A DNA stretch of 62,821 bases, filler included, from Candidatus Woesearchaeota archaeon (GTDB taxonomy: Archaea > Nanobdellota > Nanobdellia > Woesearchaeales > CAZJJJ01): the NCBI GenBank assembly GCA_046538795.1. It is 8 parts of 8 records of this genome, joined end to end, with 100 filler letters (N's around TTAATTAATTAA, not from the genome) between each part and the next. Parts side by side here need not be neighbours in the genome. Positions count along the whole stretch, not along the records: positions 27,513 to 45,773 come from JBKHIF010000025.1; 7 more parts are not named here. The stretch is one strand, 5' to 3'. The position numbers were made by a program, and so were the translations under genes. Of this stretch, positions 1 to 62,821 are shown piece after piece. Numbering within the stretch: position 1 is the stretch's first letter; every line of letters begins with the position of its first letter. Under the pieces are notes generated by a model. That model ran no database searches and was not told the DNA's origin. It worked only from the letters and a program-made list of their open reading frames with translations.

Positions 1-93
1 CATAAATTTTAATATATTATACATCCCCATTTATATACAACTAAACCTACTTAATAATTAGAAGTAGTAAGAGAATTAAACCGAATATTATAT

Positions 94-290
94 TCCCTCC
101 AAAGGCTTAATATTCTATTTCGCTTCTTGTATTCTAAGGACTTGACCTGTCTTATAACCAAAATTAAAGGTTCAACCAAAGAAATTTGATAACACAAATT
201 TCTAGCATGAAAATCTAAGATTTTCATATCCCTCCAAAGGCTTACATGAAATGGAAAATTTGGGAGGTTCCAAAAAATCCCTTGAAATTT
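94..290. repeat. Palindrome-rich intergenic element (REP/MITE-like family member)
   Basis: 16-nt direct repeat TCCCTCCAAAGGCTTA at 94-109 and 229-244; perfect hairpin ATGAAAATC-TAA-GATTTTCAT at 207-227; blocks (AGGCTTAATAT..TATTT, CCAAAAAATCC..TTGAAATTT) shared with 60941-61070. Confidence 0.55.
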
Positions 291-321
291 CTGATATTTC
301 TAAAAGCTTTCATGATTAATC

Positions 322-2703
322 TTAAGAACTTTCATATATTCTTCTCAAAAATTTATTTTTGATGATATCTGTTTTCTTGTAAAGTATCAACCCAATAAAA
401 TAAATAATAATCAATACAAATACAATCTTGGCAACAACCATGCCCCGTTTCCATGACTTAGGCATGAAATCAAACCTAATGCTTTCTTCACTTCCATCCA
501 GTATGACTCCGGTGAGAACTCCATTAGCTGCATAATAATCAATCTTTCCTCCATCCTGATCAATACCTGTCCATCCCTCATATAGTGTATATTTCTCAGA
601 CAAAAACAACAATCCTTTTTTATCCTGTAAAGAAACTTCAAGAGTATTGGGATCTGAATCATAATATTTTGTTATCTCAACTTTTTCATACCTGCTCTCA
701 TTAAGAGAGTTGATTTCATTGAACATATCTTCAACCAAAGCAACATCAAGACTACCCTCTCCTGAAGTAATATCAGGCAACACTCTTCCTCCCTTGTCTG
801 AATACATTCCAAGTAAAGAAATATCTGATTGGGCATCAAGAGATCCAGGGAGAAGGACAATACCATAAAAAGTAGATAATTCCTGCAAAGTAAAATCACT
901 TATACTTTTATCTGCTGCAAAAACAATAGCGGTTTTGTTAAAATCAAAATAGCTCTGCATCATGGAATAATAACCAAACTGCAAAACATTATCGTAATTT
1001 CCTATAATCAAAACAGGATTTTTGTAGTAAACAGCTCTTGGCATACTGAACTTATGTCTATATACCATGCCTTCTTCACCATAATCAGGAGTAACACGAA
1101 GGCCATCTTTTCCTCCATTTGTAAAATTGCCTACATACTCAACATATGATAAATTCAACTCCTGAGATGAAAGAATATATTTAATATTAAACATGCCCAT
1201 AAGCTCTGGCCTTGAAAGAATTACGCCCAAAAAATTATGAAAATACCTGGAATCCCAGACAGCAGCCAATGCTCCATAAGGAGATTCAAGATCGTGATAT
1301 ATCAACGGGGGTGTTATCTCATGATAATCAACACCTCTTATCTCAATCATATGTATCCTGTATATAGATTCATCATCCAATACAGAAGGAAGATCAAAAT
1401 TCCTTACCAGATCATGATTTATTCCCCCATGCCTTAAGGATATTCCTCCTTTCAGAAAAATAAACATTCCAATTGCCAAAATAAGTATCGCATATTTCAT
1501 TGATAACTTAAGCAGATTTCTGTGGGATGAAATTTTCTTAGAAACCAAATCACATAATCCCTTAAAACCATAACCTGCCGCAATAGCTCCAAATATAAGT
1601 CCTGTAGAAAAAATTCTTATTATGGCTTTTTGGCTCTTGAAAAAAGGAAGATTATCATAGAAAAATCTCGCCATAAATCCACCGGCTACAAGCACATAGG
1701 CAATATATACAATTCCCAAAAACCATATCTTTATGCTTTTTTTCCTATAGGCATAATACAATGCAAAAACAAATAAGATGTGACCTACAATATTAAAACT
1801 TGAATTCTTTGACCCTGAAAGGATAAAAAATTCATTGATATTTTCAAAAGATGGCCTGTCGTCTGAATAAAGAACCTGGTCAAAAGGAAGCCCTGAAGAA
1901 CGGTCAGTATAATTGACAAAATCAAGGAAAAACAACAATCGAAAAGAACTAAGACCAAAAAAAACAAATGCAACTATAATAACGATTTTAAGCATTTTTA
2001 CAAGATTTTTTGGACTGAATTTCAAAACAGGAAACTTTCGTAAATCAATTATTTTCGTGAATATGTATAGCAGGCCAAATAACATAAAAAAGAAGATCTG
2101 GTAATATAGATGCACAACTCCGCCCAAAAACTGCGCTGCAAATGACAATCCAAGCAAAACAGAATAAAAAACATATTTCTTAGAACTAACAGACTTAAAC
2201 AATAAGTATATGTTGAGAGGAGTGAAAGCAAAACCAAAAAGCATCCATGTATGACCAAAAGTTGAGTACAAAGTATTTGATGTCAGCAACACAGCCAAGG
2301 AAACAACAACCGCAGAAAGATCTTTTAAAAATAATCTTGAAAGAAGAAAAAATCCGGTAAAAAATATCGCCATATAAGCAATTCTTGAAAGCGACACAGC
2401 ACTCAAAGAATCAACAATATAATTAAGCGCTATCAGAACAGGACTCGTCATCATATTTGCTATATTTCCTGCAGGCCAGCCCCCATTAAGATTATGTATC
2501 CAAAGCTGAAACTCTCCGTCTTCTATCAGACTCTTGTGTATCAAGATGCTTGGAGGAACATCATGCCTGCTTTCATCACCATGATAAGGCATTACTCCTG
2601 GAATAAAATAAGAAGTAAAGATGAAAAACATCATCAAAAAAGCAATGATGAAAAACTCATATTTTTCCCATCTTGAAATTTTGTTCTTTTTTTTATCCAT
2701 CAA
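322..2703 (-). CDS. Multi-pass membrane protein, YfhO-like / GT-C-type glycosyltransferase
   Basis: About 12 TM segments; N-terminal W..NLNGGWP loop; 'GMFNIKYI', 'LFLSEKY..YEGW', 'ANG' and a C-terminal TM helix, all typical of YfhO-like proteins. Confidence 0.65.
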   Translation of the reverse strand: MMDKKKNKISRWEKYEFFIIAFLMMFFIFTSYFIPGVMPYHGDESRHDVPPSILIHKSLIEDGEFQLWIHNLNGGWPAGNIANMMTSPVLIALNYIVDSLSAVSLSRIAYMAIFFTGFFLLSRLFLKDLSAVVVSLAVLLTSNTLYSTFGHTWMLFGFAFTPLNIYLLFKSVSSKKYVFYSVLLGLSFAAQFLGGVVHLYYQIFFFMLFGLLYIFTKIIDLRKFPVLKFSPKNLVKMLKIVIIVAFVFFGLSSFRLLFFLDFVNYTDRSSGLPFDQVLYSDDRPSFENINEFFILSGSKNSSFNIVGHILFVFALYYAYRKKSIKIWFLGIVYIAYVLVAGGFMARFFYDNLPFFKSQKAIIRIFSTGLIFGAIAAGYGFKGLCDLVSKKISSHRNLLKLSMKYAILILAIGMFIFLKGGISLRHGGINHDLVRNFDLPSVLDDESIYRIHMIEIRGVDYHEITPPLIYHDLESPYGALAAVWDSRYFHNFLGVILSRPELMGMFNIKYILSSQELNLSYVEYVGNFTNGGKDGLRVTPDYGEEGMVYRHKFSMPRAVYYKNPVLIIGNYDNVLQFGYYSMMQSYFDFNKTAIVFAADKSISDFTLQELSTFYGIVLLPGSLDAQSDISLLGMYSDKGGRVLPDITSGEGSLDVALVEDMFNEINSLNESRYEKVEITKYYDSDPNTLEVSLQDKKGLLFLSEKYTLYEGWTGIDQDGGKIDYYAANGVLTGVILDGSEESIRFDFMPKSWKRGMVVAKIVFVLIIIYFIGLILYKKTDIIKNKFLRRIYESS

Positions 2704-2749
2704 AACACAGAATCATCGAATAATTAATAAGTTTTTCCAGAATCAGGAT

Positions 2750-4195
2750 TTAGTTCTTGATATAGCCGCTTTCAAAATATTCTTTTTCTGAACCTACATC
2801 ATCAAGATTATATTTCCTGTTTTCAATAATACTTCTTGCTGCAAGTATGCCCATTTCAAGAGAATGATCCTGATTTGTGTATTGAAATCTTCCAGGTCTC
2901 CCAATATAATAAAGATTATCAAACTTGTCCAGATACTCCTTTATTACCTTGATATTATCAGGATAATCAATATCATATACAGGATAGACAAATTTTTTCC
3001 TAAATACATAATAATTTCTTACCTCATCTTTTGAAAACAGCTTTAGTTTTTCAAAATGTTTCATGGCAAGATCAAAAACTTCCTTCTTGCTCCGGTTCCA
3101 CATAGAATCTCCTTTTGTTACAAAAAATTCCACGAATAAAGAGGTCTTGCCTTCAGGACTCATATCTTTGCTAAAATTTTTCATCTCTGCTATTCTTCCA
3201 AAAGGAATTTCACTGTTAGGAAAATATATCCAGTTGTCATCTGTTATCTTTTCTTTGTCCAAAGTAATAAAAAGATATATCTGCGCTCTCCATTTAAGAC
3301 TTTTTGCCGCCTCAAAAACATCAGCAGAAGGTCTTGGATTCATGAGCTTAATAAACTCAGTTATAGGAACAGAACTCACAACATCAGAGGGCTGGACTAA
3401 TCTTTTTTTGCCTTTCATATCAATCTCAATTTTTGTAATCTTTTCGCCATCATGAAATATCTTGGTGGGACGAGATTCTGTGCTTATGCTTGTACCGACT
3501 TTTTTTATCTTTTCTGCAATTGTTTCATATATAAGTCCAGTACCATACTGAGGATAATAAAATTGATCCACAAGAGATTTGGGGCCTTCTTTACCCTTTT
3601 TCTTGAAAATAGCATCTATGACAGCTGAACGAAGGTTAAGTCCTTTAATCCTTTGGCGTGCCCAATCAGGATGAATATACCTGCAATCAAGACCCCATAT
3701 TTTCTCAGTGTAATTAAGCATGTTAAATTCACCGAGTTTTCTTCCGAAGTTTGCAACAATATAATCTTCAAAATTATTGATCTTTTTTTTGAAAACACGA
3801 TACTTTATAACTGAAGCGAAATATGACAAACCCATCCCTGTTGCTCTTATAAGCCCTATATTTCTGAAAGCCTGCATGGCATTTATCGGATAATCATAAT
3901 ATTTTCCATCAATAAACTGCCTTGTCTGCCTTTTGACAACTTTCCATTTTTCATCAAGCAAGTCTTCGATAAAATCATACAGATATTTATTCTTAGAAAA
4001 AAATCTGTGAGGGCCAATATCTGTCCTGAATAAAAGCCCCCCCTCATCAATTTCAAAAGTCTTGGCCAATCCCCCAATTCTTTTGTTCTTTTCTATGATC
4101 GCAGAAACCTTGCCTGCCTTATGCAATTCCATAGCACAGGCCATCCCTGCAGGCCCTCCGCCTAAGATGAGTATCTCACTATTTGAACCAGCCAT
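2750..4195 (-). CDS. FAD-dependent oxidoreductase (HemY/UDP-galactopyranose-mutase-like, glycan-locus type)
   Basis: N-terminal GGGPAG Rossmann motif, 'IGGLAKT', 'DIGPHRFFSK', C-terminal 'GRPGRFQYTNQDHS'. Confidence 0.8.
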   Translation of the reverse strand: MAGSNSEILILGGGPAGMACAMELHKAGKVSAIIEKNKRIGGLAKTFEIDEGGLLFRTDIGPHRFFSKNKYLYDFIEDLLDEKWKVVKRQTRQFIDGKYYDYPINAMQAFRNIGLIRATGMGLSYFASVIKYRVFKKKINNFEDYIVANFGRKLGEFNMLNYTEKIWGLDCRYIHPDWARQRIKGLNLRSAVIDAIFKKKGKEGPKSLVDQFYYPQYGTGLIYETIAEKIKKVGTSISTESRPTKIFHDGEKITKIEIDMKGKKRLVQPSDVVSSVPITEFIKLMNPRPSADVFEAAKSLKWRAQIYLFITLDKEKITDDNWIYFPNSEIPFGRIAEMKNFSKDMSPEGKTSLFVEFFVTKGDSMWNRSKKEVFDLAMKHFEKLKLFSKDEVRNYYVFRKKFVYPVYDIDYPDNIKVIKEYLDKFDNLYYIGRPGRFQYTNQDHSLEMGILAARSIIENRKYNLDDVGSEKEYFESGYIKN

Positions 4196-4357
4196 ATTTG
4201 TTGGAGAAATATCGATAATTTATAAGTGCTTTGATTAAATATATATCATAAATCTCAACTACCTTCAATCAAGTCTAAATCAAAAATAATGCTTTCCAAA
4301 AGCCATGTTATGCAAAGAGAACACTTTTTGTTGAATAAAGAAAATCACTGCTCAGGC

Positions 4358-4410
4358 CTATTAGAAATTTAAAAAATTCCTAATCCCTAAAACTGAAAGT
4401 CTTAGATATC
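4358..4410. repeat. Palindromic repeat copy A (truncated at contig end)
   Basis: 53 nt identical but for one base to 8994-9046; contains two hairpins. Confidence 0.85.
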
Positions 4411-4510
4411 NNNNNNNNNNNNNNNNNNNNNNNNNNNNNNNNNNNNNNNNNNNNTTAATTAATTAANNNNNNNNNNNNNNNNNNNNNNNNNNNNNNNNNN
4501 NNNNNNNNNN
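4411..4510. other. Artificial contig linker
   Basis: 44 N + TTAATTAATTAA (stops in all frames) + 44 N. Confidence 0.98.
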
Positions 4511-4567
4511 CAATAATTGACACACCTTTGTGCTACCTTGGCGTAAAGTAGCTTAAAAATAATAAGA

Positions 4568-5881
4568 TCATCGATCATAAACCATCCCAAGCATATATAT
4601 CGATCCTATAACCAGTATGCAATCCTTCTCACCTGCTTTTTCTTTGGCAAATACTAAAGCTTTGTTTGGATCTTGAAATTCTCCCAAAACATGAAACCCG
4701 TGCTCTCGTGCCTTTATCGCAAGCTCTTGCGCAGGAAAAGGTTTGAAATCAGACTGTGACAAGATTATCTCGTCTGTCTTCTGTTTCAACAAAGAAAGCA
4801 TCTTTTCGATCTCTTTATCTTTAGAGAATCCAACTACAGGAATAAGGTTTTCAAAATCAAATCTATCCAAACTTTCCATCGATTTTTGGAACCCTTCAAT
4901 ATTATGGCCGCAATCAAATATGATCAAGGGATTTTCAGAGATAATCTCGAAACGACCTCTCCATTTCACCTTCTCCAGGCCCTTTCTTATAACATTTTCA
5001 TCCATATCAGCAAACAGTGATTCGATAACCCTCACGGCAAGGGCAGCATTCTCTGCCTGAAAATGACCTATCAAAGGCACTTTTAAAGAATTCAAATGTT
5101 TTTTACCGACATAATCAAACACCTGTCCATATTTTTCATCAAAAATATTCTCAAGCTTAAAATCTTCTTCCAACAATTCAAAATGAGATTTTTTATCTTT
5201 ACAGTAATCTCTTGCAAAATCAATGAGATTTTTCTCATTTAGCGCACAGATAAGTTTTTTCCCCTTTTTGACAATCCCAAGCTTCTCACGAAGTATCTTT
5301 TCTTTAGTATCGCCAAGATAATCCATGTGATCCATGGAAATAGAAGTAATGACGGTTATCTCAGGAAAAACAACATTTGTCGCATCAAGTCTTCCTCCCA
5401 GACCAGTCTCAAGAACCACATAGTCCGTCTTTTTCTGAGAAAAATATAGGAATGCAAGAGCTGTAGTAAACTCAAAGAATGTCGGTTCAAGCTGAGTTTC
5501 ATTTTTTGAATTATGATCATCAAATCTTAACTTTATTTCATCTATAAGAGATGAAAGTTCCTCATCATTTATGAAATAATCATCAACCATTATCCGTTCA
5601 TTAAATCTTACAAGATGTGGAGATGTATAAAGGCCGACACTCAATCCCTTTTCTCTAAGAATCGAATATATCATCTTAGCAGTTGAACCTTTGCCGTTTG
5701 TACCTGCGATATGTATCGATCTAAAGGAATCTTGAGGATTTCCCAACAGATCACAAAGCTTTTTGATCCTTTCAAGTCCAAAATTGATCGAACCAACACC
5801 CAAAGAATACATCCAGGCAATCTTGCCCTTCCCCATGGAGTATATTTTTTCCAGTTTAGAATCAAGATCTTTCATCTGCAA
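4568..5881 (-). CDS. folC: Folylpolyglutamate synthase / dihydrofolate synthase
   Basis: HIAGTNGKGS P-loop, YTSPHL, FNERI, ETGLGGRLDATN, WRGRFE, DCGHN. Confidence 0.95.
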   Translation of the reverse strand: MQMKDLDSKLEKIYSMGKGKIAWMYSLGVGSINFGLERIKKLCDLLGNPQDSFRSIHIAGTNGKGSTAKMIYSILREKGLSVGLYTSPHLVRFNERIMVDDYFINDEELSSLIDEIKLRFDDHNSKNETQLEPTFFEFTTALAFLYFSQKKTDYVVLETGLGGRLDATNVVFPEITVITSISMDHMDYLGDTKEKILREKLGIVKKGKKLICALNEKNLIDFARDYCKDKKSHFELLEEDFKLENIFDEKYGQVFDYVGKKHLNSLKVPLIGHFQAENAALAVRVIESLFADMDENVIRKGLEKVKWRGRFEIISENPLIIFDCGHNIEGFQKSMESLDRFDFENLIPVVGFSKDKEIEKMLSLLKQKTDEIILSQSDFKPFPAQELAIKAREHGFHVLGEFQDPNKALVFAKEKAGEKDCILVIGSIYMLGMVYDR

Positions 5882-6351
5882 ACAATCTCCCTTTTTTCAG
5901 TCAAAATAATATCCACAGGCACATCCCATGAATTGCAGCTGAGTTCTTTTTTAATATTTTCTTCTTTAGACAATGCAATGATTGGCTTTTTTTCCTTAAT
6001 ATCTTCCAGAAACCTGTCAAAATATCCAAGACCTCTTCCTTTTCTGTTGCCTTTTTCATCAAATGTTTTTCCAGGGACTACAAAAACATCTATTTCCTCT
6101 TTAGGAACAATTACGTTTGTCTTTGGCTCTAGGATTCCGTATGCGCCCCTTTCAAGATCAGAAAGAGCTGTTATACCCTGACAGACCATCTGTCTTTTTT
6201 CAACAATGCACCTTGGAACAACCACAGTTTTTCCAATCTTCAGAAAATCATTTATAATATCTATGGTTGGTAACTCATCATCTTTTGAAACATATATGAA
6301 TATCACCTTATCCTCTTTCACAATATCTTTAAGGCGTTTTTCGTAGAACAT
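5872..6351 (-). CDS. ygfA: 5-formyltetrahydrofolate cyclo-ligase (short form)
   Basis: 'YGILEP', 'VVPG..FD..GNRKGRGLGYFDRFL', 'WDVPVD' motifs; overlaps folC. Confidence 0.9.
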   Translation of the reverse strand: MFYEKRLKDIVKEDKVIFIYVSKDDELPTIDIINDFLKIGKTVVVPRCIVEKRQMVCQGITALSDLERGAYGILEPKTNVIVPKEEIDVFVVPGKTFDEKGNRKGRGLGYFDRFLEDIKEKKPIIALSKEENIKKELSCNSWDVPVDIILTEKREIVCR

Positions 6352-6464
6352 CTCTTAATAGAACAACATTTCTAATATAAATTTTGTGCAGATAATTATT
6401 TTCAATATAGAAACTAAATAAGCTTAAGAAATCTTTTTATATCATATAGATAACCTTATTTTTC

Positions 6465-7697
6465 ATGGTACACATATATTCTCCTGATACAAAAACATTT
6501 GAAATAATAGATAAAGAAAAACAGCGCCAAAACAACAACATAGAACTCATAGCTTCTGAAAATTTTGTCTCAGAACAGGTCATGAAAGCTGTCGGTTCTG
6601 TTCTAACAAATAAGTATGCAGAAGGATATCCTAAATCAAGATATTATGGCGGCTGCGAATTTATTGATGAAGTCGAATCTCTTGCAATCGAAAGAGCAAA
6701 AAAACTATTTGGTGCAGAACATGCAAATGTCCAGCCTCATTCAGGAAGCCAGGCAAACCAGGCAGTATTTATGGCGGCACTCAAACCAGGAGATAGAATA
6801 TTAAGCATGGATCTTAGTCATGGAGGACATCTAAGCCATGGGATGAAAATCAATTTCAGCGGCAGATTTTATGAAATATTTCATTACGGTATAAATGATG
6901 ATGGCCAAATTGATTATGAAGATGTAAGAAAAAGAGCTCAAATAGTAAAGCCAAAACTCATCATTGCAGGTGCATCTGCGTATCCAAGATCCATCAATTT
7001 TAAGAAATTCAGAGAGATCGCTGATGAGGTTGATGCTCTTCTTCTTGTCGATATGGCGCATATTGCAGGTCTTGTTGCAGCAGGACTTCATCCAGATCCA
7101 GTACCTCATGCACACTTTGTAACAACAACTACCCACAAAACATTAAGAGGTCCAAGAGGAGGAATGATACTTTGCAAAGAAGAATTTGCAAAAAAGATAG
7201 ATTCAGCTATTTTTCCAGGACTGCAAGGCGGGCCATTAGAACATGTGATTGCAGGAAAAGCAGTCTGTTTCCATGAAGCATTAAAATCAGAATTCAAAGA
7301 CTATCAGGAGCAGATAGTAAAGAACGCTGCAAGGCTTGCAGAAACTCTTATCGCTAATGGAATAAATCTTGTTTCAAAAGGAACAGACAATCATCTTATG
7401 CTTCTTGATCTCAGGAATCTGGAAATAACCGGCAAAGAAGCAGAAACAGTTCTTGAAAGTGCAGGAATAACAACAAACAAAAATGCAGTTCCAAACGATC
7501 CAAGGCCTCCAAAAGTAACTTCAGGAATAAGGATAGGAACTCCTGCAGTAACAACCAGAGGCATGAAAGAAGAGGATATGGAAATCATAGGAAAAATAAT
7601 CGCAGATGTTCTTAAGAATCCTGAAAATAAGGATATAATTGAAGAATCAGGGGAAAAAGCGCTGGGTTTATGCGAAAAGTTTCCGTTGTATGAATGA
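6465..7697 (+). CDS. glyA: Serine hydroxymethyltransferase (bacterial THF type)
   Basis: [43 protein letters not shown] (PLP lysine). Confidence 0.97.
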
Positions 7698-7729
7698 TTG
7701 ACCTGTGAAAATCACTCTATTTCATTGTT

Positions 7730-8446
7730 TTAATCATAAATCCCTTTAAAATTATTCATCTTTATCTTTATTATCTCATTTAGCATAGAAATAGAGCTCT
7801 TCAGGGGACTTATTTTGCTCCTAAGGTCATTTTTCCAGGTAACAGGCACTTCTTTTATCATATGGCCTGATTTTTTGGCAATGAACAATAATTCTACATC
7901 AAATGCCCAGCCATCTATTGTTTGTTTTTCAAAGATGTCTTTTATGACTGACTTTCGAAACATCTTGAATCCGCATTGAGTGTCATGAAAATCCGGAAGA
8001 ACAAGCAATCTGACAATAACAGGAAATATTTTTCCCGGTATTCTCCTGTACCACGGCTGCTTTACCACGATCCTTGAATTTTTCATGCCTCTTGATCCAA
8101 AAATAATATCATATTTTTTAGTATATTTTTCAAATTTGTTCAGGTCTTCAATAGGAGTTGACAGATCAGCATCAGAAAATAAGACCCAATCCTTTCTTGC
8201 GTGAAGCATGCCGTTTTTCACAGAATAACCTTTTCCCTTGTTTCCGGGGTTGTTTATGAGTTTCACATGGCTATGCTGTTTAGAAAAATAATCAACCATC
8301 TTTTCAGTATCATCAGTGCTTCCGTCATTCACAACAATGATCTCAAAATCAAACTTGTTTTTCAATAGAAAATCATGCACTTTTTCAAGAGTCTTAAGTA
8401 TTCTTTTCTCTTCATCATATGCAGGAATTACAAGGCTTAAGTTCAT
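7730..8446 (-). CDS. GT2 dolichyl-phosphate glucosyl/mannosyltransferase
   Basis: VIPAYDE, VNDGSTD, NKGKG, FSDADLS, DTQCGFK, FDVELL. Confidence 0.9.
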   Translation of the reverse strand: MNLSLVIPAYDEEKRILKTLEKVHDFLLKNKFDFEIIVVNDGSTDDTEKMVDYFSKQHSHVKLINNPGNKGKGYSVKNGMLHARKDWVLFSDADLSTPIEDLNKFEKYTKKYDIIFGSRGMKNSRIVVKQPWYRRIPGKIFPVIVRLLVLPDFHDTQCGFKMFRKSVIKDIFEKQTIDGWAFDVELLFIAKKSGHMIKEVPVTWKNDLRSKISPLKSSISMLNEIIKIKMNNFKGIYD

Positions 8447-8464
8447 TTTTTATTCTCTTGATAA

Positions 8465-8518
8465 AATAACTAATAATGATAATAATAGTAATAATGATAA
8501 TGATAATGATAATAATAA
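8465..8518. repeat. AAT/GAT trinucleotide low-complexity tract
   Basis: aataatgataataatagtaataatgataatgataatgataataataa in the intergenic gap. Confidence 0.7.
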
Positions 8519-8530
8519 CGCCAGCAGTTA

Positions 8531-8893
8531 TCATGCCAGCTGAAGCACTATGAGTGGCTGCTCAAAAATTGCCGACCTGAAAAGTCCTGAAGATCCCATT
8601 TCTTCAAGTTTTGCATTTGTTGCATTAAGGCCATAATCATTAATGCATGCTGAATCAAAAAGAAGATACTGATAACCTTCACTTTTAAGAAAATCATAGA
8701 TATTTCCTGCACTTTGATTAAACATCTGAATCTTGTAATCTCTCCAATGATTCTCCTGCCAAAATATGTTATGATGACCTAACCCGATTATCCTCTCCTC
8801 ATACATGCCAAAAGGCGTAGAATAGCATAATGAGTATATAGGTGAATTCATAGGGAGGCTCCTAAGCGCAGTGTGAGCAAACATCTCCTGCTG
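8531..8893 (-). CDS. C-terminal fragment of a hypothetical (probably glycosylation-related) protein, 5' end lost at contig gap
   Basis: Frame open up to the N-linker; 'YDFLKSEGYQYLLFD' resembles C-terminal domains of archaeal GT-C proteins. Confidence 0.5.
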   Translation of the reverse strand, partial: QQEMFAHTALRSLPMNSPIYSLCYSTPFGMYEERIIGLGHHNIFWQENHWRDYKIQMFNQSAGNIYDFLKSEGYQYLLFDSACINDYGLNATNAKLEEMGSSGLFRSAIFEQPLIVLQLA

Positions 8894-8993
8894 NNNNNNN
8901 NNNNNNNNNNNNNNNNNNNNNNNNNNNNNNNNNNNNNTTAATTAATTAANNNNNNNNNNNNNNNNNNNNNNNNNNNNNNNNNNNNNNNNNNNN
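8894..8993. other. Artificial contig linker
   Basis: N-run with TTAATTAATTAA. Confidence 0.98.
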
Positions 8994-9070
8994 CTATTAG
9001 AAATTTAAAAAATTTCTAATCCCTAAAACTGAAAGTCTTAGATATCCCTACACTGAAGTGTGGAGTATTA
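8994..9070. repeat. Palindromic repeat copy B (three tandem hairpins)
   Basis: ATTAGAAATTT-AAA-AAATTTCTAAT; CTAAAACT-GAA-AGTCTTAG; TCCCTACAC-TGAA-GTGTGGAG; first 53 nt match 4358-4410. Confidence 0.85.
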
Positions 9071-9175
9071 CGGCTTTCACCAAGACGTGATTTTCTAATT
9101 GAAAACTTCTCGAGTCACATCATCGTGCTTAAGCACCAAGTATTGCCTCGAGTTTTCAATAAAGAAAATAAAGGC

Positions 9176-9709
9176 CTATTCTTCAGTCTCCTCGCCATCA
9201 CGCCTTATGACTTTTATTGCATCCATCTTAAGTGTGATAGGTATTGGTACAGCTGAATCAAGAAGCTCGACAACAACATCTTCTTTTGACTTGTCAAGCC
9301 TTGTGATTTTTGCCTTCTCTCTCTTGAAAGGTCCTGAGATGATTTCAACGATATCGTTCTTCTGGATGTTGACTTCTTTCTTGACCTGTTCAAGCAGATG
9401 TTCTATTTCTTTATAATCGACAGGCGCAGGCAGTATTCCTCTTGCATAAGGCACGCTGTATGCTGCCTGCTCTGCATCTGTCTTTGTAGCAGCCTCAAGA
9501 AATATATAGCCTCTCATACCGTGAGGTCTTATCACTGAATAAACATCAAGTTTTTTCTTCTGCACATTGCTTATAAGAAAATCCATGACCTGGTCTTCCC
9601 TGTTTGCAGTTGTCCTTAATGCAAATATAGCCGGTGCATCATCTTTTTCTTCAACAGACGGTTTTACGTCTTCATCTGATAATTCATGCTTTTTTTCTGC
9701 TTCAGTCAT
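9176..9709 (-). CDS. spt5: Transcription elongation factor Spt5 (NusG)
   Basis: NGN domain 'LRTTANRE..RGYIFLEA' and KOW 'DIVEIISGPFKREKAKI'; ATG at 9709 preferred over TTG at 9718. Confidence 0.95.
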   Translation of the reverse strand: MTEAEKKHELSDEDVKPSVEEKDDAPAIFALRTTANREDQVMDFLISNVQKKKLDVYSVIRPHGMRGYIFLEAATKTDAEQAAYSVPYARGILPAPVDYKEIEHLLEQVKKEVNIQKNDIVEIISGPFKREKAKITRLDKSKEDVVVELLDSAVPIPITLKMDAIKVIRRDGEETEE

Positions 9710-9736
9710 ATTAATCAACCTAAACTTAAATAATGC

Positions 9737-9901
9737 CTAAAATATAACCTGTCTTAACACTTGTATCAGGAAACCAAGCATACCGATAATTATGATGCCC
9801 AAACCTGAAACCTTGACTATGGTCTTATATTCTTCTTTTGTAGGCTTTTTTGTTATTTTCAAGACACGCATACTTTCTTTAATAAATTGCTTCAGAGCCA
9901 T
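9737..9901 (-). CDS. secE: Protein translocase SecE/Sec61-gamma
   Basis: 'RVLKITKKPTKEEY...GLGIIIIGMLGFLI'; directly upstream of spt5; probable start ATG at 9901. Confidence 0.93.
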   Translation of the reverse strand: MALKQFIKESMRVLKITKKPTKEEYKTIVKVSGLGIIIIGMLGFLIQVLRQVIF

Positions 9902-10119
9902 TTTATTTTCATACTCGTTTTTATATATAAAAGTTGGCATGTAAAACATGCACAAGTGGTCTTTTAACTAGGTAGTGAATCTCTTACCCAGAAAATTAAG
10001 AATAAAAAACAGATGGTTATTTATAAAGATTTTGGTTAATTGATGACCTGTCTGTTATCCCGAAACTATTTACATGCTGCACCAGTATTTGTATTTTGGT
10101 TGTGTTTTTTGCTAAATTT

Positions 10120-10497
10120 TCAATAATTATCAGTAAGCACTGATTTTATCTCATAATCAATATCACTGGGATTTATCGGTTTTAGAAGATATCCCTTTCC
10201 AAGCATCTTTCCTATGCGCCTACTCATTTCATCGCTTCGGACGGTCAGAAATACAACCAAAGTGTTTCTTGTCTCAGGATCTTCCCTTAAACTCATAGTT
10301 GTCTGGAAACCATCAAGATCGGGCATGACTATATCCATGAGTACGATATCTGGTTTTATTTTCTTGATAATTTCAAGACATTCTTTGCCGCCTTTAGCTT
10401 CAAATATCTCGTAATTAGGATCAATCTTTTCAAGGCCTTTTCTAAGCTTAACACGCGTATCAGAAACATCATCTACTATAAGCAACCTAATCTTCAT
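10120..10497 (-). CDS. Single-domain response regulator (CheY-like receiver)
   Basis: IVDD, 'PDIVLMDIVMPDLDG', FLT, KP motifs. Confidence 0.9.
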   Translation of the reverse strand: MKIRLLIVDDVSDTRVKLRKGLEKIDPNYEIFEAKGGKECLEIIKKIKPDIVLMDIVMPDLDGFQTTMSLREDPETRNTLVVFLTVRSDEMSRRIGKMLGKGYLLKPINPSDIDYEIKSVLTDNY

Positions 10498-10545
10498 GAA
10501 AATATTAGAAACAATAAAATAATTTAAAGTTATTTATTCTGGATT

Positions 10546-10827
10546 CTATGCACCAAGGAACTTCAATGCTTCAAGTACAAGAAACAAAGGCCAGATAATA
10601 GCTTTTAGAAAACCTAAGACGCCTATCCAGAAACTATCTGCAGTTGATATATAATATATTGCAGCACCCAAGAAACCCATGAAATATAAGAAACCGCCCT
10701 TGCAAAAGTCCCCTGAATTATACTGACAATCATCTCTTGATCTTTTCATGAAATATTTTGAAAAGGATCTTTTGAATTCTTTTTCACAATTATTCTCTTT
10801 TTTTGTTTTAGAATGTTTTTTCATCAT
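10546..10827 (-). CDS. Small two-TM membrane protein
   Basis: Hydrophobic 'YFMGFLGAAIYYI..FWIGVLGFLKAIIWP' segment. Confidence 0.65.
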   Translation of the reverse strand: MMKKHSKTKKENNCEKEFKRSFSKYFMKRSRDDCQYNSGDFCKGGFLYFMGFLGAAIYYISTADSFWIGVLGFLKAIIWPLFLVLEALKFLGA

Positions 10828-10874
10828 TTTACCAATAAAACAACTGATATTTAAACATAGCTAAAAATAAAAAA

Positions 10875-11534
10875 TTATTGTGCTTCTGCTTCTTTTTCAG
10901 AAACTGCAGGCCGCTCTGGTGATTCTGGTTGCTCTTTTCCTGACAAAGGCATAGCGCTTTGACCTTCAACCTGAGGAACATCTTTTGCCTGTGACTTCAC
11001 TTCACTTAATTCTTTTGAATCAAGAACCTTCACAAGATCAAGAAGTATCAATAGCCTTTCATCGACAACACCTACACCTTCAATATAACCTGCATTGATT
11101 TTTTGGGTGATAATAGATGGTGCAGGTTTTACGTTTGCTTCGGAAAGTCTTAGCACTTCTGTTGCAGAATCAACTATCATCCCAACTGTCGTGTTATTTA
11201 TTTCTATAACGATTATTCTAGTATTCTTGTCAATGTCTTTTGCAGGAATACTCAGCTTTTTAGCAAGATTTATGACAACAATAATTCCACCACGAAGATT
11301 GATTACGCCCTCGATAAAATCAGCTGAATTAGGAATTTTTGTTATTGCTTCCATTCTGATTATCTCATGGACTTCCATAATATTTACGCCAAACTCTTCC
11401 TGCCCTATCTTGAATACAACAAGCTGTCTTTCGTTTGATCCCGAATCACCATCTTCAAGCTTATCCTGAGAAACAGAATTATTCAGATCAAGAGCATTTT
11501 TTTCTGAATCCTGATTTGTTGCGTCTTCAACCAC
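10875..11534 (-). CDS. cheW: Chemotaxis coupling protein CheW
   Basis: 'QLVVFK..EEFGV', 'GVINLRGGII', 'VGMIVDSATEV', 'RLLILLD'; GTG start with GAGGAG SD. Confidence 0.95.
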   Translation of the reverse strand: MVEDATNQDSEKNALDLNNSVSQDKLEDGDSGSNERQLVVFKIGQEEFGVNIMEVHEIIRMEAITKIPNSADFIEGVINLRGGIIVVINLAKKLSIPAKDIDKNTRIIVIEINNTTVGMIVDSATEVLRLSEANVKPAPSIITQKINAGYIEGVGVVDERLLILLDLVKVLDSKELSEVKSQAKDVPQVEGQSAMPLSGKEQPESPERPAVSEKEAEAQ

Positions 11535-11632
11535 TTATATCTCCTCAATTATTTGATAGTTAAAAAATAAAACCACCATTTCTTAAAAATATTATCACAA
11601 AAATATAATAAAAAATAAAAAAAGATATCCTT

Positions 11633-13837
11633 TCAGTTTGAAGGATTATCCTTAGTTGCATCCTGAGATTCAACGTTGTTTTCAGTTTTTTCTGATCCAG
11701 CCTTATTTTCTGCATCAGGATCCTTATGTTCAGGTATTTTAGCAGCCCGAAAATCAGGTCTTTTGTTCTGACCAACTGGAGATGGTTTAACTGGTCCCGG
11801 ACCAGATGATACTCCATCTATTTTGAATTTCTCGACAACGTTTCTTAATTCTTCAGAACTTGCTGACAATTGCTGAGCACCTTCTGAAACCTGCTGGATT
11901 GCACTTGTAACCTGTTCAACAGATGCTGTAACTTCTTCAGAACCTGCTGCATTCTCTTCTGCAACCGCACTTATCTCAGCAATAGAACTGTTCAGCTTTT
12001 CGACGAGACCTGGTATCTGTTCAAGAGACGAAATCGCATCGTTCACGGCTGCTGATCCATCTTCAACCTGTTTGGTGTTGTCATTCATGGTGTTGACAGA
12101 ATCATTTATAGCATCCTGGATCTCTTTGATAAGCTCGCTTATTAGTCCTGTTGCTTTCTGGCTTTCTTCTGCAAGCTTTCTCACTTCATCAGCAACAACA
12201 GCAAAACCACGTCCTGCATCTCCTGCTCGCGCAGCTTCGATTGCCGCATTGAGTGCAAGAAGATTTGTCTGTTCTGAGATGTTATTGATAGTCTCGATTA
12301 TCTCGCCTATCTTTCCTGATTTTTCTCCAAGTTCGCTAACTTTATTAGCGCCAGTTTTTGTAGTCTCATTTATAGTCTGCATCTTACTTTTAAGAGTGCC
12401 TGTTGCTTCACTGCCTTTTTTTGCGCTCTCGCCTGCAGCTTTGCTCTGGTTTGAGACATTATTCACATTCGTGCTTAAGTCCTGAGCACCTTTTGCAATC
12501 TGCTGAACAGTTGATGAAATCTGCTGCATAGAAGAGTTCACTTCTTCAGAACTTGCAGATAATTCCTCTGAGTTTGCCGCAGACTGGCTTACGCTCTTCT
12601 TTATGGTAGAAACCAGATTTTTCAGATTATCAAGCATTGCCTTAAATGCAGTTGTCATCTGTCCAAGCTCATTTTTGCCTGCATTTTTGTCATCTACATT
12701 GACTCTTAAGTCACCTGAAGCAACTGTGTTCATCTTTTCGATGAGTCCTTTGAATGTACTCGTCATGAACTGGGCAAAAAGATATGCGATTATCGAACCT
12801 GCCAGAATTGCAATAACAGATACAAGAACAGTCATTCTCCTTATTTCATTAAGTCCGGTAAGGAAATCATCATGATATGCACTTGCTCCGATGATCCAGT
12901 TTCGTTCAGGAACATAAGAAAGACCTGCAACTTTCATCCTAGCCTCAGTTTCACCTGTGTTTAACCAGGGATAATAGTGAATGTCTGATTCTCCATGGTC
13001 AAGCGCTGTTGCTTTTTCAATTATTTCCTGGATCATAAAGTTTCCATCAGCATCTTTTGCTCCCCAGATGTTTTCTCCATCACGTTCCTTATTTAATGAA
13101 AGGACATAATTACCTTCTTCATCAAGTATGAAAACATAGCCGGTCTGACCAACAACAATCTGAGAAATTTCATCTTTAAATGATTCGATATTGTTTGTTT
13201 CAAAATTGACATCAACCAATTCATCATAATAAGTAGAAACTACAACTATCCATTCTTTTGAAGGTACATGAAGAATTGCTGCAATCTTATCTCTTGCTTC
13301 AGTTTCACCCTCATTTTTCCAGGTATATTTTGAAAAATCAATCTCTCCTTTTGCAAGGGTTCTTCCAACATCAATCTGCTCTTTTATGAAATAATCTCCG
13401 TCATCGTCTTCACTGAACATCATGTTTGTTCCGATAAGAGCTGGATTAACCGGATGATAAAGCATATTTCCATCATAATCCACTATATATATATAACCTG
13501 TTTCCCCTACCTTTATATTTCCTATAGCTTCCTTGAGATGTTCTTCCTGATTTGGAAATGTTTCAATAAAATGATACACAGCCTCTGCCTGAGATCTTGT
13601 AGAAGCATGCACCTGATCTTCAATCGCCTCTTCATTTGCAACGATCTGAGTATGCACGCTCTCTGCAAAAAAGGCTAATTCTATAGCCTGCTGCGAAAGA
13701 CGTTGTTCAATTTCTTCAAATATAACTTCATGTGAAGCATTGTAGCTTAGCAGTCCAAGAGTAACTACTGGTATTGTAACCAAGATAACACACATAACAA
13801 GAAGCTGCCATTTTATACTTATATCCTTAAGTCCCAT
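11633..13837 (-). CDS. Methyl-accepting chemotaxis protein with tandem Cache-type sensor domains, HAMP and MA domain
   Basis: Two TM helices; duplicated 'VG.TGY..I.D..GN...Y.W.N.GETEAR.K' modules; tip '[35 protein letters not shown]'. Confidence 0.95.
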
Positions 13838-13970
13838 CTAAACACCCCTTATTTTACTGAAAAAATAAGCAATCAAAATTGAATTTAGAAAAAAATATTA
13901 TTTAAATTTGCGTATAAACTTAACAGTAAGAAAAAAAAATGGTTTGCAATATATAATAACAAACAAAAAT

Positions 13971-16385
13971 TTATCTTACGGAGTTCTTAAGTTCGCTTAG
14001 CAATGAAACAACTTCTTTTGAAGCATTATCTGCCTGTTCAACTTTTCTTTTCGCCCCATCTTTATTTCCTTCATTCCAAAGTTTGACTGCTTCATTTCCA
14101 AGTTTATGGACCTGTTCATGTGGTACCATAAGACTCCTGAAAGCAGGATTTCCTGCAAAATCGTTCTTTCCATAAGAATCATACCATTTGCCAAGCCTGC
14201 AGGAATGATGATCCTTAAGTTCTGCTTCATTAAGTTTCAAACTTCCTTTAATCATATTTCTTAATTTCCTGATCCATTCTTCATGATCTGAAATAGCAAG
14301 ATCTATTATGCTTAGTCTCTCTGTGTTTGCATCAAGCTGGAATCGTTCAACAATATTTTTCAATTCTTCTGCTCCTGCAGATAAATCCTGAGCGCCAGAA
14401 GAAACCTGCTGGATTGCGCTTGTGACCTGCTCAACAGATGCTGTAACTTCTTCAGAACCTGCTGCATTCTCTTCAGCAACAGCACTTATCTCAGCAATAG
14501 AACTGTTCAGCTTTTCGACAAGACCTGGTATTTGTTCAAGAGACGAAATCGCATCGTTCACGGCTGCTGATCCATCTTCAACCTGTTTGGTGTTGTCATT
14601 CATGGTGTTGACAGAATCATTTATAGCATCCTGGATCTCTTTGATAAGCTCGCTTATTAGTCCTGTTGCTTTCTGGCTTTCTTCTGCAAGTTTTCTCACT
14701 TCATCTGCAACAACCGCAAAACCCCGTCCTGCGTCTCCTGCTCTTGCAGCTTCAATAGCAGCGTTCAGTGCAAGAAGATTAGTCTGTTCTGAGATATTAT
14801 TTATTGTTTCTATTATTTCACCTATCTTTCCTGATTTCGCACCAAGATCGCTCACTTTTTCAGCACCAGCCTTAGTAGTCTCATTGATAGTTTCCATCTT
14901 AGTCTTAAGAGTATTAGTTGCGTCTGAACCTTTCTTTGCGCTCTCTCCAGCAGTTTTGCTCTGGTTTGATACATTAGTCACATTTGTGCTTAGATCTTGC
15001 GCGCCTTTTGCAATCTGCTGAACAGTTGATGAAGTCTGCTGCATAGAAGAATTTACTTCTTCAGAACTTGCTGAAAGCTCTTCTGAATTCGCTGCAGACC
15101 TTTCAACATTTCTCTTTATGGTGGATACAAGGCCTTTAAGATTTTCAGTCATGGTGTTAAATGAATTTGCGAGCTGGCCTATCTCATCTTTTCCTTTCTT
15201 AAGTTTTTCATCCACGCTTACTCTCAGGTCTCCATCCGCAACAGTTTTTGAAAGTTCCTTAAGTTTGATTATCGGATAGGTAATATTCTTGCCTACAAGA
15301 TAAGAGACCACAATAATGATCAAAACAGATACAGTTAATATAACTACTATAGTATTTCTCAAATCATAGATAGGCGCAAATGCTTCTGACTCATCTATTT
15401 CAGCAACCAGAACCCAATCAAGAAGTTCAATATAATGATTAACTCCCAGAACAGGAACACCATCCATCTTCTCTGAAAAAGGCCTACCCTGTTTTTCTGC
15501 ATCAGTTTTTGTAGTATAATCGCCATATACCCCGGTATATGTGTCATGGTTTGCAAATGCCTCCTTAGGACCTTTTGTCTCAGCTTTCGTGACAAGAAGA
15601 GTTTCATCAACAGCAAGCCTGGAACTTGTTCTGAAAATATAATCATTTCCCACAAGGTAATGATCTTCAGTTTCTCCTGCTCCAGATTCTGTTGTCATAA
15701 TTTGTGTTATTTTATCTGTATTGACTTGCAAAGCGATAACACCTAAAATATCATCAGTGGCATCATCTATAATAGGATACGCAGCAAACATAGCAAAATC
15801 TTTTTCTGATGGCGCATATGAATCTATGTCTGTTATATAATATTCACCTTCCCGAGAATGACTCCATGCTTCTGCAAGCACAGAATTTTTATAATCTCCA
15901 TAAACCAGATTTGATCCAATATCGTCATTTCGTTTATGTGTGTACATTATGTGACCATGAGGCCTACATATCAAGAAAACATCATAATAACCTTTATTTT
16001 CAACATATGTCTTAAGAGATGCATCTATATCTCTCCAGATATTATCATAAGTCTTGGTGACAGCTTGTTTTGAACTGCTGAGATCAAATTCCTCATCATG
16101 CTGAACTTCCATCTGATTATGGTAATCCACTAATTCTTCAATACCAGTTTTTACAACAGAAGTCTTTGAAAGCGCAATCATATCATTTTTAACAGTCTCA
16201 AAATAATCTTCTATCTGTGATTCTTTAAGAGTTGCTGCATTTTCAAGCGACTTGAATACTTCTGCCCTCAGAGATTCCTGTGCATCATCGTATGCAAGAA
16301 ATCCAACAATGGATAAAGGAACAACAGATAATATAAGGAAAAGTGAAATCAGTTTTATTTTTAAGGGAATATCATTCCAGTTCAT
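13971..16385 (-). CDS. Methyl-accepting chemotaxis protein: dCache-like sensor, HAMP, MA domain, C-terminal CZB zinc-binding domain
   Basis: MCP tip motif; C-terminal 'DHEEW...[10 protein letters not shown]...HEQVH' CZB signature; ATG at 16385 has a GAGGTG SD. Confidence 0.93.
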
Positions 16386-16602
16386 AAAATACACCTCTTT
16401 TGCCAAACTCTATAAAGACCAACAAAAATTAATGTTAGTAAAATCATCTCAAATCATAACCATATCCGTATATAAGATTATATAATTACTTTAAAATGAA
16501 CAAAACAAACATGTTGAAAAAAATACAAAAAAAATAAAATAATTTAATAAAATGTGGGTTTTTGTTGTTTTAAATTTTACATTTTATTTGTCCTACAAGA
16601 TA

Positions 16603-16992
16603 TCAAAGCTTTATCCCCATATTAGATAAAACAATTGTGTTGTTCTCTCCGATATAGCCTTTGAGCATAATAAGGAATTCGTTTTTTCCGCCTTTTCCAC
16701 TGCACGGACCTGCGATCTGATCTATTATCTTTTGAAGCGCTTTTCCCAAAACCTTAGGATCTTCTTTATCGATATTTCTTGAAATTCTTAAAGCAGAAGA
16801 AGATGAACTATATGAAGAGGACGTAATTTTTATATTTTTAAGCAGAGGATAATCAGAAGATGTCTTATCAACTATGGTTTTTAAAACCATTGTTATGTAA
16901 TCCCTTGATGTTACTCTGCCACCTACATCAATAATAGTTTCTATGAGAATCTCAACTATTTTTTTGTTTGGCGTATTCATCTTAGTCAACAA
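16603..16992 (-). CDS. Hypothetical protein within chemotaxis block
   Basis: 129-aa ORF, co-oriented with neighbours; no motif recognised. Confidence 0.6.
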   Translation of the reverse strand: MLTKMNTPNKKIVEILIETIIDVGGRVTSRDYITMVLKTIVDKTSSDYPLLKNIKITSSSYSSSSSALRISRNIDKEDPKVLGKALQKIIDQIAGPCSGKGGKNEFLIMLKGYIGENNTIVLSNMGIKL

Positions 16993-17111
16993 AGATAATC
17001 AGGCACCATGTATTTAAGAATTATCATATAAAAATCATATTTTTTAGGATAATTTATCCTTATGTATTCGCTGCAAAGAATCTAAGAAGAAATGAAAAAA
17101 TTAAAAAAAGT

Positions 17112-18287
17112 CTAATCGACAAACTCAATTCCGAGGTCTGATTCAAGGTCTTTCTTCCTCTTTTCAGTAACTCCGCCTTTGCCAAATATCTGAGAAGATC
17201 TGACACCAGTCACTATAAGCATTGCCCGGATTGTATTTGCAAGATCTTCTGATACCTGCGCACCCCAGATTATCCTTGCGTCATTGTCAAGTTTTTCTGA
17301 GATTGTCTCGACAACCTTTCTTGCTTCTTCCAAGGTCATGTCAGGTCCGCCTGCAACATTGATAAGAGCGCCGTTAGCTCCAGAAACATCAACATCCAAA
17401 AGAGGATTATTAATGGCCTTTTCAACAGCCTCAACAGCACGGTTTTCTGTATCAGATTCACCGACACCGATAAGAGCGACTCCTCCATTTCCCATGACTG
17501 CTCTGATATCTGCAAAGTCAAGATTCACAAGGCCTGCTTTTGTTACAAGTTCAGCGATTCCTTTTACAGCGTTTGTAAGTATCTCATCTGCAACCTTAAA
17601 AGCAGTATGCAACGGAAGATCAGGCGCAAGCTCAAGAAGCTTGTCGTTTGGAATCACAATAAGGGTATCAACACTTTGCTCAAGCTTTTCAAGACCAAGT
17701 ATTGCATTTTCATATCTCCTGTGACCTTCCATTGTAAAAGGCATGGTGACAACAGCAACAGTTAATGCCCCCATCTTTTTTGAAACATCAGCGACAATAG
17801 GAGCAGCACCAGTACCTGTTCCTCCCCCCAGACCACATGTTATGAATACCATGTCTGCTCCGGAAAGAGATTGCTTTATGTTCTGCTCATCTTCTTTTGC
17901 TGCCTCTTCACCTACTTTAGGTATGCTTCCTGCACCAAGACCTCTCGTAGTTTCTTTTCCGATAAGGATCTTTATATCAGAAGTTGCATAAAGAAGATCC
18001 TGCGCATCTGTGTTTATTGCAATCGTCTCTGAGCCGACAATGCCAACCTCAGCAATCCTTGTAATAGTATTATTACCTCCTCCTCCAACACCTATGACCT
18101 TGATCTTTGCCTTTTGCTTAGAAAGAAGCTCTTCAAGCTCACGATCCAGGTCATTCTGCGAAGAGGTCTGGACATACTTAGGATGATCATTTCTTGATGG
18201 CTGAGAGGGTCTTTGTACATTTCCTGAATTCATCTCTGAACCATAATTTGATGAAAATTCATCTTCACTTCGTATAAAACTATCCAC
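17112..18287 (-). CDS. ftsZ: Cell division protein FtsZ (archaeal FtsZ1 type)
   Basis: GVGGGGNN, GLGGGTGTG tubulin signature, NLDFAD, C-terminal 'LGIEFV'; GTG at 18287 follows a GAGGTG SD. Confidence 0.97.
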   Translation of the reverse strand: MDSFIRSEDEFSSNYGSEMNSGNVQRPSQPSRNDHPKYVQTSSQNDLDRELEELLSKQKAKIKVIGVGGGGNNTITRIAEVGIVGSETIAINTDAQDLLYATSDIKILIGKETTRGLGAGSIPKVGEEAAKEDEQNIKQSLSGADMVFITCGLGGGTGTGAAPIVADVSKKMGALTVAVVTMPFTMEGHRRYENAILGLEKLEQSVDTLIVIPNDKLLELAPDLPLHTAFKVADEILTNAVKGIAELVTKAGLVNLDFADIRAVMGNGGVALIGVGESDTENRAVEAVEKAINNPLLDVDVSGANGALINVAGGPDMTLEEARKVVETISEKLDNDARIIWGAQVSEDLANTIRAMLIVTGVRSSQIFGKGGVTEKRKKDLESDLGIEFVD

Positions 18288-18447
18288 ATTACCCCACCTC
18301 AATCATAAATCAGGTTTACCACACTAAAGTGTTCATAAACTCATATATAAGCATATATATAGTTAAAAACATAAATTAAAAAAGGACAATTGCAATTTAT
18401 AGATGTTTGTCCTGTATAATTGCCAAACATAATTTTCAAAAACGGCC

Positions 18448-19179
18448 TTATTCTGACAAATTTTTACCTGAAGATTTTTCTTTAGAGTCTGATTTTTCAG
18501 AAGCCTTTTTCTGAGATTTTTTTTCAAATTTCACTTCTTTTACATCTACGCAGTCCTTTATGAAATCAGCAAACTCTTTTTCAAATTCTTTAGGGAAATC
18601 AATATCCATCAAAATATTTATGGAATTCTTTTCCTTGTCAAATCTTACATCCACATTCTCTTTCTTAATGTTTAGTTTCAACTCAAGAACAGATTTAACC
18701 TGCTCAACCTTATCATCTACAAGGTCTTTTATCTTAACTTCATAGACAAGATCCTTCCCTGCCAATGGATGATTGAAATCAACAATGACCCTTCCTCCTG
18801 AAACAGTCTTTATGACACCCATAGAACCATCTACTGTCACTTGAAGCCCAGGAACTGGTTTTATTCCCTGCTTTTTGAAAGTTGATGTCGGAACAAGCTT
18901 TATCAGGCTTGCAGATCGTTTTCCAAAAGAATCTCCAGAATTGATCTCTATAGTATAATCTTTTCCAATCTCTTTTCCGATCAAAGCATTGTCAAGAGCC
19001 TCTAATATCAACCCTTTTCCGACACAGGTCGTAACACTTCCGTATTTGATGCCCGGATTATAAAGGTGATTCTCTTTTGCGACACTTTCCAGGGTTGTGT
19101 CAAAGATGTATCCTTCGTTTTTTACTCTGCCGGTATAATCTATAGTTACAAAATCTTTTTCTTTTAATGTATGCGCCAT
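18448..19179 (-). CDS. slyD: FKBP-type peptidyl-prolyl isomerase (archaeal long SlyD type)
   Basis: 'IDYTGR..IFDTT', 'GRVIVDFNHPLAGKDL'. Confidence 0.92.
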   Translation of the reverse strand: MAHTLKEKDFVTIDYTGRVKNEGYIFDTTLESVAKENHLYNPGIKYGSVTTCVGKGLILEALDNALIGKEIGKDYTIEINSGDSFGKRSASLIKLVPTSTFKKQGIKPVPGLQVTVDGSMGVIKTVSGGRVIVDFNHPLAGKDLVYEVKIKDLVDDKVEQVKSVLELKLNIKKENVDVRFDKEKNSINILMDIDFPKEFEKEFADFIKDCVDVKEVKFEKKSQKKASEKSDSKEKSSGKNLSE

Positions 19180-19304
19180 TTTAGTTCCTGTTTGTTTTGT
19201 GAGAGAAAAAGAAAAGCATATTTAAAAGTTTCGGAGAGGTGTCGCTATTTTTAAGAAGTATACATAAATGATTTTTCTGACATCACATTTATCAGTCTTG
19301 CTTC

Positions 19305-19535
19305 CTAAAGCTTTCGATCCTCAAGCCAGCTTACAATAGGCCTGAAATTGGGGGCATTATCTGTTTTTTGATTGATCCAGTCAAGAAGCATGTTTTTAGG
19401 ATTTGTCGAACAGCAATGCTGACATATGAATATATCATCATTTATCACAAGCCCGGTAAGATTTTTCTCAAGCTCAATCTCTTTGTTGCACAGAGTACAT
19501 CTATATTCATCAGTTTTATTTGTATACATGCTCAT
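19305..19535 (-). CDS. Small zinc-finger-like protein
   Basis: CxxC...CxxCC; ATG at 19535 overlaps the upstream stop (ATGA) and has a GGTGGAG SD. Confidence 0.65.
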   Translation of the reverse strand: MSMYTNKTDEYRCTLCNKEIELEKNLTGLVINDDIFICQHCCSTNPKNMLLDWINQKTDNAPNFRPIVSWLEDRKL

Positions 19536-19891
19536 TTTATCTCCACCCATTCCAATGTATCTTTTCCACAATCAGGACATTTTTCTGCACTTATAGATTT
19601 CCAGTATTTCTTCAGACTATCAAAATCCTTTTTCTTAAGAAGCCCTTTTTTAAGCATCTTTGCATAAAAGTCCAGATTCTCATCAACATGAGGATTGTAT
19701 TTTTTAAGATCTTTATTTCTGCATTCTGGACATAAAGCAGGATCTGTGTTTTTCAAAGAGAAAAGATTCCTGCATTTTGAACAAGAGAAAACCTCATAGG
19801 AGACTTCTTTTTTTATGCTGCCATAATCCACATCATATTTTTTTTTGCATGACTTGCATGTTATCCTGTATTTTATCTGCAATATTATCAC
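19532..19891 (-). CDS. Zinc-ribbon protein with four CxxC motifs
   Basis: CKSC, CSKC, CPEC, CPDC. Confidence 0.7.
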   Translation of the reverse strand: MIILQIKYRITCKSCKKKYDVDYGSIKKEVSYEVFSCSKCRNLFSLKNTDPALCPECRNKDLKKYNPHVDENLDFYAKMLKKGLLKKKDFDSLKKYWKSISAEKCPDCGKDTLEWVEIK

Positions 19892-19967
19892 TCCCCGTCT
19901 AAAAAAGTTATACGAACATATATTTATAATTTTTTACTTCCCTTAATCTGAAAAACTTATCCGGGCT

Positions 19968-20831
19968 TCATTTCATCCTGTCTTTTACAGGTATGCTTAT
20001 AACAAAGCTCACTATGCCATCCTTGTTTACGGCATCCATCTTTCCTTTGTACTTATTGACAACATCATGTATTATTTTTAGTCCATGACCATGATTCTTG
20101 CCTTTTGTAGTAAAATTTTTGTTAGCGAGTATTTTTTTAATGTCCTGCCTGGATAAGGGATCGCCATCATCAGATATTTTTATCAAAAGACTTGAATCAT
20201 CTATTTGATGTTCTATCCATATATTTCCCTTGCCTGCAATCTCATCAACAGCATTTGATAGAAGATTGAAAAGCATAAGCTGTATCTCATATCCGCAGCA
20301 TAATATTGATCTTTCATTTGCAGGCTCTGTATAATTCATCTTTATGTGATCTCCTTTTTCAGGAGAATTGCCTACTGCATCTCCATATAGTTTATTAGGA
20401 TGTCTCCTAAGAAGCTGGCTTACTGTTGCATATACTATCTTGCTTATCTTGAAGTATTCTTCATAAGACGGATTTTGTGCTATCTTTTTTATAAGTGTGA
20501 TATTTTTTTTAACTCCGCTTAAGACATTCAGCATCTCTTCTTTTTTTTCAGGAGAAAGCTGGTCTTTTTTTATTGAGTTTTCAATTTTTTGTATGCATGC
20601 GTTAAGATCAATTATCTCATTATCTATATTTTCAGAACCTGCAAAATTTTCAAACATAGATATAGCGCATTTTATGATGTCAGCAGTTTCTGTTTTCTTG
20701 TTGAAACTGAAAAAAGTCCATAAAAGATTAAGTCCGCCAATTGAACTATGGCCATGCGCTCTGATATACCATTTTATTTTCTCGTTGACTTTTCCTGATA
20801 CCAATGCATTCTTCATTCTGATCCTTATCAA
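19968..20831 (-). CDS. Atypical sensor-less histidine kinase (HATPase_c)
   Basis: N box 'NLLSNAVD', G1 'ISDDG', F/G2 'FTTKGKNHGHGL'; ATGA overlap with cheV. Confidence 0.75.
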   Translation of the reverse strand: MIRIRMKNALVSGKVNEKIKWYIRAHGHSSIGGLNLLWTFFSFNKKTETADIIKCAISMFENFAGSENIDNEIIDLNACIQKIENSIKKDQLSPEKKEEMLNVLSGVKKNITLIKKIAQNPSYEEYFKISKIVYATVSQLLRRHPNKLYGDAVGNSPEKGDHIKMNYTEPANERSILCCGYEIQLMLFNLLSNAVDEIAGKGNIWIEHQIDDSSLLIKISDDGDPLSRQDIKKILANKNFTTKGKNHGHGLKIIHDVVNKYKGKMDAVNKDGIVSFVISIPVKDRMK

Positions 20832-21940
20832 ATCTGTGGATTTTCCTGAGCAGAAACTCCTGTTTCCAATGAATCTTTGTCAGACTGCGAAGAAGAAGCA
20901 TTTCTCGACAAAATATCATTTACCACGTTCAGAAGATTGCCAATCTCAGGCTTGCTTATCTGTGCATCTGCTCCTATCATCTCTCCTTTACGCCTTATCT
21001 CATCATATATTAATGATGAAAATAAAATCACAGGAAGAGTTTTCATTTCAGGATTTTCTTTAACTTGCCTGCAAAGCGTATGACCATCCATCTGTGGCAT
21101 CTCAATATCTGCAATAAGTATCTGCAAAGTATCATTGAGGTTTTTTCCAGAGTTTTTTGATTCTTCATAAAGAGAATTAAGATAATCCCATGCAAGCATT
21201 CCGTTATTTACAGGAATCACCTCAAAGCCTCCTTTTTCAAGTATGCCTGTGATCAGTTCTCTTACCATTTCTGAATCTTCTGCAAGAAGGACTTTTTTGT
21301 TTTCTCCAATAGATTTGGCCTTCTCGATAATATCTTTATCAGCAGAGATCGAAAGGCTGCTCTCAGGATTAATATCTGCAACAATCTTTTCAAAATCAAC
21401 CATGAGCATTATCCTATCTTCCAAAGGCACAATGCCTGTTATGGTATTTGTCTTCATGTTGTTTCTTATATTGCTGGGCGGAAGAACTTTTTTCCAAGAC
21501 ATTCTGTGTATAGTCTTTATCTTGTGAACAAGAAAGCCAAAATTTGCCTGATTAAATTCAGTTACGATTACAAAACAATCTTTATATTTTATGTCTTCGT
21601 GACGCTCATTCATCCAGGCAGCAAGATCTATAAGGGGTATTACCTTATCTCTTAGCTTGAACACACCGAGCATGTTTTTGTCAAGACTTGGCATCTTTAT
21701 GAATTCAGGCATCTTTATTATCTCTCTTACTTTAGCTACATTTATGCCAAAAGTCTGTATAGTGTTGCCTGAATTTTTCTGTTCTGCTGTTTCCTGAGAT
21801 TTTTCTCCAGAATCAGCATTTTCAGTAACACCAATCTCATCCTGAGGTTTTTTTAGATATATTCCAAACTCAGCTATCTCAAGTTCGTTTGTTCCTGTCT
21901 CAAGCAAGATTTCTTTTTTTTCAGTATCCATAAATATCAT
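20828..21940 (-). CDS. cheV: Chemotaxis protein CheV (CheW + receiver)
   Basis: 'ILLETGTNELEIAEF', 'FGINVAKVREI', 'TEFNQ..GFLV', 'DFEKIV', receiver 'LAEDS..DIEMPQMDG..FSSL..QISKP'. Confidence 0.93.
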   Translation of the reverse strand: MIFMDTEKKEILLETGTNELEIAEFGIYLKKPQDEIGVTENADSGEKSQETAEQKNSGNTIQTFGINVAKVREIIKMPEFIKMPSLDKNMLGVFKLRDKVIPLIDLAAWMNERHEDIKYKDCFVIVTEFNQANFGFLVHKIKTIHRMSWKKVLPPSNIRNNMKTNTITGIVPLEDRIMLMVDFEKIVADINPESSLSISADKDIIEKAKSIGENKKVLLAEDSEMVRELITGILEKGGFEVIPVNNGMLAWDYLNSLYEESKNSGKNLNDTLQILIADIEMPQMDGHTLCRQVKENPEMKTLPVILFSSLIYDEIRRKGEMIGADAQISKPEIGNLLNVVNDILSRNASSSQSDKDSLETGVSAQENPQI

Positions 21941-22000
21941 TTCCTCTTAGTATAATCCTTCTTATCAAAAAAGAAAACAAAACAAAATTTGTCAAGCCGA

Positions 22001-23092
22001 TTATTTTTTCTTAGGTTTTGCCGGTTTTTTTGACGCGGGCTTTTTTCCTGTTTTTTTTGAAACAGATTTCTTTACAGAAGGCTTATTTTTGGATGCTGCT
22101 GCTTTTTTTGAAACCTGTGAAGATGTTGATTTTTTAGTGCTTGCCTTTTTTGCAGCAGTCTTTTTTGCAGCTTTAGATTTTTCTTTTTGATTTGATTTGT
22201 TCACAGTTTTCTTGGATGATGTTTTTGGAGTGCTTTTTGCTGAAGATATTTTCTTTATCTTATTATTCTTAGCTGATTTGGATGAAACTTTTGCAGATGG
22301 TTTTTTCACAACTTTCTTAGACTGTTTTTTTGAAGAAGATTTTTTCACAGATTTAGTTTCTGGTTTTTCTTCCATAGCTTCATCAGTCACTTCAGGTATG
22401 CTTGTGTTTTCAGTTTCAGGATTTTTTTGTTCCTGAAAAGCCGGATTTTCTCCTGAAGAGTTGCTTTCTTCAACAGGTATATCCCGCGATGTTCCTTCAG
22501 CTGCGCTATTAGTTTGAGATGTACCTGAAATTGAATTTTCTTTACTAGGTGAAGGATCCTTGTTTGCAGCAGAACCTTTTGTCTGAGCGCTCATCACTTC
22601 TTCTATATCCTTATCCTCAAGCACTTTTGCAAGATCAAGCAATATAAGAAGCCTTTCATCAATAACTCCCACTCCTTCCAGATAAGATGAATCTATCTTC
22701 TGGGTTATTATCGAAGGAGCCGGTTTAATATTTTCTCCAGATATCCTTAAGACTTCAGTTGCTGAATCTACAACCATTCCAACTGTGCTTCCATTAATCT
22801 CAATAACTATTATACGAGTATTTTTGTCAGATTCTTTTGCAGGAAGCCCTAATTTCATCGCAAGGTTTATGACAACAATTATTCCTCCGCGAAGATTTAT
22901 AACACCCTGGATATAATCAGCAGTATTTGGAATCCTTGTTATTGATTCCATTCTGATTATCTCTTTAACTTCCATTATTTTTACGCCAAACTCTTCCTGT
23001 CCAAGCTTGAATACGACAACTTGTCTTTCATCAAAATGTTCTTTTTCCTCTTTTGTAGAACCCGCCTGATTCTGAATAACATCTTCCATCAT
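22001..23092 (-). CDS. cheW: CheW with long acidic linker and Lys/Ser/Ala-rich C-terminal tail
   Basis: CheW domain closely similar to 10875-11534, followed by about 190 low-complexity residues ending KKPASKKPAKPKKK. Confidence 0.9.
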   Translation of the reverse strand: MMEDVIQNQAGSTKEEKEHFDERQVVVFKLGQEEFGVKIMEVKEIIRMESITRIPNTADYIQGVINLRGGIIVVINLAMKLGLPAKESDKNTRIIVIEINGSTVGMVVDSATEVLRISGENIKPAPSIITQKIDSSYLEGVGVIDERLLILLDLAKVLEDKDIEEVMSAQTKGSAANKDPSPSKENSISGTSQTNSAAEGTSRDIPVEESNSSGENPAFQEQKNPETENTSIPEVTDEAMEEKPETKSVKKSSSKKQSKKVVKKPSAKVSSKSAKNNKIKKISSAKSTPKTSSKKTVNKSNQKEKSKAAKKTAAKKASTKKSTSSQVSKKAAASKNKPSVKKSVSKKTGKKPASKKPAKPKKK

Positions 23093-23201
23093 GATTCACC
23101 TGCATATGCAATCCAAAGATAAAAATATATGAAAATAAAAAAATAAAAATAATAACATATAATTTTGGCAGAGATGATTTAAAAAACTTTTGTTCCGAAG
23201 A

Positions 23202-25568
23202 CTATTTTTTCCCGGATTCTTTTTCTTTCATCTCTTTTATTCGTCTCATCTCTTCTTCATGCTTTTTTTTCTGTTCCAAAAGCTCTTTTTCATGTTTTTT
23301 TTTCTGTTCTAAAAGCTCTTTTTCCCTGTCGTCTTTATCTTTGCAAGAACTATCTGAACAGCCAGAATCAGATAAACCATCATCTTTCTTGTCTATAAGA
23401 TCTCTTGCAAGCTTTTTAAGTTCATCTGCTGCTGCGGTCAATTCCTGAGCAGAAGAACTTACCTGCTGCATCGATGCCGAGACCTGTTCGACAGAAGAGG
23501 ATACTTCTTCACTTCCAGCAGCATTTTCCTGCGCTACAGACGCCATTTCGTCAAGAGCCTTGTTTACATTTTCGACAAGACCGGGTATTGCCTGAAAAGA
23601 GGTAAGCGCTTCCTGGACAGCATTAGCTCCTTCATCAACCTGGTTTGTATTCAGGTCCATGCTTTCAACTGAGCTTTGTATCTCTCCTTGTATTCCTGTT
23701 ATAAGATCTGAAATCTGTTGGGTAGCTTTTCCAGTCTCTTCTGCAAGCTTTCTTACTTCATCTGCAACAACTGCAAAGCCACGTCCGGCATCCCCTGCTC
23801 TTGCAGCTTCAATTGCTGCATTTAATGCAAGAAGATTTGTCTGTTCAGAAATATTGTTTATTGTTTCAACAATATTTCCTATCTCTTTTGATTTTTCTCC
23901 CAAAAGCCTTATCTTTTCTGCGCCATCTTTTGTGGTCTTGCTTATTGTTCCCATCTTGTCATTAACTGCAACAGCAGACTTGCTTCCAGATTCAGCACTT
24001 TCCCCTGTTTTTTTGGAAGCAGTTTGAGCATCTCCTGATTTCTGGGAAACTGTCTGCGCGCCTTTTGCAACTTCCTGTATTGTTGAACTTACCTGCTGCA
24101 TCGACGCATTTACTTCTTCAGCGCTTGCTGAAAGCTCTTCGGCAGATGATGCAAAAGTATTTGCCATCTCACTTAATTTTCTCGACATTCTCTTATCTTT
24201 TGTTATATCCTGTATTATCTCGAAACCGCCTACTGGATTTCCATCCATATCTAAAAGAGGGCCGCAACCCGCCCTTATATCAAGCTTAGCTCCATTCTTT
24301 GTTGAAGCAATAGTCTCTGCAACAATAGGCTTTTTGGTATCCATGCAATTCTTAATAGTGCATTGCGCAGTATTGCATACAGGAGTTTTGCAGATATCTG
24401 CACAGGACATCTTTCCTACAACCTCATCTCTTGTATAGCCCATGGCTTCCAGGAATGAGTTATTGCAATCGGTTATTATGAGATCTTTATCTGCGTGAAA
24501 AACAGGATCAGGAATTCCATGGATAAAGCTTTTCTGTATCTCACTTTTATTTGTAACCTCGCGATTGACATTCCTTGAAAGATATACTGCGAAAACTCCA
24601 CCCAGAATAAGAGCTGATACACTTATTATTATCATAAGCATCGTTGCACTGTTCTGAGCTTTTTCCATTCCGTTTTCCTGAGAAATCTGAAGGGTCTCTG
24701 CAGCCAGATCAAAATCGTCTCCTGCATCTGTTGCAGCCTGCAAAGCCTGTGATGCATCATCATCACTTTCAATATAGCTTAATCCTGCCTCGTGATAATC
24801 TTCCAGCGCATCAAGAATGTCATCTGCCTGTCTTTTATTAAGATCATCATCAAAACTTTCCTTAAGTTTTTCAGTAGCATCAACAGCAAGATCATAATAT
24901 TCATTCCAGGAATCTCCATATTCACTATTGCCATAAAGCATCATCTTCATAGCGTTCATGCGCATGACATTTATGTAATTCTTGATTGTATTTGCATCCT
25001 GAAGTTTTTTGCTCCTGTCGCTTAAAGCGCTTCCTGAAAAACCTTGTGATATCTCTGATGAAAACTTATTTTCCTGATCAGAAATTATTTTTTCAGTAAC
25101 ATCCATAAGAGATAATGCAGCAGAATCCATCGAATCCTGAGAAGCTTTTTTTGATTCATAAGATGAAACAAGTTTTTCCATGCTTATATCATATTCCTCA
25201 AATGCCGCCCTTTGAGAGTCAATCTCATCTAGATCTTTCTGTGCCTTGAATTTTGCCTTTGTTTCAATCATCTTTTGATCGATTTGATCTTTCCATCCAT
25301 CATAATAATCTAAAGTAAGCTGATCTCGTCCTCCATAATAAGTGTTTTCACCATCTATCAAAAAATTTTTTGCTTCACCACGTATTTTATTGCCCATATG
25401 AAGAAGATCTTTTGCGTCACCGGCTTTTTCAACCCTGAAATCAACATTTTTAAGACCAATTATACCAACCACCGCAATAATCATAGCAAGCAGAAGAACA
25501 ACACCGAATCCAGCCCCTATCTTTATGATAAGGTCATTTCTGTTATCAGAACCTTTTTTTTTATCCAT
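23202..25568 (-). CDS. Methyl-accepting chemotaxis protein: helical extracellular sensor, Cys-rich PAS domain, MA domain
   Basis: Two TM helices; PAS 'IPDPVF..DKDLIIT..N..F...GY.RDEVVG' with [23 protein letters not shown] tip motif. Confidence 0.92.
23256..23324. repeat. 33-nt tandem repeat ([11 protein letters not shown] x2) in MCP tail
   Basis: Two near-identical 33-nt units. Confidence 0.8.
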
Positions 25569-25789
25569 CTAATCCACACCTCTTTTACCAGCAGGCAAAA
25601 CTTAAGATCCATGTTCTTTATATCATAAACAAACAGTATCCATTTTGCCAAAACAAACAGCACAACTGCAAATATCGAAAAAAAAACAACCAAAATAATG
25701 CAAGATATTTTCCCTGAATTTTTTAATATAAATCTGACGCAAAAAAAAGGATAAAAGAAATCAGAAAAAGGATAATTAAAAAGAAAAAA

Positions 25790-26617
25790 TCACTCAGCAA
25801 TTTCAAATATGCGTTCTGTTGTATTGTATGCTTTATATAATGTCCTTGCACTTCCCATTATTGTTTCGGTCTTTCCAATAATAAGAAATCCGTCTTTATT
25901 TAGAACGTTGTGAAAGTCAAGGTAGAGATTGTTCTTAGTTTCAGAATCAAAATAGATGACTGTATTTCTGCAAAAGATTATGTCAATATTTTTTGGTTTT
26001 GAATTTGAAAGTATATCTCCTCTTTCAAACCTGACAAGTGTTTTCAAAGACAATACAGGAGAATATGTACTTTCCTCTGACTGAAAATATTTTTTGAGAT
26101 AAGCAGGCGGCATCTCTCTGAACTGAAGTGTTTCGTATTTTGCAATCTTTGCTTTATCCACTGTCTTCTGGTCATAATCTGTTCCTGTAATGCTTACATT
26201 GAATCCTCCCAAATCATCTCCCAGGACTTCTTTTAAGCATATTGCAATAGAATATGCTTCTTCGCCTGTCGATGATCCTGCGCTCCATATCCTTATGTTT
26301 TTTTCATTTCTGGCTTTTTTTCTCCTGATTAATTCAGGGATAATATCTGACATGAAAAAGTTCCACATTGACTGATCCCTGAAAAAATTAGTGACATGGA
26401 TTGTAAGCTCTTTATCAAGCCTTTTTTGTTCATCAGCACTTTCTGAAAGAAGTCTTGAATATTCAGAATACGAATCAATATTTACTGCACGCAGCCTTGT
26501 TTCAATTCTTCTTGTAAGAAAAGAATTAGAATACTGGGAACAATCAAAACCAAGCACTTCCCCGATTTTTTTCTTTAGCATCTCAAATTTTTCTGGATCT
26601 TTTACTTCGACAATCAT
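25790..26617 (-). CDS. cheR: Chemotaxis methyltransferase CheR
   Basis: 'TIHVTNFFRD', 'RIWSAGSSTGEEAYS', 'DIIFCRNTVIYFD', 'GFLIIGKTE'. Confidence 0.96.
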   Translation of the reverse strand: MIVEVKDPEKFEMLKKKIGEVLGFDCSQYSNSFLTRRIETRLRAVNIDSYSEYSRLLSESADEQKRLDKELTIHVTNFFRDQSMWNFFMSDIIPELIRRKKARNEKNIRIWSAGSSTGEEAYSIAICLKEVLGDDLGGFNVSITGTDYDQKTVDKAKIAKYETLQFREMPPAYLKKYFQSEESTYSPVLSLKTLVRFERGDILSNSKPKNIDIIFCRNTVIYFDSETKNNLYLDFHNVLNKDGFLIIGKTETIMGSARTLYKAYNTTERIFEIAE

Positions 26618-26681
26618 TTTATTTACATGGTTTTATTAAGCATTAAATAATTTACGTTTTGGCAATAAAAAGAGAAAAAAC

Positions 26682-27170
26682 TCAAAGTTCTTTTATACCA
26701 TCTTTAGTTTTTATTTTGAGTATTCCGTTACTTAGATCAAATCTTATGGTGCGTCCTAAATTTCCCCCGGTCTCATTAACAGTTATGGGGATGCTTTGCT
26801 CTTCCAGAACTATTTTTACAGCTTCTGCATTTTTTTTGCCTATGTCCATATTATCATTAAGTGAAAGAGAAGAAAACATATGGGCGCCTCCTGCGATCTT
26901 TGCTTTAAGTCTTGCCTTATTGCAACCTTTTGATTCAAGATCTTTTAGCATGTTTGGCAGGGCAACATCAGCAAACTTATTTTGGTTTATTGTATCATTT
27001 TTTGCGTTATCATAAATGTTGGGAAGCATGATGTGAGCAAGGCCACCTATCTTTTTTTCAGAATCATAGATCGCAACCCCTACACAAGAACCAAGCCCCA
27101 GAGAGACTAATATATCAGGGGATGCTGAAACAGCATATTTTCCCATATCTACCATGATTTCTTCAGACAC
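26682..27170 (-). CDS. cheD: Chemoreceptor glutamine deamidase CheD
   Basis: 'LGLGSCVGV', 'GGLAHIMLP', 'KFAD', 'AKIAGGAHMF', 'IGKKN', 'TGG..GRTI'. Confidence 0.96.
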   Translation of the reverse strand: MSEEIMVDMGKYAVSASPDILVSLGLGSCVGVAIYDSEKKIGGLAHIMLPNIYDNAKNDTINQNKFADVALPNMLKDLESKGCNKARLKAKIAGGAHMFSSLSLNDNMDIGKKNAEAVKIVLEEQSIPITVNETGGNLGRTIRFDLSNGILKIKTKDGIKEL

Positions 27171-27211
27171 GTTTTACAAACCTCTTTTTTTGCGAAAAAA
27201 TAATGCCTTAA

Positions 27212-27412
27212 TCACAGCACCCCATATTTATTGTGAAGCGCTTCAAGCATTTTCCGTAATGATGGCACATCAAAAATTACAATGAATACTCCATTTATAG
27301 ACTGGCCTTCAACATCAATCTTTTCTTTCACTATTAATATCTCATCAGAATGTTCTGCAAGTTTTATAAGCATAAAATCAACTATGGCCTGAGCCATGTC
27401 TGTTGCAGTATG
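27212..27412 (-). CDS. cheC: CheC-like phosphatase, C-terminal fragment (cut by contig end)
   Basis: '..DMAQAIVD...' followed by the beta strands typical of the CheC C-terminus; sits immediately upstream of cheD. Confidence 0.7.
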   Translation of the reverse strand, partial: HTATDMAQAIVDFMLIKLAEHSDEILIVKEKIDVEGQSINGVFIVIFDVPSLRKMLEALHNKYGVL

Positions 27413-27512
27413 NNNNNNNNNNNNNNNNNNNNNNNNNNNNNNNNNNNNNNNNNNNNTTAATTAATTAANNNNNNNNNNNNNNNNNNNNNNNNNNNNNNNN
27501 NNNNNNNNNNNN
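27413..27512. other. Artificial contig linker
   Basis: N-run with TTAATTAATTAA. Confidence 0.98.
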
Positions 27513-28077
27513 TTCTTTCTGCTTTGTTTTCTATTTTGTTTATTGAATGTGCTATTTTCCATATATGATTTTTATGAGGATATTTTCCGATTCCATTATA
27601 AAAATTATCTTTAGTCTCAATAATTTTTTTGTCAATCTCTTCTCTATTAGGCGGTATGAATTCTAGTTTAGGTAATTTCCTAAATTTGACTCTTCGTATA
27701 TTTTCATTCTGAAGTCTTTTTTTCTCATCTAGAACATATTCCCTTTCGATTTCATCGTCACTAACATTAAATCTATAATTTTTAGGATCTGGTTCCATGC
27801 CATCAAGAGTAACTTCTGACATAGGTTCTCCATTCTTATACCACTGGCCTTCATCCCTTTGCTCAATGCCATTTTCTTTTAGGCCTGCAGAAAAATCAAG
27901 TTTTTTAAGAGGTTCAATTTTTGGATGTTGTCTTAGTTTTTCATCGAGGCTTTGTGCATGAACTGTTATGGGCACGCCTGCTTCTCGATATTTAAAGTTC
28001 ATATCTTGGATCACTCTTTCAACTACATCCATTCGATCTTCAAGTTCTCTTACCACTAGAATATTGATGTTAACCAT
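27513..28077 (-). CDS. Hypothetical protein, 3' end lost at contig gap
   Basis: Open frame running into the linker; TTTATAAA box about 25 nt upstream of the ATG. Confidence 0.6.
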
Positions 28078-28340
28078 AACTTCGAGGTGATGCCTCTATT
28101 TATAAACTTTTTTCTTTTCGACACTTATAAGTGATAATTCTATTCAGTTAACCTTTTATATGACCAAATAATATCATTAACATGGTTCGAATAGATCATT
28201 ATGTGTTCAATATTCCTATAATTGCTGTGCAAAGTGATTCACTTATAGTTTATGTAGGAACTACTGGGGATAATATCTCAAAATATTGCCGAAATTATAG
28301 AACCTACTTTTTTAATTAAGCTTTAGTACTATTTAGAATA

Positions 28341-29159
28341 ATGAATTTAACAAACGAATATAAGGATTCAGTAAAGACTTTCTTAAGAGAGATTACAGGA
28401 GAAAAAAATGTGTATATCATGCGAAGAGGTAATTCGGCTATATTATATGCTCTTCGTTCTGCAAAGAATTTTGGAAAAAAGACTGTGATAATCCCTGATC
28501 AGGCAGGTTGGATAACTTATGAGCAGTTTCCTGAAAGGGTGCATCTTGAGACAATCAGGCTTAAGACAAAGGATGGCATGGTTGATCCAAAAGAACTTGA
28601 TTCTGTACTTTCAGACAATCCTGATTGTGCCGTGATTCTAAATTCTCTTGCAGGGTATTTTGTTGAACTTCCTATGCAGGAAATATATTCTGTATGCAAA
28701 AAGCATGATGCAATACTTATAAATGATGTTGCAGGAAGCATTGGAACAAAAATTGCAAAATCTGAATTCTGCGACATCATGGTTGGAAGTTTTGGACGAT
28801 GGAAACCTGTTAATATGGGTGAAGGCGGATTTATAGGCTTTAATGATGAGAAATATCTTTATCAGAAAATTGAAGAGTTTGAGCTTAATTATAACCTTCT
28901 TTTTGATAAGCTAAGAAATTTAGGTGAAAGACAGGAATTCTTAAGATCAAAAGCTGCTGAGATCAAAAAAGAACTAAAGGGTTTTGATGTGATTTTTCCT
29001 GAAAAAGAAGGGATCAATATTATTGTTCGCTTTAAAAATTCTGTTGAGAGAAAAAAGATTATTGGATTTTGCGAGGCAAGAAAATTGCCTTATACTCAAT
29101 GTCCCAGATATATACGTGTACTTGATGATGCGATTTCTATTGAGGTTAAGAGATTATGA
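28341..29159 (+). CDS. Short DegT/DnrJ/EryC1/StrS-like PLP-dependent protein
   Basis: 'RGNSAI', 'LINDVAGSIG', 'GSFGRWKPVNMGEGG' (SF...K....GEGG motif). Confidence 0.75.
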   Translation: MNLTNEYKDSVKTFLREITGEKNVYIMRRGNSAILYALRSAKNFGKKTVIIPDQAGWITYEQFPERVHLETIRLKTKDGMVDPKELDSVLSDNPDCAVILNSLAGYFVELPMQEIYSVCKKHDAILINDVAGSIGTKIAKSEFCDIMVGSFGRWKPVNMGEGGFIGFNDEKYLYQKIEEFELNYNLLFDKLRNLGERQEFLRSKAAEIKKELKGFDVIFPEKEGINIIVRFKNSVERKKIIGFCEARKLPYTQCPRYIRVLDDAISIEVKRL

Positions 29160-29259
29160 ATCGATATGAATCTTAAATATATCATGATTTTTAGTTTAGG
29201 GTTTTTATGTTAAGAGATATATTTTAAAAGAAAACTATGTTTTTTTGTCGAGAGAAAAG

Positions 29260-29748
29260 ATGGATTCGGAATCAAAGAAAAAAAAGGTTGAGGAATTAGC
29301 AAAGATTCTTTTTTCATGGAAAGGTGAACTTGCTGAAAAAATGCATCAGGCTAAAGGCTATACTCTTGCAAAATATCATGATTTTTCAAAAAAAGAGCCA
29401 TTAAGATGCTTTCTTACAGGCAATCCTATAAGATCCTATGATGCTATCCAGTTCAGGTATGGAAAAGGCAGGGGAGACTTTGTAATGGTTTCTGAGAAAG
29501 TGCTTGACAAGTATTCAAGAGAAGAGCTTTCTGACGAATTATTCAGGTTCGGGCTTAGAGCAAATTATAAAGCAGAAAGGCTTGATGATGTGCTTTCTAA
29601 AGAAGACATAGATTCAGGACTTGAAGATGCAAGGGTTTACAGAAATCCACACTCTGGATTTTCGAGTAATCCAAAAAGGCTTAAAGAATATCCAGGGCTT
29701 GTTGAAAGACTTAACTCAAGATCTTATGATGTGTTTCATGAAGGATGA
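29260..29748 (+). CDS. Hypothetical protein
   Basis: About 160-aa ORF; first ATG at 29260. Confidence 0.55.
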   Translation: MDSESKKKKVEELAKILFSWKGELAEKMHQAKGYTLAKYHDFSKKEPLRCFLTGNPIRSYDAIQFRYGKGRGDFVMVSEKVLDKYSREELSDELFRFGLRANYKAERLDDVLSKEDIDSGLEDARVYRNPHSGFSSNPKRLKEYPGLVERLNSRSYDVFHEG

Positions 29749-30293
29749 TCTGTCTGATTTATAAGTTTATTATAATCAAAACCTGCGATTTCTTTGAGAA
29801 TATCTTCAAAACGTTTGTGAGCAATGAATAATCTGTCGAATTTTTCTTTTCCTTTAGGATATCTTTTGTATAGATAATCCATCCTTTCTTTTAGAGTAAC
29901 AATCTTGTCTGTAACATGAAAGTCAGTAGACGCAAGTATCTTTTCTTCGATTGGCTGCATGAGCCATTTTTGTATGCCGTTTTCGTCTAATATGATCTCT
30001 CCTGTATGCGCTCTTGTAAGTCTTGCGATTTCAGGAAATCCTTCTTTTTCTAAAATATCTGCTCCAACTTCGCCGTGATGACCGCCTTTTTCAAGACATT
30101 TTGCTTTTGCTATGTCGTGGAGAAATCCTGCTTTTTGCAAAAGATCAGGGTTTATGTCAAAACCTTTGTTGTAGAGGTGCTGCGCAATATTTTTTGCAAG
30201 ACAACCAACAAGCTTCATGTGCTCTATCATGTTGTCATAACAGCCGTACTTTTTCTGAAGTTCTGCTACCTTTTCATCTGTTGGAATATTCAT
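29736..30293 (-). CDS. HD-domain (HDIG-type) phosphohydrolase
   Basis: 'EHM..V', 'AGFLHDIAK', 'HHGEVGA..L...GFPEIA', 'H', 'EEKI...D'. Confidence 0.85.
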   Translation of the reverse strand: MNIPTDEKVAELQKKYGCYDNMIEHMKLVGCLAKNIAQHLYNKGFDINPDLLQKAGFLHDIAKAKCLEKGGHHGEVGADILEKEGFPEIARLTRAHTGEIILDENGIQKWLMQPIEEKILASTDFHVTDKIVTLKERMDYLYKRYPKGKEKFDRLFIAHKRFEDILKEIAGFDYNKLINQTDHPS

Positions 30294-30405
30294 CAGGAAT
30301 TAAGGTTTTGATGTTTTGTTTTAAAATATTTCGGATGATATTGGGATAATATTGAATAGATAATTTTTTATATTAATTCCATGAATCAAAGAATTGTGAA
30401 TCAAA

Positions 30406-31098
30406 ATGGCGATCAATTTTATAAAAAATATATGGAATAATGATGTTGATGAGGTAGCTCATGCAAAGTTTGTTAGATACGGCAAAGGCGAGTTTGTAAA
30501 AGAAGAGTTCAAGATAAAGGCTGGATCAAAGATACAGGTTTGGGCAGGCTTTGAATATGTCGAAGTTCTTTTCAGGATGATGGCAGAAGTTGTAACTGAA
30601 CCTGGTTCAGTAAAAGGCACTATTGTCTCAAAACAAGACATAAAATCAAAGTTTGACGAGCTTGGAATTGAGCCAAAAAAGATTACAGGAAAAAAATATA
30701 CTGTTGAAGAAACTCTTGATCCTGAACAGTTCAAAAAATTTGTTGATACATTCTCTGAATACTACATGCTTCTTAAGGCAAAATCAGGAAACAATGAGAT
30801 CAAGACAAAGACATCTGTTCCAAAACCAGGTAAGCTTGTAGAAAAGTTTGCTTCTGCAAAGTTTGACAAGTCTGCACTTGACATGATAAAAAAAGAGTTC
30901 TTGTTTGACCATGACGGAAATTTCAAAGAAGCAGTTATCAACCATACCTACAGGATAGACGATATAATCGTTGATGAATCTTTAGTTGAGAAAGATCCTG
31001 CCCGCGCAAGGCTTGAAGCAAAACGAAAAGGAACTCTTATAAGAAAGTCTGTTGTTGATGGCGAGGAAGTTACTGAAGAAAAAGACATGCTTGTCTAA
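30406..31098 (+). CDS. Conserved-looking archaeal hypothetical protein
   Basis: 230-aa ORF with well-formed sequence ('H..FVRYGKG', 'ARLEAKRKG..IR'); function not recognised. Confidence 0.7.
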   Translation: MAINFIKNIWNNDVDEVAHAKFVRYGKGEFVKEEFKIKAGSKIQVWAGFEYVEVLFRMMAEVVTEPGSVKGTIVSKQDIKSKFDELGIEPKKITGKKYTVEETLDPEQFKKFVDTFSEYYMLLKAKSGNNEIKTKTSVPKPGKLVEKFASAKFDKSALDMIKKEFLFDHDGNFKEAVINHTYRIDDIIVDESLVEKDPARARLEAKRKGTLIRKSVVDGEEVTEEKDMLV

Positions 31099-31305
31099 AT
31101 TTCTGTCTTATTTTTATTTTTTAAATTAATGCTTGTTGATGTTTTTTCTGTTACTACTATGTGTACTTACAATATCTTTTTAAAGTATTTATTCTAATGA
31201 GCCAAATAATTGTTAAAATTATCCTCAATAAGTTAATTTTGTCCTGAAACTCATGATTCATGTGTTTCTTGCAGAGATATTTGAGTAAAAATAAGGTGAT
31301 ATCTG

Positions 31306-33171
31306 ATGAAAGAACTGAGTCCTGTGATAGGTGTTGATAAGGATAACTGTGTAAACTGCCATGCCTGCATTGATGCCTGTCCTGTCAAGCACTGTAATGA
31401 TGGTAGCGGCGATACTGTTAAGCTTAATCATAATACCTGCATTGGATGCGGAGAATGCTTAAAGGCCTGTACGCATGACGCGCGGTATGTGATTGATGAC
31501 ATAGAGCATTTCCTTGATGATGTTAAGCATGGAGAAAGAATAGTTGCAATAGCTGCGCCTTCTGTGGCATCCAGCTTTCCAAATAAATATCTTAATCTTA
31601 ACGGCTGGCTTAAGTCAATTGGTGTAGATGCTGTTTTTGATGTTAGTTTTGGAGCTGAACTTACTGTAAAATCATATCTTGAACATGTCAAGGCAAATAA
31701 TCCGAAAATGGTCATAGCTCAGCCATGCCCTGCATTGGTTACTTATATTGAGATGTACAGGCCTGAGCTTTTGCCTTATCTTGCGCCTGCTGACAGTCCT
31801 ATGCTTCATACAATAAAGATGATAAAGAGATTTTATCCTGATTATTCCCGCCACAAGGTTCTTGTCTTGTCTCCGTGTGTCGCAAAAAAAAGGGAATTTG
31901 ATGAGACTGGATATGGTGATTATAATGTTACTTATCATAATCTTAACAAGTACTTTGATCATAACAATATACGTCTTGATCAGTTTCCAAAGGTTGATTA
32001 TGACAATCCTGATGCTGAGCGAGCTGTTCTCTTTTCAAGTCCGGGAGGTCTTTTAAGGACTGCCGAGAGAGAATATCCAGGGATATCTGAAGTCTCGAGA
32101 AAGATTGAAGGGCCTGAACTCATATACAAGTATTTTAATGGTCTTCCTTCTGCTGTAAATTCCGGACGAAATCCTCTTCTTGTAGATTGCCTTAACTGCG
32201 AGATGGGATGCAACGGCGGTACTGGAACAGATTGCAAGGAGATGCATGTGGACGAGATTGAGTCTTTAGTAGAAGAAAGGAGCAAGCAGGTAAGGGGCCG
32301 TTATGGTAAAAAAGGTTTGATTAACCCAAAGAACAGTGTGAAAGAGCTTAGGAAATATATAGATGACCACTGGGAGAAGGGCCTTTATGACAGGAATTAT
32401 GTTGACTTGTCATCCAATGTAAGTATAAAGATGCCGACGCAGTCAGATATACAGAAGATATATAGCGAGGACCTACAAAAAGAATCTGAAAAAGAGGTAT
32501 ATAACTGCGGGGCATGCGGTTATGGATCCTGCGAGGGAATGGCTGTTGCAATATATAATGGCCTTAACAAGGCAGAGAATTGTCTTCATTATAATGAGAA
32601 AGTCATCTCAAAAGACAGGGAGAAGATCGCAAGGGCTAATGAAAAGAATTCAAAGCTTGCGTCTGAGATCGGCGAGACTATAGGAAAGGCAAATGAGATG
32701 CTTGTAAAGAAAGCGACAGATCTTCTTAACATGGCACAGACACAGGAAGCAGAATTTGAGAATTTGGTAAAGGAAACATCAGAGACATCAAAGGTCGCTG
32801 AGAAATTCGTGCCGATTGTTGAAACAATAAATGATATCACAGACCAGACAAGCCTTCTTGCGCTTAACGCGGCAATAGAGGCTGCAAGAGCAGGAGATGT
32901 GGGAAGAGGTTTTGCTGTGGTTGCTGACGAAGTCAAGAAGCTTTCTTCAAGATCCATGGCAGAAACCGAGAAGATAAAGCCGTATTCTGAAGAGATTCAG
33001 GCAGCATTCAACATGATCAATGAAAAGGTTTCGGGAACTTCGAAAAAATATGCAGACACTGCACATCTGATTGAGGAAGTGACTGCAATTACAGAAGAGA
33101 TCTCTGCGCAGACAAAAAAACTATGCACAGAGGCAGATTGCAACAGACCAGACACTTCAGAAGAGAATTGA
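31306..33171 (+). CDS. Sensory [FeFe]-hydrogenase-like protein fused to an MCP signalling domain (group C2-like)
   Basis: N-terminal 2x[4Fe-4S] ([23 protein letters not shown]); H-cluster motifs [26 protein letters not shown]; extra FeS '[10 protein letters not shown]'; MCP tip '[30 protein letters not shown]'; no TM. Confidence 0.88.
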
Positions 33172-33231
33172 AATTTTTCTTTTTTTTCTTTCATAACCTT
33201 TTTAAATTAATCTTTATTCATTTATTCTAAA

Positions 33232-35394
33232 ATGTCCTCTGAAAATAATAATGGCAGCAAAAATAAGATACTTGTGACAAGCGCGCTTCCTTATGTCAAC
33301 AATGTTCCTCATCTGGGAAATATCATAGGTTGTGTTCTCTCAGCAGATGTCTATGCAAGGTTTGCAAGAAATATGGGTTATGATACTTTGTTTGTATGCG
33401 GGACCGATGAGCATGGAACTACTTCTGAATCAAAGGCAATGGAAGAAGGTGTAGCTCCTAAAGAGATCTGTGACAAGTATTACAAGATTCACAAGAAGAT
33501 ATATGAGTGGTTTAAGTGCAGTTTTGATGCTTTTGGGCGTACTTCTGACAAGGCTAATCATGAGACTGCCCAGGACATATTCCTCAAACTTAAAGATAAT
33601 GGTTATATTCTGGAAGATGAGATTGAACAGATGTATTCTGAAAAAAGCAAGATGTTTCTCGCTGATCGGTTTGTCGAAGGAAAATGTCCTAAATGCGGAT
33701 TTGAAAAGGCAAGAGGAGATCAGTGCGACAACTGCGGAACCATGCTTAATCCAACTGATCTTATAGATCCTGTTTCAAAGGTTGACGGTACAAAGCCTGT
33801 AATAAAGAAAGTGAAGCACCTTTTCATGGATCTTCCAAAAATTGCTCCTGAACTTAAGAACTGGATTGATTCCAGAAATAAGAATTGGTCTGAAAATGCA
33901 AGAAAGATGACATCTGCATGGTTAAGAGATGGACTTAAGCCAAGATGTATAACAAGGGATCTTAAATGGGGAGTCAAGGTTCCTATGGAAGGTTATACTG
34001 ACAAGGTTTTCTATTCCTGGTTTGATGCGCCGATAGGATATATTGGTATTGCAAAAGCAGCATTTGATGATTGGAATGAGTGGTGGAAAGATGATGAAAA
34101 TGTGCGCCTGATACAGTTCATGGGAAAAGACAACATCCCTTTCCATACGATAATGTTCCCTTCTTTTCTTATAGGGGCAAAAGATGATTATACCTTGCTT
34201 TACAATATTTCATCTACTGAGTATCTTAACTATGAGACAGGAAAGTTCTCAAAGAGCAATAATACTGGTGTTTTTGGGGATGATGCCATGAACACAGGAA
34301 TACCTGTTGATGTGTGGAGGTATTACTTGCTTGCAAATCGTCCTGAGACTTCAGATACTGAATTTTCATGGAAGGATTTTCAGGAGAGGAACAATTCAGA
34401 GCTTCTTGCTAACTTAGGAAATTTTGTAAACAGGACTCTTACTTTTTCATCAAAGAATTTTGATCTGGGCGTTCCTGAATCAGGGCTGGATGCCAAGGGA
34501 AGGGAATTTATGGACAAGATAGAAAAAGAGATCAGGATATATGAGAACATGATGGAAAAGATACAGCTCAGGGATGGCATAAAACAAGTTATGCACATAT
34601 CCAGATTGGGTAATCAGTTTTTTCAGGAGCAGGAACCTTGGAAGATGGTAAAGGAAAATAAGGAAGTATGCGCAGCTTCAATTTATGCGTGCTGCGAACT
34701 TGTAAGAAAGCTTGCTATAATTGTTGAACCATATCTTCCTGAGACAAGCAAAGAAATCTTTTCACAGCTTGGGATGGATGGCCAGAATATGGATTCTATC
34801 CTTAAGATGATAGGGCCTGGACATAAGTTTGGATCAGTAAAACCTATCTTCAGGAAGCTTGAAGATTCTGAGATAAAGAGTTTCCAGGATAAATTTTCAG
34901 GAAAAAGGGAAGAGAAACAGGAAGATCACTCAGATCTTTCGCTTCCGAATCTGAAAGTTGCAGAAATACTTTCTGTAGAGGATCACCCTGATGCAGACAA
35001 ATTGTTTGTCATGCAGATCAATTTAGGGGCCGAGAAAAGACAGCTTGTCGCAGGACTCAGGGCATATTATTCTAAAGAAGAGCTTTTAGGAAAACATATT
35101 GTTGTTGTAAGCAACCTTAAGCCTGCAAAATTAAGGGGGAAGGAAAGCCAGGGAATGCTTCTTGCAGCTGATAAAAAAGATATTGTAAAAGTCCTTGAAG
35201 CCCCTCAGTCTGAACCAGGAACACAAGTGTATTTTGAAGGCGTTACTCCATCAGAAAAGCAGATAACTATCGATGATTTTTTTACGATAAAGATCAAGAT
35301 AAAAGACAAGAAAGCACAGGCTGAAGGAAAGTTCCTTAAGACTGATTCAGAATTTGTTTCTGTTGACATAGCTGATGGTGCCAAGGTCAGGTAG
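33232..35394 (+). CDS. metG: Methionyl-tRNA synthetase with C-terminal tRNA-binding OB domain
   Basis: 'TSALPYVNNVPHLGN', Zn knuckles, 'WFDAPIGY', 'KFSKS', C-terminal 'HPDADKL..NLKPAKLRGKESQGMLLAA'. Confidence 0.97.
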   Translation: MSSENNNGSKNKILVTSALPYVNNVPHLGNIIGCVLSADVYARFARNMGYDTLFVCGTDEHGTTSESKAMEEGVAPKEICDKYYKIHKKIYEWFKCSFDAFGRTSDKANHETAQDIFLKLKDNGYILEDEIEQMYSEKSKMFLADRFVEGKCPKCGFEKARGDQCDNCGTMLNPTDLIDPVSKVDGTKPVIKKVKHLFMDLPKIAPELKNWIDSRNKNWSENARKMTSAWLRDGLKPRCITRDLKWGVKVPMEGYTDKVFYSWFDAPIGYIGIAKAAFDDWNEWWKDDENVRLIQFMGKDNIPFHTIMFPSFLIGAKDDYTLLYNISSTEYLNYETGKFSKSNNTGVFGDDAMNTGIPVDVWRYYLLANRPETSDTEFSWKDFQERNNSELLANLGNFVNRTLTFSSKNFDLGVPESGLDAKGREFMDKIEKEIRIYENMMEKIQLRDGIKQVMHISRLGNQFFQEQEPWKMVKENKEVCAASIYACCELVRKLAIIVEPYLPETSKEIFSQLGMDGQNMDSILKMIGPGHKFGSVKPIFRKLEDSEIKSFQDKFSGKREEKQEDHSDLSLPNLKVAEILSVEDHPDADKLFVMQINLGAEKRQLVAGLRAYYSKEELLGKHIVVVSNLKPAKLRGKESQGMLLAADKKDIVKVLEAPQSEPGTQVYFEGVTPSEKQITIDDFFTIKIKIKDKKAQAEGKFLKTDSEFVSVDIADGAKVR

Positions 35395-35438
35395 GGTTGT
35401 ATGTTAATTATTTAAACCTCTTTGCATTTCTTTTTTTA

Positions 35439-35780
35439 ATGGATCCTAAAATAGTTTCGGATATTTCAGATATTGCAGCAGATATTCTTGTTGTAGGAAC
35501 AAGGAACCAGATTGATTTTCTTAAGAGATATCAAGGTCTGATGACAGGTGAATCTGATCCTGACATAAGATATGTTTCTGATTATACTGATCTTTTATTT
35601 GAAGCAACCAGGCTGGAAAAACCAAACAAAGTAGTTTACACAGGAAATATTGAGATAGACTACAGCAAGATAAGATTTGATTCTTGTTTTGAAAATTATG
35701 TCATGAAATATGTCTTTGATTTCATGGGCATCCCTGAATCTGAAAGGCACAGGATTGAATTTAAGGAACATTTCAGGTAA
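35439..35780 (+). CDS. Hypothetical protein
   Basis: ORF with TTTAAA box about 25 nt upstream of ATG 35439. Confidence 0.5.
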   Translation: MDPKIVSDISDIAADILVVGTRNQIDFLKRYQGLMTGESDPDIRYVSDYTDLLFEATRLEKPNKVVYTGNIEIDYSKIRFDSCFENYVMKYVFDFMGIPESERHRIEFKEHFR

Positions 35781-35991
35781 ATTTAATTTGAAAAATTAAG
35801 AGATTCTATTGATTATTTTTTAAAACTTTAAAACAAACTTAATCAGATAGCAGAGTCTTTTTTCTGAATTTTCTTGCTGCTTTTTTCACTTGGTTCAAAT
35901 CGTAAGCTTTTTATATGAGAATCCTAATAAATTCTCTTAGGTGTTTTTTAGTTTTGTGGGGAAATATATTTTGCACAAGGGAAAACGGGTT

Positions 35992-38217
35992 ATGAAGAGA
36001 AAGGCTCAGGTAACTATTTTTATATTAATAGGGCTCGCTATCCTGGTAATAGCAGGAGCAGGTATTCTTGTCGCTAATTTTTCTAAGGATGCTTTGGTTA
36101 ATCCTGATGGAGAGGGCGAGATAATAACAGAAAGAGTTGCAAGTGAATTTACTCCTGTACAGTCTTATGTTGATTCTTGTCTTGAAACAGTTGGTGAAGA
36201 GGCAGTAAGAAAACTTGGCCAGCAGGGCGGGTATGTTTATTCAGATCTTCTTTCTGCTGATTCTTATGCTCCTACTGAACGTCCTTCTGATTCGTTGGTT
36301 TTTTTTCCAGGAGATGATTCCTATAAGATCGCATACTGGCATTACATGGATTCCTCAAACTCCTGTGATGATTCAGGTTCCTGCAGTTTCTCTAGCATGA
36401 GGCCTGAACTTATTGGAACCTATGAGACAAGCATTGAAGCTCAGCTTGAAAAGTATGTCTCTGAAAATATCGAGGATTGTCTTGCTGATTTTGTTTCTAT
36501 GAAACAGGCTGGTTTTGATTTTGAGATTAACGATGAGCCATCTGCTGATGTGACCATTGCATCTGACGATGTTGTTGTCCAGCTTGAATATCCGATAAAT
36601 GTAAAGAAAAGCAATCTTGAGGAAGACATGCAGCACTTCTTTGTAAGGCTTCCTGTAAATCTCAAAGGAATATACGAATTCTCAAGGACTCTCGCAGAAG
36701 GAGAGAAGCATGCAAAATATCTTGAAAGGCAGAGCCTTAATCTGGTGAGCATTTTTTCGGGAACTACAGATGATTCTGTCCTTCCTCCCATGTCTGATAT
36801 GACTGTCTTAAGTTCAGAAGAAGAACAGATCTGGACGCAGACTGCGGTAAAGAGGCGGATTCAGGACATACTTACAAGCTATGTTCCTTTCACGCAGGTC
36901 ATAGGTACAAGAAATTTTGAAGAGATTGAGGTTGAAAATGAGATTGCAGAAAGGATGTTTAAGATGATGAATATCTATATCCCTGATGCAGAAGATAATT
37001 CCTTAAGCAGTTTTGAGGTTGGTGATTATTCTGTTGATTTTGATTACAAGAGCTGGTGGGATCCTTATGTAAAGCTTGGTAATTCTGAGATTCTTAGGCC
37101 AAGTGGAATCCTTCCAAGCAATGATTTTCCAATGTTGTCCTCGCTTACCAGCAAGCTTGGCGTAAAGCAGTATAAGTTTGCTTATGATATGTCTTATCCT
37201 GTTCTTGTTAAAATTTTTGATCATAATGCTTTTAACGGAGATGGTTATTCTTTCTATATAGCTCTTGAATCTAATGTGCGAAATAATTTCCCTGTGAATG
37301 GTTCTGAAAACACGCTTACTGGTTCTGTTGTCTCAAGCATGCTTTGCAACAACAACCAAAAAGTTTCAGGAGATATAACTTTCAATGTCATGAAAGAAGA
37401 TGGAAGCTATGCTTCGGGTGTTGATGTGAGTTATGAGTGCGGTTCTTACAGCTGTCATCTTGGAACTACGGAAAATGGTCCTTTTACTACGAAATTTCCT
37501 CTTTGCGTAGGCGGCCGCGTCGCATTTAAATCAAGCGAATATGCAGACAGATATTATAACTTAAGCATAAGCGAGGGAGATACATATGATCTTGATGTTT
37601 CCTTGCAGCATTACAGAACCAAGAATGTTGATTTCAGGGTTCATATGTTCAGGAAGACTGGTGATGTTTGGAGTTTTGATGAGGATGCAAGAGAGCTTGT
37701 GCCTACAGAAGTTGTTGTCCTTTCTTTTGAGAGGCAAGGAGAAAATTTTGATGATTCCTTGAATTTCGCTGTTGTTGCAAGAGGCGATGATCCTGAGCCT
37801 GCAACAGTCGAGCTTGTACCTGGAAGATATAATGTTTACGGAACCCTTATGCTTGAGTTCCCTGCTGCTGCTGTTCCTGGTGTCATGCCTGCGCTTGACA
37901 GGGTTTATATCGAAGGGAAGACAATGAGTGTACCTTCAGGATTCCTTGGACTTGGCCGTGAAGAGGTCGAGCTTGAGCCTATTGAGTTTGAAGATGCATT
38001 CCCTGAAGGGGGCGTATATCTTGATGATGAACATGCAGGTGCCTGGGAGGTCAGCGCAACAGAACTTGACAATTATGATACTATAATATTCAAGCTAATA
38101 GCTTCGCCAGGAGCGCCTCTTGATTCTCTTGAGCATGAGGATCTTGAGGAGATGGGAAAGATCGAATATTATTCAGTTCAGTATGGATATCCATGGCTTC
38201 GGCCGACGTATGAATGA
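35992..38217 (+). CDS. Large surface protein with class III (type IV pilin-like) signal peptide
   Basis: MKRKA/QVTIFILIGLAILVIAG; acidic Cys-containing extracellular body; paralog of 43362-45311. Confidence 0.8.
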   Translation: MKRKAQVTIFILIGLAILVIAGAGILVANFSKDALVNPDGEGEIITERVASEFTPVQSYVDSCLETVGEEAVRKLGQQGGYVYSDLLSADSYAPTERPSDSLVFFPGDDSYKIAYWHYMDSSNSCDDSGSCSFSSMRPELIGTYETSIEAQLEKYVSENIEDCLADFVSMKQAGFDFEINDEPSADVTIASDDVVVQLEYPINVKKSNLEEDMQHFFVRLPVNLKGIYEFSRTLAEGEKHAKYLERQSLNLVSIFSGTTDDSVLPPMSDMTVLSSEEEQIWTQTAVKRRIQDILTSYVPFTQVIGTRNFEEIEVENEIAERMFKMMNIYIPDAEDNSLSSFEVGDYSVDFDYKSWWDPYVKLGNSEILRPSGILPSNDFPMLSSLTSKLGVKQYKFAYDMSYPVLVKIFDHNAFNGDGYSFYIALESNVRNNFPVNGSENTLTGSVVSSMLCNNNQKVSGDITFNVMKEDGSYASGVDVSYECGSYSCHLGTTENGPFTTKFPLCVGGRVAFKSSEYADRYYNLSISEGDTYDLDVSLQHYRTKNVDFRVHMFRKTGDVWSFDEDARELVPTEVVVLSFERQGENFDDSLNFAVVARGDDPEPATVELVPGRYNVYGTLMLEFPAAAVPGVMPALDRVYIEGKTMSVPSGFLGLGREEVELEPIEFEDAFPEGGVYLDDEHAGAWEVSATELDNYDTIIFKLIASPGAPLDSLEHEDLEEMGKIEYYSVQYGYPWLRPTYE

Positions 38218-41200
38218 TGAAAATGAGAAAAATATACTCAGGATTTGTATTTATGGTCATAATGCTTATTGTATTTATGCCTGTGTCTTTTGCATACAGC
38301 ATAGGTTCAGTATATGTCTATGGTGAAAACGGCATAGAGGGTTATAGGAAAGGCACAGATTATACTGAGTTTAGCATTGAAATTTTAAAGGATTCCGGAG
38401 AAGAGGATGTAACTATTGATCAGTTGGAGTTTGAAACCGGTCTTGCGTTTAACGGAGAATGCACTGTGACTGCTGATGGTATTTTCTGCACTCACAGGAC
38501 TCCTTCGCAGCGTCTTGAAGAAGATGAACTGGATTATTCTATTATATTGAAAAACAAGCATGGAAGCCCTGTTGATTATCAGGATGCAAAGATTGTAATT
38601 GATTCAGAAGGTCCTTATGTTAAGACTGCAACAGTTGTTCAGAAAGAGAATACAGGAGAGGTCCTTATTGATTTGGTTGCAGTTGATGATGCATATGCTG
38701 ATTCAAATGAAGAAGGGATTTGCGGCGGGCTTAAGGAAGTTAAAGTTGAGGAATCAGGAAATGTGCTTTTCCAAAAAAATGATTTTAGCGACAATGTCTG
38801 CGTGTTTGAACTTGATAATCATGAGCTTTCTGTAACAGGTTCAGGGACAAAGACTTTTGTGATAACCCTGACTGACAGGTTCGGCAGGACAAAGGCTTCT
38901 GCAAGGACCATTAATGTAGATAAGGCAGAGCCTTCTTATGATGATCTTTACATATATCGTGGAGATGATGATCTTTCGTATGTACTTCCGGATACATCTT
39001 ATACAGTTGATGCTGAACTGGTTTTTGTGTCTTCTGATCCTATTTACGTTGATGCGAGTTTTAATGATTTCAATCAATACAGTCCTCAGCAGGAAAAGAC
39101 AGGATCGTGTACACCTGCTCTTGGAGACAGATATGTGTGCAGATTCTCAGATATCTCTTTGAATGTCGCATCAAGCAGGACAGTGCATATTGAGTTTACT
39201 GCAACAGATAGTTTTGGAAATGTGCTTTCACATTCAGATACTTACCAGATAACAGCAGACGGAACAGGTCCTATGCTTTCTGATTTTACAACAGTTCCCC
39301 TGGTAGAAGATTCAAAAGGAGATCTGTATGTGGGTTCAAAAGCATCATTTTGGATCTACTTCATGGAAGATGGAGCAGGGGTTTCTCCTGATGATGTTTT
39401 TCTTATAGCTGATGCATTTACAGGAAACCTGGCAGACGCAAAGGTTTCTGCGACTGAATGCAACGATGACTATTGCTACTGGAACTTAACTTCAAGACCT
39501 GATCTTGAATCTGCCCAGGTAAGCATACATGCCGATTCAGAGGATGTCTTGGGTAATTATTTTGAATCTCCTCAGGATTTTTCAAGAAGCTTGATTGTAA
39601 ACGGAGATCTTGATTTTCCTGTCCTTGAAGGAGATATCGAGGTTTCTATGGACGGAGAAAGCCTTGATTATTACATGGTCGGCGATGAGATAACAATAAC
39701 TGCAGCTTTTTCAGATTCTGGTGTCGGTGTTGATAAGGATAATGTATGGGCTAATCTTTCTCTTCTGCTTCCTTCTGTGGAGGGTCTTCATCAGGGAGTT
39801 TGCGAGGATGGAGAAAGCGAAAGTCAGGTAATCTGCACATGGGATGTTGGTCCTTTAGAAGATATAATAGGAGATACTGAACGTCCTGGAATTGAGTCTT
39901 TTGATCTTATCGCTTATGATCTTGTCGGAAATTATTTAGTTGAAGAAGGACCTGAAGTTACAGTTTACTTGAGAGGAGAATCTGATATTGATGACTGGAA
40001 AAGAGTCATTATTGCAGATGGAGATTATCTTTTTGACAGGCAGATACTTGCCATGATGGGTTACAGCCAGGATATTCCTTTGATTATTGCTGATAGGGAA
40101 TGCGTCAATGATTATGAAAATGAAATTGGTTCTGATTATGGGTGCGGTTCCAGGATGGATAATCTTGAACTTGTAGATTCATGGTTTGTTGATGATTCTT
40201 GCAAGGTTGTAGATACAAGCGATAATGATGGTTCTGAAAATGTTGATCAGGGTTATGTAAATCTGTTCGAGGATGATCCTGACAGCAGATATAACAGTGC
40301 GCCTGTATATATTCAGTCTCCGGGCGATGACAGGCTTGGATTTGCAGAGGTTGCATTCAAGAAAAGCGATGTTCCAAATGAGGTTGACTGGATTGTTTAC
40401 AACTGCACGCTGGAACTAAGGAGTCATAAGAGAGGAAGGCTTTATTCAGAGAAGGAAAGCGTTATATTTAATGTAAGTTTTATTGCAAGCCGGTTTGGAA
40501 CTGTTGAAGATGCTGCTGAAGCAGAACTTGCCAATGCAAGGGAGCGGGCAGGAGGAGCTGTTATGGGTTTTATAGATTCTGCTGCATCTTTCATAGAAGG
40601 CATTCAAAGTCTTTGCAGCATCTACAGCAGCATATCAAACTTCTTGCTTATATTTGGAGCTATAAGGGATATGATTCATGGAGGTCCATTTGTTGAAGCA
40701 TTGGGCCAATCATTTGGCGCAGGGCTTGAAGCGACCAAGGGGCCTTTTCTTAGTACTCTTGACCAGTATGTCATACCTGTTTGCAGGTTTGTAAACTGCG
40801 AACACTGCCAAAGCGACAGCGATTCAAGCTGGATGGGAACATCATCAAGAGCCAATCTTGTTGAGCTTGATGAAAATTCTTGTGAAGATGCTGGCTTTTT
40901 TACGCAGACATTTGATGATGATCCTGAATTTGATCTTTGCAAGGCAGTAAGAGGGCCACTGTGCCAGATGACTGTAGGGGCATCTACTTCAGAAGGACTG
41001 GATAATTTTGCTCAAGGCACTGCGGACGCTCTTAATATAGATACCTCTGTTGATCCGAAAACGAGTTTTGGATTAAGCCTTCTTACTTTATGCATACCTG
41101 GAATACTTTCAGGAGTCAAGAATATGAGGCATATTGAATGCAAATATATAAGATGTCTTGAAAGCGGAGAGAATCCATATCTTTGCAAGGCCCAGAAAAG

Positions 41201-41552
41201 CAGCCAGGTCTGTTACTGGTGGGGAGAAGGATTATCATTTCTCCTGTATATGTGGGGGCCTACAAAAATCATGAAAGTTTTTCAGGAAGCTATTGAAGAT
41301 GTAATGATGAATCCTATAAGATCAGGACTTGGAATATTATTCAAGACCCTGTGCGGCGGACCTTGTGTTATGGGTACTGGCTGCGGAGAATGCGTAGTTG
41401 TCCAATTGGGAACAACTTTTTTGAATGCTCTTAATTCAGTTTGGAATCTTGTAGAAAATTGGGAGGATGACATGCTTACTTCATGGACAGAAAGTCCCTG
41501 CGACGGACTTTTTGATGAAGAAGAAGATGCAGAAAATCCCGAAGCTGATTGA
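38214..41552 (+). CDS. Very large secreted acidic protein with Ig-like repeats and Cys-rich helical C-terminus
   Basis: Sec signal peptide; recurrent 'D..GN/D..GP' beta-sandwich motifs; many Cys in the last ~320 aa ('CIPGIL..CKYIRCL..C..C.YWWG'). Confidence 0.8.
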   Translation: MMKMRKIYSGFVFMVIMLIVFMPVSFAYSIGSVYVYGENGIEGYRKGTDYTEFSIEILKDSGEEDVTIDQLEFETGLAFNGECTVTADGIFCTHRTPSQRLEEDELDYSIILKNKHGSPVDYQDAKIVIDSEGPYVKTATVVQKENTGEVLIDLVAVDDAYADSNEEGICGGLKEVKVEESGNVLFQKNDFSDNVCVFELDNHELSVTGSGTKTFVITLTDRFGRTKASARTINVDKAEPSYDDLYIYRGDDDLSYVLPDTSYTVDAELVFVSSDPIYVDASFNDFNQYSPQQEKTGSCTPALGDRYVCRFSDISLNVASSRTVHIEFTATDSFGNVLSHSDTYQITADGTGPMLSDFTTVPLVEDSKGDLYVGSKASFWIYFMEDGAGVSPDDVFLIADAFTGNLADAKVSATECNDDYCYWNLTSRPDLESAQVSIHADSEDVLGNYFESPQDFSRSLIVNGDLDFPVLEGDIEVSMDGESLDYYMVGDEITITAAFSDSGVGVDKDNVWANLSLLLPSVEGLHQGVCEDGESESQVICTWDVGPLEDIIGDTERPGIESFDLIAYDLVGNYLVEEGPEVTVYLRGESDIDDWKRVIIADGDYLFDRQILAMMGYSQDIPLIIADRECVNDYENEIGSDYGCGSRMDNLELVDSWFVDDSCKVVDTSDNDGSENVDQGYVNLFEDDPDSRYNSAPVYIQSPGDDRLGFAEVAFKKSDVPNEVDWIVYNCTLELRSHKRGRLYSEKESVIFNVSFIASRFGTVEDAAEAELANARERAGGAVMGFIDSAASFIEGIQSLCSIYSSISNFLLIFGAIRDMIHGGPFVEALGQSFGAGLEATKGPFLSTLDQYVIPVCRFVNCEHCQSDSDSSWMGTSSRANLVELDENSCEDAGFFTQTFDDDPEFDLCKAVRGPLCQMTVGASTSEGLDNFAQGTADALNIDTSVDPKTSFGLSLLTLCIPGILSGVKNMRHIECKYIRCLESGENPYLCKAQKSSQVCYWWGEGLSFLLYMWGPTKIMKVFQEAIEDVMMNPIRSGLGILFKTLCGGPCVMGTGCGECVVVQLGTTFLNALNSVWNLVENWEDDMLTSWTESPCDGLFDEEEDAENPEAD

Positions 41553-41577
41553 TAAATCAGACGTTGATGTGATCAGA

Positions 41578-42504
41578 ATGAAAAAAATAAGAAAAAACAT
41601 GATCTTTTTTGGAGTATTTTTTTTAATTGCAGTCTTTGCTATGTCAAGAATATTTGGTGTTGGCGCAGCTCCTGTCTATGAAGATACGACAGATCCTGCT
41701 GATGATCTCATGGATCTTGCAATAACTCTTTTCTCTCTTGCAGACGATGAAGATAATGTTGCCGGAAGCTGGGATGCAGAATGGGAAAATTTCATGGGAA
41801 AAATCCTTAATGATGATGTTACCAAGTGGATACTTAGGACAGATGAGGCTTTGGAAGAAACAATATGCACTTCGCAATGGTTTGGTCTTGATATCAATTC
41901 TGACGGCTCTGCCATGGGTGTGACAAGCGCAAGCGGCGCATCTTTTAATATCAATTCTGAATATGTTAATGTATCAACATCAGAAAATGAAGAATATATT
42001 CATAAGGTTGCATGGTTTGTGCAGGTTCCCGGAGGAGATAGCAGCAGGTACTGGAAATTCAAGATATATTTCTGGGATGAAGAGACCGGTGATAAAGTAA
42101 GTCTTTACTCTCATGAGGATTCTGGGGATGATTATATACACAAGGTTAATTTCGGATCAGGCATATATGATTTCAGAGGGGCTCCTGATGATGAAGATGA
42201 CAATACTTTCCTGTATGTAAAAATAAAGCCAAGACTTTATGAGAAAGTTTGTTTCAGGTTCTATGATGACGATACCTATGCTATGCATCCATCATTAGAC
42301 ATATCCGGATTTGGCATTGGAGACGGCACATGGTGTGTTCCTGTTGTTTCTGTGGCTGAACCTGAAGATGAAAGGCTTAAAAAAAGATTCAAGCTTGATG
42401 AGAAAGAAAGATGGATGGGCTGGGGAGCTTATATAGATGATGATTCCGGCGATGATGATGATGATGATTCCAACGATGATGAAGATGATTTCCAGGCAGT
42501 ATGA
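41578..42504 (+). CDS. Secreted acidic protein with poly-Asp tail
   Basis: MKKIRKN + hydrophobic signal; probable start 41578; ends DDDSGDDDDDDSNDDEDDFQAV. Confidence 0.7.
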   Translation: MKKIRKNMIFFGVFFLIAVFAMSRIFGVGAAPVYEDTTDPADDLMDLAITLFSLADDEDNVAGSWDAEWENFMGKILNDDVTKWILRTDEALEETICTSQWFGLDINSDGSAMGVTSASGASFNINSEYVNVSTSENEEYIHKVAWFVQVPGGDSSRYWKFKIYFWDEETGDKVSLYSHEDSGDDYIHKVNFGSGIYDFRGAPDDEDDNTFLYVKIKPRLYEKVCFRFYDDDTYAMHPSLDISGFGIGDGTWCVPVVSVAEPEDERLKKRFKLDEKERWMGWGAYIDDDSGDDDDDDSNDDEDDFQAV

Positions 42505-42522
42505 TTTTAGATAAGTGATAAT

Positions 42523-43365
42523 ATGAAAGCGATAAATTACATAAGAAATAACCTGCATATCCTTTTGAAGTCTTTTGATTTCAACAAGTTTATGTATATT
42601 ACAGTGATACAGATAGGAGCTTTCCTTGCCTTTTTTCTTTCTGCAAGATGGCTTGGCAATATGTTTGCAAGGATTACAGGAAGTGTTGATCTTACTTCAC
42701 TTCAAAATCTTGATCCTTCAGCAGGGATTGATCCTGTTTTGCAGTCTGCTGTTGCAAAGATATGGTATTATTCATTAATCTTTGTGGTTGTTATGTTTCT
42801 TATCTGGTGCGCATCTCAGCTTTCATCGTGGATAATTATTGCTGACAGGAAATTTTTCAGGAGGCATAAGACAGTTGTAGTTAAACGTTATCTTAAGTTT
42901 CTGCTTTTCAACCTTCTCTGGCTACTGATATGGACTATTCCTATCGCGTTTTCCATGAATCTGATCTATCAGTCAAGCACCAATCCTGCGCTTCTTCCTC
43001 AGACCAGGTTTTGGATATACCTTTTTGCATTCATTGTTATGGATTTTGTCATATATTTTACATTCATAGCATACCATGTTTTTGCAAGGACAGGAAAAGT
43101 AAGGCATTCTGTGAAAGAATCATTTGCGCTTGGTTTTGGAAAGATACATCATTTTATTCTGCCTGCGATAATTGCATACATACTGATGATTTTTGCAGGG
43201 ATTATAACTATGCCTTTTTCAGGCCTTCCGCCAAACATCTCCAACTGGATATTCTTTGTGGTATTTACATTGTATATTTCATGGATGATGCTTTATTTTT
43301 CAAAGATACTGCTAAAACTGGAACAACGTTTTCCAAAATATGCATATAAAGAGAATAAAAGATGA
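42523..43365 (+). CDS. Polytopic membrane protein (about 6 TM)
   Basis: Alternating hydrophobic segments; ATGA overlap with the next gene. Confidence 0.75.
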   Translation: MKAINYIRNNLHILLKSFDFNKFMYITVIQIGAFLAFFLSARWLGNMFARITGSVDLTSLQNLDPSAGIDPVLQSAVAKIWYYSLIFVVVMFLIWCASQLSSWIIIADRKFFRRHKTVVVKRYLKFLLFNLLWLLIWTIPIAFSMNLIYQSSTNPALLPQTRFWIYLFAFIVMDFVIYFTFIAYHVFARTGKVRHSVKESFALGFGKIHHFILPAIIAYILMIFAGIITMPFSGLPPNISNWIFFVVFTLYISWMMLYFSKILLKLEQRFPKYAYKENKR

Positions 43366-45311
43366 AAAAAAGAGGTCAGGTAACACTTTTCATGATAATA
43401 GGGATCGTGCTTTTGATAGTTTTATTTCTCGCAGTGCAGTTCAGAAAACAGGTATTTGACATAGATGATGAGCAAACTGTTGATATAACACCTTCTGGAT
43501 TTGAGACTTATGTTGAAAGGTGTCTTGAGAACACTGCTTATGAAGCTGTGCAGTCTTTAGGGAGCCAGGCAGGTTATGTTGATGTTCCTGATTATATCCT
43601 GAATGATCCCAGGAGCCATCTTTCTTTAGGAAACGGCGTATTTAGGATACCTTACTGGTATTATCAGGGCCAGTCAAGAATACCAAGTTTTGAGGTCATA
43701 CAGGAGGGGATCTCAAAATACGTGCAAAACAACATGCTTGAGTGCTTTGATAATTTTACTGCTTTTAGGGATCAGTACAACGTAACTATAAAATCAGACC
43801 CTTTTGCAAAAGCAACAATAGGAGAAGAAGATATAATTGTCTCTCTTGATTATGACATTGAACTTACCTCTCTTACCGGAGAAGAAGAGACGAACTATGA
43901 AAAGTTTGCTGCTGTTGTTCCTGTTAGGCTTAAGAAGGTTTATGAGCTTGCAAAGGACATAATGGAATCTGAAAATGAAAATTTTCATTTTGAACGTGCC
44001 TTGATTGATCTCATGGCAATACATCCTGATATACCTATGACATCTCTTGAGTTTTCCTGTCATAGAAAAGAGTGGCGTGTAGATGATGTAAAGGAAGATG
44101 TAAAAGAGCTTCTTTTTTATAATATGCATAAGGTTAGGTTTGACAGAACTTCATATCCTGAGTTTTCTGAAGATACTTATCAATATGAGAAGTTCAGGGG
44201 ATATGATACAGAAGATATCTACAATGGCAATCTTCCTCCGAATGATCTTCCTTCTGATGCTTATGAATATTTTAATCTCTTTTTTGATGTAACTGATGAG
44301 AGTTATTATGAATTAAGTGCAGGTGTTGAGTTTTTGCCTCAGGTTGATTTTGAATTCAGGGTTAGGCCTAACAGCAATGGAATCATGAAATCAAGCAATT
44401 CAAAGGGCGCGACAGATTATTTAAGATTCCTTTGCATGCAGTATTATCATTTTGTTTATGATGTACGGTTTCCTCTAAAACTTACGATCTATGACGAAAA
44501 ATCTTTTGATGGAGATGGTTATCAGTTCACTTTTGCATTTCCTGTTATTATAAAAGACAACAGGCCTGACAGGAGAGAATCATCGATAGTGCTTTATGAA
44601 GAGCCTAACGTATATTCTGATCCATGCGAAAGCTTTGAAGCAGAAGAAGTTGATATAAGGGCTGTAGGCATATTTGAAGGATATGATAATGTTCCTCTCC
44701 GTGATGTGAATATTTCCTATGACTGCATAAAAGATGGGTGTTATCTTGGAAAGACAAGAGCTGTAAATGGAGAGTACAAGCTTGTTTCATCCATACCTGA
44801 TCTTTGCACAGGAGGTTACATTACAGCTTCTGCAGACGGATACATGACAACAAAGAAGCAATATGCAGGAGAAGACAGATTTTCTGTGAGGATGAGAAAA
44901 GTCAATGACTATAATGTGAAAGTTATGAAGAAGGTTCTTGGAAGATCAGGCTTTGAAGAGCTTGACAGCGATGAAAGAGTTGTTCTTTCAGTTTCTTCAG
45001 AAAAATACGGAACTTCTGTTTATGAAGAATTCAGGCCTGATGATGACAAGCAGATTGAGCTTTTGGCAGAAGAGGGCGACTATCAGCTTGATTTCATGCT
45101 GATTTCTGAGAATGGCGATAATATCCTTGGCGGATACAAAGGCAATTGGACTTATGAATATGTTGAGGCAGCAGGTTCTGATACTGTTGTTTTCTATGTG
45201 CTTGAATATCAGCCAGAGCCAATAAACAGACAGCAGCAGTATGAGATGATGCTTTACCTTGATGATTATGAAAATTTCGGCGATGAGCTTAGGCCAAGAT
45301 TCATGAGCTAG
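43362..45311 (+). CDS. Large surface protein with class III signal peptide
   Basis: MKKRG/QVTLFMIIGIVLLIVLFL; shares 'YV..CLE', 'LG.Q.GY', 'YW.Y', 'F.YD...P', 'F.GDGY.F', 'V..SY.C....C.LG.T' with 35992-38217. Confidence 0.82.
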   Translation: MKKRGQVTLFMIIGIVLLIVLFLAVQFRKQVFDIDDEQTVDITPSGFETYVERCLENTAYEAVQSLGSQAGYVDVPDYILNDPRSHLSLGNGVFRIPYWYYQGQSRIPSFEVIQEGISKYVQNNMLECFDNFTAFRDQYNVTIKSDPFAKATIGEEDIIVSLDYDIELTSLTGEEETNYEKFAAVVPVRLKKVYELAKDIMESENENFHFERALIDLMAIHPDIPMTSLEFSCHRKEWRVDDVKEDVKELLFYNMHKVRFDRTSYPEFSEDTYQYEKFRGYDTEDIYNGNLPPNDLPSDAYEYFNLFFDVTDESYYELSAGVEFLPQVDFEFRVRPNSNGIMKSSNSKGATDYLRFLCMQYYHFVYDVRFPLKLTIYDEKSFDGDGYQFTFAFPVIIKDNRPDRRESSIVLYEEPNVYSDPCESFEAEEVDIRAVGIFEGYDNVPLRDVNISYDCIKDGCYLGKTRAVNGEYKLVSSIPDLCTGGYITASADGYMTTKKQYAGEDRFSVRMRKVNDYNVKVMKKVLGRSGFEELDSDERVVLSVSSEKYGTSVYEEFRPDDDKQIELLAEEGDYQLDFMLISENGDNILGGYKGNWTYEYVEAAGSDTVVFYVLEYQPEPINRQQQYEMMLYLDDYENFGDELRPRFMS

Positions 45312-45325
45312 CAAAAGTATTAAAT

Positions 45326-45773
45326 ATGGATTCGACAAAAAAAAGAATGAGGATGAGGAATCAAGATTTTGGAGTAAGGATTTTTTCAATCATAGTCATT
45401 GCTCTTTTATTTGGGATGAATCTTAACCTTCCTTTTGTTTATGCTGATTCAGTCTCAGGTCCTCCTGCTGTGGCAAATCTTAATGGGGAGGCCTTGTCTT
45501 ATAATTCTGTAAGGATCAACTGGAGTGAATATTCTCAGGTTCCTGATTTTGATATTTTCAGGGTTTCTGTTAACTATGGCGAAAGAGTAGTTGATCTCGT
45601 GGAAAATGAATTTGTTGATACAGGTCTTTCGCCTGAGACAACTTACAGGTATGAGATCTACGGAATTGATAATTTTGGGAATGAAGGGGAAAAAAGAGTT
45701 GTTGAAGTTACTACTCTTCCTCCTGATCATTCTGTTCCTTCGATAAGAGATCTAAGAATAATTCCTTCTTCAG
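45326..45773 (+). CDS. Secreted fibronectin type III domain protein, truncated by contig end
   Basis: Signal peptide; 'PP...NL....LSYNSVRINW', 'FVDTGLSPETTYRYEIYGID..GNEG'. Confidence 0.8.
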
Positions 45774-45873
45774 NNNNNNNNNNNNNNNNNNNNNNNNNNN
45801 NNNNNNNNNNNNNNNNNTTAATTAATTAANNNNNNNNNNNNNNNNNNNNNNNNNNNNNNNNNNNNNNNNNNNN
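45774..45873. other. Artificial contig linker
   Basis: N-run with TTAATTAATTAA. Confidence 0.98.
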
Positions 45874-45941
45874 TCTAGTGTTGTTCAACAGAGGACTGAT
45901 TTTTTATTCTCGTATCGGAGATACTGTCAAAAACCAAAATA

Positions 45942-46198
45942 TTTATAAACAAATTCAATTTTCTCCAAGCAAACGAGTCAATCAATGACAAAACATATAT
46001 TTTCAAATATGTGTTTAATACGAGCATAAAACAAAGATCCTGAAAAGGAACATCCAGAATTGACAAATTCTCCTGGAAGGTTCCATCAAAAGGACGTTTT
46101 TGCAAAAAAGGATACAAGATAAAATTTCAGTATCCAATAGGAAGCTAGTGGTTCTTATGAATCAGTAGAATGAACTATCGCAATCAAAGGAATAAAAA
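45942..46198 (+). promoter_or_regulatory. TATA box and long structured 5' leader of the ribosomal protein operon
   Basis: TTTATAAA at 45942-45949; stems 45991-46016, 46047-46084, 46110-46135. Confidence 0.45.
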
Positions 46199-47182
46199 AT
46201 GGTAAAAGCACACAAACCAAGAAGTGGAAGCATGCAGTTCTGGCCAAGGGTCAGAGCAAAGAGAGAATACGCGAGAGTAAGATCCAGACCGACAAGCTCT
46301 GAGAACAAGCTCCTCGGATTCGCAGGTTATAAGGTTGGAATGACCCATGTTGTCGCTGCAGATAACAGGAAAACTTCTCCTACCAAAGGAACCAACATAA
46401 CAATACCTGCAACCATAATTGAGTGCCCTCCATTAAGGATTCTTGGGGTAAGATTCTATAAGAAAGTTGATTCTGTTATGAATCCTGCTGCTCAGATCAT
46501 GTTCAAAGGTTCAGATGATGTCAAGAGGAAACTTTCTGTTCCTAAAAAAGAAAAATCTCTTGATGAATTTGCAGATAAGATTTCAGAATTTGATGATCTG
46601 ACTGTTGTTGTTCATACTTCTCCAAATAAGACTAATATAGGAAAGAAAAAGCCAGAAGTCTTTGAGATTGCTGTTGGCGGCAAGATGGAGGAGAAATTTC
46701 AGTATGTGAAAGATAATCTTGGAAAAGACATACATGTTTCTGATGTTTTTTCAGAGGGTGTTTTTGTTGATGCAAGAGGCGTCACAAAAGGAAAAGGTTT
46801 CCAGGGTCCTGTAAAGAGGTATGGTATTGGAACCACATCTCACAAGTCTGAAAAAGACAAGAGAACTCCTGGTTCACTTGGTGGATGGAGCGGACAACAA
46901 CATTTTATGTACCGTGTAGCTCATGCAGGTAAAATGGGATATCACGCAAGAACTGAATATAATAAATTGATACTTAAGATTTCACAGGAAGCAAATGAGG
47001 TCAATCCGAAAGGTGGTTTTGTGAACTATGGTGTTGTGAAAAATCCTTTTGTGCTGATTAAAGGTTCTGTCCTTGGTCCTAAGAAGAGGATGATAAGGTT
47101 TGACAGGACAATAAGAAATAAAAAAGATACTGAAGTTCCTGCGATAAAGGAGATAAGCCTTGACTCGCAGCAGGGTAACTAA
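46199..47182 (+). CDS. rpl3: 50S ribosomal protein uL3 (archaeal)
   Basis: 'PRSGSMQFWPRVRA', 'GYKVGMTHV', 'TKGKGFQGPVKR', 'GKMGYHARTEYNK'. Confidence 0.97.
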   Translation: MVKAHKPRSGSMQFWPRVRAKREYARVRSRPTSSENKLLGFAGYKVGMTHVVAADNRKTSPTKGTNITIPATIIECPPLRILGVRFYKKVDSVMNPAAQIMFKGSDDVKRKLSVPKKEKSLDEFADKISEFDDLTVVVHTSPNKTNIGKKKPEVFEIAVGGKMEEKFQYVKDNLGKDIHVSDVFSEGVFVDARGVTKGKGFQGPVKRYGIGTTSHKSEKDKRTPGSLGGWSGQQHFMYRVAHAGKMGYHARTEYNKLILKISQEANEVNPKGGFVNYGVVKNPFVLIKGSVLGPKKRMIRFDRTIRNKKDTEVPAIKEISLDSQQGN

Positions 47183-47226
47183 TCAGACTATTATAATATA
47201 ATAAATCATATTGAGAACGATCAAAA

Positions 47227-48198
47227 ATGGAACTTAAGATATATAATACCAAAAAAACAGAAACAGGAAAGATATCTCTTCCAAAGCAATTTTCTGAAGA
47301 GGTAAGGCCTGATCTTGTAAAAAGAGCTGTGCTTGCTATTCAGAGCCACAAGAGGCAGGCTTACGGCGCAGATCCTGAAGCAGGTAAAAAATCTGCTGCA
47401 GAACTTTCAAGAAGAAGGAAAAAATACAGGGGAAGCTATGGTTTTGGTATTTCCAGGGTTCCAAGAAAGATACTTTCAAGGCGCGGTACCCGGATGGGTT
47501 GGGTTGGCGCATTTGCACCAGGTACTGTTGGCGGAAGAAGAGCTCATCCTCCGAAAGCTGACAAGGTCTGGGATGAAAAAATCAATGATACTGAAAGAAG
47601 GAAAGCTATAAGATCTGCTATGTCGGCTACACTTGACAAAGATGTCGTCGTATCAAGAGGTCATGCTGTTCCTGATAATTATCCTTTTGTCATAGACAAT
47701 GATTTTGAATCTCTCAAAAAGACAAAAGAAGTGAAAGATGCTCTTCTTGCACTTGGTTTTGACAAAGAACTTGTGCGTGCAGAAATAAAGAAAGTGCGTG
47801 CAGGAAAAGGAAAATCAAGAGGAAGGAGATACAATAAGAGAAAGAGTGTCCTTTTGGTTGTTTCAGAGGGAAGTTCGCTATATGAATCTGCAAGAAACAT
47901 CTCTGGTGTTGATGTTGTTTCTGTAAATGATCTTAATGCAGAGCTTCTTGCTCCTGGAACCGATCTTGGAAGAGCGACTCTTTTTACAAAAAATGCTGTT
48001 GAAGTGCTTGAAAAAACAGGGCTTTTCCTGAAAAAACAGAAGTCAGTCAAACCTGCTTCGGAAAAGAAAGCAAAAAAAGAAACAGAAAAAAAATCTGTTG
48101 AAAAAGCATCAAAATCATCTGCTAAAAAATCATCTGCTCCTAAAAAAGTGGCTGCAAAAAAGCCAGCAAAAAAGGAGATTAAAAAGGACAAGAAATAA
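47227..48198 (+). CDS. rpl4: 50S ribosomal protein uL4 (archaeal) with Lys-rich tail
   Basis: 'RPDLVKRAV', 'GGRRAHPPK', 'RAGKGKSRGR', 'LLAPG'. Confidence 0.97.
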   Translation: MELKIYNTKKTETGKISLPKQFSEEVRPDLVKRAVLAIQSHKRQAYGADPEAGKKSAAELSRRRKKYRGSYGFGISRVPRKILSRRGTRMGWVGAFAPGTVGGRRAHPPKADKVWDEKINDTERRKAIRSAMSATLDKDVVVSRGHAVPDNYPFVIDNDFESLKKTKEVKDALLALGFDKELVRAEIKKVRAGKGKSRGRRYNKRKSVLLVVSEGSSLYESARNISGVDVVSVNDLNAELLAPGTDLGRATLFTKNAVEVLEKTGLFLKKQKSVKPASEKKAKKETEKKSVEKASKSSAKKSSAPKKVAAKKPAKKEIKKDKK

Positions 48199-48217
48199 TA
48201 CTTGATAATCGATTAAA

Positions 48218-48496
48218 ATGTCAGCTAAAAAAACTAAACTCAACACAGAATTGATCAAACATCCTTTAAGCACTGAAAAGTCTATAAGGCTTATGGAGGC
48301 AGAGAATAAATTGATCTTTGTTGTTGACCGAAGAGCAACCAAGCCTGAGATAAAGGCTGCAATCGAAGAGTTGTTCAAAGTAAAGATAATAAGTGTTTCA
48401 ACGTTCATAACGCCTAAAGGCGAAAAAAGAGCTTATGTCCGTTTCAGCGATGAAACACCGGCAATCGATATTGCGACCCAGATGGGTCTTATGTAA
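48218..48496 (+). CDS. rpl23: 50S ribosomal protein uL23
   Basis: 'PLSTEKS..LME.ENKL.F.V...ATK.EIK', 'KRAYVR'. Confidence 0.97.
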   Translation: MSAKKTKLNTELIKHPLSTEKSIRLMEAENKLIFVVDRRATKPEIKAAIEELFKVKIISVSTFITPKGEKRAYVRFSDETPAIDIATQMGLM

Positions 48497-48507
48497 GGAG
48501 TTAGAAA

Positions 48508-49221
48508 ATGGGTAAAAACTTAATTCAACAGGCAAGAGGAAAAGGTTCTCCTAGATATAGGGCTCCTAGTTTTAGGTATAGGGGAAAGGCTCAGCATAAA
48601 TCATTTGGCCAAAAAACCCATAAGGGAAAGGTTGTTGATTTTGTGAGATGTCCCGGTCACAGCGCTCCTTTGGCTCAGATTGAATTTGAAGATGGTGAAC
48701 TTTGCCTTATGATTGCTCCTGAAGGTGTTAAGGTCGGTGAATTTGTAACTACTGGCAATGAATCAGGAAATAATCGCGGTAATACTTTGGCATTATCGCA
48801 GATACCTGAAGGTACTCAGGTTTATAATCTTGAAGCTGTCCCTGGCGACGGTGGAAAATTCGTAAGAAGTTCAGGAACCTTTGCAAAAGTTGTATCTCAG
48901 TTTGAGGACAAGGTTCTTGTGATGCTTCCTTCAAAGAAAAAGAAGTTTTTCAATCCTGGCTGTAGAGCTACAATTGGGGTTGTTGCAGGTGGCGGAAGAA
49001 CTGAAAAACCAATCGTTAAGGCGGGTAAGAAACATTATATGATGAAAGCAAAGAATAAGCTTTATCCAAAAGTTTCAGGTAATGCGCAGAACGCAGTTGA
49101 TCATCCTTTTGGAAATTCAAGATCTTTGAGAAAATCCAAAGCAAAGCCTGCACCTCATAATGCTCCGCCTGGAAGAAAGGTTGGTATGATAAGGCCACGG
49201 CACACTGGAAGGAACAAATAA
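48508..49221 (+). CDS. rpl2: 50S ribosomal protein uL2 (archaeal)
   Basis: 'MGKNLIQQARGKGSP', 'PGDGGKFVRSSG', 'AVDHPFG', 'APPGRKVG'. Confidence 0.97.
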   Translation: MGKNLIQQARGKGSPRYRAPSFRYRGKAQHKSFGQKTHKGKVVDFVRCPGHSAPLAQIEFEDGELCLMIAPEGVKVGEFVTTGNESGNNRGNTLALSQIPEGTQVYNLEAVPGDGGKFVRSSGTFAKVVSQFEDKVLVMLPSKKKKFFNPGCRATIGVVAGGGRTEKPIVKAGKKHYMMKAKNKLYPKVSGNAQNAVDHPFGNSRSLRKSKAKPAPHNAPPGRKVGMIRPRHTGRNK

Positions 49222-49252
49222 AGATATGCTTGGTATGTTACGGTGATTAATT

Positions 49253-49633
49253 ATGGCAAAAAAAATATTCATTTATCGCGGAAAATCGCTTGAAGAACTT
49301 CAGGCTATGGGAATCAATGAGTTTGCAGAGCTCCTTCCAAGCAGACAAAGAAGGCTTATAAAACGCGGATTTACTGATGCGCAGAAGATTTTCCTGAAAA
49401 AGATTGAAAACAAAAAAGAGATAAAGACTCATTGCAGGAACATGATCGTACTTCCAAACATGGTTGGAAAGACTATTAAAATATATAATGGCAAGCAGTT
49501 TGTAGCGGTGATCATCCAGCCAGAGATGATAGGTCATCTTTTAGGTGAATTTGCCTTGACAAGAAACAGGGTTACTCACAACTCGCCTGGTGTCGGAGCT
49601 ACAAGATCAAGTTCTGCTGTTTCAGTGAGATAA
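49253..49633 (+). CDS. rps19: 30S ribosomal protein uS19
   Basis: 'YRGKSLEEL', '[11 protein letters not shown]', '[14 protein letters not shown]', 'PGVGATRSS'. Confidence 0.97.
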
Positions 49634-49641
49634 AGATTAAA

Positions 49642-50154
49642 ATGTCAGAACAAAATTATGCATTCAAGGATTATGAAAAAGAGAAGATGGCAAGAAGTAT
49701 TGCCAAGAATCTGGGAATCTCTACTAAAAAGACTATTGAGGTTTGCTCTTTTATAAGGGGCAAGAAAATCAGGTCGGCAAGGAATTTCCTAAATAGGGTT
49801 CTTAAGATGGAAGATGCAGTTCCATACAAGAGATTTAATCAGGAACTGGCTCATAATCAAAGAGGTCCTTCCGGATATCCTATAAAAGTTGTAAAAGAAG
49901 TCCTGAAACTTATTGGTGATGCTGAAGCTAACGCAAAGGCAAAAGGACTTAATCCGGAAAATCTGAAAATCTTACATATCTCTGCAAATCGCGGAAGTCA
50001 TGCTATGCATTATGGAAGGCAGAGAAGAAGAATGATGAAAAGAACTCATCTGGAAATAGTCTTGCAGGAAATTGCTGCACCTGCTTCGAAAAAAGCTTCT
50101 GCAGAAAAGAAAACTCCAGATTCAAGCAAAAAATCAGAAACAAAAAAACCAGAA
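49642..50154 (+). CDS. rpl22: 50S ribosomal protein uL22 (3' tail cut by contig end)
   Basis: 'ISTKK..EVC.FIRGK', 'VPYKRFN', 'YP.K', 'AEANA..KGL', 'THLEIVL'; operon position. Confidence 0.93.
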
Positions 50155-50254
50155 NNNNNNNNNNNNNNNNNNNNNNNNNNNNNNNNNNNNNNNNNNNNTT
50201 AATTAATTAANNNNNNNNNNNNNNNNNNNNNNNNNNNNNNNNNNNNNNNNNNNN
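50155..50254. other. Artificial contig linker
   Basis: N-run with TTAATTAATTAA. Confidence 0.98.
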
Positions 50255-50255
50255 A

Positions 50256-50717
50256 GGTGAGATCAAATCAGGAGGAAAAATTGCAGATCTTATAGACAAG
50301 ATAATTAATGACCTGAAGGAAACCGAGGAGCTTAAGCGTGACATGGCTGCATCGGTTATCTCCTACATGATCTTTATCGCAGCTATAGTAATTGTAATTT
50401 CACCTGGTCTTTTCGCGCTTTCATACCAGCTTTTGATAGTCATAACAGGCTTTGCATCAAAATTATCCAATGTGGGTGATGTCGCAATACTTCCTAATAT
50501 TTCTGCAGGCGGCGTGGATGCTGGTGCTTTCAAGAATTTCTCTATGGCTGCCATATCTGTGATCGCTCTTTTCTCTTCTATGATTGTATCCATACTTGAA
50601 AAAGGAACAATAAAAGGCGGTGCAAAATACATACCTTTTTTCATAGGAACCTCGCTTATCATATATCATGTGCTTATGGGCGTACTACAAGGTTTCTTCG
50701 GAAGCCTGGCATTCTGA
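50256..50717 (+). CDS. Type IV pilus/T2SS-F membrane platform protein (TadC/FlaJ-like), C-terminal fragment
   Basis: Frame open back to the linker: 'SGGKIADLID..DLKETEELKRDM...YMIFI', then three TM helices and 'G.IKGG.KY'. Confidence 0.8.
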   Translation, partial: GEIKSGGKIADLIDKIINDLKETEELKRDMAASVISYMIFIAAIVIVISPGLFALSYQLLIVITGFASKLSNVGDVAILPNISAGGVDAGAFKNFSMAAISVIALFSSMIVSILEKGTIKGGAKYIPFFIGTSLIIYHVLMGVLQGFFGSLAF

Positions 50718-50826
50718 GTTTTTCTTTTTTCATCAGAAAGATTTTCTCGAGAATATAAACAGTAAATTATTTATACTAATAAGTCTCTGATCTTTTTTAA
50801 ATACTTGAGTATTTGAGTAGATTGCA

Positions 50827-53481
50827 ATGGACTTAAAGAAAAACAGGAAAAGAGTGTTATCTAGAATAATTTCTATGCTTATAATAACTTTAATTCTCTC
50901 TTTGGCTGTTTCTGCTGATATAGGTGACAGTTTAGCAAATGCATTTGGAACCATACTTGCTCTTGTTGTTGGATTAGGAAACTTCATCCATGGGGCGCTT
51001 ATTGTGGATAATGTAAGAAGAAGCCTTTTCTTTGTTTTTGGAGTGTTGTTTTTCTATGCAGTATATCATACGGCTTTGGGTTTCACTCCATTATTCAAGG
51101 ATGATGGCAGCAAGAAGATGAAAAAGCTTGTAGCAGTATCCTTGGCTGTAATCTCTCTTATGGGGCTTTATTGGCTTGTTCCTCTTGATCAGGCACTTGA
51201 GACTTTTGGTACTTTAGGGATATTTGTTCTTTCGGCAGCATTTGGTTCAGGAATGATAGGCATTGCCCATCAATTGAATCCAGAAGGCGGAGGATGGTAT
51301 AAGACAGGTGCATTCCTTGTCTCAGCAGGATTGATATTCTATCTTTTCGGAAGCTGGCTTGAAGATGAGAATGCAGAACTGGGCCTTGCGTTCCTTGTTT
51401 TGGGTGTTCTTATACTGGTAATCAGTTCATGGAGAGGCAACAGTACAGGAGGGGGAAGCGGTATTCTAAATATCCTGGGAAATCTATGGGACAGAAAACC
51501 CAACATATTCTCATTGGGCCAAAGAGGCTTAAACAAAGGTGTAGATATTTTTAATGACAGGCACAACCGGAGATATAACAGATGGGGAGATCATGAAGAA
51601 TCAAAAGATCACATTAAGCATACTAGAAGGCTTATCAATGAATATGAAGTAAGAAAGAATAATGAAGATGACCACATAAGGGAGATGAGAGGATTTGCCC
51701 AGCAGACACAACGCCTTGTAAATAACCTTCATCAATTCGTAAATCAGGATCACTCGCTAAATGATATTATGCGTGGTCTGACAGGAAACGATGGGGCTGA
51801 GACTGCGCTTAATAGCATGCTTCACATAACTGAACAAAAAGAACTTAGATATGATAAAAAAGATAAGAAAAATGACCGCAGGATGAGAAAGTTCCTGATA
51901 AAGATATCATCTGACATTGATGAAGACATGGCCAGGATGAGAACGACTATGTCAAAGATTGAAAAATATAAAGATAAGTGGAATGATGAACAAAGAAATC
52001 AGGCAGAAGATCTTTATGAAAATTATCAATCAGTAGTTCAGCATCTTGAAAGCAGAAAAAGGATAGTAGATATCCTTAAAAGATTTGATCTTAACATAGA
52101 ACACCTGCATATACAGAATTATACTATTTCAAAAAAGAAAAAAGAGACTCTCAAGAAACTTATTAGTGAGATCAAGTCAGAGATAGATCTTCTTGAAAAC
52201 ATAAACAAAAAAAGGAACAGAGGAGAAGATATAAGTCATCTTCAGGAGACTGTTACAAGAAAGATAAGGCATATCAAGGACAGGATAAACCGAGAACTTG
52301 GATGGCTTATGAATGCAAATAATGAAGAAGAACATAATCTGGGGCTTCTTGAAAACAATTCGCGCCACATGGAAGAATATTTAAGAGAATTAAGAGCATT
52401 GCTTGAAAGCGAGGAAAATGTAAATGAACATATAGAAAATATCGCAGGAATTCTTGATCAGGAAACCATACAATCAGAGGTAGAAAATGAACGAAGGTTC
52501 CTTGAACAGTTTCAGTCTGCAGAAAATGAGTCAGGCAGGATAGAACAGATGGTGGCGTCTCAAAATGCAAATAACCAAAATCCTTCAGACAACCAAAGAT
52601 CTAATGAAGATGAACAAATGACGAAAGAAGCTCTCAATAAAATTGATCTTCAAAATTTAAAAAACATAGAGAATCTTATTTCCAATGGTGGTATCTCAAA
52701 TTTCATGTTGGCGGCAGGCCGTCTTGGAGAACTGATCAAAGCAAAAGAGGAAGTAGTAAACCTACTTAATGAAGTTAAAGATCCTCAAAAAATTAATACT
52801 ATAAAGGCAGCTCTTGATACGTTTAATGGAAATTTTGGCAATAAAGCAAAACAATTGTTTGATTCAGCAGATTCTCTTTTTGAAAACCAGGCAAAATCAA
52901 ATGCTTTTACAAGAGAAACTCTCGGCCAGTTTGAATCTTTACTTGTAAAATCAAGATGGATGGAAAAAATAGATCGGCTTAAAAATCTATATGTGTACTT
53001 TAATTCTCGTATAGAAGAACAGAAGAAAAAACTTGCAGATTATCAGGAAGTTGCAGGTTCTTTTGACGATAAGATGAACGAAGCTGAAAAAATTAGATCA
53101 GACATACAAGATAAGATCCAGAGAAGTGCAAATGCAAATTCACTAGATTATTTTATAGAGCTTGCAGGAGAAATGGGAGAATTTCTGGAAAAACTCAACA
53201 GTTTTTCTGATGAAACACAAAAACTTGAAGGCATGAAAAAAGACCAATCTATACAGAAGATACGAGATTATCATAATTTCGTGATTAGTCAAGGACAAGT
53301 GCTGTTATCACAAATAAGATCCTGGCTCAACCGGAGGGTTATGAGTCTTTCTCCGGCAGAAAGAAAAAATGATTATGATATCTTAACAAGAGGATTAAGA
53401 AGATTCGCCTGGATGAAAGATATAGAGAACCTTAGAGAAAGTTATTTTGAACTGGAAAATCTGGTAAGACAGAACAGCTAA
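50827..53481 (+). CDS. Membrane protein (about 7 N-terminal hydrophobic segments) with ~650-aa charged coiled-coil domain
   Basis: Hydrophobic first ~200 aa, GGGSG linker, then E/K/R/N-rich heptad sequence. Confidence 0.8.
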   Translation: MDLKKNRKRVLSRIISMLIITLILSLAVSADIGDSLANAFGTILALVVGLGNFIHGALIVDNVRRSLFFVFGVLFFYAVYHTALGFTPLFKDDGSKKMKKLVAVSLAVISLMGLYWLVPLDQALETFGTLGIFVLSAAFGSGMIGIAHQLNPEGGGWYKTGAFLVSAGLIFYLFGSWLEDENAELGLAFLVLGVLILVISSWRGNSTGGGSGILNILGNLWDRKPNIFSLGQRGLNKGVDIFNDRHNRRYNRWGDHEESKDHIKHTRRLINEYEVRKNNEDDHIREMRGFAQQTQRLVNNLHQFVNQDHSLNDIMRGLTGNDGAETALNSMLHITEQKELRYDKKDKKNDRRMRKFLIKISSDIDEDMARMRTTMSKIEKYKDKWNDEQRNQAEDLYENYQSVVQHLESRKRIVDILKRFDLNIEHLHIQNYTISKKKKETLKKLISEIKSEIDLLENINKKRNRGEDISHLQETVTRKIRHIKDRINRELGWLMNANNEEEHNLGLLENNSRHMEEYLRELRALLESEENVNEHIENIAGILDQETIQSEVENERRFLEQFQSAENESGRIEQMVASQNANNQNPSDNQRSNEDEQMTKEALNKIDLQNLKNIENLISNGGISNFMLAAGRLGELIKAKEEVVNLLNEVKDPQKINTIKAALDTFNGNFGNKAKQLFDSADSLFENQAKSNAFTRETLGQFESLLVKSRWMEKIDRLKNLYVYFNSRIEEQKKKLADYQEVAGSFDDKMNEAEKIRSDIQDKIQRSANANSLDYFIELAGEMGEFLEKLNSFSDETQKLEGMKKDQSIQKIRDYHNFVISQGQVLLSQIRSWLNRRVMSLSPAERKNDYDILTRGLRRFAWMKDIENLRESYFELENLVRQNS

Positions 53482-53486
53482 TCAAG

Positions 53487-54439
53487 ATGGAACTAAAAAC
53501 ACAGATAAGAAGATATATGTTAGGAATCTTGTTTATGTTAGCTTTAGCTAAATCAATATATGCAGCATCAGCTTATCAGATATTTTCAAATGCAGTTTCC
53601 TGGCTTGGAAGACCAAGTTTTGTTTTGGTCGTAACTCTTGTCATGTTCTTTATTCTTTTGTATGCGATATTTGCATCAGGACTTGGTTTTGTAAAAGCAT
53701 TTACCAAAGAAGATAAATCACTTACAAAGAACGGAAAACTTGTTGCTGTATCAATGTCTTTAATTTCAACTCTTGGAGTCTTTGGTTATGGATATGCAAC
53801 AGGCGGCGCATACAATATGATGGCCCAGCTTCCTGCAATACTAGGAACTTTTGGAACTATTGCTGCCTGGACTGTTTCAGTTCTTATCGCTGCTCTTGTC
53901 TGGTTTTTGTACAAAGATCTTCCAATGCACATGCAAAAAGAAGATGATGCTCTAAATAAAAGAAGATGGATGAGAATAGGTCTTACATTGCTTTGTTTTG
54001 GTATGTCTTTTTGGATATTTGGAAATCTTCTTTCAAAAACAGACTTTTCTGAATTTGGTGTTGCATTCATATTTTTGGGAGTCATATCGATATTTATCGG
54101 TTCTGTCATTAAAACAGATGAGGAAAGAGCGCAGGCAAAAGCAGAGAAAGAAGCAGGTGAAAGTGGTTCTTCTGGAACAACGTCTGATGGTGATACTAAA
54201 AAATATGGGACTGTTGAAGGTGTTGTCAAAGACGAAGATGGTCCGATAGGAAATGCTACTGTTACTATTGATAACAGAAATCCTGTTACAACAGATTCTT
54301 CTGGTAAATTTGTTTTTGGACAACAAGAATTTGGAAATTTTAATATAAAATACGAAGCAGATAAACATGCGACTGCAGTTAGAAATTACACACTAGATAA
54401 GAACAAACTTGATCTTGGTGAAGTTATTCTTGCTAAAGA
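53487..54439 (+). CDS. Paralogous membrane protein with carboxypeptidase-regulatory-like (prealbumin-fold) domain, truncated
   Basis: TM block similar to 50827-53481; C-terminal 'GTVEGVVKDEDGPIGNATVTI....TTDSSGKFVF...G.F.I'. Confidence 0.78.
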
Positions 54440-54539
54440 NNNNNNNNNNNNNNNNNNNNNNNNNNNNNNNNNNNNNNNNNNNNTTAATTAATTAANNNNN
54501 NNNNNNNNNNNNNNNNNNNNNNNNNNNNNNNNNNNNNNN
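54440..54539. other. Artificial contig linker
   Basis: N-run with TTAATTAATTAA. Confidence 0.98.
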
Positions 54540-54569
54540 ATTAATTATTTTAGTGAATCTTCAGGCACA

Positions 54570-54917
54570 TTAATCATCTTGCACTATGTTTACAATTTTA
54601 TTCATTTCAGCATGTAAATCATCAATATAATTTTCAATAATATCCCATACTATTTCAAGGTCTATTGACCAGTACTTATGAACAACCACATTTCTAAAGG
54701 CCCTTATATTTTTCCAACTTATTGAATTATGTTTTCTCTTAAAATCATCAGGAATCTGAGAGACTGCTTCACCTATTATTTCAAGACATCTAACAACTGC
54801 ATACTGTGTGCGTTTATCATCTATAAAATCCTCAAAAGTCATGTGACCAACAAAAAACTTTATCTCAGAGAGCTTTTCAAGAATATCTTTTAGAAAAAAA
54901 TCATATTTCCGCTTCAT
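54570..54917 (-). CDS. hepT: HEPN ribonuclease toxin (DUF86/HepT-like)
   Basis: 'AVVRCLEIIGEA', 'W..IRAFRNVVVHKY' (Rx4H), 'IVWDII'. Confidence 0.9.
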   Translation of the reverse strand: MKRKYDFFLKDILEKLSEIKFFVGHMTFEDFIDDKRTQYAVVRCLEIIGEAVSQIPDDFKRKHNSISWKNIRAFRNVVVHKYWSIDLEIVWDIIENYIDDLHAEMNKIVNIVQDD

Positions 54918-55206
54918 ATTTCTTACCATCAAGTATGATTTGCCTCAACTCATCTCTGATTAGTTTAGGTTTTACCAAATCAACATCTCTTTTGAAAAGA
55001 TCCTCAAGAAAATCTTTAAGTCCCACATAATCTTTAAAAAAGCCTCTGTTTTTTTGAAATTCAACCAAGAAATCAATATCACTTGTATTTCCAGGGTTAC
55101 CATCAGAAAAGGATCCAAAAAGAACTAATTTTTTTACTCCATAAGAACGAATAATTTCCCTGTTTTTATTTAGCTTAGCTAAAATAATATTTTTTGAAAG
55201 TTTCAT
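54901..55206 (-). CDS. mntA: Minimal nucleotidyltransferase antitoxin (MNT)
   Basis: 'LFGSFSDG.....SDIDFLVEF' (GSx10DxD), 'LEDLFKRDVDLV'; overlaps hepT. Confidence 0.9.
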   Translation of the reverse strand: MKLSKNIILAKLNKNREIIRSYGVKKLVLFGSFSDGNPGNTSDIDFLVEFQKNRGFFKDYVGLKDFLEDLFKRDVDLVKPKLIRDELRQIILDGKKYEAEI

Positions 55207-55259
55207 AAAACAGAAATATGAATGAAAATATATAAAGATTTTCATTAAGAAGAATCTTA

Positions 55260-55470
55260 AAAAAAAGAGAAGGGTATGGAGTTTTTCTTTCAGGGAGGGG
55301 TAATTTGAAGAAATTTATTGTGTGGGACTCCATACCCCTGAATATGAATCATGAACACCCGGAAAAGAGTCTTGGTTTGGTCATTGTGTGTTTTGTGTGT
55401 TTAGATGAGCTGATTTAGTGCAATTTTATTATGATTTTTGCCAAATCAACACTCCCCGGACATTCACTAC
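55260..55470 (-). ncRNA. Candidate structured non-coding RNA
   Basis: TATA box (TTTAAATA, 55491-55498 on minus strand), two long-range stems (55352-55380/55441-55466; 55272-55282/55327-55337), then a U-run; no ORF of 60 aa or more. Confidence 0.45.
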
Positions 55471-55568
55471 ATACTAGTAGGTATAACAACTATTTAAATG
55501 TTTCGATTTTGATGTTACTAGCGAGTGGTGTTTTGGTCTGATTAGAGGTTATATTTTAATAATAAGCA

Positions 55569-56345
55569 ATGTTTCCTGAAAATCTCATGAAGATCTCATA
55601 CAAAACCATAGAGCAGATTGTTGAAGATGTCGTGCCAAAGGTTGAAAGTCTTACTGGATGGAACGCACATCCTGATTCTCTTAATATAAGCATAATAAGA
55701 AGAAGAGACTATTGGAATTCTGTCATGGAAAGACGGCTGAAAGAAGGGGCTGGTCTTTCTGAAGAGGAGTGCAAAATAAGACGTAAGAAACTCAATCTTC
55801 TGCCCTACTTAAGCTTTGCAGAATATTCTTTAGAAGATGATCGCATAATTATCGTGCAGGATAATATATCTGAGAGAACAAACAAGGATGGGCTGTCTCT
55901 ATATGTTTCCCATGAGATAGCCCACAGGTGCCAGTTTCTTAATAACCCTGAATTCAGAGATGAGATTAATGAGATCTCAAAGAGGTATTATCCCATAATA
56001 TTCGGGAGAGAAAATGTTGAAGCGATAAAAGATAACAAGGATATTGATGAGTGGAATTCAGTTCTGGAATTCTTAGAGGCAGATGTCAACATAATCGAAA
56101 GCATTATGAAAGACAGATATTACTCAAATTCTATTGAAAGGCCTGCTTTTCTTCCTGGAGCAGTGAGCCTGTATCTGGGTATAATTAATTCAGGAAACAG
56201 GGAAAATATGAGAGAATCTATACAAAATACAAATATGTATGAGAACTTAATCATCCATACGTTGATAAAAAAAGGAAGAGAGGGAGTAAATGAACTCTAT
56301 TCACTCCCTATAGAAAATATAACAAAAATTGTGGGACAAGACTAA
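55569..56345 (+). CDS. Putative zincin-like metallopeptidase
   Basis: HExxH 'SHEIAHRCQF' and a downstream 'LEAD' candidate third ligand. Confidence 0.6.
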   Translation: MFPENLMKISYKTIEQIVEDVVPKVESLTGWNAHPDSLNISIIRRRDYWNSVMERRLKEGAGLSEEECKIRRKKLNLLPYLSFAEYSLEDDRIIIVQDNISERTNKDGLSLYVSHEIAHRCQFLNNPEFRDEINEISKRYYPIIFGRENVEAIKDNKDIDEWNSVLEFLEADVNIIESIMKDRYYSNSIERPAFLPGAVSLYLGIINSGNRENMRESIQNTNMYENLIIHTLIKKGREGVNELYSLPIENITKIVGQD

Positions 56346-56782
56346 TATCTATCTTTGAAATCCTCGTCTTCGTCCTCATCGCTTTCGTCAAGATCTGAGT
56401 CAGGATCATCTTCCAGATCATCATCTGATTCATTGTCGGAATCATCTTCTGAATTTGAATCCTCTTCTGAATCATCATCAGAGTCTATATCTTCATCATA
56501 ATCTTCATCAACATTCTCTTCGTCATCTGAGTCATAGTCTTCATCAGAATCTGAATCATCATCGTCAGGATCTGAATCTGGGTCTTCATCGGTTCCAACT
56601 TCGTTAGAATCATCAGAATCATAGTCTTTGTCAGATTCTTCGTCATCATCTATTGATCCTTCATCTGAATCCTCTTCCTCAAGATCTTGGTCTTGTGGAT
56701 TTTCTGTATCATCGTAATCTTCATCTCCTGAATCGTAAGTCTCATCGTCATAATCCTCTTTATCTTCTTCATCATATGCCAT
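56342..56782 (-). CDS. Extremely acidic Asp/Glu-rich protein
   Basis: 146 aa dominated by D/E/S; perfect AGGAGGT SD at 56791-56797. Confidence 0.75.
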   Translation of the reverse strand: MAYDEEDKEDYDDETYDSGDEDYDDTENPQDQDLEEEDSDEGSIDDDEESDKDYDSDDSNEVGTDEDPDSDPDDDDSDSDEDYDSDDEENVDEDYDEDIDSDDDSEEDSNSEDDSDNESDDDLEDDPDSDLDESDEDEDEDFKDRY

Positions 56783-56877
56783 TTTTTATTACCTCCTTTT
56801 TTAGCTAAAAAATTTCATTTTGAATTCAAATAAGAATTATTTAAGCATTTCTGTTTTAGAAAATCTAAGACAGAATA

Positions 56878-57171
56878 TCAGTCTTCTATGTAAGGATCAA
56901 AATGTCCACACTCATAGTTATGGTTGTATTTTCCAAGAGCGATTTTTGAATCAGTTATGGTATTTCTAAGATCAATTGGAAGTATTTCTGCTCTTTTATT
57001 GAATTCTCTTGCCCTTTCAAGAAGATTGTCAAGAGTGTTTACCATATATTCTCCGCTTTCAAAGGGATTCTCTGTATTGAAATAATCTTCTCTCAGAAGT
57101 TTACCTAAAATAGTATCAAGCCTGCCTTCAATGCTGCAACGTTCGATATATTGTGCAATCCTTTCAAACAT
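56878..57171 (-). CDS. Hypothetical protein
   Basis: 97-aa ORF with TTTATATA box about 25 nt upstream. Confidence 0.5.
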   Translation of the reverse strand: MFERIAQYIERCSIEGRLDTILGKLLREDYFNTENPFESGEYMVNTLDNLLERAREFNKRAEILPIDLRNTITDSKIALGKYNHNYECGHFDPYIED

Positions 57172-57265
57172 GGTTTTTAGAAAAAGATCTGAAATATATA
57201 AATATTCTTATTCCTCGACGATGAAATCAAATTATTTTTAAATTAAAACAAGTTCTCTTGCTTTT

Positions 57266-57942
57266 ATGTATGAAGAAGAACCCGATATAGGTTCAAAATA
57301 CCTAAAGAGATTTAAGGAAATTGTAGTAACTCCTGATCCTGATGATGTTGAGAGATTCAGGAACTATGCAATAGAACTTCAGCAAAAGAAAGAAGAAAAA
57401 AAGCACGACAAGAACAGACAGAAAAAGAATTTTCTGAAACCATGAGCACATTGTCTGAACTTGGAATCGACCATAGTTCTTTAGATAAACTAAATGGAAT
57501 AATGCTTTATTTCCCTGAAGGGTGTGCAGCTTATGATTCAAATTCATTTATCATAAATACATATCCTGGGCAGGAAGAAAGGATAATCGATGCAATGGAG
57601 CGTGTTGCAAAAAAGCAGAAAATTTTGAATACAATAAGAAATTCAGGGATCGCTATTTCATTCGGAGCATTAATAGCACAAACTTTAGCAACAAGAAATG
57701 CTATGAATAATGGTTTAGATCTGCCGAACTTCATGGCATATATTTCAGTAATAAGCGGATCGGGAATTGCTTCAACAATCTCTCAAATCATAAACCAGCG
57801 TTCAAAGAAATTCATGGGTTATCTTAACGAAGAAATTTCAATAACAAGAGGATCAGAAAGGTATGATAAGATGATTGCCATGATGGCCATCGATCCAAAA
57901 TATGAGACAGCTCTTCGATCAACATATCAAGATGAAAATTGA
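57266..57942 (+). CDS. Two-TM hypothetical protein, split into ORFs 57266-57445 and 57442-57942 (possible -1 frameshift)
   Basis: Downstream ORF is paralogous to 57992-58615; upstream 59-aa ORF joins it via A_AAA_AAG at 57397-57403. Confidence 0.55.
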
Positions 57943-57991
57943 TCCTATATAATCAGATCTTATTTATATCTAAGAAAGATTCCTGATAATT

Positions 57992-58615
57992 ATGGAGCTT
58001 GGATCACTTGATGAAACAAAAGATGATTCTATTGAAAATATTGTAAATGATGATCTGATTCTGAAAAGAAAGCTCAAAAAAATAAAAAGGATAGAAGACT
58101 ACCGCCGCAGGATGAGTTTGCTTTCAGAACTTATGAATGATAAGGGATATGAGAGAAGAAAACTCTCAAATTCATATCCTTATTTTAGAAAAGACGATTC
58201 TAAAGATGTTCTTATGTATTTTCCTAACGGATTCAGCAATTATTCTTACAACTCTCTTGTGTTAAAATTTGATGATCGCAAAGAAGAAGAGCTGATTGAT
58301 ACTATTTCAGATTATATCGATAAGATAAAAACACCTGAAAAGATAAATACCATAGGAAATATCATTGCAATTTCTTCTGTGGTTGTAATGCTTGCATCCA
58401 TAAAATTTCCTGATTTCCCTGAAAACGCTGATTATATCTTAGGAGGCATTTCAATAGGATCTTATCTTTTGGGATCATATGGAAGATTAAGAGGGATATC
58501 AGAAACAGAAAAGACAAAGAAATATCTGAATGATAATAATTTCATTGTTTATGAAGGAAAAAAAGAATTTGATAGAGAAGTCACAATAAAAGCGCTTGAA
58601 TATTCTTTTGACTAA
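57992..58615 (+). CDS. Two-TM hypothetical protein, tandem paralog
   Basis: 'MSLLSEL..MYFPNG...Y..NS......EE..ID' matches 'MSTLSEL..LYFPEG...Y..NS......EE..ID'. Confidence 0.7.
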   Translation: MELGSLDETKDDSIENIVNDDLILKRKLKKIKRIEDYRRRMSLLSELMNDKGYERRKLSNSYPYFRKDDSKDVLMYFPNGFSNYSYNSLVLKFDDRKEEELIDTISDYIDKIKTPEKINTIGNIIAISSVVVMLASIKFPDFPENADYILGGISIGSYLLGSYGRLRGISETEKTKKYLNDNNFIVYEGKKEFDREVTIKALEYSFD

Positions 58616-58689
58616 AATCCTCTTACATCTAATTCATTATTTAATAGAACTATACTTTGGCTTGCAAAATATGTAATATTTCCTAAAGA

Positions 58690-58789
58690 NNNNNNNNNNN
58701 NNNNNNNNNNNNNNNNNNNNNNNNNNNNNNNNNTTAATTAATTAANNNNNNNNNNNNNNNNNNNNNNNNNNNNNNNNNNNNNNNNNNNN
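58690..58789. other. Artificial contig linker
   Basis: N-run with TTAATTAATTAA. Confidence 0.98.
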
Positions 58790-58853
58790 TTTGTGCTTTT
58801 TTCTGAGTACTAAGGAGGAGTTATTTTTCTTTCGGAGATACTGCAGAAGAGAA

Positions 58854-60848
58854 TCAATTTACGTCTGTAAGAAAAACATCATCGCCAAACTCTTCCTCAA
58901 TAGCATCATAGACAAAATCCCTGTTGTTTATGCCAATCACAAATGCCATCCTCTCGCCTTGATTCTCCTCGATGATCTCAAAAATGTTGTCAAGCATCGT
59001 ATCTCTTCTCTCAATATGAAAATCATATATTTCCTCATATTGAGTGTTGTTGAATACAACCTGCATTGTGTCAAAATATTCATTGCTCAGGTTTTTGTAG
59101 ATGCCTGAGTTAAGCTCTTGTGGATCAACATTTAGAGCAAGTGCTTTTTGCCTTTCGACAATATCTATTATTGGATCCATATTCTCTCTGAAAAGAGTGT
59201 CATTTGAGAGCCTTTCATTGATCTTTATTATCGCAAGATCATCAGCCCAGCCTTCATAAAGTGTATCATCTACCTCATCTCCAAGCCAGTCAAAACCAAT
59301 AAATTCGTTATCAAATCCATATAATAGCTGGATCATTTCAAGAGGATAATATTCAATCAGAAGTTCGGCAGACTGGTTAATATCAGAATCCCTTATTTCA
59401 AGAGCGATAATATCAGGATTATAGTTTGCAATTATATCAAATATATCCTGATAGGTATATCTCATGTTTTCAGCATGATATGAATGCAATGTTCCAAGAA
59501 CCATGACTTCAGTAGAATTGTTCTGTTCGTTATCATCAGAATTATCCTGATAAGATTCATCAGGAAAAACAGGATGCTTCTCTATAACATAATCAGTTTC
59601 GTTGCCTGATTGATTTTTTACTGTAACCAAAACATCACCGAAAAAATCACTTTCCATGAGCGCAAGAAGCTGGTTTACAGGAAACATTTCTGACCTCATT
59701 CCATTGATACTTATGATCTCATCACCGACACTTATGCCTGATTCTTCTGCACCAGATCCTTCTAAGAATCCTGTTACTACAAACTTTTTGTCTGAATTTA
59801 ATCCCACATTAAGTCCTGTTGTTACGACATTATCCCTGAAAGTCTGATTTTGCTTTGGATATAACAACAGCCTTTTTCCTGGAAAATCAATTGCAAACAC
59901 AAACTCAGCAAAGAACTGATTTCCCAGATTAACCATGTCCGGATCATCTGAAGACACGCCAAGAATATCATCAAATTCAAGGTTTCCCAAAGATACATCA
60001 TCAAGCCTTAAGATATAATTATCCTTATCTCCTGCAGTAGATGACCTTATCCTTTCTTGCTTCTCAGATTCATAAAGGTTTACTACATCAGGTGTAACCT
60101 CAATTATACCTGCGAATCCTGTGTCTATTCCCGATGAATAGCTTCTGCCGTCGATTTCCAGATTAATCTCAGGAGAAAACACAGTGATTGAATCTTCAAT
60201 CAGAGAAAGCGACTCTAATTCAAGTCCTGAAAGAAACTCAAGTCCGGGCAAATCATGTGCATCATTGCTTCCTTTTGCAAGATGCATGGAAAGATTATCA
60301 TAATCAACCGCAACTGTGAAATATTTTAAGAAATTTGTTCCAAGTATGCCTTCCACATTAAGAGCAGAAGTATCTTCATAAAAAGAAAGATCCTTAACAA
60401 GAGCATATGAATCTTTAACCTCCATATCTCCTGCCTTGAGAAGATCAAGCCTTACAACCTCGACATCTTCAGAAATTTCACCAGGAGCTACATCTGAACC
60501 TACGACAAGCTCAGGCTCAAGGCCAAGCGAGTCATACAATCTTCGGTCAAGCGTGGTTATAGCCGATGTGTCAAGAAGAAAAGTATGATTCTCCATCCCG
60601 CCGGTTGAATTTCTCATGCCTGCAACAAGCAAGAGACGATTATCTTCATTGTAAATTCTTATAGAATCATATGATGGTGATGTTTCAGAAACTTCTCCTT
60701 TTCCCAACAGAAAATATAGCCTAATGTGAGAGCCATATGCATAAAAATAAAACAATGCGTTGAAAGCTACGAACAATATGAATATTATAAAAAGAGCCAA
60801 AGCGACCTTTTTGACAGAAACCTTTCTTCTTCTTACCCTTAAAACCAT
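58854..60848 (-). CDS. Membrane-anchored tandem retropepsin-like aspartyl protease + PDZ + TraB/TIKI-like C-terminal domain
   Basis: 'FLLDTSA...GILG', 'GIDTGF...NLG', PDZ 'GSGAEESGISVGDEIISING', C-terminal 'VLGTLH..NPDIIALE..R'. Confidence 0.72.
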   Translation of the reverse strand: MVLRVRRRKVSVKKVALALFIIFILFVAFNALFYFYAYGSHIRLYFLLGKGEVSETSPSYDSIRIYNEDNRLLLVAGMRNSTGGMENHTFLLDTSAITTLDRRLYDSLGLEPELVVGSDVAPGEISEDVEVVRLDLLKAGDMEVKDSYALVKDLSFYEDTSALNVEGILGTNFLKYFTVAVDYDNLSMHLAKGSNDAHDLPGLEFLSGLELESLSLIEDSITVFSPEINLEIDGRSYSSGIDTGFAGIIEVTPDVVNLYESEKQERIRSSTAGDKDNYILRLDDVSLGNLEFDDILGVSSDDPDMVNLGNQFFAEFVFAIDFPGKRLLLYPKQNQTFRDNVVTTGLNVGLNSDKKFVVTGFLEGSGAEESGISVGDEIISINGMRSEMFPVNQLLALMESDFFGDVLVTVKNQSGNETDYVIEKHPVFPDESYQDNSDDNEQNNSTEVMVLGTLHSYHAENMRYTYQDIFDIIANYNPDIIALEIRDSDINQSAELLIEYYPLEMIQLLYGFDNEFIGFDWLGDEVDDTLYEGWADDLAIIKINERLSNDTLFRENMDPIIDIVERQKALALNVDPQELNSGIYKNLSNEYFDTMQVVFNNTQYEEIYDFHIERRDTMLDNIFEIIEENQGERMAFVIGINNRDFVYDAIEEEFGDDVFLTDVN

Positions 60849-60940
60849 ATTTATCAGAAATAGATATCTGCCTATGATTTTTAAATTTTGTTATGATTGA
60901 AAATCATCTTCCTAAAATCATAAAAATCTGCCAAAAGCGC

Positions 60941-61070
60941 CCTATCCCAACCTAAAGGTTGGAGTAGGATCAGATACTTTCTAAAACTGGTGGATTTTCA
61001 TGATACTAAAAATTTCGACCTGAAAATAGGGATATTAAGCCTAACCAAAAAATCCTTTTGAAATTTTTTT
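60941..61070. repeat. Palindromic element (REP/MITE-like family member)
   Basis: CCTATCCCAACC-TAAA-GGTTGGAGTAGG hairpin resembling 9041-9070; further blocks match 94-290. Confidence 0.6.
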
Positions 61071-61077
61071 GTATAAC

Positions 61078-62094
61078 TCAGGCAAGTACTGTCTTTAATT
61101 TGTCTTCTATTATTATCCTTTTCTGGGTGCTGAATCTCGTTATAGAAGTATTTGCGACAAGAGTGCTGTAAAAAAGCATTCTCTGGCTCAGGCTCACTGA
61201 GTCAAGGTCATCTATCCCTAAAGAGTCAATCGCCTCAGATACCATCCTGCTTGATTCAGAAGAACCAACATAAGAAGACAAGACTTCTTTTACATGCTTA
61301 AGCCGACCTGTCTTATCTGGAGAAGATACACTTATCTTTTTCATGCCTTCTGCTTTTCCTCCTGATTCTTTCTCATTTCTAATCCGAACAAGCCACGTCT
61401 GTCTTTCTTCATGAGAAACACCAAGCCTCATTATAAGATCCATAAGCTCTTGTTCGCCTATCTCTGAAAACATCTCAGGAGAATTCTCAAAATAATACCC
61501 CATGACAGACCTGATTATGTCCATCCTTAATTTATCCTGCTTTTCCGGATCTTTCTCTGCAAGCACCCTAAGTAAGGTTCGTTCAGGTTGTTCTCCTACT
61601 TTAAGGAAAAGAAGGAACCTTACATTTATCTCATCAGTATAATCTTTTGGAAAATCCTTAAACATATCCAAAAGAAGCCTTTTTACAAAAACAACCTGTT
61701 CAAATTCATCCTGGCCTTTTATATTCTTTTTTTGATATACTTTTTCTCCAAGCTTGACTACACCTTCTCCCAGATGATCGCCAAAAACAAAATACAAAAA
61801 AGTTATAGGCTGGATAGTAAATTCATTTTCTCCCAAAAGTTCCATTGCTTTTTCCATGCCAAAAATCTGATGAAAAACTATTAATTTCTGCTTTTTAAGA
61901 TCTTCAGGCCTCATGAATTTTGCAAATGTCTTATTGAAAATCAGAAGAAGAACCTTCTTTTTTTCAAGATCAGAACAATTGTCCAAATCTTTTATCTTGA
62001 GCTGTCGTTTCAGTCCAAGAAGATAGCTTTGCGAAACATTTTTCCCAAACCACTGCTCAAGGAAATCCAGTATCTTTTGCTTGAATGATATCAT
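61078..62094 (-). CDS. Hypothetical protein with repeated helical modules, downstream of the two-component pair
   Basis: Three similar 'L...(F/V)G......L.I.DL......' segments. Confidence 0.65.
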   Translation of the reverse strand: MISFKQKILDFLEQWFGKNVSQSYLLGLKRQLKIKDLDNCSDLEKKKVLLLIFNKTFAKFMRPEDLKKQKLIVFHQIFGMEKAMELLGENEFTIQPITFLYFVFGDHLGEGVVKLGEKVYQKKNIKGQDEFEQVVFVKRLLLDMFKDFPKDYTDEINVRFLLFLKVGEQPERTLLRVLAEKDPEKQDKLRMDIIRSVMGYYFENSPEMFSEIGEQELMDLIMRLGVSHEERQTWLVRIRNEKESGGKAEGMKKISVSSPDKTGRLKHVKEVLSSYVGSSESSRMVSEAIDSLGIDDLDSVSLSQRMLFYSTLVANTSITRFSTQKRIIIEDKLKTVLA

Positions 62095-62117
62095 TTCTAA
62101 AAGTCTCCTGATAATCT

Positions 62118-62492
62118 TTATTTTTTAGCAAGCGCAGCTTTTATCCTTCTGTCAAGCTCCTCAGTAAGAACAGGTTTTTCTATATAATCAACTCCTGATC
62201 TTGAAGCGATCTCAAGGCTCTTCTTATCTGTTTTTGCACTAAGATATATTATCTTGATATCTTTATATATTTTTTTAGCTCTTATCTTTTGAGCAGTCTC
62301 CACACCATTCATGCCTGACATCATGAGATCCATGAGGATAACATCAGGCCTTGATTTTTTTATCTTTTCCAGGCACTCTTCTCCTGAACTTGCTTGTGTT
62401 ATCTTATATTCATCATCAACAGCTTTGAGGCTTTGGCTTATAAGGAACCTAAGATCATTATCATCGTCCACTATCATTATTTTTATAACCAT
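62118..62492 (-). CDS. Single-domain response regulator
   Basis: IVDDD, 'PDVILMDLMM', LSA, KP. Confidence 0.9.
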   Translation of the reverse strand: MVIKIMIVDDDNDLRFLISQSLKAVDDEYKITQASSGEECLEKIKKSRPDVILMDLMMSGMNGVETAQKIRAKKIYKDIKIIYLSAKTDKKSLEIASRSGVDYIEKPVLTEELDRRIKAALAKK

Positions 62493-62502
62493 ATTATCAA
62501 TC

Positions 62503-62820
62503 CTATTTTTTATTCACAGGAAGCGTAAAAGTTATCTTTAATCCCTTATCGATTCCTTTTGATTCTGCTTTTATTTTTCCTCCGTGAAGTTCAATTAAGC
62601 GTCTGCATATGCTAAGCCCCAGACCAGAACTTCCTTTCTGATGCCTTGAAGGATCTGCCTTAAAAAATTCAGTAAAAAGCATTTTCATGTCTTTTTTGTC
62701 AAGCCCGATACCGTTATCTGTTATCATGACTTTTAGAAATCGTCCTGAAACAGAAAGAGATATATGTATAATCTTTTCAGAATTATCATTGTATTTTACT
62801 GAATTTGAGATTATGTTTGA
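62503..62820 (-). CDS. Sensor histidine kinase, C-terminal HATPase fragment (continues beyond window)
   Basis: 'NIISNSVKY', 'DNGIG', 'LFTEFFKAD', 'GSSGLGLSICRRLIELHGG'. Confidence 0.92.
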   Translation of the reverse strand, partial: SNIISNSVKYNDNSEKIIHISLSVSGRFLKVMITDNGIGLDKKDMKMLFTEFFKADPSRHQKGSSGLGLSICRRLIELHGGKIKAESKGIDKGLKITFTLPVNKK

Positions 62821-62821
62821 A

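What the first reader, a model, noticed from the sequence alone, without database searches (positions are those of the whole stretch)
31306..33171. Soluble [FeFe]-hydrogenase-chemoreceptor fusion: candidate H2-taxis sensor in a DPANN archaeon
Seen: 2x[4Fe-4S] ferredoxin, all three H-cluster motifs, an extra Cys4 cluster, and a short MCP hairpin-tip domain with no TM helix and little methylation helix. The motifs carry sensory-type substitutions: TSCCP becomes AQPCP (proton-transfer Cys lost), MPC becomes SPC, and ExMxC becomes DCLNC. Known: this architecture matches HydDB group C2 ('chemotactic') [FeFe]-hydrogenases, described from anaerobic bacteria, with HydS-like low-activity substitutions. 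The gene lies 60 nt from an archaeal-type metG on the same contig, so it is not simply a mis-binned bacterial contig. Inference: it could feed the CheW/CheV array on contig 3 and steer a small symbiotic or fermentative archaeon along H2 gradients toward partner cells. No hydE/F/G maturases are in this window.
Basis: partly seen in the sequence, partly recalled or inferred. Interest (0 to 1): 0.85.

Follow-up and report, generated by a model that had tools for sequence, protein, structure and literature searches.

The report
Hydrogenase-type chemoreceptor in a DPANN archaeon
A small archaeon carries an intact soluble chemotaxis receptor whose sensor is a slowed-down iron-iron hydrogenase, a receptor type catalogued in bacteria since 2016 but never tested, so what is unusual here is the archaeal host rather than the protein.

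Summary
ORF 31306-33171 (+, 621 aa) has two ferredoxin-type [4Fe-4S] motifs, an [FeFe]-hydrogenase H-domain, a Cx2Cx4Cx16C cluster motif and a short MCP hairpin. It has no TM helix and no methylation consensus site.

The "sensory substitutions" are not special to this gene. All 121 family rows share xQPCP / SPCxAKxRE / DCLNCxxGCNGG. More than 4000 proteins match the query, and the 120 best listed share the architecture. All 80 genome loci that were returned are bacterial. This fits HydDB's putative "chemotactic" group C2.

The gene really sits in an archaeon:
- The neighbouring MetRS matches same-family genomes best.
- An independent metagenome bridges the gene-metG junction.
- A second Nanobdellota genome, G122, has a 62-63% identical copy in archaeal context.

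It is rare in the phylum: 2 of 401 genomes in one sample, and 0 of 6 same-family genomes.

The host has CheA/B/R/D/W/Y, a CheV-like protein, archaellins and a HydABC-type hydrogenase. No HydE/F/G and no CheF were found.

H2 sensing is inferred, not shown. The scan found this fusion before in bacterial DNA. Verdict: a new, archaeal member of a known kind, of moderate interest.

The parts
31118..31145 (+). Upstream copy of a repeat that flanks the gene. It lies just after the stop codon of the upstream ORF (31098) and holds the TATA-like TTTTTAAATTAAT.
   Evidence: Direct repeat D3, 28 nt, 79% identical to 33199-33226. The exact 13-mer occurs only 3 times in the 1.34 Mb genome, and 2 of the 3 are these copies. 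In run X2 a 30-nt piece identical to 33182-33211 sits between 31116 and 31143.
31293..31299 (+). Shine-Dalgarno-like AAGGTGA, 6 nt before the ATG at 31306.
   Evidence: Read directly from the sequence. That it is used is inferred.
31306..33171 (+). Whole gene: a soluble [FeFe]-hydrogenase-type sensor fused to an MCP signalling hairpin (621 aa).
31333..31485 (+). N-terminal 2x[4Fe-4S] ferredoxin-like domain (aa 10-60; Cys 15, 18, 21, 25 and 45, 48, 51, 55).
   Evidence: Pfam Fer4 families. All eight Cys are invariant in 43 aligned homologs.
31537..32220 (+). H-domain (aa 78-305) with L1 AQPCP (31717-31731), L2 SPCVAKKRE (31870-31896) and L3 [12 protein letters not shown] (32185-32220).
   Evidence: Fe_hyd_lg_C 108.9 bits. 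PDB phmmer E 5e-19 to solved [FeFe]-hydrogenases. Foldseek's listed top hits are all [FeFe]-hydrogenases. Motif alignment.
32506..32583 (+). Cx2Cx4Cx16C accessory cluster motif (aa 401-426), directly ahead of the first long helix of the output hairpin.
   Evidence: PF04060 at aa 399-427. Motif conserved in the family. Land et al. 2020 describe this motif in the M2e and M2f enzymes (group D and group C). The model puts helix 427-498 straight after it.
32584..33141 (+). MCP helical hairpin (aa 427-612) with its tip near aa 528-530 ([30 protein letters not shown]).
   Evidence: MCPsignal 109.3 bits. AF2 helices 427-498, 501-528 and 530-612. Tip nearly identical to the host's three TM MCPs; no methylation consensus.
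33199..33226 (+). Downstream copy of the flanking repeat; a TATA-like element 21-33 nt upstream of the metG ATG.
33232..35394 (+). metG (MetRS, 720 aa), the vertically inherited archaeal neighbour 60 nt downstream.
   Evidence: Pfam. Best matches are same-family genomes at 58-63% identity on the longer matches, falling with distance. The junction is bridged by an X2 contig covering 32713-35267.
9179..27170 (-). Separate contig (G000:C86) with the likely downstream partners: CheY 10123-10497, CheW 10878-11534, MCPs 11636-13837, 13974-16406 and 23205-25568, CheW-REC (CheV-like) 20831-21940, CheW-domain protein 22004-23092, CheR 25793-26617, CheD 26685-27170. Spt5/NusG, SecE and FtsZ lie alongside.
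   Evidence: Pfam. Contig borders.

Best explanation
The gene encodes a cytoplasmic chemoreceptor of the MCP-linked putative sensory [FeFe]-hydrogenase family (HydDB group C2), carried by a motile, chemotactic Nanobdellota (DPANN) archaeon. It was most likely acquired from bacteria.

Proposed mechanism:
1. The H-domain binds an H-cluster. Its pocket lacks the proton-relay Cys: Pro140 sits at the C299 position, Ser189 at M353 and Leu296 at M497.
2. H2 reduces the H-cluster slowly and persistently instead of being turned over fast.
3. Electrons equilibrate with the accessory clusters, including the Cx2Cx4Cx16C cluster that sits directly on the N-terminal helix of the MCP hairpin.
4. The redox-linked change travels down the short four-helix bundle to the conserved tip, which modulates CheA through CheW or the CheV-like protein.
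5. CheY then biases the archaellum.

The organism also has a HydABC-type hydrogenase whose H2 production is thermodynamically sensitive to H2. The receptor would therefore let it hold position in a favourable H2 zone, for example near H2 consumers in a microbial mat.

Shown: the domain anatomy, family membership by homology, the archaeal host, and the presence of Che and archaellum genes.
Inferred: cofactor binding, H2 as the signal, the sign of the response, and coupling to the host array.
For: Anatomy and family:
- Domain hits and motifs as described.
- AF2 model with pLDDT 85.9 has a hydrogenase-fold head and a helical hairpin. The listed Foldseek hits are all [FeFe]-hydrogenases.
- 4082 proteins match at E<=1e-5. 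The 120 best listed have the same Pfam set at 45-62% identity over 92-100% of the query.
- Named carriers include Thermodesulfatator indicus, Desulfoluna limicola, Brucepastera parasyntrophica, Treponema and Geobacteraceae.
- Land 2020 passages: group C/D enzymes share 2x[4Fe-4S], Cx2Cx4Cx16C and loss of C299. M353/M497 become Ser/Leu in TamHydS, which is the pair seen here.

Archaeal host:
- MetRS 60 nt downstream matches same-family genomes best.
- An X2 contig from another study bridges 32713-35267.
- G122, whose protein P0002 is labelled 'Nanobdellota archaeon', has a 62-63% identical copy between a MiaB-like radical-SAM gene and HerA. The same contig carries OapB/C, L37ae, Pcc1 and prefoldin.
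- The 3 of 3 strain differences inside the gene are synonymous.

Downstream pathway:
- CheA (P1-P5), CheB, two CheY and a CheX-like protein on C25.
- CheW x2, a CheV-like protein, CheR, CheD and three TM MCPs on C86.
- 13 archaellin-family matches and 2 ArlI/PilB-type ATPases.
- HydC-HydB-HydA genes.

Foreign origin:
- 2 of 401 phylum genomes carry it, and 0 of 6 same-family genomes.
- All 80 genome-contig loci are bacterial.
- Gene GC is 41.6%, the 97.6th percentile of 764 ORFs.
- Direct repeats flank the 2.07-kb segment.
Against: - No experiment on any C2 member turned up in three literature searches. H2 as the ligand therefore rests on homology to HydS-type enzymes.
- No HydE, HydG or HydF reaches its cut-off in G000 (97.6% complete). 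No HydG was found in G122. How a [2Fe] subcluster would be made is unknown, although Greening 2024 report the same for 122 of 130 archaeal genomes that have active enzymes.
- The same pocket residues occur in ultraminimal archaeal enzymes. These are probably group E, which is catalytically active, so the 'sensory' residues are not diagnostic.
- CheF was not found.
- The hairpin is about 13 heptads per arm with no methylation site, while the host's other MCPs are much longer. Co-assembly in one array and adaptation are both uncertain.
- The tree backbone is an unresolved star. Neither the donor nor the number of transfers can be told.
- The neighbour metG is also GC-rich (86.8th percentile), so composition is weak evidence.
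Confidence: 0.6

Rival explanations
1. Redox or energy-taxis sensor without H2 chemistry. With no HydEFG the H-domain stays apo, holding only [4Fe-4S]H. The four or five Fe-S clusters then report the redox state of the ferredoxin pool, or O2/oxidant exposure, to the Che pathway.
For: No maturase reaches its cut-off in either archaeal carrier. The protein has an N-terminal ferredoxin-like electron entry domain and an extra cluster next to the output helix. Soluble redox-sensing MCPs are common in archaea: 44% of MCPs were cytoplasmic in one survey.
Against: All residues that hold the H-cluster are invariant across 121 rows, including the bridging Cys302, Lys194 and the GCNGG loop. An apo sensor would not need this. 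Archaea without HydEFG still make active [FeFe] hydrogenases, and the same genome keeps a HydABC-type enzyme.
Confidence: 0.25
2. A horizontally acquired passenger that is not wired into the host's chemotaxis array. It may be expressed or not, but has no behavioural role.
For: It is rare and patchy: 2 of 401 phylum genomes and 0 of 6 same-family genomes. The hairpin is far shorter than the host's other receptors and has no methylation sites. No RNA data are available.
Against: The ORF is intact with every family-invariant residue. The 3 of 3 differences between two samples are synonymous. Both archaeal carriers are among the 17 of 401 phylum genomes that have MCPs at all, and both have CheA. 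The tip sequence is nearly identical to the host's own MCPs.
Confidence: 0.1
3. An assembly or binning artefact: a bacterial gene wrongly joined to, or binned with, archaeal DNA.
For: The family is overwhelmingly bacterial. The gene is GC-richer than most of the genome. The genome is a 97-contig MAG.
Against: Contigs from two studies carry the same joins: a 15.6-kb X1 contig spans 30400-35400 (X1 may be the source sample), and X2 record 9 bridges 32713-35267. MetRS and the rest of the contig are of this archaeal lineage. An independent archaeal genome, G122, has its own copy in a different archaeal context.
Confidence: 0.03

Closest known systems
HydDB [FeFe]-hydrogenase group C2, 'Chemotactic (putative)' (Sondergaard, Pedersen & Greening 2016, PMC5037454; Table 1 passage seen). 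Bacterial members found here include Thermodesulfatator indicus 'methyl-accepting chemotaxis sensory transducer' (P0045), Geobacteraceae, Treponema and Desulfoluna limicola.
   Same: Same domain order and length (about 590-670 aa). Identity is 45-62% over nearly the full length. The hallmark motifs xQPCP, SPCxAKxRE, DCLNCxxGCNGG and Cx2Cx4Cx16C are identical, as is the short MCP hairpin.
   Different: The host is an archaeon (Nanobdellota). The output would have to reach an archaellum through an archaeal-type Che system. No HydEFG genes are present in the genome.
TmHydS (Thermotoga maritima, group C, M2f) and TamHydS (Thermoanaerobacter mathranii, group D, M2e), the characterised putative sensory [FeFe]-hydrogenases (Land et al. 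2020, PMC8163306, passages seen; Chongdar et al. 2018 only as cited there).
   Same: [quoted passage not shown] The Ser/Leu pair here equals that of TamHydS.
   Different: The output is an MCP hairpin, not a PAS domain (TmHydS) or no fused output (TamHydS). The C299 position holds Pro here. An extra invariant Cys (C295) lies in L3.
Ultraminimal archaeal [FeFe]-hydrogenases of DPANN (group E of Greening et al. 2024, PMC11216029, passages seen).
   Same: Archaeal, from the same class as the host. H-domain pocket with (S/T)PCP, (S/G)PC and D-x-L-F-C, close to the window's (rows L106, L107, L110). The paper places group E as sister to bacterial group C.
   Different: Only about 290-320 aa, with no ferredoxin domain, no Cx2Cx4Cx16C and no MCP. 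Identity is about 30%, and a branch of about 5 substitutions per site separates them. That the rows I used are group E is inferred from size and taxon, not tested.
Cytoplasmic (class IV) chemoreceptors of archaea and bacteria.
   Same: No TM helix, an N-terminal cofactor-binding sensor and a conserved hairpin tip.
   Different: The sensor is a hydrogenase domain. The hairpin is unusually short and has no methylation consensus. The archaeal chemoreceptor survey never uses the word 'hydrogenase' and states that DPANN lack chemotaxis (passages).

Membership tests
HydDB [FeFe] group C2 (MCP-linked putative sensory hydrogenase) | H-domain homologous to the [FeFe]-hydrogenase large subunit | tested here: met
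   PF02906 108.9 bits against a cut-off of 22.1. PDB E 4.9e-19. Foldseek E 4.8e-19 to CbA5H, and the listed hits are all hydrogenases.
HydDB [FeFe] group C2 (MCP-linked putative sensory hydrogenase) | The four Cys that ligate the H-cluster, plus the Lys of L2, are retained | tested here: met
   C141, C191, C298, C302 and K194 align with the canonical positions and are invariant in the family.
HydDB [FeFe] group C2 (MCP-linked putative sensory hydrogenase) | Group C/D-type pocket: proton-relay Cys (C299) lost, M353 and M497 replaced | tested here: met
   P140, S189 and L296. The criterion comes from Land 2020 passages.
HydDB [FeFe] group C2 (MCP-linked putative sensory hydrogenase) | N-terminal 2x[4Fe-4S] domain and C-terminal Cx2Cx4Cx16C motif | tested here: met
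HydDB [FeFe] group C2 (MCP-linked putative sensory hydrogenase) | Linked to a methyl-accepting chemotaxis protein signalling domain | tested here: met
   PF00015 109.3 bits against a cut-off of 34.6, in the same polypeptide.
HydDB [FeFe] group C2 (MCP-linked putative sensory hydrogenase) | Clusters with HydDB's C2 reference sequences (k-NN or phylogeny) | not testable with these tools
   No HydDB reference set was on hand. Indirectly, the protein sits inside a 100/100-supported clade of 45 same-module proteins, 37 of them full-length MCP fusions.
HydDB [FeFe] group C2 (MCP-linked putative sensory hydrogenase) | Binds the H-cluster and reacts with H2 | not testable with these tools
   This needs expression, [2Fe]adt maturation and FTIR/EPR.
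Methyl-accepting chemotaxis proteins | Conserved kinase-control hairpin tip | tested here: met
   The tip sequence is nearly identical to the host's three TM MCPs. N521, A522, E525, G530, G533 and F536 are invariant.
Methyl-accepting chemotaxis proteins | Methylation sites for CheR/CheB adaptation | tested here: not met
   No match to [ASTG][ASTG]xx[EQ][EQ]xx[ASTG][ASTG], against 5-7 in each of the genome's other MCPs. The consensus pattern was recalled from memory. One near miss, [10 protein letters not shown], lies at about aa 597-606 and was read by eye from the sequence printed.
Methyl-accepting chemotaxis proteins | CheA and CheW encoded in the same genome | tested here: met
Nar1/IOP1-like hydrogenase-like proteins (no H-cluster) | Clusters with eukaryotic Nar1/NARF rather than with true hydrogenases | tested here: inconclusive
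   No Nar1-like name appears among the PDB sequence matches (62 found, 60 listed) or the NCBIfam hits. All close relatives are prokaryotic MCP fusions. No Nar1 reference sequence was compared directly.

The most novel reading that the evidence does not exclude
A free-swimming DPANN archaeon steers along H2 gradients with a bacterial-derived hydrogenase chemoreceptor, matures its H-cluster without HydEFG, and passes the signal to an archaellum without a recognisable CheF. This would be the first sensory (group C-type) [FeFe]-hydrogenase in Archaea, and a behavioural link between a reduced-genome fermenter and its H2-consuming neighbours in microbial mats.
Probability: 0.3. Interest if true: 0.7.

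Novelty: new member of a known kind. Interest (0 to 1): 0.45.

Why it matters
- Census gap. The 2024 census of archaeal [FeFe] hydrogenases sorted 130 genomes into groups A1, A3, B, E, F and G. It calls group C the sensory hydrogenases "of bacteria". A Woesearchaeota study found only group A. A 2022 survey of archaeal chemoreceptors stated that DPANN have no chemotaxis system. This gene, and its counterpart in G122, put a group-C-type sensor and a full Che system into Nanobdellota.
- Lifestyle. Some members of a lineage usually viewed as attached symbionts may swim and choose their position by H2 or redox.
- Maturation puzzle. This is a second H-cluster protein in a genome without HydEFG.
- Limits. 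The protein is an ordinary member of a very large bacterial family. The open question of whether C2 proteins mediate H2 taxis is easier to test in cultured bacterial carriers (Desulfoluna limicola, Thermodesulfatator indicus, Brucepastera parasyntrophica) than in this uncultured archaeon.

Tried and rejected
- Chimera or mis-binning: rejected.
- RNA evidence: no RNA holder was listed for the stretch, so nothing can be said on expression.
- Synteny: I looked for the pre-insertion state around metG in 5 relatives. Only MetRS is shared, so there is no empty site to compare.
- Donor and number of transfers. The quick LG tree put the archaeal and unnamed rows in a basal grade. The quick PMSF tree put them in a 95-supported clade of 8 with a Thermoguttaceae row. 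The finished careful tree collapsed this into a star. The two archaeal rows form one clade in 4% of bootstrap trees, yet the AU test does not reject one clade (p 0.421). This stays undecided.
- Closest metagenome contigs: L167, L144, L123 and L146 (57-64% identity) have 50-63% GC. In the tree, L167 and L123 group with a Geobacteraceae row, L144 with an Acidobacteriaceae row and L146 with Treponema rows. They are probably not further archaeal copies.
- Origin of unnamed relatives: the unnamed closest proteins P0003-P0005, P0007, P0011 and P0030 could not be traced. No names are given and the tool that finds encoding contigs is closed.
- CheF was not found with PF04283. A divergent adaptor cannot be excluded.
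- Complex prediction was not used. A receptor tip with CheW is a textbook pair that would pass by likeness to solved structures.
- Literature for an experimental test of C2, or for an archaeal group C: nothing relevant.
- Greening et al. 2016 (PMC4817680) is not held. The supplementary tables of the 2024 Cell paper were not opened; they may list further archaeal sequences.
Full report
**What the window is.** The 62,821-base window is not one molecule. It holds eight contigs joined by 44 N + TTAATTAATTAA + 44 N spacers. The finding lies on the fourth piece, 27513-45773, which is contig C88 of genome G000. G000 is a 1.34-Mb assembly in 97 contigs, rated 97.6% complete and 1.6% contaminated.

**The observation.** ORF 31306..33171 (+) encodes 621 aa. 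Pfam finds:
- ferredoxin-type 4Fe-4S motifs at aa 10-60;
- Fe_hyd_lg_C at aa 78-305 (108.9 bits; cut-off 22.1);
- the "putative Fe-S cluster" domain PF04060 at aa 399-427;
- MCPsignal at aa 472-607 (109.3 bits; cut-off 34.6).

NCBIfam gives only sub-threshold matches to [FeFe]-hydrogenase groups B1 and A and to various chemoreceptors.

Against the PDB, the N-terminal 255-354 residues match solved [FeFe]-hydrogenases (best E 4.9e-19) and the C-terminus matches MCPs. The printed alignment puts the window's [10 protein letters not shown] under ILTSCCPSWI and LSPCVAKK under IMPCIAKK.

An AlphaFold2 model built on 43 homologs (mean pLDDT 85.9, pTM 0.72) shows a mixed alpha/beta head up to about aa 426, followed by three long helices (427-498, 501-528, 530-612) that form a hairpin. 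The listed top Foldseek matches in the PDB are all [FeFe]-hydrogenases, the best being CbA5H at E 4.8e-19.

The protein has no hydrophobic segment. Its maximum 19-residue Kyte-Doolittle mean is 0.88, against 2.8-3.1 in the three other MCPs of the genome. It has no match to the methylation consensus, a pattern I recalled from memory, against 5-7 in each of those MCPs. Only 91 residues follow the hairpin tip, against 195-254 in the others. The gap to metG is exactly 60 nt.

**The motifs are family hallmarks.** I aligned the protein with 39 database homologs and 80 named bacterial loci. In this alignment the window was represented by the database entry P0001, which differs from the ORF at one residue. 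Every one of 121 family rows has Q139, S189-P190-C191, K194, E197, D294-C295-L296, C298, G301-C302-N303 and G305. In 120 of 121 rows P140, C141 and P142 are also kept.
- The C299 position (CpI numbering) holds Pro.
- The M353 position holds Ser.
- The M497 position holds Leu.
- The accessory motif is exactly Cx2Cx4Cx16C (C401, C404, C409, C426).

Land et al. 2020 (PMC8163306, passages seen) describe these features for the putative sensory subclasses M2f (group C, TmHydS) and M2e (group D, TamHydS): two N-terminal [4Fe-4S] motifs, a C-terminal Cx2Cx4Cx16C, and loss of C299. M497/M353 become Ser/Gly in TmHydS and Leu/Ser in TamHydS. The window has the TamHydS pair.

One caution applies. Three ultraminimal (290-322 aa) H-domain-only enzymes from genomes of the same class (rows L106, L107, L110) have nearly the same pocket. 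By size and taxon they look like Greening's group E, whose members bind the H-cluster and make H2 (PMC11216029, passages). The substitutions are compatible with a sensor but do not prove one.

**The family.** A search of 5.8 billion proteins returned 4082 matches at E<=1e-5 among 8000 scored candidates. The 120 best listed all carry the same Pfam set, at 45-62% identity over 92-100% of the query. All 80 loci returned from species-representative genomes are bacterial. They come from Geobacteraceae, many Spirochaetota, Bacteroidota, Planctomycetota, Synergistota, Fibrobacterota, "Cyanobacteria" MAGs, Clostridium and others. Cultured strains among them include Desulfoluna limicola, Brucepastera parasyntrophica, Clostridium sp. 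ZS2-4 and Saccharicrinis sp.; Thermodesulfatator indicus appears.

Some relatives keep the first ~445 residues but end in other, longer output regions (ORFs of 839-1269 aa).

[quoted passage not shown] I found no experimental test of a C2 protein. One paper merely discards C2 hits from its hydrogenase count (PMC9431212). This scan has met the same fusion four times before in bacterial DNA and reached the same filing.

**Is it really archaeal?** Yes.
1. MetRS, 60 nt downstream, has its longer matches in the six genomes of the same family at 58-63% identity. Identity is 51-60% in nearer same-order genomes and 35-39% in more distant ones, as expected for vertical descent.
2. Contigs of two public runs carry the same joins. 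A 15.6-kb contig of X1, which may be the source sample, spans 30400-35400 with 4 differences. In X2, from another study, record 9 runs from 32713 to 35267 across the gene-metG junction, and record 6 joins the upstream ORF to the gene.
3. The closest database protein, P0002 (62%, NCBI label "Nanobdellota archaeon"), is letter for letter the protein of genome G122, a same-order genome of another family. There the gene lies between a MiaB-like radical-SAM gene and HerA. The contig also carries OapB/OapC, ribosomal protein L37ae, Pcc1 and prefoldin. It shares no synteny with the window.
4. Nanobdellota belongs to the kingdom Nanobdellati, the DPANN group.
5. The gene looks maintained. It keeps every family-invariant residue, and the three differences between samples inside it are all synonymous.

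**How rare, and where from.** In a sample of 401 genomes of the phylum, only G000 and G122 have a full-length match. About 60 others have ordinary 540-600-aa HydA-type enzymes, and a few have the ultraminimal type. The tally of that call includes three genomes flagged as unpublished (G360, G244, G322); no claim here rests on them. In a second draw of 401 genomes of the order, only G000 matched at E<=1e-60, and none of the 6 other genomes of its family did. These six are 72-98% complete, so this means "not found", not "absent".

The gene's GC (41.6%) and GC3 (37.5%) lie at the 97.6th and 97.5th percentiles of 764 long ORFs. Its neighbour metG is also high.

The 2.07-kb segment holding the gene and its 5' leader is bracketed by a direct repeat: 31118-31145 against 33199-33226, 79% identical over 28 nt. 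The exact 13-mer TTTTTAAATTAAT occurs only three times in the whole genome, and two of the three are these copies. In X2's strain a 30-nt piece identical to 33182-33211 sits at the upstream site. I read this as an insertion into the promoter region of metG with duplication of that region. This is an inference.

Trees of the sensor module do not resolve the donor. The careful PMSF tree (48 rows, 444 columns) separates the family from the ultraminimal archaeal enzymes with 100/100 support, but its backbone is a star. G122 groups with three unnamed proteins (92/87), and the window's row hangs on the polytomy. The two archaeal rows are one clade in 4% of bootstrap trees, yet an AU test does not reject one clade (p 0.421). 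Earlier quick trees gave other, unstable placements. From the breadth in bacteria and the rarity in archaea I infer transfer from bacteria into Nanobdellota. Whether that happened once or twice cannot be told.

**The host's equipment.**
- Contig C86 carries CheY, CheW, three transmembrane MCPs (dCache/HAMP; dCache/HAMP/CZB; PAS), a CheW-REC (CheV-like) protein, a second CheW-domain protein, CheR and CheD. Beside them lie Spt5/NusG, SecE, FtsZ and an FKBP26-type isomerase.
- Contig C25 carries a CheX-like protein, a complete CheA (Hpt, P2, dimerisation, ATPase and CheW domains), CheB and two CheY.
- CheA's nearest named relatives are Nanobdellota and Woesearchaeota MAGs (46-59%), then Methanoperedens and Syntrophoarchaeum (about 42-43%). 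The Che system itself is therefore archaeal and not unique to this genome.
- MCP domains above cut-off occur in 17 of 401 phylum genomes, and both carriers of the fusion are among them. G122 also has CheA.
- There are 13 archaellin-family matches, seven of them in tandem on C35, and two ArlI/PilB-type ATPases.
- CheF was not found.
- A HydC-HydB-HydA gene set is split over the end of C46 and the start of C24. This is the trimeric A3 type already described for Woesearchaeota (PMC8421398).
- HydE, HydG and HydF do not reach their cut-offs, and HydG is missing from G122 too. Greening et al. report this for most archaea with [FeFe] hydrogenases: only 5 of 130 genomes have a full set.

**Mechanism proposed.**
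*Shown:* a soluble receptor in which a hydrogenase-type head with up to five Fe-S sites is joined, through the Cx2Cx4Cx16C cluster domain, directly to the first helix of an MCP hairpin with a canonical tip.
*Inferred:*
1. H2 reduces an H-cluster that releases protons poorly.
2. The reduced state persists and spreads to the accessory cluster next to the output helix.
3. The conformational change alters CheA control at the tip.
4. CheY-P changes archaellum rotation.

With no methylation sites, adaptation would have to come from slow re-oxidation or from neighbouring receptors. For an H2-producing fermenter with a confurcating HydABC, moving to low-H2 zones near consumers would make sense. The runs that hold this DNA are labelled microbial-mat metagenomes.

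The main rival is a redox or energy sensor that works without the [2Fe] subcluster.

**Verdict.** The feature is real and correctly described. The protein is a typical new member of a catalogued, untested bacterial family. The new point is its presence in DPANN archaea, where neither the published census of archaeal [FeFe] hydrogenases nor the survey of archaeal chemoreceptors reports it. Interest is moderate.

Noticed in passing
window 4411-4510, 8894-8993, 27413-27512, 45774-45873, 50155-50254, 54440-54539, 58690-58789: The window is eight MAG contigs joined by N44-TTAATTAATTAA-N44 spacers. Adjacency across these points is artificial.
   Followed up: yes
window 31118-31145 and 33199-33226: A direct repeat brackets the gene. 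Its 13-mer occurs only 3 times in the genome. A second sample (X2) has a 30-nt perfect copy at the upstream site. This looks like an insertion with duplication of metG's promoter region.
   Followed up: partly
window 9179-27170 (C86) and G000:C25 (L118:361-5125): A full Che set (CheA, B, R, D, W x2, Y x3, CheX-like), plus a CheW-REC (CheV-like) protein, in a DPANN genome. A 2022 survey of 352 archaeal genomes stated that DPANN have no chemotaxis system (PMC9680633). CheF was not found. MCPs occur in 17 of 401 genomes of the phylum.
   Followed up: partly
G000:C35, L119:13175-14662 (-): A 496-aa ORF with bacterial sigma-70 regions 1.2, 2, 3 and 4 lies on a contig that also carries seven archaellin genes, OapB/OapC and an archaeal-type D-aminoacyl-tRNA deacylase.
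   Followed up: no
G000:C46 end (L116:6727-9951) and C24 start (L117:1-730): A HydC-like 2Fe-2S protein, a NuoF-like HydB and a HydA are present. The HydA reading frame is cut by the contig break. This is a trimeric A3-type [FeFe]-hydrogenase in a genome without HydEFG.
   Followed up: partly
aa 295 of the ORF (window 32188-32190): An extra Cys is invariant in all 121 family rows. It lies inside L3 (DCLNC), three residues before the C499-equivalent ligand. It is also present in one of the three ultraminimal archaeal rows. Its role is unknown.
   Followed up: no
loci L024, L036, L039, L040, L043, L051, L053, L060, L073: Bacterial relatives keep the same ~445-aa sensor module but continue into other, longer C-terminal regions (ORFs of 934-1269 aa). 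These are other output variants of the same sensor.
   Followed up: no
window 35941-45308: Five consecutive large ORFs (758, 1112, 345, 280 and 649 aa) downstream on the same contig have no Pfam match at E<=0.001.
   Followed up: no
window 54573-55245 (-): A HepT-like RNase and a nucleotidyltransferase (MNT) form a pair, which is a toxin-antitoxin-type module.
   Followed up: no
window 4571-5881 (-): A Mur-ligase-family protein (middle and C-terminal domains) lies beside a 5-formyl-THF cyclo-ligase family gene and SHMT in this archaeal bin.
   Followed up: no
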